A DNA stretch of 52,126 nt, filler included, from Catajapyx aquilonaris (Eukaryota): the NCBI GenBank assembly GCA_000934665.2. It is 2 parts of 2 records of this genome, joined end to end, with 100 filler letters (N's around TTAATTAATTAA, not from the genome) between each part and the next. Parts side by side here need not be neighbours in the genome. Positions count along the whole stretch, not along the records: positions 26,049 to 52,126 come from JYFJ02005288.1; 1 more part is not named here. One strand, given 5' to 3'. Position 1 is the first letter of the stretch. Each line of letters opens with the position of its first letter. A model generated the notes under the pieces. That model ran no database searches. It saw only the letters and a list, made by a program, of their open reading frames with translations, and had not been told where the DNA came from. Below are positions 1-52,126 of the stretch, in pieces. Position numbers and translations under genes: made by a program.

Positions 1-632
1 GTAAACAACGGCACGATTCGCAATAACCTGGCGACGACAGAGCCGTTGTTTACTATCCGCGCGCCATCTAGCAACTAAACAGTCCTCTCGTCTAGCAACT
101 CCCGTGTGACGCGTCTGAGCGCACCCGTTCTGCGTCTATTAACCCCCTCTACTCTAGATGGCGTTTCCGGACACGGGTTCCTAGGTGAAGAATATTTGTC
201 TCGGTCCCCTCCATGATCTTAGAATACTCAGGTCTGGGCACTCTCACATACCCCCTGCCGGGGCGTTTTGCAGAAGGTGCTCACTTGAGAGCGCCATGAG
301 ACCTTTCACTTCCCAGGTAAGTGGCGACCCTACCGGACTACGCTGAACTTTATAGGTACAAAAGGGAAGCGCTACATGCGGGCCCAAAATGGCCGCCGGC
401 GATCATGTTGGGTCCCCCAATATAGCGCTTCCATTTTGTACCTCTAAAGTTCAGCCTAGTCCGGTAGGGTCGCCACTTACTTGGGAAGTGAAAGGTCTCA
501 TGGGGCTCTCAAGTGAGCACCTTCTGCAAAACGCCCCGGCAGGTGATAAGATCAGAATGTAGTATAAGTTTCCGACGGCTGGTCCCCTCTATCATTCCTC
601 AAAAAACGCACATTTATTTCATTAACACGGTG
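1..632. mobile_element. Right arm of a Tc1/mariner-type MITE (same family as 6072-6633), interrupted by the 212-581 element
   Basis: 1-211 aligns with 6405-6590 (e.g. gtgacgcgtc.gagcgcaccc, ctagatggcgtttcc.gacacgggttccta, aatatttgtct.ggtcccctc). After the insertion it resumes and ends ...aacacggtg|TA at 632, like ...aacaccctg|TA at 6633. Confidence 0.8.
212..581. mobile_element. Non-autonomous DNA element with 8-bp TSD, CA...TG ends, no TIR and ~290-bp internal palindrome (Zisupton/KDZ-like architecture), copy 1
   Basis: TSD gtcccctc at 204-211 and 582-589. Inverted arms span ~254-543. Homologous to 22195-22567. Confidence 0.85.
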
Positions 633-1292
633 TATAGGGATACTTCTTAACTGAATAGGCTACGCAGCCTCCAAGTTTGAGGCCATTATAACCTCTACTT
701 TCTTGGAGCAAGTCTAGGCTCTTTCACATTATTGACACCAAGTTATTTCATTAGAAACCACATCATTAGGAACCGCATAGTTCGTAACATACTAACATTG
801 TGTTCATTTACTTGTTGGGCTTCATTATAGTATAGTGGGTTACTTGGACAAGGTGCTATGACACTACCAATATGCATTCCCTGCCCAGAAAGAGGGGATA
901 TGTGAAGAAGCTATGGATTGCTTATCCTAGTAACCAGTTGAATGAGATCAATCACAAGTATAGCCGTGGTTGCTGCTTCCGAGAGATTATTTCTACTTAG
1001 AGCGGTTGCTGAGGTAACTTTTCTAGTACTTTTCCCTATACCGCCGTCTTTAATTAGGGACTTGGGCTGTGCACAACCTGCTGGTTTATGTTTAAGCCGC
1101 AGGGAATCCCGTCCAGTACGAATCTGCTTTTGCATTTCTATAGCTTGTACTGTACGCAATATCATCCATGCACGCTTTGCCTTAGTCGGAAGTACAGTGA
1201 TGTATATTTTATACATAAAATCTTTCAAATGTGACACTGAAAAATGGTGCTCATGTCGTACTACTATCTAGTACCTTCAGTGTCTATTTATA

Positions 1293-1626
1293 TATAATAA
1301 TAATAATTGCGGGTAGTGCTTTTGACCCCTTGGGTACAAACACGGACCTTTATTTTATCCTTGGTACATTCGTACATCACTGGACCTTTCGCGAAACGCC
1401 CGGGCCCACTGGCAGGGTGACAGGAGGGGATGTGCAATGTGCAGTGCAAAGTTTCTAATATGGTACATAGTTTGTGAACTCCCCCGGGTGGATATGTCTA
1501 GTGGAAATTCCACCCGAGACGAAGCCAGAGACGACCCAACTCTGCACGAGATGAAGGGGGAACCCCGGACTGGGATCGAACCCGGGACCTTAACATTCGT
1601 GGACGCATACGTTACCGCAGCGCCAC
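1293..1626 (-). mobile_element. tRNA-derived SINE with 16-bp TSD
   Basis: Minus strand starts gtggcgctgcgg (A box) and carries ggttcgatccc (B box), ending in an (ATT)n tail. TSD tcagtgtctatttata at 1277-1292 and 1627-1642. Confidence 0.9.
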
Positions 1627-2289
1627 TCAGTGTCTATTTATAATTTCCAGCGTATTTAAAATAACGTTTTTTGACTGAAAGGTGAACCTTACTGAATATA
1701 TTGCAGATGAAAGGAAAACTTTATGCTTTAAAAGTTCAGTGTGGTAAACGGACCAATAATCCTGGAACATTCGTTGTCTCCTAATTATTAATCTCGTCAA
1801 GAACGGTGCCTCATTACGCGGACTGCTACCTGCATAGCCTACAGTATGACATCAAAGAGAAAATATACCATGATAGCGAATTATTTTTACGCAGGGTTTG
1901 GAAACACAGAAAGTGTGGCGATTGTTTATCTTGCTACTTATGCTTGCTTTATGGCAATTCTCTGCGGTATGATAAGCATGAAGACTGATTAGCAACATTT
2001 AATGCTGCTAATGAAACTCGAATTAGGAGGTAATTCGTAAACCATCGTTCAGCGGCACATTTTCGTTAAATTTTACAAAGTTTTGGCATACTGTCTTTTA
2101 TGCTTGACTCTCCCCATGTTCACTGTCAAAGCGACCAAAATATTTTCAAGTGGTTAGTGTAATCAGTTTTGGTTTTCGGACGGACAACCCTCTTCATCTG
2201 AATCATGTTATTTAGTAAGGCACGCATCCCTGCTCCTGGACTCTGGAGATAGCATCATCCATAATATATTGAGCGTAAAGGCACTGATG

Positions 2290-2530
2290 TAGTATTGTTC
2301 AACGTGGCGGTAACGTGGCCTTTCATCTGTGAGGTTCCCCGTTCGAACCTAGAGTCGGATGAAGGATTTTCTCACGTTGACAAGAATTTCTGTGGGTTCT
2401 CTCCGTGATCGCATGAGTTGTCTCGGGATTCGACCTATCCTCCCGCAATCAAAATCCATCGCAGCATAGAGGGTTTTCCTGCCGTGATTGCTCACGCAGT
2501 GGGGGCCATAATAATATCCCACATTATACT
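2290..2530 (+). mobile_element. Degenerate tRNA-derived SINE
   Basis: A-box-like gtggcggtaacg and B box gttcgaacc (2341-2349). Boundaries are approximate. Confidence 0.5.
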
Positions 2531-2914
2531 GAAGGTAGATATGTCGTCACATGCTGCCATAAGGTGATTGCAGGCAAGAAACAGAAAAATACTCTAATTA
2601 AATTGCCTTATTTCGGTCACCTACCTTACTACGTATTTTCACGCGCATAGTTAACCTATTATTATCAGTCTCGAGCAATGAATGAGTTTGGGTGGCAGAA
2701 GTAAAGAGTGATAATTTATATTATTCAACAGACCGCGAGAGAAGTACCAGAAAGTCATCCTCGGAACTACAACACTGCATTCTACACCAAGAACAAAATC
2801 CTTACCTACACGACCTCTTCCATCAAAATAAGAACGTCCTAACTCTCGCAATTATTGTGTAGTGAGGAGGTGTGAATGAAATTATCGCAAGCCATTAAAA
2901 TCGAAAATGATGCG

Positions 2915-3190
2915 ATTTTTTTTAAAAAATACCTCGTGATATAGGGCCCGAGGCCCTCTTAGGGGGGAAGGGGAGGTTCCCTAGGGAGGGCGCTGTGCGG
3001 CGGTAGTCATTTCAGACATTCTTTAAACACCAGGCCTTTTCTCCTGGCCCTGGTCAGAATAGGGAGGCAATTCTGCCCCGGTATGTCGGGTGAAAAGCGG
3101 AAAAAGACCAGGTCAAGCAGATGTGAAGGGGACGGGATTCGAACCCCGGCCTCCCGCTTGGCTGGCCAGTGGCGTAACCACCAGACCACC
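2915..3190 (-). mobile_element. tRNA-derived SINE
   Basis: Minus strand ggtggtctggtggtta (A box) ... ggttcgaatccc (B box), then a non-tRNA body and A-rich end. The 3' boundary is approximate. Confidence 0.7.
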
Positions 3191-6071
3191 ATGCAAAATG
3201 ATGTGATATTGTAAAGTTGAATTTTTTGCATTTCAAGGATGTTAGTATCCTATGGAAAAGGCGCACCAAACGTAAATCAGGTGTCTGCATCCCGAATATA
3301 TACTGTAGAAACATTTTTAAATGTGCAGGAATTTGTGCGTTAGTTTACTAGCTAGTAGCCCTGTGATCTACCACTTCCTGAATTCCTGAATAGTATAATG
3401 AGAAGCTCTGCTTACTTTTCCCTCGCAACAATATAGTCGGGCAAACAACAGTGTGTTTAACTTCTGGCGGTGGGGTAGGCTAACTTAAGTGAATCTAAAA
3501 AGAAAATAATATTGTACTTGCCTAACTAGAGCGATTCACGAGCATTATTACCATGCAGTGAATCCATGAAGTATCACTCGCTATAGCAACTGTTACGGCT
3601 TGAAAATATGCGAAAGTGTTGCCAGAGGGATATTGTACGATTTTTAAAAGAAAAGCGTGACTGAATGGCAATGATTAGTTATAACCATGTATACTGATCT
3701 TGTCCTTTCATTCAGTGGCAAACGCACGTTCCGTTATTAGGAGCACTAATCTGAGACCATATTAAGGACAAATAATTAAATTTGAAAGTACTTACTAAAT
3801 AATAAAAAGTTTTACAGTATTTGTTTGGTATAGTATAACCCCTAATGTCACTTTAGTGTATACAAAAAAAATCCACAATGTGCTATTCGGCAATTAAACC
3901 ATAGCTTATTTAACGTGTAATATCAGTATCAAGATTAGATGCTTTCCCAGACACGAAGTAAGCGCGAATATCCGCGTTGTGAGCCGTATAAAGGAGGTTT
4001 CGTAAATCATTCACAGCGACTCTCACTTCTTCGGTATGTTACAAGGGAAGGGCGGAATGCACAAACACTTCACCTGAAATGAAGACAACCCTAATATGCT
4101 GCACGTATGAAATATTCATGACTATAATTAGTGTTGCAATCAATACCAGTAATCAGTGCCTAGCCATTTTGGTAAATGTGGACATCCATGTCATCAACAT
4201 GCTACCCAACTTTTCAATCAAATAAAATTGATCAAGCATGCAATGGTCCTGTTGTAAGCCTACGTGCGTTTTTTTTTTGTTTATTTCAATTAATTAATAG
4301 CAAGTATAGGCGCTTGATTTGGCAGCCTGGAAGTTGATCTGTGTTTCGGACAAATGTATCCTGGCGTTGCAACTATGATCACTCTTATAGCAACTAGTCA
4401 CATTTACTATGGCAAAGTTTTAAACTGTTATTCTATGATTGTGTACAATATATTCGTGTGTTCGCTGTTATGACCCGAATAGTTCCGCAAGATAATCACA
4501 TTATGTCACTCTGCTTTGCCATGTGAACTGAATCGGAAAAAAAATGTTGCGGTTTTATTGGCCATTATAGCATTATACAGAATATCGCCACAGTGTATAG
4601 GATGAAGTGCGAGCTCAGATGTGTCATGTCCATGCATGTTAATAATTTGATTTTAACGCCCCTAGAGCATAAGCTCACAGTTAGGTAATGATACTGTACG
4701 CGTCAGTCATGCGGCCTTTAATTGCTAATTTCTTTAAAATTAGTTTACGTGTTGAGCGATGCATACACATGAAGTCCCCACGCATTAAAAAAAAAATTGG
4801 GCCATGTAGTTTCGAATTCACATGAGAGTCACCACCAGACTTCTCAAATCCCCTACATAAACGCATTATTTTCTCACGGAAACAACCAACTTTTGTCTGA
4901 AACATACATTCATCAGCGTCATTTTCATGCCCTCTGAGCTTGACGGTTTTTAAAACCAGAGGAGGTTCGTGACACAGACGTGAAGTATGGTTCCTATAAA
5001 CTGAGAGGACACTCTTTTTTTTTTTGATATAACAAGACAAGCTTGGCTGAGAAGGTTGAGCCCTTATCGATCAAGATGCAGCGGTGTTTAGAAAGACCCG
5101 GGGTTCTTTTCTGCTCAGTCATTTGCCCCAGTGGTCTCCTTCGCACGGCTTTCGCAAGGCGTCGCCAACTTAACTGCACTATCAATTTTTTTTTTTCGAC
5201 TCGTTTCTAGCGCCGCCCCTTCACCACCGTACTTCATTTTCAGACAAGGCACCGTACATGAACGCAAAAAAAAAAAGTCGAAGCCGAGCTTGTATATGAC
5301 GGTAGTCGTTTGGAGTGTCGTAAAACATCGCCTTCGTCTCGGCTACGTACAGTAGTTTGTCGCAGGACGTCAAATGCGATGCAACATATGCGATCAGGTA
5401 GGTAATATAGAGGATGCCTGAAAGAAACATGCACATAGCTTGCTTTATGACTTTAAGGTTTAAGCACTCAGGTGCAATTTTAATATTACGCACGGGTACG
5501 GACGACCATGGCATTTAATGTTGCGCATAATTACAGCATGTTTTAATGGAGGGCCCAAACGCGTAAAATTCTCCATCTTCGTCCTAAGTGATTGTATCCT
5601 TATAAATGCTGCATCTACTGTATAACTCGTAAAAGAGAGACATAATTAGGCACATACTTGTACAGGTGTTCCCATTGAAATGTCCTTAGTTTTTACCGAT
5701 TATTTGTCAATAAGTTCTCATTATGAAGCATTTACTTTTCACAGTTGATTTTAGTGATTATTAAACGTATTAACTGCTAATATTAGGCCAGATTGAATCA
5801 TCTATCCGGGCTGTGAATTTTCGATTGGGAATGGCCCATTGGAATAATTATTGACGTCGAACATCAATGATAAATCCCATTTTTGCATGTCAGATCCCAT
5901 TTGAAGGCTTTAAAGTGGGGTGGATCTGCACAACTCAATACCAGCAGCTAATAATTATTGTTGATAACCACTGCAAAAAAAATAAGCTTCGTAAGGAGAA
6001 AAAATCGCTAACCACTATGGACATTTCAGTGCTTGATTGGATCTGGGGCAGCACCCGAAATTACACATATA

Positions 6072-6633
6072 CAGGGTGTTTATTGTAACTCTGCAAAGAC
6101 TTTCAGGGGTAATAGAGGGGACCAAGACAAGTATTTTTGACATAGGAACCAGTGTCCGGAAACGCCATCTAGAGGGGGTTCATAGACAAGGAACGGGTGC
6201 GCTCAGACGCGTCAGGCGAGAGGCGCAAGGCGAGCAGACTGTTTTGTTGATAGATGGCGCTCGGATAGTAACCAACAATGCGATGTGCCATAACGTGGCA
6301 ACAGCAGAGCCATCTAGCAACTAAAGTCCTCCTCCTAGGAGACGCGCGGATAGTCAACAGCGGTTCTGTTGTTGCCAGGTTATGGCGTATCGCGTTGTTG
6401 TTTGCTTACAACGACGCGATACACCATAACCTGGCAACAACTGTGGGCCATCTATCAACAAAACAGTCTGCTCGCCTAGCGCCTCCCGCGTGACGCGTCA
6501 GAGCGCACCCATTCCTTGTCTATGAACCCCGTCTAGATGGCGTTTCCAGACACGGGTTCCTATGTCAAAAATATTTGTCTTGGTCCCCTCTATTACCCCT
6601 GAAAGTCTTTGCAGAGTTACAATAAACACCCTG
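6072..6633. mobile_element. Complete Tc1/mariner-type MITE with long (~185 bp) TIRs and TA TSD
   Basis: TA|CAGGGTGTTTATTGTAACTCTGCAAAGACTTTCAGGGG ... CCCCTGAAAGTCTTTGCAGAGTTACAATAAACACCCTG|TA. Confidence 0.93.
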
Positions 6634-9350
6634 TATAGAGAACTTACATTGTTAGCCTTTGGACTGCCTTTGGATGTAATCTTCTTAGCACTGTATGGCC
6701 TACTGAGGTCTCACGCGCAAATTTAAACCTTTGCAGGTTCATGCACGCCCTGTACGTGTGGAAGCTGCTTTCGCCAGACATGACTTAGCACTCGATGCCT
6801 AGTTGTCGTGGGACGAAATAGGAAACTCAATTTTTTTTTACCCCCATCAACCCAGCTGCAGTTGTTTTTTCCAAGTTCCTTCCATGTATGTCAGTAACCC
6901 CTCTTTTTGTCGCGCCCACCAAAGTTGGATAATTAATAGTAACATGTGACACCCTTCCCTAGCCCAATCCGATTTGGCAATGGGGAGTCAAAGGGGGTCT
7001 TTATCCGTGGAAGCTTGAATCGATATTGACAGAAGACCGTTTTACTGGTCAATTGCCCCTCTCGCGAAAGCGATAGAGGATCAAAACCGTGGCGTCAAAG
7101 AGGTTTTAGTTGCCTGCATCTTGAATCAAAAAGGTTCCATTTAGTTGGTTCAATATGGCAGGCTCACAATCCGGCCAGAGGGACTCTTACAGTATAGCAT
7201 CAGCTCCAACCAACAAAGAGTGTTTTCCTCCAAGATCCCAGTTGGATTACTGGAATAGAAGCAGCAAGCATGTGTTGCATTATTATCCGGGTACTGTATT
7301 ATGTGAAGCATTTCTAGCTGAGTAAGAGCTAAAAGAATGGGAGTTAACTTACTGCGTTTTTAGGTCATCAACTCAAAGAGGAAATTTCTAATTATGCCCA
7401 GTGAGATATTATGAATACATATGAGAATTCTGTTTCATATCCCTTCATCATATCTTTATTTAAAAATTTACAAGAGCAGTACGGTACTTCTTCAGTATGA
7501 AAAAATGTTACTCTCATAAATTATAATTTTTCAAATTTTGCATTTCGCTAATTTTAGGCTTGAACGCCTCCGGTATTGATACAACAGTAATTTTGACAGT
7601 TTACAGATCATGAAATAATGGTAAATAAAATTCCAGCATCCGATGTACAGATTATGTCAACGCCATAATCATAAAAGCCTTCCATTCAATCAGTGTGACA
7701 AAATTAATTGCAATATGTTATCCATATGATTCAATAAAGCTATAGTTGTTTGTTCCAAATGGAGCCTCCGCTCAGTGAAATTTTCACACATTGTACTCTA
7801 GAGTACAATGCACCTTTAGTACGACCACTGTTAAAAGCAATGCACACCAATAAACTAATAACACAGTCATGTAAACTATAGATATCCTTCTAAATCTAGC
7901 CATCAACTAGACACCAATTAATGAACATCGCGTGGTTCAAAGTGGAAGCGTTTGAACAAAAATTATTACATTACTGTACCGGTACCGAATTATTTTCAGA
8001 ATAATTTAATTCTCTTCATTACATGACTTTTTTGGGCTTCAAAGAGATATCCAAGTATGACCAGCACAGTTCTAAATTCACAGCAGATTTCCACATACAA
8101 CAATAGGTAAAGCGTTGAATAAATTCCACACACACAGTTATTACCTGGGGTCATCCGGATTGGGCAAATGTTGATTCAGTTAACAGAAAAGGGGGGTAGG
8201 CCCTATGTTGTTTTTTTAAAAAAAATCGTTCATAGAGTCCTATATCACGGCCATTTAGCAAATCCCACGCTTGGTACACTCCCCACGCAAACCTAGTACA
8301 CACTCAAAAATCGTATGCATCCGATCGGGTCGATTGAAATAAAATAAGCGGCCAAATAATGTCCAATCAAACCATAATACGAGTCAGGTGCACCACATCA
8401 CACGGGTCAATAGAAATGAACCCAAATCAATGGCAGAAAGCAAATGGAATGGAATGGAACGAAAAGCTAGGATCATCCGGCGAATGGATGATTTCGCACG
8501 GCTTTGTTCATCTTCCCAAAGTGTCCATTGCAGCCCTCACAAAGTGCATGTTTGCCCAATACTGTAAATATAGCCTGGTTTAGCTTTAACACACTCACAC
8601 ACCAAAAAAAAAAAACTGTGTTTGCCAGTAGAATATGGTTGTATCCGGAAGTTGGACCCCCTTTTTTCCCCTATTTTTTTTACGCACCTCAGCAGTGTGC
8701 AGCCAATTTGCCTGATGAGCTTGTATCATAACAAGGGCTCATATGCGACAGTCGCTCCGATTGCTCCGATTTTGATTCATCCCACCCCATTTCCACCCCT
8801 CGGATCAAGCCGGTGGACCATGCGGTTCATTGCGTCCATTACAACACGACGCTCGAGCTTCATTAAACACAGTCGCCCACAGCCCTATTACGAACAATAA
8901 GTGTCTGAAAGTGCAAGAGAGAGAAAATTTGGAAGCAAGGTGATAATTAATCGCCTACACGCTCTCGCTCCTTTTACACCTAATCCTACCCCCCTTTTGT
9001 AGATTGGATCTGCTCGTTTAATTTTCCCAACGTGGTGTAACGTTAGAAGAAGGAATCGCAATAATGAGGACAAAAGAAAAGTAGTGCGCTGCAATTATTA
9101 ATTTTTTTTCTCTTGTCAGATATGCCGCTAAGGAGATTACGTCTACGGCGTTACAAATGAATGTCAAAATATAATCCGCTTTTTATTGCTCATTTCGTTA
9201 CCGTAGAAATTATGAATAAATTATGTGTGACAAGTAGGATTTGCAACATAAATAAGGGTTAGAAATTTTATTGTAAAAAAGTGTTATACTGGCAGAAATC
9301 ATTAATGATTAGTAGCCCAACGCTATACGGTATAAAACGTCCGTCATACA

Positions 9351-9398
9351 CACTCTTAACCGTTTACCTTCTCTAGAGAGGGTAAATGGTTAAGAGTG
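9351..9398. repeat. 48-bp near-perfect palindrome (probable collapsed MITE)
   Basis: cactcttaaccgtttaccttctct|agagagggtaaatggttaagagtg, with 2 mismatches between arms. Confidence 0.8.
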
Positions 9399-9936
9399 CA
9401 GTATTGCATGGCGTCTCTGTACAGTATTGTATTCTTCAATTCACTGGTCTTGCAATGCTACAACTCAAGAGCTTTTCTGCTATATGTGCCTGTAATATGT
9501 GTAGAATACTATTCCAAAAATACCTGCATATCTGCATTCCTTTGGTCCTTTGGAACGTTGGTATGTTGCAGTGAAGAGTTTTGGTGGGAAAGTATGTTTG
9601 GAGAGCCGGATTTGGTCGGATAGTGGGATAAAAGTAGGATAGCTGCTAGGGAGAGATTTTTTCTATGACTAGCTTAGATCAGATAAGGAATGAGGATATA
9701 CTGTATTTACGGCGGTCGGATGTGAAAGACGAGAGCATTCATATACTCGCGACGTGGTGTCTCCTGGTGCAGAATTCATATACCGTTACGTCCGGTGTCA
9801 TGTTTCGGTTGTTGCATTCACATAGCCGTGAATTCGGGCCTCCGCAAAGGATTGTTTTTCAGGACCGGCATTCACACACTTACAACTTAGCGGAAAAAAA
9901 CATGAGATGGGTGGGTTGTCTGGGGTGGGCCTGAAG

Positions 9937-10084
9937 CAAGGGGGTAATCACTCGACTGAAAAGTGTACACTGGAGTACCAAATTCAAGGAGTACCAAGGA
10001 GTAATAAAGAGTGAGGTACCTCAGGAGTACCTGGGAGTACCACTCGCAGGTGTACATCGGAGTACTGAAATGGTTACCCCCTTG
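9937..10084. mobile_element. 148-bp MITE with 8-bp TSD (hAT- or P-like), copy 1
   Basis: TIR caagggggtaa...ttacccccttg. TSD gcctgaag / gcctggag. Internal ggagtac repeats. Confidence 0.9.
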
Positions 10085-10899
10085 GCCTGGAGTTTGTATA
10101 CATGCAGTCGTGAGACAGCCTCGTACGAGGCTGGGCGAATAAATAGGCTAGGCTGTGGTAAACCTGGGTATTATTTGACCACGACCATGACCCTAAGTGA
10201 CTCTGCAGGGTCAGGAGGGATGATTTATGGAGGTCATACCTCCCAAAATACACAAAAATGGCCTTATCTGCATCAGAGATATTTACGGGTATTGATGAAG
10301 TGCACAAAAATTCATGCACTGTAGTGCTAATTTATGTTACGCACTTAATATATTTCACCCAACGGACAAATTATTCATTCACACTAATTTATTTTTAAGC
10401 GTTAAGTTTTCTCTGTGTGTGTAGTTTCGTTCCTGCCATTCTTGGCAGTGTATTTTGGTACTCTGAAAATATCCACCAGGCTAAACGTGTATAAAGGCCC
10501 ATTCTTCTCAAAATAATTTCTCGCATGACCTGAGTTGCTAAACAACAATGTTTCAAGTCCCACTGCTCGCCTCTTTTTAATTAACTCATTCAGGGTGCTA
10601 CAACATGAGAAACTCATACACTTTGATTAGTTTGCTTTTTATAGCATATAGAGTTGACAAGGTGCATAGTTTAACACATGTCATCGTTGAGTCGTAAAAA
10701 CCGGTTTATACTTAAGTAACCCTAGTATCTCCCCCCTTTGTTTTCAGAATGTGTTTTTTATCATCAGAAAAAAACACATCATTTCCCTAAAATATACAGT
10801 ATGATGTCCTTTGAGCCTAATTTGGCCGCTTGTAAGACTCATGAACATTTTAAGCACATATATGCCATAATAAATTTTGTGAATAGCCTCGCAGTAGAA

Positions 10900-11390
10900 A
10901 ACATGTAGGCCTCACCTGGCATTTCCTGATCGACGCAGGTGTTAGCAATAAATTCAGATCTCCCCTTCCCACTCTAGAATGGTATGTGGACGGAAAATTG
11001 TGGAGGATGAGCTCGGCAATGTCCAAAAGGCCTGGACTAAATTTCCTGTCCGAGTGGGCCCCCTGAGAGTAGATTTGCATAAATTGAGCAAAGCGGTGGG
11101 GAGGGACCAGGCGAAAAAAAAGGTGGGGGTAGGGGGAGAAGGAGAGCTTCCAAACTCTAGTTCTGACCACTTTCTGCCCAGGAATGGAATCAAATGTACG
11201 CTGCCACCAATTGAGGGAAGAATAATACCCAGCTTCTATGGGGTACACTTCAAGCACTGGGTTGGAAACTATACTTTATTATCCTCCTATCCTTTCAATA
11301 GACTATGTGCCCTCCTCCCCAATATCCACCACCCTATAACCACTACTACCAACTTTCAGAGAGCCATCACTTTAGCCAGGCCTGTCTCAC
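10900..11390 (-). mobile_element. Decayed apurinic endonuclease (APE) region of a non-LTR retrotransposon
   Basis: Minus-strand fragments SGYRVVD...GG and GLLDIAELILHNFPSTYHSRVGRGDLNLLL resemble LINE APE motifs (GY...GGG; L..N..PTY...LDL), with stops and frameshifts. Confidence 0.45.
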
Positions 11391-12589
11391 CCGGGCCATT
11401 AGGCTAACTTTCACCAGCACCACTTTTCTCTATTTTTTATCAGTTACAGTCTATATCTATCCTTCCGATCCAGTCTCCTGAATTGGATTCATTACCTGGA
11501 AAAGACTAATCGGTACTTCTGGAACTGGTTTTTCTTTTTTCTGCTCACATTACCAATTCCACTCTTTCTGAATAGTATAGACTCAGTTCCTAGGGGAAAT
11601 TATGTTTCAATCTGACTGAAACCTGTGAGGCTTCTTTCTATACGAAAATGTAATGAATTTCATTTGCATAATTCATGCCGTCCCATTACACATGCACCAA
11701 GGCTGATGTCGGAAGCGATTGCCATACTGTCAATTCCATCAGCGAAATATATCGATATCTATGTTAAACAACGAGCTCACAATATTATTTGCTCTGTGCA
11801 CCTTGCCTACTAACGAGGCAGTACACAAAGTGGGTTAACACGGTTTGTGACCACCGTATTGTCACACTTCCGGTCTGTACATGTATTCATTTTTAACAGG
11901 GTGCAAACGTCGCAGTAAGGTCCACTTTACTGCACAAAAATGGCGATTCCCTTGGTCAATATGGCAGCACAAAATACGAGCAACCCCGAGTTGCTTATTT
12001 CTGAGCAAAAAGAGACGTAAAGAAAGTGCCCCAGAGTGCAAGAGACATAATATATGGATACGTCACTGTAAAGTTCCCTACTGTATTTATAACCCCTTTA
12101 AATTTTTAAAATAAAGTGGGCATCTGCAAGTTCCAGCAATGAGGAGTAGAAGTACAGTTAATTGCGTAGTCTGTACTTGTCGCTCATGCTTAACGCATTC
12201 TGATAATAACACAGGGTGTTTCGACCCTGAACACCGTCAAACACCGACAAACGCCATGTCAACAGCTTACAAAATAAGCCTAAATATGTGGCATAGAAAA
12301 AATGTAATATATCAAGAGTGAGTAGCCTAACTCTTCGTGACTTTCATACAATAATGATACAACGTAGTAAACAAGTCACTAAATCACCAAACAAACACAG
12401 TCTTGACACACTATTTGCTTGTAACACCAGCTATATTGTACGCGTGACTGTCCAGCAGGTTTTAGCTAAATGTATCCTGCAGCTATACAACCATCCTCAC
12501 GGCTCACTCGACCAATGTGAAGGATATACTGGATTTTCGGAAGTACGAGTTCCTGATCCTTGCTCTTGTGACACCACTTAGAAAGGTTC

Positions 12590-12628
12590 AATCATTATCA
12601 TCATCATTATCATCATCATCATCATCAT
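12590..12628. repeat. (ATC)n microsatellite
   Basis: atcattatcatcatcattatcatcatcatcatcatcatt. Confidence 0.85.
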
Positions 12629-13131
12629 TGTCGCACAGCAGCCCCGGTCACTCGTATACCTTATCTAACCTGTTCGTAGTGTAAATTAAAAGTGCAAGGC
12701 AACATTATTCCTATACAGGGTATTCCAATTGTTATGACCATAGTTGTTAGCCCTTTTTGGTACTAACCTGCTTATTTAAGCAGCTACTTTGGAGTCGTAA
12801 ATTTTGTGGTAAAGGTAGGCCTATTAGCTGCTACTGTTATGACGAATTCAATCGCCCTTCCGAGGTCTGAATTGCAATAATTCTCCGATTGGGAATGACC
12901 CATTGAAACCATAGACACGTAATGCCAATGATCCAGCCCAATATTGGTAGGTAACTAGGTAAGACACCTTGCAGGAGTTAATGCAAAGGATGGGACAATT
13001 AATATTTTCGGTATAACCACTAAAGTAACTGCTTGAAAATAAGCAACTTAATTGCAAAAGTTTCCACTACATACATTTCAATCAGAATACTCTGTATATA
13101 TCACATTAAAAAAGGAATGATTCCAGGATAA

Positions 13132-13132
13132 G

Positions 13133-13173
<41 letters not shown>
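13132..13173. repeat. (GTT)14 microsatellite
   Basis: Perfect gtt run. Confidence 0.95.
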
Positions 13174-14778
13174 AAATGATGACAGCGTAGAAATGTGCAA
13201 AACATTTAGAAATATTATAACAGTCCCATGTTGATCCTTGGGTGTGAATGTGATAATAGTGTAAGCTCGTCGAGTGCAATTTTGAAGAACCACCACGGTA
13301 GAGATAGACGACGCGACGTCGGCATTCAGTGAAATGGGCAACAAAGCCGCTTGTCCCGACTCTGCTCTTCAGTTACCACATTTCACCGACTGTCGGTCGA
13401 TGGCGGCAAGAACAAAAAGGTTTCTCGGACGCGTTTACCCGCACATTCTTGTCCCCACTTTTTCTACATAAAACTGAGATTGCAGTGCACATGACATTTT
13501 GCATGCCGGTGTAACAATCTTAGTTCCCAAGGATTGTGTTATTTTTATTTTATTTTAATGGTGGTAGACAGTTTGCTAGAGTGTTACTTTGTTACTGACA
13601 CCAAAAATTTTCGAATGCATTGGACGCATGGCACAGGGACGTATCCAGTGAATGTGCATACATGAATAGGGAAATGATATGTTGTTTCTTAAATCGCCCT
13701 GCCAACTAATGTAAATGACGCATTTCCACACAAATTGCCAAATCCAACACATAAATCCGCCTATTTCCAATATTTTATGTTTTAAGTTGGAAATAAGTGG
13801 AAAAGTGCTGAGAATGTGATGTCCACATGTGAGCAAAAAATATAGTTAACACGGAGCTCATGACTAACGTATTTGAAGCCATTGCATGGTCAGAAAATAT
13901 AGCGATGACCTTCTGACATTGATGTGGAAGATTTTTAATGCTATTTAAGTAGCGTAGTTGTAAATTACTTGTACGAGGACTACTAGGGCTTCATACATTT
14001 ATTCTTATGGATTCAAGCCTTTAGACTGTACATCGCTACGTTGCGTTGGGATGAACACTCTGTGAAGGTGCAATGCTATCCTGCACATTCCATAAAAATG
14101 TAGTGCAGCAGTAAAATATGCAACGTTGCCGTATAAGGTGTCGAGTTGTTGTGTGTACCGTAAATGATGCAGCGTTACGGTGCAGAGTCAGATTGTGGTG
14201 CACGGGTCTATCCATCTGCTTCAAATTAAACACACCAATTCCCAACTCCTACATGAACAGGTACAGTAAGGGCTAATATTTAAATGTTAGGTACCTTATA
14301 TAGGGTACTGTACAGTATAAAGGTATAATAAGTGGTTGCGTCTGTTTAATCATGTGCATGAATGTTTGCAGTAGGCCCTATACTTTTTTCTCCTGCTCAA
14401 GTTAGAATTGTCATTATTTTTTCATGGAATTTCCTGACAGCATGGCTTCAGTAAACGCTGTGTCGTTGAACAAGAATATTGTGTGTTATCCCGCGAATAT
14501 CCTTGGTTTCTGCTGTGATCAATCGTATAATCTCCTATTTTATATAGGCTACTTATCTGCTGCCATGCTATAATGCCAAAGAGTTCCTCAATTATATCTT
14601 CACTATTTCACAATAATTGAGTCAATGCATGTATTTTTATTTATCTGCGTGTAAGGAGTTTAGCACCGTGTAACGTTCGTTTCAGACTATAGAGCTCTCT
14701 CGCATAGTGCGAAAACCCATTTTTCTGACACTGTCACCCAGCACTTGAAGGTGAAGCAAAAGGAGCGTGAGAAATGAG

Positions 14779-14926
14779 CAAGGGGGTAATCACTCGACTG
14801 TAAAGTGTACACTGGAGTACCAAATTCAAGGAGTACCACGGAGTAATAAAGAGTGAGGTGCCTGAGGAGTACCAGGGAGTACCACTCCCAGGTGTACACC
14901 GGAGTACCGAAGTGATTACCCCCTTG
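14779..14926. mobile_element. 148-bp MITE with 8-bp TSD (hAT- or P-like), copy 2
   Basis: TIR caagggggtaatcac...gtgattacccccttg. Perfect TSD gaaatgag at 14771-14778 and 14927-14934. Close match to 9937-10084. Confidence 0.93.
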
Positions 14927-17900
14927 GAAATGAGCGTAAGCGAGATCTACAGTATATTGCTATGGATGTTGGAGAAAATCGCTTCACGCAATCGGAACCA
15001 AACAATGCATACTGGCAGATTATTATCATATCTACATCAGACCCACGAACGCACTCATCTTTTCGTGATCCATTTTTGGACACAACCAGTGGAAATCACC
15101 GTATTTTTTTGTATACTTTGTGTTCTCCTTCTTAACATAATATTTAACAGGCAAGCCTCTTAAATAGCACACTGGTATCATTTCCGCTCTCAAATGGCCT
15201 GATTTTACGTATTCTCCTCAGCATCCCAAACCTGAGAAACTTCGGACACACTCTACGGTAAGGACGGAAATTGAACCGGTGGGGAGCATCTCTAGGCCTT
15301 CAGCTATATAGCTTATTACCCCACCTCGTTTAGAAATTATTGGCATCTTCTATATGTACCCAAATAACCGGAAGAAAAGTAAGGTCTTTCCGCACCTCAA
15401 TATACGCAGCATACGCCTGGACTACACTATGTTTAAACTATAGCCTCCGTTTTTGAATTTTGTACAGTATTTCGACATACGAGCTACTGAACTCATTGTA
15501 TATATAATTAATAAATAAATAAATTGTGACGATCCTCACTAGAGGGCAGTGGACGTGCTGGGTGTGTACTTTTGTAAGGAGTGGCGAAACGGCCTTGCTG
15601 AAGGCTGGTCGTAATAAATGAGTTGTCCAGAACCTGTGCATTATTGGACCACAACCATGACCCTTAGTGACCTTACGGGGTCAAGGGGATGACTTGAAGA
15701 GATCACACCTCACAAAATAAATACATAAAATTTTATTAATACTGAGCTATAATGTACTTATAGCAACACCGCTGTAAAAAAAAGTTAATTAACAGACTGG
15801 AGAAAATGTGCAACTGAGCCTCCTCACCTAAACATGAAACTTCTCACAGCTGCAAGCGAAACGTTAAAATTAAAATTGTGCTATTCGAATGACACTGATT
15901 TCATCACCACCTGATTAAAAAGTAAAGTTTATTTGGTTATTAGGCTACTATTAACGTTTCAAGAAGGCGACTAACTGTATGCCTTTTCATCCGATGATTC
16001 TTCGGTTCGTAGCACAAAATCCATACTCTGGGATACAAACTTCGCAGGGCTAAATGAAGCTTGACGCAAATAATTTTGCTTGGGAGACTTCATTTTTTTT
16101 CGTCTCTCGTTCTTTTTTTTCGGTAGGGTGAGTGAGGGAGGCACAAAGTTTCCATCTTAATCTCCTGCGTGCATAAATCACCTTCCGGAGCTTTGAAATG
16201 TCGCCGTTCGATTTGTTTTCCTTCGGTGCAAGCCTTCGATCTCCTCCTCTCTCCTTTCTTTAAAAAATTAATCTGTAACTTGCCACCCATTATTCCTTGA
16301 AAAGTTGCCAATGGGCACTGAAAGGAGAAATTGTGCCCTAAAAAGGTCTGATCACTAGGAATAAAAGAGGGTTCAACTTTGGCCACTTTCAAGTTGATTG
16401 CGCACAATCGCCTTCCCAGCAATGCATATGAAGACTTTAAATTCAGAATGACCAACATCATGGTTTTGAGATACCGGTACGTTAGTTTGAAATTTGAATA
16501 TTACAGGACTATTTGTTTTCTAAAAGTTTCTCAGGGGGGGCTGTAATTTTGTTATCAGAAATATGACTCGATCTCATCAAAATGGGACTAATTGTTCTGC
16601 ATTGTACGTCTTCATGTTATAAACCCGATTGTTTTACACGAGCCCTTTTAATTTCATGATTCTTTCTCATTTTCGCTCCCACTGTCGTAAATTGAGTTAC
16701 ACCAGCAGTATTGAAACGTGCTAGTATAATCCAGATGGAACTGGACAGCGAAAGGGCAATTCAGCAGCTGGCTCTCAATTTGCGTTTCCCTTACTAGACG
16801 GACTCATACAGGGTGTAACAGAAGTCAACTTACATCCATATTGCTGAAAATGTCGCCGACCCCTCCCTTATCATAGCAATCCGGATCATACTGAAGACGA
16901 ACCAATAGAGAGCAAGCCCCGCAGCCGTACTGATAAGCTATCGGCCGTAGACATTTCCATCGATGTGAGTGAGCTGACTTCTGTTCCACCCGGTGCAAAA
17001 AAAAAGGAGTAAGGGTGGGAATAGACCTATGCTCGGAATTGATCGCAAAATCGACCCTATCACCGACACTATCTTTGTCGCCATTCCACTTGGCCACAAA
17101 ATCTGAAGTGCCTCTCAACAGATGATTACGACATCAGTTTAAAAGCGGCGGCGGACACAAGACATTGTCACAACGTGACTGCACGTTTTATCGCACTTTC
17201 CGCTTGCCGAAAAAAAAAAGTGAGATCCCGTCCCCTAATATGGGCACGTCGAACTAAATGCGCGAAATGACTACATGTATCCCGGACCTTCGCATGCAGT
17301 GTGTCATCATGCCAATCCATTACGAGATTATGCCCATGTAGAGCCCTCTGCCAGTTGTGGCAATGTTTAAAAAGGTAAACATTAATGAGTGTGGCTACCA
17401 GGCCGATGTACAAGTAGATGCGAAAACGCGTGCATTTCAAATGTAAATAGCAATAAACGGATCCTGCATAGCACACCACACGCTGAATCTGATCGCATTA
17501 ATTCGGGCCAAATGGAAAACTGCGAGTATATTGGTTGACCAATTGGTTTAGTAGTGCCATGGGAAAGGTAAATCTGAGACAAGCTCTTTATACCGGCTAA
17601 GAGCGGAGGTAAACTCACAGTCGCTTAATAAACATTAATTTTATCCCCCCCCCCCTCCCAAAAAAGGCCTCAATGGCCCGGAATGGGGTAAATTTTAAAA
17701 AAACGCATTTATTTTAGTCACTAATAACTTACTAATATTAAGTCAGTAAAAACAATTGACAAAATTTAATAATTAATAACAAGTGAAATCCGACCGGATT
17801 TAACCCCATAAACACTTTTTTCACTTGACCAGGTAGAGGGCAGCAGTGGGAGTGCAGTCACACTTCTGCCCTCTAGCGGGTCACTTGAAAATACACATTA

Positions 17901-18269
17901 AGCCTCGGATTTCCCCATGGAAATTGCACGGTATTTGACTCCCTAGACAGTGGCTGTTCATAAGACCAACAAAAAGCTAGATAAAGAAGGCACAATCTGA
18001 GCTGGCACGTTTGCTACCGGAGCACGTACACTTCTCATTACCTCTCCCGTATTTTATGCCCCAACCTTCCCGACTTTTGTTGGCCGCAAACTTTTACGGT
18101 CGCTGGCGTCAGGTATACCGGACGCAATTTATTGGTCGACGCTTCTACTCTCATCATTTCTCCATCAACTCTACCTTCCCTTCCCACCCACTTTCTCGTC
18201 ACCTTAACTCCAGCAAGCACAAAATGACCTGGACGCCTTGGAAATGCTACTAGATGACCTATACAGTAC

Positions 18270-18459
18270 CTCTGTGACGACGGTGTTGATGTAGCTGGTG
18301 AAGTCGTAGTCCCATCCATAGCGGCAAGGCACGGAAGGACCGGGTTTCTGAACCTCCTTCACTAGCATGCCTCTTTTGTCCAGGATTCCAGAATAATTCA
18401 GGTCGAACATGCGGCATTGGCTATGCAGTATGAGGCCTCCACGTTCCTCCAAAGGTATG
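18270..18459 (-). CDS. Exon of an SLC22/organic cation transporter (Orct-like) gene, large extracellular loop; the gene may be a pseudogene
   Basis: tttcAG acceptor, then (S)IPLEERGGLILHSQCRMFDLNYSGIL...PGPSVPCRYGWDYDFTSYINTVVTE, then a GT donor. The C..GW.YD......T.VTE pattern precedes the WDLVC motif in SLC22 proteins. Confidence 0.7.
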
Positions 18460-21400
18460 CTGAAATGTTTCAAGTAGTGAGTTATTTCAGGTGATAATTG
18501 CATTGAAGACACGGTTAATTGTCCAAAATGTATGATGACTTGATGAGCATTGATCACTTTATGCAAATTATTAATGTGGTTACCGAAGACTCGTTATCAA
18601 AATAATAGGCTTCAGACACAATTCGGTGGTTCCATTTTCAGATCAGCCAGTGGGTGTCAGGTCATAATCATCGATTTTTGTGAAAAAATATAATTATGTG
18701 AAACCCACATCCAATTGAACCTTTATGGAGCAATCAGTTTTACGAGATTAAATTTATTTGTCGAGATATTAATATTTATTTTAAGGGGTACCAAAATCTC
18801 AATGACGGGAAGATGCACTTCTCCATTCCTTTCAATGAGTATAATATTTCCGGAACCGTTCCGAAAACCGATATGAAAATTTAAATTCATGGTTTTGGAA
18901 TAATTCACTGTTATGTTATGCATACATTTATCTTATTTAAATGGTACAGTCACCTTCAAAAAAATCTCCAATCTTACATATTTTCGTCAAAAATCGCACA
19001 TTTCGCAATTTAATACACCGTTATGGTATCTATATAATTATATTCGTTGGACCAGTGGCACATAACAAAGTACAGGATAGCCCCAGATTATTCCCTTGTT
19101 TAACAGAACTGGGGTTTGATGATCCCTTCTTCGCGCGCACCTGGCAAAGGCTTAACCAACTCCACCCAGTATTAAATTCAAAACGTGTCCTATCCCCACA
19201 AGTTTCTTCGTAATTATAAACGAGGGTGAAAATAGTGGAAGTGCATTAATTTTAAGGACTTGTATCGACCATGCCCTCCAGTTGGGGAGGAAGGAAGTGA
19301 ACAAAATTCGGTCACATCCCGGAGCCAATCGGCTAAGAGCCCCTAAGCCACAGAGTTCTCGTTGTGTTCAGAAGTTCACTGCATGCTATACTATACGTAT
19401 ATTGACGTCACAGTTTGAGTGTTTTAAATTACTTACATCATCCGTCTAGGCACTTGAGTTACATTTTAGCCCTTCGAGACACCTCGTTAGATGCTAATGC
19501 GTTTCCCTTTGAAAAGTCAAGTAACATGGTCACTGGGCATCAGTTATGCAGGAAAAAATATAACATAGGGATTCCTTACATAGGCTACATTTGTAGTTAT
19601 GAGGTGTTTCCATATTGCCATCACCATGGCACATTGAGCGAATCTTTGAAAACAGTAACAAATAATAGTGAAGAACTGCCACTTCAACACTATTTATTTG
19701 ACTCTGTAGCACACTTTAAACAAAATAATAATTTTCAGTGGCACAGTGCAACATTGCCTGTAGATCATGGCCACCTGAATCTGTGCACAATCATTGCTGT
19801 GCCATTATTGTCTGACAATAATGTACCCAAATGGAAACATCTGTAATATTACAAGTTGTTGACTTTAAAAAAAATTACTGCCCGTTTCCATTTTGCCCTG
19901 AACCGATAAACTGTTCTGAATGAGAAAATGGCACAATTACTTATCGAAGGCTTCTATGTACAGGGTGTTCCACAAGTTCTAGAACCATTATTAGGAGTTT
20001 CCTGTTACAGTGTTGTCGAGTGTTGTAGTGTATGGATACTATTACATATACATGTATATGTGGTAACCATATACGGTACTACAACAATGTAATAGGAAAG
20101 TCCTCGTATATATTCAAACTTGAGGGACACCCAGGGGGGGGGGGGGGGAAANCGCACGCGCAGACGTCAAAGAGCGCGCCATTACAATGGGCCGGATCCA
20201 GCAGAGCTGCTTATTCTTTGGCAGTTTCGAGTTTGTCCCTTATAGAGGGCAGTAGCTAGCAGACATCCATGGTTGGTTTTATTTTGCAAACACCATCCGT
20301 TACGGCGGGAAAAAATATTTTCGGGTGTTTGCAATTGCAAACACTATGCCGCAAAGGGTTAGGACGATTGCCTTCGACCTTTAAGGGTTCACTTCCCAAA
20401 TCTAAAAACGAGGTAACCTGCTTATTGACCTTCTAATTTCTAAATATTTTTCTACCTTTAGGGCTCCACCCTACCAACAGTTGTAGATAAGTTTGGAGCA
20501 CGGTGTGTTGATCTCCAGCAAAGTAAATTCATACCGGTCGAACAACTCCACTAGTCGTCTATTCAGCCAGATTGCATACTAGTGAGTTTCTCCAGGCCAG
20601 TGTACATAATAAGGCGCAACTCCAAACTAGAAACAATGCAGGGGACCGTGATTTTCCACAGAGTTCCAACATCCCGCGTCCTACCGGGGTAGACCGAAGG
20701 CACAAAGAATCCGAATTTCACGAATGACGTATATAATGGCTTAACCGTTGCATGTCACGGACTCGATTTGAGGGCAGAAGAGGCCGAGCCGTGCATCGTT
20801 TGCAAGCGACAAGCTCTAACAAGAGAAATTAATGAAGTGTCGCCTTTCTACCATCCCCCCATCCCTCCCATCAGACTTGGCTCCTAAATTGAAAGAGCGA
20901 AGTAAAGTTGATGAGAAACGAATCGGTCCCGTCGGTCCTATGGTATACTGTACGATTGGAAAAAAATACATTATTTTTCAAAAACACAATTTCGGTACTG
21001 ATGGCCAGCATTTTTTTTTCTCTACAAATGGGTTGGATCCAAATCCTAGTGCTGATTTCACTGATCTGTTGGCAAGTGTCTAGGGAGTGTACATGGTTTG
21101 TAATAATACCCATCGCTTTATCTGGAACTTTTCCGTGTTGGAAAAGTGGAGATAAGGGCCAGCGCTTGGAATTCTGATGATCCTGCCTTTCCAACATGGG
21201 TCCCCGCGGCTCACTTTTATCTCTCGGATAATTAGGCGCTTCGGGACGCATCACGAAAGGTGCACCCAGAACAATCCCTACATTTTTAACCCCCTCCAAA
21301 CCACCACCCTCTCGACTAAACGTGCCATTTTGCCGATTACACGTAAGTGCGACGGTTCTTCTCATTTGGTCTAATCAGTCAAATGATATTATCATGCTCG

Positions 21401-22194
21401 AAAGTACACCTCTTTTACTCGGCAATTAAAATGTAATGCCTACGTGTACCATTCAGAGGGCATGAAATGTGTGCAAATCCTAAGCCGCAAATATGAGATT
21501 TTTTTTCCTTTCTAAATAACTGGCAAAGGGGTATGAGGAGAGGAAGATGAACAGTTCTGGTAGAATATGGTGTCAACAGACTGTATGTAGTGCTTGGAGA
21601 AGAGGATCCAGGGAGGAATAGAGGAAGGGAGATGTGTCAGGTGAAGTGTGTCATGTAATTGATTTGTGGACGTCCTACCAGGCCATAATAGTGGAACAAG
21701 TGGTGAATCATGATACGCCGAGAAGGGTCCAAACTTTGCTGCGATATTAAAGCGCAGAGAGAGGGGCTTAGGATGTACAGAGGACACTATTGGGGTGCTC
21801 AATGTTTGGATCAGTCATAAGTAATCATTAAGCCCCATCTTCCATTTTTCGATGATTACGTGTAATAATCATTATTTATGCCGAACCTTATTCCCTTATT
21901 ACCTTAAAAACTCATTATAAGTTATTTTAAAAGCGATTGCCTTGCAAGATTCACTCATCCAATATTGTCCTGGCCATCTTTAATAACACTGCGGTTGTAA
22001 TTGAATTCCACGCAAATTGGTGTTCCGCATTCCCCCATTGCAATGTATAAAGCCTGCAGGTAACATCGACAGTTACAGTGTGGTTATGGGTTGCCACCAC
22101 TCCCTGCCCCAAGGGATGAGTTTAAAAATAATTTGTTAAGGTGTTAGTAGGCCTATTGTTTACGAACTTACCAACCACTACTGAAAATTTGGAC

Positions 22195-22567
22195 CATGGT
22201 TATTGAAGACTCAGGTTAGGTCACTCCCCACCCACCCTCTGCCGAAGGATTACGCACCGGGTGGCCACTTGAGATCGCTACGAGACATTTCCCAAGGCTA
22301 TCATGTGGCGACCCTACCGGACTAAGGCTGAACTTTACAGGTACGAAAGGGGGGGGGCTACATTGGGGGGCCCAACATGGCCGCTGGCGGCCATGTTGGG
22401 CCAGCATGTAGCCCTCCCCTTCGTACCTGTAAAGTTCAGCCTTAGTCCGGTAGGGTCGCCACACGATAGCCTTGGGAAATGTCTCGTAGCGATCTCAAGT
22501 GGCTACCCGGTGCGTAATCCCTCGGCAGGTGATAACGCCAGAACGTAGTATAAGTGTCCGTGGGCTG
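22195..22567. mobile_element. Non-autonomous DNA element with 8-bp TSD, CA...TG ends, no TIR and internal palindrome, copy 2
   Basis: TSD atttggac at 22187-22194 and 22568-22575. Inverted arms span ~22239-22528. Shares both asymmetric ends with 212-581. Confidence 0.88.
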
Positions 22568-23902
22568 ATTTGGACTGTCAGAGCAGCGCCACATTCTCTC
22601 CGACCACCACCTCTCTTGTCGTAATAAAAGATTACACACCACGTCTTCATGAGTCCCCCAATCCAAAACCTGCAGAGTTTACTGTGATCTCCCCGAGAAA
22701 TTGCACTTCATAAATTTCATTTATATTATTTACATTCCATAACATCGGATTTTTCACTTACACCTTATTTCCTACATGGGGTGGCACATCCATGCGTGGT
22801 CATGTCACACTGGAAGATCTTTCTTTCTTGCTAGCATTACTAAGATAAAGAGGTAATATCTTGAACTGGTCTTCCCTTCGTTTAGCATTCACTGGAGCGT
22901 CGCATTTTGATAATGTCAAGCTATCTCATAAGCTGTTCCCAAAGCGGTGACGTCATTACGTTTAACGCGCTCCAGTGCGGACTTCATAAAACTCGGCCCA
23001 CTTCAGTAACTGCCAGAAGATAAAATTCTTTCTGCGCTTAACTGATGCATGAAATTGAGAAGGAAATTCGAAGTTTGTTGAATAACTTCATCAACTCCCC
23101 TGTAGACAGTATACACTCAGTTTGTCTTAAGTTTCACTACGCATAAATATTATATTAAGTGCCGAAACATTCTCAGAAGACTTGTTTCTTTGAGGTATAA
23201 CCGTTCTAGTTAATCTATAATGACACATGAGGGAATAAAATATACACTGGTATAAGTGAAAAAGCTTCGGAAGCACTCAGATTTCAACGCAGTTTATCGA
23301 CACGAGCAAGTTATTAATATACGTAAATTATGCATAAATTGCTGAGAAATACTGTATATTGTGTGAAGAATCTGCAACTTTGTATTATCAGTCACTGCCA
23401 TGTGAATAATTTATTATGTTTCAAGAGTGACGGTTAACTGCATATTAAGGTTGAATGAGCTCTTGGGCACCACAGGTGTTGCCAGCAGTGTTTTCTAGCT
23501 ATTTGTTTTCCGTAAGAAAGGTGCATTTTCCAAGACAGGAAAACATGTCGCAAGTTGCATGTCTGCAGGAGTAATTTCAATTCTGAAGTAGAAAGTGACA
23601 CAACTCGATATCTTCGTGGAGCGAACTGGACGTCAGATTACCTGTCGTGGAAAATGATGTGCTTTTCGGCTGCTTCTGTTTAGTGACAGGTTGAATGGCA
23701 GTCCCCAAATTGGATTATTCCGGCCTAATTTGCATGGAGGACACCAGCAGGATTGCCAGAATTTCAGAAACCATGGTCCGATGCACCTAGATTGTGACAA
23801 ACACGGATTCATCACACACTTCGGACCTGTTGCCCGTTTGTGACATAAGGACGTGATTATAGGATCAGTCAGTTACTTTACGTTTACATCGACCTGCAGG
23901 TC

Positions 23903-24015
23903 TCAACCATTCAGGTGAGAACCGTCATGAGACAATATACCAACCACAATGTTACTTATTCCAAGAGAATTTGAAGTAGTTTGCATATGGTGATTACAAC
24001 ATTGTGTTGTGCGAC
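23903..24015 (-). mobile_element. Decayed SGNH-esterase fragment (LINE ORF1-type)
   Basis: Minus-strand translation ...CCNHHMQTTSNSLGISNIVVGILSHDGSHLNG* contains the DGxHLN catalytic block. Confidence 0.4.
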
Positions 24016-24541
24016 TTAAAGAGCCTTTGCCAGATATGATGGTTTGTAAGAAAAAGAGAGCATATAGGCACGCTCAGCGCTAAGGGTGAAGGTAATTTTG
24101 TCTGAAGCTGTCTTCTCTTGTATGTTATCCGTCAACGGCCTAAGGGAAGATATATACGGGATGCTACAGAAACAAATCTGTGCCTCTCGTCAACCTGCAG
24201 GCAACACATGACCAAGTCAATAACAATTTTTCCTTTGTGCAAACAATCCTGGTAAGACCTACTCTGAACTCGTCCTAGCAGGAAAAAGAGGCCGTGTATA
24301 GTCCATATTTTCTTTGTCAATATTTCGTAGAAACATGCGTCTTCAGGCTCATTTAATTTAATCCAACTCCCAATCTACCCGTAACAAAGCTAATTGAGCA
24401 ACGATCGTAACCTGCAATTATTGCAGTAACTTGATTTATTATTATTATTATTAACAGCACTGAAATTAAAAATACATAGAATACTGCTAATTAGGTTAAT
24501 ATAATATTATTTCTATAAAGGTGCAAGCAGCGTGTACTGTA

Positions 24542-24689
24542 CTATGGGGCTCGAATTTATTGTTTTGGCCACTTTATCCTGGTCTTGAAGCAACCCTTCA
24601 CACACACACACACCTTCTCGCCGTGGGGCATGTGTGAAGGGTTGTTTCAAGACCAGGATAAAGTGGCCAAAGCAATTTGAGCCTCATAG
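24542..24689. mobile_element. Palindromic MITE flanked by TA
   Basis: TA|CTATGGGGCTC...TTGGCCACTTTATCCTGGTCTTGAAGCAACCCTTCACAC and its reverse complement ending GAGCCTCATAG|TA. A (CA)n run sits at the inner end of the left arm. Confidence 0.85.
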
Positions 24690-25948
24690 TACCTTGCACA
24701 AACCTCAGCAAGTTCTCTCTCCCGAAACTCCGGGGTTACAATGGTCATCTGGCAGAGTTACACTCTGCTCGAGATGTTTACGGTGCCACATAATACTATC
24801 AGATGCGATTGTACTGTATATTATCACTCCATGTTGAACCTCAGCCACTGTTGTTTAAACACAATGCACTACAGGCTACCTCCTTGACAGTTTCTGAGAA
24901 GAAGGGCCAAGAGAGAAAGTCCCAAGCTGGCTGGAAACCCACCCCCTTTGTATGTAGACCCACAATTGTAGATTTCAAATACTTCTGAAGCACTCCTGCA
25001 CCAAGTGTACATGAAAGTCTGTCTGAAGTTGAGAACACTACTTCAAAGTACGCGCATTGTAGTCCAGATGTCCCATGTGATTGAGGTAAGTGTTTCCATT
25101 CCTATAGCCACATGTACTTTACAATGAACCTCTTGACCTGATCAGTACGTGCGTGGACTCTCGCTTGGAAAAATCCGGAGGCACAAAAACCATACTGCAT
25201 TGCTCATCACACACACGACTGTTACGGGCGACAGAGTTCCCTTTGTTGCATGAGGCCCCGCATAGTACTACGTATTACTCAAATAACGTCATACGTACAG
25301 TAGGTGTCAATATCATTCAGTGGGTCGCGTCAAGAAAGAAATATCCCAATCGACAGTCAAAATTGATGGTGTCATCATGCAAAAGTTCACGTAGATCGAG
25401 ATACCCTTTTGCAGGACAAAAAAAGCAAAGAAGCGCTTTAAAAATATTTTTTGCGCTGTTGTGAAAGGTATTCCAACAAGGCAGAACACTCCTGAAGTGA
25501 GTATTTTACACAAAAAGCAAAACTCAAAAAAATGGCGGAAATAAGCCGAAAAAATTTTAGTATCCCCAAAACTTCAACTGACTGTCCTGAATGGCTGGGG
25601 CGAGTTGGGATACGCCCTTCTTGCCGCGACCCACTCTATTTTTTTTAGTTCACATTTAGTTGGATTGTTTCTCCAGCAAGAGTAGGGTATGTTTACTAAC
25701 AACTCGACATTTACACATGTCTTTTATTGCAATTCACGTTGTTTCCACGAACCTTAGTGGTCGCATCTCCATTCACTAAATAATCATATCTTGTTGCAAA
25801 GTAGGTTACATTTAATCTAATTAAGAGTCGGAGTAAGTGCAGGTTGCATAGGATAAAATAATAACACAAATATGCACTCAAGTGAGAACTTTTTACGCAA
25901 AACATGTAACTTACGAACAGTGGCGGATCCAGAAATTTTTTCTGGGGG

Positions 25949-26048
25949 NNNNNNNNNNNNNNNNNNNNNNNNNNNNNNNNNNNNNNNNNNNNTTAATTAA
26001 TTAANNNNNNNNNNNNNNNNNNNNNNNNNNNNNNNNNNNNNNNNNNNN
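25949..26048. other. Scaffold gap (100 positions) with an embedded TTAATTAATTAA spacer
   Basis: N run with ttaattaattaa at 25993-26004. The left edge is a hAT-like MITE end (cagtggcggatccag) followed by poly-G. Confidence 0.95.
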
Positions 26049-26527
26049 GGAGGGGGTGGTGGAAAAGGGAGCTATCTACGGTCTCTATCTCCGCCACACT
26101 ACGCATGCACACTTGTTCAACAACCAGCTCTTACTAACCCGTCACCGAACAGTTATTGTGCAAATATCTCCCTTTTGGGTCGAACAAGATAACACTCTCT
26201 TTTTTTTTTTTTCTATTTTTCGATGGGTTACTTCTCACGCTCGAGCACAAATTTTGATTAGTTGATGCCAGCTCAGACTTGGATGTCAAAAGAAAGAAAA
26301 AAAAAAAAGAGAGAGAAAAAGTTCGAGTACGTAACCCATCAAGTCTATATTGCAATCATCTAAGGATTGATAACAAATGCGATTTTAATGATAATGATTC
26401 CGAAATGTTCAAGTGTATCGTTGTCGAAATATTTGTTATGCATGTTATACTGTTTGATAGTGCAGTGAAACCGGTCTTCTGTTACATCATTGATCATGTT
26501 TCCATTATGCAGGACTCTTGCTCTATA

Positions 26528-26825
26528 CACTCTAAGAAATGTCCGGGTTAAATGTATTTATCCTGGAAAAAAGATCACTTTTGTCATGGTTATTTAACCC
26601 GGACATTTCTTAGAGTCACTCTAACAAATGTCCGGGTTAAATAACCATGACTAAGAAATGTCCTGGTTAAATAACCATGACAAAAGTGATCTTTTTTCCG
26701 GGATAAATACATTTAATGTCCGGGTTAAATAACCATGACTAAGAAATGTCCGGGTTAAATAACCATGACAAAAGTGATCTTTTTTCCCGGGATAAATACA
26801 TTTAACCCGGACATTTCTTAGAATG
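26528..26825. repeat. Rearranged array of a ~90-bp mini-MITE (inverted and tandem units), flanked by TA
   Basis: TA|CACTCTAAGAAATGTCCGGGTTAAA ... TTTAACCCGGACATTTCTTAGAATG|TA. The units aatgtccgggttaaataaccatgac and gacaaaagtgatctttttt recur in both orientations. Confidence 0.85.
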
Positions 26826-28797
26826 TAATAAACGGACGTTATCCTGTTTTTAAACGACGATTCAGAAGAAATATTTTTTATTATGTGATATATCAGAAGG
26901 TACGAGAAATCACACACAATTCCTTATGTATACACACCCACAGGTCACCCACACCGTCCGAGAGATGAGCCTAATGTGTATATAAGCGTGTCCACAAAAG
27001 TTTTAACGCAATGTCCTTCTCCTCCAGTTTGATATATACTCATGCACTATAAATATGTACATTTATTTGTGTATTTATGGATCTGTACAAAACAGGTTTA
27101 AAAAAAAAATATAGATCCAGAAAGTTCCCAATGGGGAAAATTTTAAAAAAAAAAACGGGCTCAGGTCAAGGGGCAGGAAATCACAAACAAAAATGCATCC
27201 CAAAAATTCCTGCTTGTCTGCCTGATGGGTGATAAAATATTATGAGATGTGACGGGCATGGCGTTTATCGTCACTGGGTCAGAGGTCACCGTCAGGTTGG
27301 CGGCACTGCTACGTTATAGCCAGGATTTTTTTTGTGCGTGTGTGATTTAAATTAAGAAAAACACGCGGACCGTTCAAATCTGATCTTGTTGATCTACTTT
27401 TTATACATGCAAATTTCATTGGCGTTATATAAATTTTCATAAACACCAGGCTATAATTTCGTCAGAAACGGCCAATTTGACCATGACCTTATCTATTGGG
27501 GCGGGGGTGGAAAGGGGGAAGGGGGAAGGGGGGAAAGGAGAAACACATTTGAATGGTATTTTGCACAATATTCAAGGATCTCCATTCTGTCAGGGTAAAC
27601 ATACTATTTCTATCGATAGAAAAAAAAAGAGCAATCAACCTTTGATTGCAACCAATCTGAAAGGCGCATTTAAATTCGTGGAGAGTGTTTAAAACACTAA
27701 TCAAAAGAGTGTGGAGTGTTTTAACATCTTTGTGTGTACATTTTTAAAAAAAGTAGACGCGCTCGACACGCGGTGAGGTGCAGGCGCCTATCGATTTAAA
27801 CGACCTCAAAACATAAGTAGCCTACAGTACAGTACTCCAAGCCAAAAAAAAATAATTAACAATCCACATGTTATTCGATTAATGCCAGATTTATCCAATT
27901 AGTTATATCAGCGTAAATCCAGATTTTTAAATATAATAATAACATAATTATTGCAACTCTTGACAACTTTTAAAAAAATCGTCATCTTTGGACCGTTGAG
28001 CCTAATGTTCCACCAAAACACTGCTGTAAACATTTTTACAAGCACCCAGTACTTTACATTTCTATGCAGGTTGTGTGCGCATTTGTATAGTCGTAAACGG
28101 TACTAGAGCACTACTTCACTATGTCACATGAGCTGCTGTGCACTGTATAAAAAGGATGGGAGACACACCAGGAGATAGCGCAAATGCTGGCCTTTGCCCT
28201 CCTGTTGACGAATCCTGAATGGATTGACCTTTTGGTCACAAGCCAGGCTTGTAGTGGACTTTGTTGCGGCAGCCTCAAAATGTGATGAGTGCCTCAAGAA
28301 GTTTAACAAATCCAATGAATGAGCAGAAAAAGGATCAGACTACCTGTGGTTGCCAATCTTCCAAATTACAATATGTAGGGCTCATTTTAATAATAGCTGA
28401 TTATTATCTGTAAAATTATGTATCCGTATATGTTTTCCCTGCAACAGGCCGAGATATCGCAATTGAAGTGAAAACACTGCCAAGTTAGTGAAGGCATTAG
28501 AAAAAAATTAACATAAACAACTCAAAGGGAACATCTTTATTGTAGAAGAACATGCATGTTGTTCACAACATTCTGCATTACGTCTTCACACACTTGTAGC
28601 CCATACTACGCAATGTTGTTTATTCAAAATGAAAGAAAGGAATAATTAGAATAGTACTGAAAAAAAAGCTCCTTGTGCTAAAAATGGCCAGGTGACATTT
28701 TAATGCCATTAATTCATAACATTTATTCCATCATGTCATAAGGAACCATTTGAACGTATTTATTATATTGACACAGTTTGCAAAACTTACGTAATTA

Positions 28798-31549
28798 CTA
28801 GAGGACCTGGATCTGGATTTCCACATATTCCTGATGTCCTACCTTCTTCCGATGCCGGTTCAATTCGCCTGTGCTTATAAAGCCTCTTCCACACAGCTGG
28901 CACTTGTATGGCCGCTCGGGCCGATGCACTCGCTTGTGCAGAAGCAGATCGGATTTGTACCCATAGCTCTTCCCGCATTCATCACACTTGTACTTGCCAA
29001 TATTATGGTTCACGAATCCATGCCGCTTGACTCTCTCTCTGGTACTGAAAGCCTTCCCACATATAGTGCAAGGAAATGGTGTCTCCCCAGTGTGAGACAT
29101 TGTGTGCACATCCAGAGAGTTCTTGATCCTGAAGCCCTTACCACAAACGAGACACAAGAATGGTCTTTCACCTGTGTGGATCATGAGGTGGGCTTGCAAG
29201 CTTGCCTTTGATGTAATTATCTTGCCACATACTTCGCACTCGTATAATCTTTTGCCAATGCGGCAACTTTTCCCTGTGCTTTTTTCTGAATCTGCCACAT
29301 CCCTTCTATTTGCGGTAGGATTCCTTCTTTTCGGACCTTCACTACTTGAATGTATCCTCTTTGAGTGCAATTCCAGGCCCGTCTTTCCAAAAAATGAATC
29401 ACCACACTCCTCACACTTGTATGGTTTAGTTTCTGGGTGCTGGGTCCTACGGTGCATCATATATGGTATTCTCAGCCGGAATGTCTTATGACACACGTTG
29501 CACTCGTAGATCTTTTCACCAGTGTGACCATTCCTGTGGTCAGTCATGGACTGCTTCGAAGAATACGTCTTCCCACATATATCACACTGATGAGTCTCTT
29601 TCGGGAAATTGGGATCATGAATCTGTTGGTGTCTACTCAAGTGTTGAACCTGTCGAAATCTATCCCCGCAAGTCTCGCACTGGTATGGCCTTTCCCCAGT
29701 ATGAATCATGAGATGTTTCCTCAGACCATATCTGGTAGAGAAAGTCTTGCCGCAATATGTGCATGGGGCTGGGTTCACTCCTTCGTGAGTCCCTGTGTGC
29801 CTGTTAAGTTTTCTAGCAGTGTCGAATTCTTGCCCGCATGTTTTGCACTTGTACAGCCTCTCCTCAGTACCGTGAATCCCTGTATGGCTGCTAAGTTTTC
29901 TAGCACTGTGGAATGCTTCCCCGCATGTTGTGCACTTGTACGGCCTCTCCCCAGTATGCAGCCTTTCATGAGCCAAAAAAGTGTGTTTCCACTGGAATAC
30001 CTTCTCACAATATTGGCAAGTTAGAATTTCTTGGCTGTAACGTTTTCGGTGATCTGCTGTCCTCTGTTGAGTCGGAACAGGCTTCTTCACTGCGGAAACA
30101 GGCTTCTTCACTGTGGAAACAGGCTTCTTCACTTCTGAAGCAGGCTTCGTCGCTGCCAAAACCACCTTGCGTGGACTAGGTTCTTTAAATTCTACCTGTA
30201 ACGAGAACAAGCCCTCAATGATATACAGTACAACAGCAGTAATACCTATCAGGGCATAAGAGAGTTACAATTTTTCTTCCACGTCCACTACGGTAGCCTA
30301 GACAAATTACGGGACAAACTGGCTCTCCCGTCTGTTGTCCAAAATAATCTTTTGTGATAAGCAAAACTAAACACTAATGGTGACTGCAATTTCTAAAAGG
30401 GCATGAAATATACATACCCAACCACATGCTTCACATTGATGCAAGTACTTTTCATTTATCTTGCAATTACCACCACACTCCTGGCAAATCTTAAATTTCC
30501 TATGTCTGTCGACATGTTTCATAATGTAATCCTTGCTGTTACTTGTGTAGCCGCAAGTACCGCAGGTGAAAATCTTGACCCGTCGGAATGGCATGCTGAG
30601 TTCTGAGGGCAGGTCGGGAATGCTGCCTGGTGCCTCCACTCTGATTGACTGACCAGGTTTGCTAAAATGTAGGAAAACATATAAATAATAATCTGCAGAG
30701 GCCTATAATTGTCATGATGCATTGCATCTAGGCATCAAACATACCCATCAGCAGTGTTAGACTCGGGAATCTTCAGGCCTGCTGCAGCAGCAATATAGCG
30801 AATGAGAGATGACTCTCTATTTTCAGCAGGTGCATCTTTAGTCACTTCTTCACCAGTTGTTCCAGTATCATTCGGTGAAACTAGTTTTCCTATGATTTCC
30901 TCTCCGACTGATTCTTCCGAGCTCCTAGTTGCTTGTGCGTCATTTGCTGGAGCATTTTCTTCTGCTGCAGGTGGTGGATCATTTTGCTTCACTGCTTGGT
31001 TCATCTGGTTTGGCAGCTTCCGAGTCACTGTAACAAATATTAAGATGGACTTTTGGTTGTTGACTCATATCTGTCAGGTAAGAAACACAACATGCAAGGT
31101 TCATTTGCCTCTCAAGTGAAAGTGATCCAATCAAACATTTGCGGCTGTATGATCGCATAATGAATATGTTCCGGAACAAATGGGATTATTTTTCATATTG
31201 CCTCATAATATTTGACAATATCTTCAACCAGACACCTTTGTGTAACTTCTTGATAGGTGCGTACCTCTGTGTGGCAAATTCTGCATGGGAAATGCATCTT
31301 CCTTGAGAGCCATTGACTTCTTCCCTGCATTTGTCCCTTTCCCTTTCTTTCGACTGGGCACAACAAAATCTGAGTCAAGGAAGTGCTCCGAGCAGACTTT
31401 GGACTCGTCGGGCTTCAGGATGGCAGACATCCAGAGGGCCCTCGTGTGTTGGTCGGATGGAAATGGGTAGAAAGTTGTCCCATCATTGTAGCTTCCATTG
31501 TGGTGAGGGCAGGACGTGATGCAGCACTTGTAGCGAAGACCTGTCTGGG
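28798..31549 (-). CDS. THAP-domain + C2H2 zinc-finger protein (gene B, ~14 fingers)
   Basis: Exons 31549-31265 (THAP: CCITSC...FP...W...VCSEHF...AFP), 31027-30745, 30661-30418 and 30195-28798 (13 C2H2, HTGERPY linkers). All junctions are GT-AG with phases 1,2,0 in frame. The start codon is uncertain; a candidate 49-nt exon lies at 31740-31692. Confidence 0.88.
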
Positions 31550-32489
31550 CTGTCAAAAGTACAACATTGTTAATATCAATTAGCACAAGTGTTTAACAGA
31601 ATGTCATTTCCAAAACTCCAAAAACCAATTTAAATTATTGCACGTAAAAACTCCACAAATGAGCTGCATAACAACTCTCTCTCTCATTTACTTGTTACTG
31701 GTAACTCTTCTTGGTTTCTACCAGGCCCAAAATACGGCATTCAATTGAAAACGTTTGAGCCTGCTGACTTCAAATAAGCGTTTCGGTTGGGCAGATCAAT
31801 GTAACGCAATGGAAATGCACAAATCATCATATTTATTTCACTATAAGTTGGCAGCCAGACATATATTTTACAAACGGTGCGCCGAAAAGGAATAATAAAG
31901 CTTAGCACACAGTCAGCCTTGACAAAATTTGCACACTGGGATTTTCTCAGTTGAAAACTATACAAAAACAGGCCTCATTGTCGATTGACAGGCCAGTGTC
32001 GATTAGTGGAATAAGATTATAATATAATCAGACATTATCAAACAATGTAGTAAAAATATAACACATTATAATAGCAACCTTTCACTTGCAACCTGTGCAA
32101 TCATAGCCTTGTTTTACAACTACAAAACCAAAAATTGGGGAGTACATTTCTTGCAAAATGGAACACAGTGAACCACATTTTGCTCATCAGAAATCACGCT
32201 CTCAGTGCTCCAAGCCTTGTGCACAGAATATACAACACAGCTTCAGCCTAATTATTACTTGAATAAGATAAGGTGGGAAGGGAGAATGTACGCTGTTTTC
32301 TCATTAAAATTACCACTCTAGTCAGCCAAGCAGGAATGGGTGCAAGTTAGGTCTTCAAAGTAGCGAATTCACAAAAGTAAACTAAACATGGATGGCCTGC
32401 ATTTATTCATTATTTAACAATGCCTGCTCTTTTGTTACTCTGTAAAATTTTCCATTTCAGCTGCAGTGAGCCGCAGGAGCAACAACAAT

Positions 32490-35400
32490 TCAACCTACAG
32501 ACATGTTAATAATAATCTCCTGCTCATTTAGCTCACCTATCTCACATTCCTCCTCACTTTTCTCCGCTAATTCTTGTTCTTTCTTTGCATGTAATTTCAT
32601 ATGAAGAGTGCATGCATTTCTCTGAATAAAACCCTTCCCGCACACGGGGCATGAAAAAGGGCGCTCCCCAGTGTGCACCATTCTATGGTTCTTCAGTTTT
32701 CCCTGCGACACGAACCCCTTGTCACATATGTCACACTGGAAAGGCTTTTCACCAGTATGAATCCGGTTGTGCATGACCAAACTTGTACTAGTCTTGAAAA
32801 ACTTTCCGCACGTTTTGCACACATGGGGTCTCTCCCCATTGTGAGTCCTCATGTGAGAAGTCAACTTCCATTTTGAGCCACACAGCGCCCCACATATCAT
32901 GCAAGTTAGTGGTGTCTCGCCTGCTCCTGAATTCTTCAATTCTTGATCGTGGGTCTTCACATGGTATACGCATGAAGATTTGTAAGTAAATTGCTTCCCA
33001 CACAAACCACACTCAAAGGGCTTCTCTCCTGCATGCATCCAAAAATGTTGCTCTAAAGAGGTCTTGAGCCGAAATTTCTTGGAGCATATGTCACACTGGT
33101 AAGGTCTTTCTCTAGAATGTGTACCTAGATGGGATTTAAGCTGAAACCTTTCACAGAAGGTCTTGCCACATATGTCACACTTGTATGGTCTCTGTCCGGT
33201 GTGGATCATTCGATGCCGAGCAAGCTTCGATCTTTTGTTGAACACCCTATTGCAAAATTCGCAGGTGCTCAGCTTCATCTGCCTAGCCGCATGTTGTTTG
33301 TTATGGTAAAACATACTTCGCCTGCTGGAAATTTCTTCTCCGCATGTTTTACACTTGGTTGGAAACCCAGTGTGGGTCGCCATATGAATTTTCAACATCC
33401 GCCTTGTTTGAAAGTTCTTACCACAAGTGTCACACAAGAATTTCTTACCTTCGGTATGCGTTTTGTTATGCATTTTCCACATAATTTGTGTCACAAACAT
33501 TTTGCCACATATTTCGCACATATAAGGTGGAGGATCCGCATTACTCTCATGATTTATGGCCATATGTACAGATAATTTTGATTCGGATGCAAATATTAAA
33601 CCACAAGCGTCACACACAAAACCTTTCTCTTCTGGAGTATGCTTATCATCACATTCGGTATGAATCTCACGTTTGCCACTTTTACGTGCGCCTTTGGCCA
33701 CTCGTTTTTGCGATTTCCTATAGTGTGTACTTCGATGGGTAGCCAAGCTTCTAAACTTTTCAAACGCCTTGTCACACACAATACATTTATATTTCTTCTC
33801 AACAGGTGGCTGATCCAGGCCACTCGATTCCTCACGTTCTGTCTGCTCGCTAGAACCTTGTGGAGGATCATTGACTGCTCTTGAAGACCTGCAAAAAGAC
33901 AATGGATATTCAGTATTCAAGTCATGAGATCAAAATGCTTGTTTTGAAGTAACAGATATTCACAAATTAATATTTCCTGTCCAGTGCAGTTACAGTTACT
34001 TAATGCAGTGTACGTAATCATTTGCAAAAAAAAAAAAAAGGCTCTCTATTATATTGACTTGCCACTCACCCATTCTCGTTTGTCACAATCGAAGTGTAAT
34101 CATGCTCAGTGCCTTCGCCTTGGATAATGACTTCACTCTGAATAATGACTTCTGCATTTTCCTGTTCATTTTCCGATTCATTTTCTGGTTCCTTTTCCGA
34201 TTCTTTCTCTGGATCCTTCTCTGGTTCATCCTCCAACTTATTTCTGATCGGCTTTGGAGAAGTTGTGCTGAGCTTAGACGGTTGCTCAGGAGCTTTGAAA
34301 ATAATTCCTTCTCTTGGTTTTTCAACCTTCTGAGTGTTCCCTGCTGCATTATTGCTTGATTTCTGTGGATTCTTCTGCACTTTGCTTGGCTTAGCTGAGA
34401 CAGAGTCCTTGTTGACAGGCACCAATGTCACTAAAATAAAAGAGTTGACTTGTAATTCAATGAATACAGAAACTCTATTTCGGAACAAAAATTTAGCCAC
34501 CCAGTAGCCAGTGCCAGTTTATATGGGAATCACATTTTTCACGAGATGGATTGGCAGCAGAGTTGGGCAAGTCAAATGTATTTGAAACATAGCCAAATCC
34601 AGTTACTGCTAACTAGTAAGCAGTACAAGCTATCACATTAAAAGGGAACGTTACTTCAAAAATACTTTCTAACAGTATAACAATTATTAAGGAAAGAAGG
34701 AAAATGCTTAATGATACAGTACATTGCCTTGCCGGGTAACAAATTAATTAAACTCTATACCAACATTGTGTACGCAAAACAGGATGAAACCATGCAATAG
34801 AAGGCATTTTTAGGAATCATGAATATTATCCAAAACCAGTTCAAGTGCATGACCTTACATTATTAGAGCACACGCTTATGGTACATTCAAAATTCACATT
34901 ATTCATAATCCCCCTCCATATGAGTACATTTTCATGACGGCACAAACAATTGCGTTGTAAAGATATCAAATTAACTACCAATGCCAACTGCCATGTGAAT
35001 CCCATCAAATTGGCACCGCATATCAAACAGGGATCTAAGTGACATGATCACTCTTTGAATCAGTTATGGAAAACTACAAAGTCAAATACACATTTTAGTA
35101 GCAACAACAGATAAAAATGCAGCTGGAATCACAGTCACTTACCTCAATTTTATGAATCTTAGGAAAGACGTATAATGCTTTCCTACTCCACCGTTACTCC
35201 ATTTATGATCAAAATGTCTCTTAGATCGCTGTTTAATGAGCATGACCTTCTTCAGGATGGGTCCCCATGTGATCTTCAATGTAAGATTGTTACATGATCT
35301 TCCTGCACGCATCCCCTCCTCAACGACTCTAGCGTGGGTCTTCCTATATTTGTACATCCTACGCCAAACCCTTTTCCAACATGTCATACACTCCATTGGA

Positions 35401-36634
35401 TCTTCCCAAAGTGTAGCTGTTCTACTGGCAAGAAGCTCCTGCCTCAGGTGCAAATATCTTCCCACACCGATGATTTATTATACAGATTACCACTCTGATG
35501 ACATCATATAGACACATCATGCACACATATAATAAGTTTAGGCCACCAATTGCCAATGGCAGTAAAAAACAACAACATTGACTGCACAGGACAATTTAAA
35601 ATTACATACATGCACAACAGATAATAACCAGGAAACAATATTTCACACATGTCTGCACAGTGGGAAGGGAAAAAAATGAAAGAAAGGTATGTCAGAGGGT
35701 GTGTGTTCAGTTCTTCTTACCAACTAAAATTCGGTGGGCTCAAACATACCAACTTGATGCATGAGTATGCATCAACACAGCTGCGTGCAAAATCTACTGC
35801 AAAATAGTTTTGCAGACATAACACTATTATGTGCCCAATTATACTGAAGAAAATTAGATTCCTTAATTTGAACTTCCTCAACCACGTCAAAAATATATTT
35901 GTCACATCCACAACTACACAGCTGTTTCACAAATCCTAAAGTTCGTGCTCGTTTCCACATTACGTTAATATTTCATTGCTGCTAATATGGAGCTTTCTAA
36001 CTACTCACTTTTTCAACCATGTGATCAGTGTCTAGCTATAGAAACCCTCATTTTAATCGTTATTAGTGATAACAGATGTGTTAGGCCAGCCGCAAACGAG
36101 GGGATTCCGGAGGGAAAAGTTGCCTAGCCCCTGCCTGAGCTTTCAGGCTTCACCCAAGTTTCAAGCATGTAAGAAATCTGGATGGATGCACAGGCAACTC
36201 TCGAATCCCCTCGTTTGCGGCGTGGCAATGCGAATATACTCATATACTCCAGGTATTTGCTGAGCACCGACAAATCCCACACCCATGAACCTACTCAGAA
36301 CCTCTGCTGGATGACGACATCCCCTTGGGCAGCCCATTAAGAAGATTCAACAGCGCTGCGAGCCATTACCTGTGTGAGGCAGCTTCTGGCTGGGAAACGC
36401 CTCGTCCTTCAGCTCCTTGGGCCCCCTCTTCTTCCTGGCATCCACCTCCGCAAAATCCGAGTCGACAAAGTGATTGGAGCAGACTCTAAACACATCCGGA
36501 TTGAGGATGGCCACCATCCACAGAACCCTCCGCTTCTGGTCCGCCGGGAAGGGGTAGAAACCGGTCGTGTTGTGGTCCCCTCCCTTGTGGTTGGGACAAG
36601 TCGCAATGCAGCACTTGTTGTACATGCACTCCAT
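32490..36634 (-). CDS. THAP-domain + C2H2 zinc-finger protein (gene A, 13 fingers, ~674 aa)
   Basis: Exons 36634-36370 (ATG, THAP: CCIATC...FP...W...VCSNHF...AFP), 34430-34070 (acidic linker) and 33888-32490 (C2H2 array). Phases 1 and 2 join in frame. A non-coding 5' exon donor (CAG|GTAAGT) lies at 36701. Confidence 0.88.
35150..35490 (-). pseudogene. Decayed C2H2 zinc-finger exon inside an intron of gene A
   Basis: One minus frame reads CGKIF...*...EKGL*...DACRKIM*QSYIEDHMGTHPEE, i.e. finger remnants with in-frame stops. Confidence 0.5.
36085..36226. mobile_element. Small MITE (Harbinger-like) in an intron of gene A
   Basis: Inverted repeats gccgcaaacgaggggattc ... gaatcccctcgtttgcggc. Confidence 0.65.
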
Positions 36635-36779
36635 GGCTATAATATAGGGTATGTACACAAAAGTGTTTGCCGCTCATGAACTTGCAACGCTCCAACTTAC
36701 CTGATCAGCCCTAGTTAGCCACTGTTAGTTCTAGATCCAGCAGTACTGGCTGGCCCTTCACTTTGTCTCTAGTTGGACC

Positions 36780-37072
36780 AGGGAGGGAAGGTCTAATTAA
36801 GGCAAGAAATGTAATTAAGGTCTAGTTGCACTTAGAACGTGGAAATGGAATAGAACAATAGAAACGCAGGCAGGCAGGGGGAAAGTGAAAGGGAGTAGTT
36901 CCCTCCGAGTCCACTGAGATGGCGCAGCTGCTGTTTGCCCCTAGCGGACAGTTCGAGAAAGAACTGGGCTCAAATTCAAACTTGGCCGCTATCTGGCCTC
37001 TTTGGTTGTGGGTGGCTGGCTGGACAACTCTGGAAGCGGCGAAGAAGAAATATTCCTCGACCGACAGAAATT
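36780..37072. promoter_or_regulatory. Putative bidirectional promoter between genes A and C
   Basis: Gene A's 5' exon donor (36701, minus) and gene C's ATG (37073, plus) are ~370 bp apart, head-to-head. The interval contains CTCF-like motifs gagatggcgc and gcccctagcgg. Confidence 0.55.
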
Positions 37073-40000
37073 ATGCCGAAGACGCCGGGAGGGATTATGT
37101 GTGCCGCTCGGGGCTGCAGAGAGTACTGCAGGAAATCACGTCTCTCGTTTTTCCGTTTCCCGAGGGCCCCAGAAAGGTATACACACTTCATACGTTCCAT
37201 ATGCTGGAAATACTTTGTACCGTGCAATATGTTAATAATGATATGACGTTCTATGGCAGATGCAGGGTGTGGTGCGTCGCCTGTGGAAGGAAGGATCTCG
37301 TGGGGAAGGATCCACTTCGTTTGAACCGAAGTTACCGCCTCTGCAGCTCCCATTTTGAGAGGTGGGCCTTTATGAACCCGGAAAGTCCCTGCAGCCTCGT
37401 CCACTATGCGTATCCCACCATCTTTTCCCATGGCGGAGGAACTGGTGGTTCTGGTGAGTGGTTTGGGGACACTACTGCACATTATTATGCGTATGAGCCT
37501 GGCCATGACGTAATCTATCGTGTTGAGTGTCAGATATAGTACTCTATTCAGGACTGACTCCTTGGACATATTTCATACTACACCACTGTAGTGGAAGAAA
37601 CAATATAAAGCAACTACAGCATTCTATTCATTTGCGGCAAGCACGTCGTACGGTACTGTGGCTCTACAGAAGCAACAAGTATGCATCAATAATAAATTGC
37701 ACACTCCAGCAGCAATTTAAACATTGCCAATTATTACTAAACGTTTCCATTATTCTAGATGAAATCATGGCACAACCTATGGATGAACCTGCGGCATACA
37801 CTTGGGATGAACCTGCACCACAACCTACGGATGAATCTGCAGCACAACCTACGGATGAACCTGCAGCACAACCTAAGGATGAACCTGCAGCACAACCTAA
37901 GGATGAACCTGCAGCACAACCTAAGGATGAACCTGCAGCACAACCTAAGGATGAACCTGCAGAACAGCCTACGGATGAACCTGCAGCATGCCTTTGGTAT
38001 GAATCTGCAGCACAACCTACGGAGGAACCTGCAGCATGCCCTTGGTATGAATCTGCAGCACAACCTACGGATGAATGTGCGTCACAACCTGTGGATGAGC
38101 CTGTGACGCAACCTAAGGATGAAATACGGAGGAAGCGTGTGGATGTGGATGGACCTTGTGAGGCACTACCAACCACTGCTGACCATCAACTGCCTACTGA
38201 TTCCCTGCTGGCTGGCACAGGTGCAGTAATGGCATATATGACTCACACTTGAACCTTTGCAGATATTGTAAGGTGTTCATATTCTGCATAGGCAATGAGG
38301 TGTCGCACGTTAAAGTAGAAATCTTAAACTGTAACGTAACGGTACCAAAAAAAAAGAGAGATCTTGATGCACTTAACGTTGATGATAATCCCAATTGAAA
38401 AAATTTGAGAGTCACAATAGGGATGTAAATATCCACTATATTATTTTGTTATGGACTGGAAATATTTAGCCAAAAGGCCAATTGTTGCAAGTACAAGAAG
38501 ATCACATAATAAACATGGCATGATTGCGCCTCACATTCCGATCACACTCATTTAGTTGGACCCCTGTCCGTCAGAGGACAGGAGCATTGTCTTGGAGTGT
38601 GGTGGCGACACCAGACGCAGAGCGGCCAGTTCCCACACTACTCGGCTGGTCAATATTATTTTTAACCGTCGCTGGAACCTGTGGCTGGAACTGTTGTGGA
38701 ATAATTTTGGAATATTTCGACCCACCGAAATATTTGGGGGCTGATATTTCCTGCAAAGTTGGCCCAGTAAGCATCCCCAGCCGAATATTACCAACATGGC
38801 AACTGTTGGGCTGCGTTTGGCCCAGACTAGGCCTGGCTTGGAATCATTTAGACATGTTGCATTCCGCTTGATGCTCTCTACTTGTGGGTAATGGACATTA
38901 TTTCACTTGCAGGAATGGGGGGTCGCAGCAAGTGTTGCATCGCGACGTGTCCCAACCACTCGAGAGTGCACCAGAGCGATGCCAGCGAGTTCTTCTTCTT
39001 TCCGTCTGATCAGAAGCTGCGGGTCCTCTGGATGGTTGCCATCTTGAACCCGGACGTGTTCAAGGTTTGCTCCAGGCACTTCCTCGACTCTGACTTTGTT
39101 GAGCCTTACGGTTGCAGGTACGAACCCAGTGAACCCAGGCATAAGGTGCTCAAGCCTGGAGCCTTTCCAAGCCAGAAACTTCCGCACACAGGTAAGGTCA
39201 GGGTTGTCTGAAGGGGAATGGTGAGAATCAGTAATGGGAAGGAGTATTTGGTCAGGTTTTGTGGGGGGGTTTCGCATTGTTCTTGTCAATTTTTGGAAAG
39301 ATTGAAGGCCTAAAACAGCCGTTTATGGTAATCGACTGGTCCGCATGCGATGAAAATGCATTTTGTCATTTATTTCGCACCAGGAACCATCAATTTTCGT
39401 GCATCATACACAGTTGCATATGTGAAATTATGGTTATGCAATAGTCCACTATAGTATTACAAGAACTGATAAAAATTTGCAGCACACAAATAATAGCCTT
39501 GACTGTAAAGTACAAGTCCAGCATTATTTTCAGTTGTTTGATCCCTGATTTGATTAAACTTGATTGCAGTGACCCTGATGCAAACAGCACCACCAGTGAA
39601 AGGGACAAAGCCAAGCCCTGTGTCGCCTGCAACGACAGTGACTTCCAATGCACAAGTTACCCGTTCAAATGAGAAAGCGGCAAATACCAGTCATATCAGA
39701 ATAATAGACGAATCAGTGTGTCAATTGACCCCTGCAGCCTTCAGATTAGTTGGCAAGCAAGAATGTGTACCGTCAAAGGCTAAGAAAGTGACACTTGTAC
39801 AGAATGAAGTTAGATTATGTAGTACTGGAGCAGTTTCATCAGAAGCTACAGGGAAAGTGCTGCAAATCGCAAAGTGTCCGGCTGGTAATGGGTATGTATT
39901 GTGTGACACCCCACTTCACAGTGGGTAGGTATTATGTTGACACTATAATTGAAAGGGATGTATTCAGACGGGGCATGTTGTGGGGAAAACATTTATGCCT

Positions 40001-42075
40001 TATGGACTTCAGAGCATTCATATGACTGCTGTGCAAATTTTAATGTCATTTCATGCCATTGCTTCAGTACACCAAATGTGCCGAGAGCATCAACCAGAGC
40101 AGGAGGAGCTGATTTGAAAACTGCAGGACCGAAAGCAAGATCAGTTCTGAAGGTACCAGCAAAGGCCTCTAGGATGGTAATGAAAGCTGCACCTGATGGC
40201 GGAGAAGCTGCGTCCATATTGGTGGTAGAAAGAATGCCTATTGAGATGGAAGTTGCTTCATTTCTGACCCATCCAGTTTCATCAGCAGTGCCAGAAGAAG
40301 AGGAGTTGGAAATCAGGAAGAAGCAACAGAAGAGTCATGCTGACCGGTAGGTACTTGGCTTGAAAAGCACTGTTTTGAAAAGGAGCTACATGAACTAGAG
40401 TACAAGACAATCCTGATGAGATGCAATTCGCACTACTCACATCACACGACTTAGGCATCACTGAAATTATCTCAATAGTCTGTGATGAAATCGGGACAGT
40501 GGTAGTAAAGCGACTATTCAGATTTTCAAATTTTAACCTGCCAGAATTAATATAATGCACCTTGTGAATAATGCCACTCGTGTTGGAGGATGCAGTCAAA
40601 ATTTTTGTCAAGTTGTTGCCACTTTGCCAATAACGAAGAACAAAGTTTATGGCTTGATTGCCGGAGTTTTTAGTTGTGTAAGACTTGACTGATGAAGTGC
40701 ATTTAAGGTGTCTTGGTAGTTAACTGATTTAACATATTCTTGTTACAAGTATTGCTTCAAGCGGTCTACATCTTGTTTCAGCATCGTCCAATGTGCTCCT
40801 GCTGCAACTGCGTCACCCAAGAAAGACATCATGCCAAAACGATTTCCCTGTGACATTTGTGACCAGACATTTTGCAGTGAGGGCATACTGAAGAGGCATC
40901 GCATGATGATGCACATTGTACCTACAAACTGCGTAAACTGTGGTAAGATGTGCAATTTGCCAAGCAACAAGAAGGTTTGTAATTCCTGCAGAGTGGCTAA
41001 GAAGGCATACGAAGCCAGTACATCAAAGCGATTTTTGTGTGACATTTGTGAGCATACATTTTTAAGTGAAGGCATATTGAACAGGCATCACTTGATGATG
41101 CATGTGTTGCCCACCAAGTGTAAGGCCTGTGGCAAGATGTGTAAATTGCCAAGAAGCAGGAAGATTTGCCTTTCTTGCAGAAATGCTAAGACGACATCCC
41201 AAGGGAAGAAAGAAAGGTACTTGTGCGATACTTGTGGGGAAACTTTCGAAAGGGTTACAATTTTAAGGGCTCATCTGAGGATCTTTCATCGAAATGTGAA
41301 ACACCTTCCCAGAAAAAAGTTTGTGTGCGTGTTGTGTGGAAAGTCCTCTACCAACAAGGAAACGTTTCTCCGTCATTGCCAGAGCCATAAGGAGAAGCTT
41401 GTTAATCAGTGTCAGGTGTGTGGCAGGCGATTCCGGCTGTTAGCACATTTGTTGGGGCACATGAAATCCCATTCGGTGAAGCATGCTGTGACTTATGAAT
41501 GTAAAACTTGCGGTAGACATTTGAAAACCAAGAATTCCTTGAAGCAGCACAAGAGGATGCACATGACTGAGAGGCCGTACAAGTGCAACAAGTGTGAAAA
41601 GGCATTCAAGGTGAAATATAACTTGATTGTGCACTACAGATCCCACAATGATGAAAAGCCATTTGCATGTGGGATGTGCGAAAAGACTTACAAAACGAAA
41701 TCGAGTTTGCTCGTGCATTTCCGACTTCACACGGGGGAGAAGCCATTCAAATGCTCTTTCTGTGACAAATCCTACAGGCTCAAACAGGCCCTAGTTCTTC
41801 ATGAGAAATCGCACACTGGAGAAAAACCATTTCCCTGCACTGAATGCACTCAGGCTTTTAACACTAAAGAGAAGTTGAAGCGGCATGGCTTTCGTCACGG
41901 TTTTGGAAAGTACAAGTGTGACATATGTAGTAAGACCTATGGATACAAATCATTTTTGCTTATGCACATGCGAGTGCATCGTTCAGAGCGTCCCTTCAAA
42001 TGTAAGCTGTGTGACAGGGGTTTCATAAGTACAGGCGAATTGAATAGGCACATGAAAAGGGCACATGGTTATTAG
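37073..42075 (+). CDS. Double-THAP + C2H2 zinc-finger protein (gene C, 12 fingers, ~977 aa)
   Basis: Exons 37073-37176 and 37260-37453 (canonical THAP: CAARGC...FFRFP...R|CRVW...CGR...LCSSHF...AYPTIF), 37759-38220 (DEPAAQPK repeats), 38913-39191 (second, compact THAP), 39570-39891, 40068-40346 and 40782-42075. All GT-AG, with phases 2,1,1,1,2,2 in frame. Confidence 0.88.
37782..38124 (+). repeat. Coding 24-bp tandem repeat (DEPAAQP[K/T])
   Basis: Unit gatgaacctgcagcacaacctaag, about 14 copies, inside exon 3 of gene C. Confidence 0.92.
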
Positions 42076-44716
42076 TGCCAGGGTTATTTTGTCTTTGTGA
42101 GCAGTTGCCTAGTTGGGTCCGGCACATTGAGTGGAAGGTGATGGCTCAATACACTGGAGTAGGGTATTGACGGGGAATGGTGGTTGGTATGAACATTTGA
42201 CAATATCGTAATGACTTGATGGCATGTCCATCAAACGGAATGGTGAGGGATGAGGCAGGAGAAGCAGTTCCCAAAATTTAGGCTGCAGTGTTAAGGTACA
42301 CAATTTACAATAATTAGTGTGGAATTATCCCAGTACCATTTACGGACCATTTTACAGTATTTGCTGTATTTCTCCATTTGTCCTATCTTTCTGACTTGAC
42401 TGTTCTCAGTGGAATAATGGTGTGTGTGTGTGTAATGTAATGCAATTAATCAGGCTGACGAAGATCAGAAAGTGACATCCATTGACAGTAATAACAACAA
42501 AATTATACTTGCAATACTATGTGACAGACCTCTTTGGGGAGCTTGTAAATAATGAACTTAGGAACACAGCACTGTTGGTAGATCTTCAGAGTGGGTGGAA
42601 ATGAGATATCCGAGGGGGGAAAAATCATGTGAGCACAGAGAGCATCCATTGACATTGGGAATAATTGTTGCAATTATTCTCATTTGATATTTTTGAGGAG
42701 ACCAGTAGTAATGTGGAGATTACAATATGAATTTTGGTTTTGCTCTGGCTTTTCCAACATGATGCACGTCTAACTATGACAGTTTTTATTTTTTGCAGAT
42801 AATCGGCTGGTGCAGTGTTATATTATTGCTGAATGTATGTGGTATGAAAGTTATTAAATATACATTGAAACTTGTCTAGAGTGGAGTGACTCCATCTTCA
42901 AAAGTTTTACATGCTGGATAAGTTTGCTTTACGTGCAACTGAAATACTGATTGTTGAAAATGCTGTCGCAATGCGAAACAAAAGTTGTGCGATGGACGCT
43001 TTTCTTATGTATCCGGAGTTTTGTTACAGACAGGTTTCGTTGTGTAGTTATGATGTATGTTTGGGCGCCAATGAATGTGTATGAGTGAGTGGATATGCTA
43101 AGATATGTTAATTTGTATTCCTCCCAACTCCGTCTCCTTTCCCCCTTCTACCCTATCCCTACCCTCCCTGGGCCCAGTTAGCAACTTACTATGCCTTTTT
43201 TTTTTTTTTTTTGGTCACTTGCAGGTCGTCATCACATTATCTCCAGTAACATTACATGATGTGGTGTTGGGACTAGTTGTGTAGTGCATATATGTCAAGG
43301 GATTTGTCAGAGCAACAACTCATTCACTTCATTGTTGATACTGATGTCAGTGGCTACTAAAGTGCATGTGCTTTTTGGCCAGGTCATTCCAGGAATATTT
43401 TGTGAAAATGTGAGATAGCACAAATGGTAGAATTTCCTAATGAGATGTTACAGTACTTTGGTTTCGTGGTATTGCGATCCCTGCTTCATCACTGACGTCT
43501 TGTTAGGGACGTGTCTGGAATTATTATTTTTTTACTTGGTATGATCATGGGTGGTTGAACTTGTTCCAATTATTATTTTCATGTGTGCTGTGCTAAATTG
43601 CTCCACTTTCATTCTCGACAATTTTAAATGTGTGGTCTATGCAACATGCAATGATATCAATATATTGCATGGTTTATGTTTAAACCAATATACTGCAGTT
43701 GACTGGAATTATTGTTCAGTTGTAACAGCGGCCTCTTCTCATGTACTCTTATTGCCACTCATTACGGATTATAATTTTTCTTAAACATGGGGTGGGTTAG
43801 CACACCCTGCCAAACGAAACACTGTGTTCAGTGCAGTATAACAATTAACGCTGTTGTGCTATTAAAAGCCCAATCAATCAATCTCACGTATTCTAAAACA
43901 GTGATTGGTGTCTTGAGACTGTCACGACTGAAACACACTGGAACAATCACGCTTGAGATTATCATGTTGATTTTGTAACACAATGTATCACTCTGTGGTC
44001 ACAAGTCGCCAAATATAATATGTTTATATTGAAATGCATACAGTATATGACTTTTTCATGGCATGCCAAGTGGAATGCTTGTAAAATTTATTCCTGATTT
44101 CAGAACTGCGGTGGCGATTTTGCCTATTGCCTACAACATGTCCCTGGTGGGCTAATCAATCGTCTGGAACTATAGAGTCCATTGCTAGGTGGTTTCCTGG
44201 TGAAGCATTTTAGATGAAATGATACCTTTGCTGCCGTCTAGCCTATAATAGGGTCACAGTTCTATGTTCTACATATTGACTGTAAGGCACCTGTACTTTG
44301 CAACAATCAATACAGACATACGCACATTTTCATACTTTTGCAAATTGAGTTTTGCTGGTGGAGTTGTAACTTGTGAAAAGTTGAGTTTTTTAAAAATAAC
44401 ATCGTCAGACCAAGCCACGAACAGAGAGCAAATGAAGTATTTATTTCATTTTCCAGAACCTTACACTTGTGAGCTTGATCACAGGGTATGGCATCTAGAG
44501 GATTTGTCAGAGTAGAGAATTCGGCTTCATTTGGACCCTGGTTTCAAGCTTTTACATCCACAAGAGTAGTGTTGGCCATTCCCCGAATTCAGCTTAAAAG
44601 TTGAGCATCTGGCAGAGGAGAGAGTGATCAGGTGCTGCAGCATCCAGCGCAATGGCCAGGTTGGTTCTACAAGTTTTGCTAGTTTAATTGCAACTTGAAA
44701 CATAATTGGAGGTTAC

Positions 44717-44911
44717 GGGGGGTGGCCGAGTTGGTAACGACTTAGCTTGCTGAGCGGAAGGTCACAGGTTCGATCCCCGCCCAGGATCTCCCTTTTGCCT
44801 GTGTCAGGAGTGGAGCCGTCTGGCAACCTAACTTCCAGGGAGACGGCACTGCACATGACCTAGTTTCAGACATTGCACCAGCACTCGTGTCTCCTCCCCA
44901 AAAATAATAAT
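44717..44911 (+). mobile_element. tRNA-derived SINE
   Basis: A box gtggccgagttgg, B box ggttcgatccc, non-tRNA body and (AAT)n tail. Confidence 0.8.
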
Positions 44912-45130
44912 TAAAGTGGCCCAATGGAACAAAAGCCCAAGTCCAAATCAGTAAATTGCGCCATATACTGTTCCCCTTAGGACTATTGTGTCGATGCCGC
45001 AACCACACCATAAATTCAGGTGGCCTTTACAGACCTGTTTCACTGGACTTGGGCATTTGTTCCATTGGGCCATTATTGCTTTTATGCATCATGGGAATTT
45101 TATTTACCATACTTGTAGGCCTACTGGTAT

Positions 45131-45555
45131 TGGCGTGGCGTGGGGGGGGGGGGGNGGGGGGGGGGGGGGCGCAAAATTTGGTATTAAAAAAAAAACACAT
45201 TCTTTGAGATGCGAAATTTCGCACGGGTCCCTCAGAATTTTCGACGATTTTCATTACGATACATAGGCTTTTCCGATTACTGTTCGGACAAAAAAGTTTA
45301 GACACCCTGTATATCGTTGTTAATGCAGCAAACCCATTCAATATTTTGGATATTTACCCTCATCTTTACTCCGCTTTCTTTGGGAAAATATCATTTGATT
45401 CTCCCTTCCGAGAATATTCATTCCTTTACACCAGCATTAAATGCATTTTCTTGGATTACATTAGTGTTTTCTTAATTGATACAATACGTGTGCTTGGTGG
45501 GGGGCGCAGTACTTCCCTTGCCCCTTGCGCTGGCAACCCACGCTATACGCCACTG
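45131..45555. mobile_element. Degenerate hAT-type MITE
   Basis: Left end tggcgtggcgtggg followed by poly-G; right end cccacgctatacgccactg. ctggtat flanks both ends. Confidence 0.55.
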
Positions 45556-45719
45556 CTGGTATATCCTGCCAGAGAGGCTTCCCTCCGAACAAGAGAGGTT
45601 GAATGGTGGCTCTCAACTGTCAGGATAAAATTATTACTTTAATTCATTGGGTATCAATAACAGTATGTATTTTCGGACGATATAGGCAATCCGCAGTTTT
45701 ATTACTTTCTTACATAACA

Positions 45720-46295
45720 CTTTTAATCCTGCGCACTTGATAACTGCATATCCAAATAAAGCGCAAGACGCTGAGGAGCCATCCGAAAATAATTAAAGCA
45801 TGATCACCGGGAAGAATCTAGAAAAAGGCTATGTTGCATTAATAGTGCGCGGCATGCCTTATTTGGTGGGTATTTCGGCATTGTGATGGATCATCACGAC
45901 CACTACATCCAAGTGTTTTGTTAATTTTTTTTGTCACTGGTAGTGGCAAGTATACTGGTAGCAGGCTTTCGCTTGTGCTCAGGAACTACAAACCACTCCG
46001 GAGGTCGAAAGGTCAGCGCGAACCTGTAGTGGTCACTCATGTTCTTCTTCATGCCCGAGAAGTGGTCTGGCAGGCGGGGATAGTCGTGGGCGATCACCAA
46101 ACTGCACTTTGGGAGCAGCAGTGATAAGACGTCATCAGTGATACGGGGTAAAGTTGAATGTAAAAATTGCAATGTTATATTTACATCTTCAAGATATTTA
46201 ATACATTTTAACAAATTACTGGAAAAAAGTGGAATATACGTATACACTTCACGGAGTGATGGAAAGTGTTTACATCCATTGTGCTCAGTGCCCAT
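45720..46295 (-). pseudogene. Truncated / internally deleted ionotropic receptor pseudogene
   Basis: 45983-46120 encodes LLPKCSLVIAHDYPRLPDHFSGMKKNMSDHYRFALTFRPPEWFVVP, nearly identical to both intact IRs. The ORF stops at 45921. Frameshifted M3-like remnants (IIFGWLLSV / LFGYAVIK) follow. Confidence 0.75.
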
Positions 46296-46567
46296 ACAGT
46301 GTTTCTGCGGCGCTTACCTAGGGGCGTCATAGCCATTATCCCACGAGATAGCATCGGAGCTATGCGAAAAGCCAACATACAGTATACTGCTGGAGTGCCT
46401 TTGCTCGGTGCTGTTGCGTTGGCCTCAATCGATGTCCGCAGACCTTGGCATTGAGTATAGGTTGGGGGGAAATATTTTAAAATGTCGCCTTAAATAATAT
46501 AATTTATCCAATGGGACGGTAAGGAGTAAAAAGAAAGAAAGAACTACGACAGTTACATGGGCAGACA

Positions 46568-48583
46568 CTACGGGAGATACATGAATGGAGGAGAAGAGTC
46601 CTGGGGAGAAACGGTACGAAAGGAAAATCCGGGATCCGTACATTTGCATGCCTTGGATTTCACAATTTCGTATCCCAAGAGGAGGGTACTGACCACCCAT
46701 CCGGACACGACTAGTCCGAAAGGGCCGTACAGTTTCTCCTTGCTCAGAGGCTCATCATTCTCTTCTTCTTCCCCCACATTTCTGATGACTTCTCTCTCTG
46801 GATTTTGGCGCCGTGTGTTGCGAAGGGTACGCAGGGAACGAAGGTGATTGCGGTGGACAACCATCTTGAAAAAATGGCCAAACAGACCGCTCTCCATTAA
46901 GCGCATGGAATACTTGTGGTGGGTGGCGAAGTCCGGTTGGTCCTTCAGTAGTGCCGCTCCCAAGTAGGAATTCAGCGTCACTTCGGTCCTCTTGAAGTAA
47001 GGTATCTGGTCATATTCGTCGGCGTCTTTCCACACTTCCATCTCCAGTAAAACTTGGATTCCCAGGCATGCAGTCTCTGGTTGCAGACTCCTCTGGAAAC
47101 ATTCCTTGTACGAAGGGAGGAGAACTAGGTCCTTCTTGATGGCCTGGTGCGTCGGGAGGTCCAGGTCACGAAGCACGATGGCGTAAGCCAATCCGCTCAG
47201 CTGCTCTGCCATCACTGCGTACTTTTCGGAGAGCAGGCCTTCAAAAGTGTCTGGCAGGACTTCTTTGAGAGGTACAGCAACGAAGGAGAAGACGGCCTCC
47301 TGGTACCCACAGGTGATGACCATGGCGAAGAACAGCCAGAAGGACGCAAACACTCTGAACGGGTTCGAAGATGGGACAGGTCTGTTGGGCAGCTGCTCCA
47401 GGAAGGACTGGAGGAGGTATTGACAGGCGAAGAGAAACGGGTTGGAAGGACAGTCCTGGACAAAGCCTAGTCTGGGTTTGAGGAGGAACCAGGCAGCCAC
47501 TATTCCGATCAGGGATCCAAACGAGATGCACAGCCACACGGAGCCTTGGTACGGCCAGAATATGGTCTTCCAGGACCAGACGGGACCAGGGTGGGCTCTG
47601 ACGAAGGTGAATCCGGAATAGGCGTAGGGAAACGCGAAATTGACGTGTGTCATGGCGTCTGCTTGAAACAGCGATACGATCAAAATGTCAGCCCGTCCCT
47701 TCATGAGATCTCCGTTGTAGCCAATCCAGGTTCCGTTGGCCATTCGACTATTGTAAATTTCATCCGGAGTGACGTCCTTCAAGTAGCAATCCCACTTGTA
47801 CTGCAGCTGCTTTCCGCTGACGTAAAAGCTCCTTTCGTCGTAATCCAGACTCCACAGCCCACCTTTTCTGACCTTCTCTTCAACCTGTTTCTGACTAATG
47901 TCTCTGAAAAAAGGAATCTTGATATGCCTGTTGTTGAATTTGATTGTCATGTCGGGAAACAGTTCTTCCTCTCCCATTGACATCTCAGGATATGTTCCCA
48001 GCAACTTCACCTCCGGATCACCATTGTCGCAGTAGAAGCACAAGGTGTGCAGATCCACCGCACCAGGACGAGTGACACTCCCTGTGACCTCGACCTTGAA
48101 CTTCCACCCTCTGGACACGTCCTCCAGCAGGGCCTCGTGTTTGGACGACGATTCCCTGACCCAGATGACGAAGTAGTCCCTGAAGGACTCTACGGCGATG
48201 GTGAATGCGTGGAAGAGAGCGACCCTCCTGAAGCCCTCCAGAGTGTCACTAGTCACCAAGTGCACCACGCACTCACCGGCCTTCTTCCTCCTCTCGAACC
48301 AGTCCCACAGGTCCCTCACACTCTTGTGCGAGGGAACCACGAACCACTCCGGAGGTCGAAAGGTCAGCGCGAACCGGTAGTGGTCACTCATGTTCTTCAT
48401 CATGCCCGAGAAGTGGTCTGGCAGGCGGGGATAGTCGTGGGCGATCACCAGACTGCACTTTGGGAGCAGCTGTGACGTGACCTCACTGGTTAAATGGGGC
48501 ACGAGATTTTCAGTTGAAGGTACAGCATGGTGCAGAGGAGCACGAATCAATAAGAGCGCTATAATCCATCGTGACGGATCCAT
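46568..48583 (-). CDS. Intronless divergent ionotropic receptor (IR, iGluR-related chemoreceptor), 671 aa
   Basis: Signal peptide; S1 lobe (NGTWIGYNGDLMKGRADI...FAFPY); pre-M1/M1 (WKTIFWPYQGSVW); M2 (FRVFASFWLFFAMVITCGYQEAVFSFVAVP); S2 lobe (LMESGLFGHF); M3 (PLSKEKLYGPFGLVVSGW). Confidence 0.92.
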   Translation of the reverse strand: MDPSRWIIALLLIRAPLHHAVPSTENLVPHLTSEVTSQLLPKCSLVIAHDYPRLPDHFSGMMKNMSDHYRFALTFRPPEWFVVPSHKSVRDLWDWFERRKKAGECVVHLVTSDTLEGFRRVALFHAFTIAVESFRDYFVIWVRESSSKHEALLEDVSRGWKFKVEVTGSVTRPGAVDLHTLCFYCDNGDPEVKLLGTYPEMSMGEEELFPDMTIKFNNRHIKIPFFRDISQKQVEEKVRKGGLWSLDYDERSFYVSGKQLQYKWDCYLKDVTPDEIYNSRMANGTWIGYNGDLMKGRADILIVSLFQADAMTHVNFAFPYAYSGFTFVRAHPGPVWSWKTIFWPYQGSVWLCISFGSLIGIVAAWFLLKPRLGFVQDCPSNPFLFACQYLLQSFLEQLPNRPVPSSNPFRVFASFWLFFAMVITCGYQEAVFSFVAVPLKEVLPDTFEGLLSEKYAVMAEQLSGLAYAIVLRDLDLPTHQAIKKDLVLLPSYKECFQRSLQPETACLGIQVLLEMEVWKDADEYDQIPYFKRTEVTLNSYLGAALLKDQPDFATHHKYSMRLMESGLFGHFFKMVVHRNHLRSLRTLRNTRRQNPEREVIRNVGEEEENDEPLSKEKLYGPFGLVVSGWVVSTLLLGYEIVKSKACKCTDPGFSFRTVSPQDSSPPFMYLP

Positions 48584-49106
48584 TGTTGTCAGGGTGTTTG
48601 TTCACTAATCACGAAATGAACTTTCTGGAGAAGTAATGTTTTATGGTGTCTAAATTGCACTCACTAATTAGAAAATCATACACTTAGACATGACATGAAA
48701 AATCAACCTTTAAGCACACTTTCTGCGCAAAGTCTCGCTATTATGTGAACAGAATAATTGTGGTGCCAGTTCGCTTCTGGGACAACCGCCCTACTGCGTT
48801 CAAATGGTTTGCAAGTGACCTTACACCTTTACGAAACAACCACAGCAGGTATGACGTGTCTGTCTATAGAGTCTAGTCAACGTGAAACGTGACAGTAGTG
48901 ACACACTCTAGTGATGAAGGTGCTGATTAAACTGTAATTTACGTGCTGCCAAGTGGAAAGCAGCGAATGTAATAAGAATGCGGTGTATCATTACCGAATA
49001 ATTAATTCAAGAACCCTGTCTGTGTCTTAGCTAGTATACACTTTAGCACCGACAGATTTGTCAGGAATCGTTTTGACATGTGAATAAATTATCGGAACTT
49101 GATTTA

Positions 49107-51194
49107 TCAAAATATCGGGTCGCGTACAACACGTCCTCTGGTGCTCACATCGCAATTATGAAAGCATTGTTGTGCGCGCCTAATATTCTGTACAGGGGCA
49201 GCCTCCACAGCAATTATTTTTAACGTCCGATTTCTCTTCCCGGTTTGCTTACAAGAATCGACACTTGTGCGCGTCACAATCTCGCATCCCAACATGACGA
49301 TGCAGATTATCCACCCTGCAACAATGAGTCCAAATGGACCGTACAGCTTCTCCTTGGTCAGTGGCCTGCAATCTTCTTCGCTGTCTCCCAACTCCGGCTG
49401 CTGACCTTCTACCCCAGCAGGAGAGGCACGGATGGCACTCAGGGATCGAAGGTGGTTGCGATAGGTCACCATTTTCAAGAAGTGACCTCCGAGGCCTGCC
49501 TCAGTGGAATGCATGGTTGACCCATGACCAGTCATGTACAACGGGCTGTCCTTCGGGTAAGCCACGCCCATGTATATGTGGAGACTTTGCTCCGTCTTGT
49601 CGTAGAACGGGACACGTCCCGACTCGTCACCAAACTTCCACATTTCCAGTTCCATCAGAGCTTTTAATCCCAAGCAGGCCGCCTTGGACTCCAGTGTCAT
49701 CTGGAAGCACTTCCTGTACGACGGGTGGAAAACCAGTTTCTTCATAATTGCTTGGTGCTTCGGAAGGTCCAGGTCTCCAACCAAAATGGAGTAAACGAAC
49801 GCGTTCAGTTGCTCAGCTCCAACTTTGTAATTCATGGAGAGAAGATCAGCGAATGTGTCTGGCAGAACCTCCCTGGGCGGTACGGCCACGAAGGAGAAGA
49901 CGGCCTCCTGGTACCCACAGGTGATGACCATGGCGAAGAAGAGCCAGAAGGCGACAAACACTCTGAACGGGTTCGAAGATGGGACAGGCATGTTGGGCAG
50001 CTGCTCCAGGAAGGACTGGAGGAGGTATTGACAGGCGAAGAGAAACGGGTCGGAAGGACAGTCCTGGACAAAGCCTAGTCTGGGTTTGAGGAGGAACCAG
50101 GCAGCCACTATTCCGATCAGGGATCCAAACGAGATGCACAGCCACACGGAGCCTTGGTACGGCCAGAATATGGTCTTCCAGGACCAGACGGGACCAGGAT
50201 ATCCTCGTAAGAAGTAGACTCCGGAGTACCCGTATGGAAACGCAAAGTTAACGTGCGTCATGGATTCCGCGGTAAGCAAGGAAATGATCATAAACTCAGC
50301 TCGGCCTGACATCAGTTCCCTCATGAAACCGTTCCAGCTTCCGTTGCTCATCCGGCTGTGGTATATTTCTTCCGGATTTAGGCTTATGTAGTAGCAGTCC
50401 CATCTGTAATTCCTGTAATTTCCGTACACGTACAGAATAATCTCATCCAGATCCAGGCTCCACAGCCCATCTCTTCTGACCCTTTCTTCCACCTCCTTTT
50501 GGCTCACGTCTCTGTAAAATGGAAGCTTGAAGTGTCTGTTGTTGTATTTTGTTGTCATGTCCGGAAACAAAACATTTCTTGTCTTCATTGATATCGAGTC
50601 AGGATACCTACCCAACAACCTGACTTCCGGATCACCATTGTCGCAAAAAAAGCACAAGGTGTGCAGATCCACCCCACCAGGACGAGTGACACTCCCTGTG
50701 ACCTCGACCTTGAACTTCCACCCTCTGGACACTTCCTCCAGCAGGGCCTCGTGTTTGGACGACGATTCCCTGACCCAGATGACGAAGTAGTCCCTGAAGG
50801 CCTCAACGGCGATGGTGAATGCGTGGAAGAGAGCGACCCTCCTGAAGCCCTCCAGAGTGTCACTAGTCACCAAGTGCACCACGCACTCACCGGCCTTCTT
50901 CCTCCTCTCGAACCAGTCCCACAGGTCCCTCACACTCTTGTGCGAGGGAACCACGAACCACTCCGGAGGTCGAAAGGTCAGCGCGAACCGGTAGTGGTCA
51001 CTCATGTTCTTCATCATGCCCGAGAAGTGGTCTGGCAGGCGGGGATAGTCGTGGGCGATCACCAGACTGCACTTTGGGAGCAGCTTCAATATTCCATGAC
51101 TAACAAGATCCTCCACTGTCTTATCGAGGTACTGGTCATAACACTGACACTCCGACACCACGAACCACACGAGGACGACAAGTTTAACCGTCAT
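49107..51194 (-). CDS. Intronless divergent ionotropic receptor (IR), 695 aa
   Basis: Paralog of 46568-48583 with the same motifs. Likely ATG at 51194 (MTVKLVVLVWFVV signal peptide), downstream of the ORF-track start. Confidence 0.92.
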   Translation of the reverse strand: MTVKLVVLVWFVVSECQCYDQYLDKTVEDLVSHGILKLLPKCSLVIAHDYPRLPDHFSGMMKNMSDHYRFALTFRPPEWFVVPSHKSVRDLWDWFERRKKAGECVVHLVTSDTLEGFRRVALFHAFTIAVEAFRDYFVIWVRESSSKHEALLEEVSRGWKFKVEVTGSVTRPGGVDLHTLCFFCDNGDPEVRLLGRYPDSISMKTRNVLFPDMTTKYNNRHFKLPFYRDVSQKEVEERVRRDGLWSLDLDEIILYVYGNYRNYRWDCYYISLNPEEIYHSRMSNGSWNGFMRELMSGRAEFMIISLLTAESMTHVNFAFPYGYSGVYFLRGYPGPVWSWKTIFWPYQGSVWLCISFGSLIGIVAAWFLLKPRLGFVQDCPSDPFLFACQYLLQSFLEQLPNMPVPSSNPFRVFVAFWLFFAMVITCGYQEAVFSFVAVPPREVLPDTFADLLSMNYKVGAEQLNAFVYSILVGDLDLPKHQAIMKKLVFHPSYRKCFQMTLESKAACLGLKALMELEMWKFGDESGRVPFYDKTEQSLHIYMGVAYPKDSPLYMTGHGSTMHSTEAGLGGHFLKMVTYRNHLRSLSAIRASPAGVEGQQPELGDSEEDCRPLTKEKLYGPFGLIVAGWIICIVMLGCEIVTRTSVDSCKQTGKRNRTLKIIAVEAAPVQNIRRAQQCFHNCDVSTRGRVVRDPIF

Positions 51195-52033
51195 GTTTAT
51201 GCACGCTTGTGCTGTCGTGTGGCACAGTGTATATACTCTCTTGTTGCATATTATGTCAAAGGGCCGCCTCAATTTATTATGATAAAAGCAGCACATTTTC
51301 GGATTCTGAGAAATATGACAAAAGTCACTCTCTGTCCACTAGGCGTTAATATGGAAAACTGTGGTTAGCTGTTTACACAAGACTACTTTACCCTGATGGC
51401 AATTCTGCAAATTGACATTGAGCAGCTTATGACGTCGATGGACAACAACGAATGTATTTTTCTTCGCGTCCAGATCAATCACGCTAAAGTAATACGCGCA
51501 ATCGATACAACTATATGACGGTCTTTTGGTACGCGTCTCTCTCTCTTCATATATCAAGTGCATAATATATTAAGCTCTACCTGTTATACTGATTGCACTG
51601 ATTGGTTCTTCTGGCAGACCAATATATGGCTCCTAATTGACTGGAGCTCAGACATGGAGGCGTTAACTTTAATATATTTGGCATAAAAAGATTGATTCCA
51701 ATATTGCAATACATTTTGAAATAGCTAAAATGGTTATTCGGCAATTTTTATCTAAAAATATTCCAATACATGCGGCCTCTACCTGCAAGATCCACTCGAG
51801 TACGGTAATAATAATAATTGCGTCAAGCTTTTGACATAGTTCATATAGGACCAATTGCGTATATTACCAAAGACATTAAAATGACTACAGTTAGGCAGTT
51901 GCGTAAACAATAAGACCCAAGTTAAAAGTAGAGATTAAAAATTAATACTTCCATACGGGATTTATTAGTAGCCTGTCATGCCTATATAAGGTAATTTTAG
52001 TTTTTCAAAGTACCGGTACAGCACAGACAAGTA

Positions 52034-52126
52034 CGAGGGGCGGTCATAAAGTTCTTACAATCACCACGAAAGACTGCAGACAGCGGCGAATTTTTGCTGC
52101 TGGGGCGTAAGCACGTTTCTCTAATA
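52034..52126 (+). mobile_element. Terminal end of a mariner-family element (runs off the window)
   Basis: TA|CGAGGGGCGGTCATAAAGT resembles mariner TIR starts of the TACGAGGG...TCA.AAAGT type. Confidence 0.6.

What the first reader, a model, noticed from the sequence alone, without database searches (positions are those of the whole stretch)
46568..51194. Ionotropic receptors with constant and variable blocks: segmental gene conversion sparing the ligand-binding lobes
Seen: 48061-48471 vs 50675-51085 (N-terminal domain) differ at only 3 of 411 nt by my count. 47280-47590 vs 49888-50198 (M1-pore-M2) differ at under 10 of 311 nt. Both blocks are near-identical at synonymous sites too. The signal peptide, S1 lobe, S2 lobe and tail are only about half identical or less in protein, and the boundaries are sharp (LLPKC...DPEV; PGPVW...FVAVP). 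Knowledge: S1 and S2 form the ligand-binding clamshell of iGluR/IRs. Inference: ongoing conversion homogenises the assembly and channel modules while specificity modules diversify, a constant/variable design in a chemoreceptor array.
Basis: partly seen in the sequence, partly recalled or inferred. Interest (0 to 1): 0.75.

Follow-up and report, generated by a model that had tools for sequence, protein, structure and literature searches.

The report
Gene-conversion islands in tandem chemoreceptor genes
Two neighbouring smell/taste-type ion-channel genes of an arthropod keep two stretches almost letter-for-letter identical by copying them from one another while the rest has drifted far apart, a clean example of a known process.

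Summary
Two single-exon iGluR/IR-like genes lie in tandem on the minus strand: A at 46568-48583, B at 49107-51194. They differ at 3 of 411 nt in an N-terminal block and 7 of 311 nt in the pre-M1/M1/pore/M3 block. Synonymous divergence is 0.011 and 0.064 in the blocks, against 1.5-1.9 (saturated) in S1, S2 and the tail. No shuffle of 10,000 gives such identical runs.

The blocks have raised GC3 (0.74-0.81 against 0.60-0.63), a mark of repeated conversion. Contigs from four public runs of one sample carry the N-terminal block at about 9-13 times single-copy k-mer depth, joined to other flanks. So more copies exist elsewhere in the genome.

Best reading: recurrent, region-limited gene conversion between paralogues, as in fugu protocadherin clusters.

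- The variable lobes are under purifying selection on average (dN/dS 0.17-0.30). Positive diversification is not shown.
- The 5' borders are razor sharp; the 3' borders are graded.
- A "constant/variable design" held by selection remains conjecture.

This scan had already noted similar homogenised IR blocks on other pieces of this genome. Verdict: real, a new member of a known kind, moderate interest.

The parts
46568..48583 (-). Gene A: uninterrupted 671-codon iGluR/IR-like ORF
   Evidence: ORF list. 69.6 % protein identity to B over 641 aa. Weak Pfam Lig_chan-Glu_bd match.
49107..51194 (-). Gene B: uninterrupted 695-codon iGluR/IR-like ORF, read from the ATG of MTVKL. The ORF stays open upstream to 51296.
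   Evidence: ORF list. PDB phmmer: residues 283-438 match GluN1 at E 6.9e-11. AF2 model pLDDT 79.9. Foldseek E about 1e-21 to full-length iGluR chains.
48061..48471 (-). Block 1 in A, in the N-terminal alpha/beta domain. The perfect 280-nt core is 48192-48471.
   Evidence: 3/411 differences from B. dS 0.011. GC3 0.81. Logan contigs on it have depth 235-359 against 17.6-53.5 on the listed flank contigs.
50675..51085 (-). Block 1 in B (residues about 37-173). The perfect core is 50806-51085.
   Evidence: Covers model elements E43-48 to E161-167. The contig 50806-51011 has depth 442 in run X3.
47280..47590 (-). Block 2 in A: pre-M1, M1, pore helix, M3
   Evidence: 7/311 differences. dS 0.064. GC3 0.74.
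49888..50198 (-). Block 2 in B (residues 333-438): helices H339-343, H348-372, H383-395, H408-437
   Evidence: Aligns to GluN1 M1-M3. Flank contigs stop 18-30 nt inside its borders, at 49906 and 50169.
47591..47935 (-). S1 lobe of A (variable)
   Evidence: Placed through the A/B alignment from B's S1, residues 218-332, which aligns to GluA2 S1S2 cores at Z 22. dS 1.6, dN/dS 0.17.
50199..50543 (-). S1 lobe of B (variable)
   Evidence: VIA alignment, model range 218-585 against S1S2 crystal cores. 59 % protein identity to A.
46832..47272 (-). S2 lobe of A (variable)
   Evidence: dS 1.9, 53 % protein identity.
49440..49880 (-). S2 lobe of B (variable)
45972..46151 (-). Relic of a third tandem copy: the N-tip plus the first 150 nt or so of block 1, then no further IR-like sequence
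   Evidence: blastn: 94 % over 148-153 nt. tblastn: 85 % over 60 aa to A and 76 % over 66 aa to B, with nothing else IR-like in the window. Borders.

Best explanation
A and B are old tandem duplicates of a single-exon, divergent ionotropic-receptor-type gene. They lie 2.6 kb apart in direct orientation. Two segments are repeatedly overwritten by interlocus (ectopic) gene conversion: about 0.4 kb in the N-terminal domain and about 0.3 kb covering pre-M1 to M3.

Proposed mechanism (inferred, not shown): a break in one copy is repaired from a paralogous copy. The copied tract stops where the partner has become too different. The converted islands therefore stay identical and stay convertible, while the ligand-binding lobes, M4, the tail and the signal peptide keep their old divergence.

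The donors and recipients are probably not only A and B. A wider set of paralogues seems to carry the same N-terminal block.

Shown here: the mosaic itself, the synonymous-site contrast, the GC3 rise, the extra k-mer depth, and the alternative flanks.

Inferred: the repair mechanism, its recurrence, and what sets the borders.
For: 1. dS is 0.011 and 0.064 in the blocks against 1.5-1.9 elsewhere. The sliding window shows pS of 0 inside the blocks and 0.5-0.8 outside.
2. 0 of 10,000 shuffles reach the 280-nt or 147-nt identical runs.
3. GC3 is 0.80-0.81 in block 1 and 0.74-0.77 in block 2, against 0.60-0.63 in S1 and S2-to-tail. GC at fourfold sites is 89/117 against 91/149 in A (Fisher p 0.012) and 91/117 against 78/147 in B (p 3e-5). 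Yu et al. used the same signature for fugu protocadherins (PMC1852091, section 7 read).
4. Protein constraint cannot explain block 1. Among 65 distant homologues its region is the least conserved part: mean identity to B is 0.11, against 0.17-0.24 for S1, block 2 and S2.
5. Logan contigs from four runs of one sample carry block 1 at depth 359, 334, 442 and 235. The medians of the listed flank contigs are about 38, 27, 34 and 25. Flank contigs end 18-30 nt inside the block borders. Several different continuations leave the blocks at 48402, 48473, 48476, 47419, 47945 and 49911.
6. The graded 3' shoulders and the clusters of 2-3 adjacent differences inside block 2 fit nested tracts of different ages and donors.
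7. Both ORFs are intact, and dN/dS is 0.17-0.30 in the variable parts.
8. No antisense protein family reaches Pfam's cut-off and no Rfam family explains nucleotide-level constraint.
Against: - Only two full copies and one relic could be read. No genome is held, so no multi-sequence GENECONV test or block-wise tree could be made.
- The copy number comes from mean k-mer depth of contigs. The tool warns that this is not a copy number. All four runs are one sample, and it may be the sample the window was assembled from.
- No contig bridges a whole block, so the linkage of each block to its flanks rests on the assembly. That assembly is scaffolded and has gaps (Ns at 20152, 25949-25992, 26005-26048 and 45155).
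- The GC3 contrast could partly reflect codon or amino-acid usage of these domains.
- Three of the four borders lie near domain junctions. A purely neutral tract-end model does not predict that.
Confidence: 0.8

Rival explanations
1. Assembly or polishing artefact. The blocks are multi-copy repeats, and the assembler or gap-closer wrote a family consensus into both genes, or joined flanks of different paralogues across a block. On this view the real A and B are less alike, or are differently composed, than the window shows.
For: - The window is a scaffolded assembly with gaps.
- Block 1 is about 9-13 times single-copy depth.
- No contig crosses a block with 31 nt on both sides, so short-read linkage across 280 identical bases is weak.
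Against: - A and B still differ at 3 and 7 sites inside the blocks.
- At 48131 both genes carry a letter that is not the one in the deepest contig of run X1. So the window is not a plain majority consensus.
- All four junctions in both genes keep the frame and give intact proteins of 671 and 695 aa.
- The high mean k-mer depth over 206-324 nt shows, independently of the assembly, that many near-identical copies with different flanks exist in the reads. The phenomenon would survive even if the flanks were mis-paired.
Confidence: 0.07
2. One-off chimeric origin rather than recurrent conversion. The genes were built by a few unequal crossovers, by segmental shuffling, or by recombination with a cDNA of a paralogue, and the blocks are simply the youngest pieces.
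For: - The 5' borders are sharp.
- Croset et al. 2010 propose that single-exon IRs arose by retroposition and non-allelic homologous recombination (PMC2924276, passages read).
- A truncated third copy shows that the array is being rearranged.
Against: - Two internal islands need at least four breakpoints in each gene. A crossover would make a whole side identical, not an island.
- The graded 3' shoulders fit repeated events better.
- The raised GC3 and GC4 fit repeated events better.
- The roughly 9-13-fold depth with several alternative flanks fits repeated events better.
Confidence: 0.08
3. Nucleotide-level constraint. An overlapping antisense gene, an RNA element or a regulatory element freezes every site in the blocks.
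For: Long antisense ORFs cover both copies of block 1 (48047-48475, and 50661-51368, which runs on past the block) and overlap part of each copy of block 2 (47147-47470, 49725-50078).
Against: - The antisense ORFs have no Pfam family above cut-off. There is only one weak Scm3 hit at 18.5 bits, below its cut-off of 24.3.
- No Rfam family matches.
- Such ORFs are expected opposite GC3-rich coding sequence (my own knowledge).
- Constraint does not explain the extra copies with other flanks.
- Constraint does not explain zero change at 92 synonymous sites while neighbouring sites are saturated.
Confidence: 0.02

Closest known systems
Regional gene conversion in fugu clustered protocadherin genes (Yu et al. 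2007, PMC1852091; abstract and section 7 read)
   Same: - Tandem receptor-type paralogues.
- One part is more than 99 % identical at the nucleotide level while the rest is 60-80 % identical.
- The boundary is discrete.
- GC3 is raised in the homogenised part.
- The presumed specificity domains are spared.
   Different: - There, one 3' region of a variable exon is shared by up to about 18 genes of a subcluster. Here there are two separate internal islands in single-exon ion-channel genes.
- Only two full copies could be read here. The further copies are inferred from depth.
- The animal and the protein family are different.
Divergent, single-exon ionotropic receptors in tandem arrays (Croset et al. 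2010, PMC2924276, passages read), and the intronless IR expansions of early hexapods with many pseudogene fragments (Manni et al. 2019, PMC6938034, passages read)
   Same: - Uninterrupted ORFs in tandem.
- iGluR fold with a short N-terminal domain.
- Loss of the S1 arginine.
- A nearby gene relic.
   Different: Those papers describe birth-and-death, retroposition and unequal recombination. The word 'conversion' occurs 0 times in either main text.
GENECONV signals between Drosophila chemoreceptor paralogues, including IR orthologous groups (Almeida et al. 2014, PMC4122928, passages read)
   Same: Interlocus conversion between IR paralogues has been inferred before.
   Different: - It is reported there as a small amount with negligible effect on family-size estimates.
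- In the passages I read there is no description of domain-sized islands or of blocks shared across a family. Its supplementary table S8 was not opened.
Earlier notes of this scan on other pieces of the same genome (e1-7596103, e1-7506767, e1-7594312, e1-7595281)
   Same: As those notes describe them, they are homogenised N-terminal or GC-rich blocks shared by 2 to 16 neighbouring IR-like genes with diverged bodies.
   Different: - They are unchecked AI notes on other DNA.
- A look-up with the two block sequences and with gene A found no look-alike stretch in the scan's index.
- As the notes are worded, none mentions a second island over the channel core.

Membership tests
Ionotropic glutamate receptor superfamily (iGluR/IR) | Domain order S1 - M1 - pore loop - M3 - S2 - M4, with a bilobed ligand-binding core | tested here: met
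   - PDB phmmer: B residues 283-438 against GluN1 at E 6.9e-11.
- AF2 model with pLDDT 79.9.
- Foldseek E about 1e-21 to full-length GluN1, GluK2 and GluA2 chains.
- VIA: Z 22, rmsd about 3 A over about 243 residues to GluA2 S1S2 cores, model range 218-585.
Ionotropic glutamate receptor superfamily (iGluR/IR) | Pfam Lig_chan / Lig_chan-Glu_bd above the gathering score | tested here: not met
   Lig_chan-Glu_bd scores 17.7 bits (A) and 26.1 bits (B) against a cut-off of 30. Lig_chan scores 17.8 bits against 30.8, in B only. The sequences are too divergent for the profiles. The fold and PDB evidence above decide the matter.
Divergent (non-antennal) IRs in the sense of Croset et al. 2010 | Single-exon coding region, genes in tandem arrays | tested here: met
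   Uninterrupted ORFs of 671 and 695 codons lie 2.6 kb apart on the same strand, with a relic of a third copy. Whether the 5' and 3' ends are spliced could not be tested, because no RNA holder was listed.
Divergent (non-antennal) IRs in the sense of Croset et al. 2010 | Loss of one or more glutamate-contacting residues (the S1 arginine) | tested here: met
   The position aligned to the arginine of the GluN1 chain is S311 in B and D in A. At least 90 % of the 67 aligned sequences have R in that column. That this arginine contacts the ligand is my recollection.
Divergent (non-antennal) IRs in the sense of Croset et al. 2010 | Expression in chemosensory neurons, dependence on a co-receptor | not testable with these tools
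   No RNA run was listed.
Regional interlocus gene conversion (concerted evolution of a gene segment) | Near-identity at synonymous sites confined to a segment while the rest of the paralogues is old | tested here: met
   dS is 0.011 and 0.064 against 1.5-1.9. 0 of 10,000 shuffles reach the identical runs.
Regional interlocus gene conversion (concerted evolution of a gene segment) | Raised GC at silent sites in the converted segment | tested here: met
   GC3 is 0.74-0.81 against 0.60-0.63. The fourfold-site Fisher test gives p 0.012 for A and 3e-5 for B.
Regional interlocus gene conversion (concerted evolution of a gene segment) | In the segment, paralogues within the species are closer to each other than to their orthologues in a sister species | not testable with these tools
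   - No genome is held.
- The nearest library protein is only 25 % identical.
- The metagenome scan found no relative.
Regional interlocus gene conversion (concerted evolution of a gene segment) | The segment is shared by more than two family members | tested here: inconclusive
   Block 1 contigs are at about 9-13 times the depth of flank contigs, and several alternative flanks leave the blocks. This is k-mer depth from one sample, and the other copies could not be read.

The most novel reading that the evidence does not exclude
The two islands could be a selected, family-wide constant scaffold. On this reading, a set of roughly ten IR genes or more shares one N-terminal domain, and a smaller set shares one channel core. 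Conversion would keep these parts in step so that every member stays compatible with a common partner subunit or gating machinery.

Selection would hold the tract ends at the domain junctions, so that each gene keeps its own ligand-binding lobes. That would be a protocadherin-like constant/variable architecture made without alternative splicing.

Three of the four borders lie at predicted domain junctions. Family-wide, the homogenised N-terminal domain is the least conserved part. A simple 'conserved parts keep converting' model does not predict that.
Probability: 0.2. Interest if true: 0.6.

Novelty: new member of a known kind. Interest (0 to 1): 0.35.

Why it matters
- **Evolution of the family.** A large, fast-evolving chemoreceptor family of an early-branching arthropod lineage may evolve not only by birth and death. 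Segment-wise concerted evolution also appears to play a part.
- **Gene trees.** Whole-length IR trees and duplication dates in such genomes will be misled, because a block tree and a lobe tree would disagree.
- **Assembly.** These genes are hard for short-read assemblers, so IR counts there may be wrong.
- **Function.** If the borders are held by selection, the islands mark the parts of an IR that must stay compatible within a family. That can be tested by domain swaps.

Tried and rejected
- **Whole-genome search.** No genome is held for this window, so all-family block trees and multi-sequence GENECONV/RDP were not possible.
- **Word-indexed protein search with gene A.** 7729 candidates, none at E <= 0.001.
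- **Full HMMER search with gene B.** 844 hits at E <= 0.001. The best is only 25 % identical, so there are no close paralogues or orthologues to use. The one named top hit is a springtail protein.
- **Metagenome scan with gene A.** 47 pattern matches, none confirmed.
- **Scan-index look-ups by sequence** (block 1, block 2, gene A): 0 windows each.
- **Expression.** No RNA holder was listed among the 5 runs, so expression is untested.
- **Bridging contigs.** No listed contig spans a block, and 329 further pieces were not shown. Linkage across the blocks is therefore untested.
- **Antisense-gene or RNA-element explanation.** No Pfam family above cut-off for the 4 antisense ORFs or the relic ORF, and 0 Rfam matches in 45500-51600.
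- **Positive selection on the lobes.** dN/dS is 0.17-0.30 and dS is saturated, so no claim is possible.
- **N-terminal domain as a remnant of the iGluR amino-terminal domain.** Full-length GluA2 chains align from model residue about 22 to chain residue about 110, but at rmsd 10-20 A. I did not fold the domain alone, so this stays open.
- **Literature.** Searches for gene conversion plus ionotropic receptors/tandem (13 papers), for at least three of gene conversion/chemosensory/ionotropic/concerted evolution (68 papers, 15 listed), and for gene conversion plus 'divergent IRs' (2 papers) gave no description of domain-sized conversion islands in IRs among the titles and abstracts listed and the passages I read. 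Subscription journals are not covered.

Full report
**What is there**

The last 6 kb of the window hold two uninterrupted ORFs on the minus strand. A is 46568-48583 (671 aa). B is 49107-51194 (695 aa from the ATG of MTVKL). They lie in direct tandem; the matching blocks are 2608-2614 nt apart.

Both belong to the ionotropic glutamate receptor superfamily:
- B residues 283-438 match GluN1 from the end of S1 through M3 at E 6.9e-11.
- An AlphaFold2 model of B, built on a 67-sequence alignment, has mean pLDDT 79.9 and pTM 0.69.
- Foldseek matches the model to full-length GluN1, GluK2 and GluA2 chains at E about 1e-21.
- VIA-align puts model residues 218-585 on GluA2 S1S2 ligand-binding cores with Z 22 and rmsd about 3 A over about 243 residues.
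- Pfam's own profiles stay below their cut-offs (17.7-26.1 bits against 30), so these are very divergent members.

The nearest protein in a 1.84-billion-sequence library is only 25 % identical. The one named top hit is a springtail protein.

The genes fit the picture of divergent IRs that Croset et al. 2010 draw (passages read). They are single-exon and in tandem. They lack the S1 arginine that at least 90 % of the aligned homologues keep: B has S311 and A has D. They also fit the intronless IR expansions of early hexapods described by Manni et al. 2019 (passages read).

**The observation**

The perfect cores are 280 nt (48192-48471 = 50806-51085) and 147 nt (47444-47590 = 50052-50198).

Over the whole codon alignment there are 485 differences in 1983 nt. 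None of 10,000 shuffles of those differences gives a run longer than 55.

| Region | dS | dN/dS or dN | Protein identity |
|---|---|---|---|
| N-tip | beyond correction | - | 4/36 |
| Block 1 | 0.011 | dN 0.009 | 134/137 |
| S1 | 1.6 | dN/dS 0.17 | 68/115 |
| Block 2 | 0.064 | dN 0.019 | 101/105 |
| S2 | 1.9 | dN/dS 0.18 | 79/148 |
| Linker, M4, tail | 1.5 | dN/dS 0.30 | 29/63 |

The signal-peptide region is unalignable (4 of 36 residues).

Only the 5' border of each block, in gene direction, is razor sharp. The 3' sides decay in steps.

**Mapping on the fold**

Block 1 (B residues about 37-173) covers strands and helices E43-48 to E161-167 of an alternating beta/alpha N-terminal domain. It stops before that domain's last beta hairpin.

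Block 2 (B residues 333-438) covers the short pre-M1 helix, M1, the pore helix and M3, and ends at the last turn of M3.

So three of the four borders lie at predicted domain junctions. M4 lies in the variable part.

**Why conversion**

- Identity at synonymous sites beside saturated neighbours excludes protein-level constraint.
- Block 1's region is in fact the least conserved part of the protein among 65 distant homologues. Mean identity to B is 0.11, against 0.17-0.24 for S1, block 2 and S2.
- GC3 is 0.80-0.81 in block 1 and 0.74-0.77 in block 2, against 0.60-0.63 in the lobes.
- At fourfold sites the contrast is 89/117 against 91/149 in A (p 0.012) and 91/117 against 78/147 in B (p 3e-5). 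This is the mark of GC-biased conversion that Yu et al. 2007 used for fugu protocadherins (section 7 read).
- No antisense protein family or Rfam RNA offers another reason for frozen nucleotides.

**Evidence from reads**

Five runs were listed. Four hold the region; all four are one sample of one study, kept as Logan contigs, and possibly the sample behind the assembly. Laid on 45500-51600, they show the following.

- Listed contigs on unique flanks have mean k-mer depths of 31-54 in X1, 19-37 in X2, 27-45 in X3 and 18-37 in X4.
- Contigs on block 1 have 359 (48074-48397, X1), 334 (X2), 442 (50806-51011, X3) and 235 (X4). That is about 9-13 times the flank medians.
- Block 2 bins are about 2-5 times the flanks.
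- Flank contigs end 18-30 nt inside the block borders (49906, 50169, 51056, 47298), as a k = 31 graph does where a repeat begins.
- Loose ends with different continuations leave the blocks at 48402, 48473, 48476, 47419, 47945 and 49911.

I read this as further copies of block 1, and at least one more of block 2, sitting elsewhere in the genome next to other sequences. The variable parts of A and B are near single-copy.

Caveats: the tool warns that depth is not a copy number; only one sample was available; no listed contig bridges a block; and 329 pieces and 20 loose ends were not shown.

A truncated third array member lies just downstream of A (45972-46151). It keeps the same 5' border and about 150 nt of block 1 at 94 % identity.

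**Against an artefact**

- The window is a scaffolded assembly with gaps, so the pairing of flanks across 280 identical bases needs long reads.
- But A and B still differ inside the blocks, and all junctions keep the frame.
- At 48131 both genes carry a letter other than the one in the deepest X1 contig.
- The multi-copy near-identity is visible in the k-mers independently of the assembly.

**Mechanism**

I infer recurrent ectopic conversion among tandem and probably dispersed paralogues. Tracts would be a few hundred bases long and would end where heteroduplex would meet diverged sequence.

Once the lobes had diverged they fell out of reach, while the islands remained identical and therefore convertible. 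The graded 3' shoulders and the clusters of 2-3 adjacent differences inside block 2 fit nested tracts and several donors.

Whether selection also sets the borders is open.

**What is known**

- Regional conversion with a discrete border and raised GC3 is described for fugu protocadherin subclusters.
- GENECONV signals between Drosophila IR paralogues have been reported, as a minor effect (passages read).
- Neither Croset 2010 nor Manni 2019 uses the word 'conversion' in the main text.
- Notes of this scan describe similar homogenised blocks in other IR arrays of this genome. They are unchecked AI notes, and my sequence look-ups did not connect them to these blocks.

**Verdict**

The feature is real. 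It is explained by a known process and is a new member of a known kind. It has two tidy features: two separate islands, and borders that follow domain junctions. It also carries a practical warning for IR phylogenies and for short-read assemblies.

Noticed in passing
window 45972-46151 (-), ORF 45921-46295: Relic of a third tandem IR copy. Only the N-tip and the first 150 nt or so of block 1 remain, at 94 % identity to A and B, and 126 of 129 in the core 45991-46119. tblastn finds no other IR-like sequence in the window.
   Followed up: partly
window 46562-47911 (gene A variable parts) against 48614-49906 and 50169-50583 (gene B): Contigs from the four runs of one sample differ from the window at 1-3 % of sites in gene A's S1, S2 and tail, and they differ from each other. 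For example, there are 19 other letters in a 671-nt contig of X2. The contigs on gene B's unique parts show 0 differences over 1293 and 415 nt. Gene A may be strongly heterozygous, or may have a near-identical extra copy.
   Followed up: no
window, B residue 311 (about 50262-50264) and the aligned residue of A: Both genes lack the S1 arginine that at least 90 % of the 67 aligned sequences keep, and they differ from each other there (S in B, D in A). This hints at non-amino-acid ligands and at different ligands for the two genes.
   Followed up: partly
window 48047-48475 (+), 50661-51368 (+), 47147-47470 (+), 49725-50078 (+): Long antisense ORFs lie opposite both copies of both blocks. None has a Pfam family above cut-off. 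They are probably a by-product of GC3-rich codons.
   Followed up: yes
window 28798-30210 (-), 32490-33920 (-), 40831-42075 (+): Three long ORFs full of C2H2 zinc-finger repeats, judged by eye from the translations and not scanned. They lie upstream of the IR pair.
   Followed up: no
window 37527-38252 (+): An ORF with a tandem peptide repeat of the DEPAAQP(K/T) type, and an equally open antisense frame. It was not examined.
   Followed up: no
window 20152, 25949-25992, 26005-26048, 45155: Assembly gaps, 90 N in all. The single N at 45155 lies about 0.8 kb beyond the IR relic.
   Followed up: no
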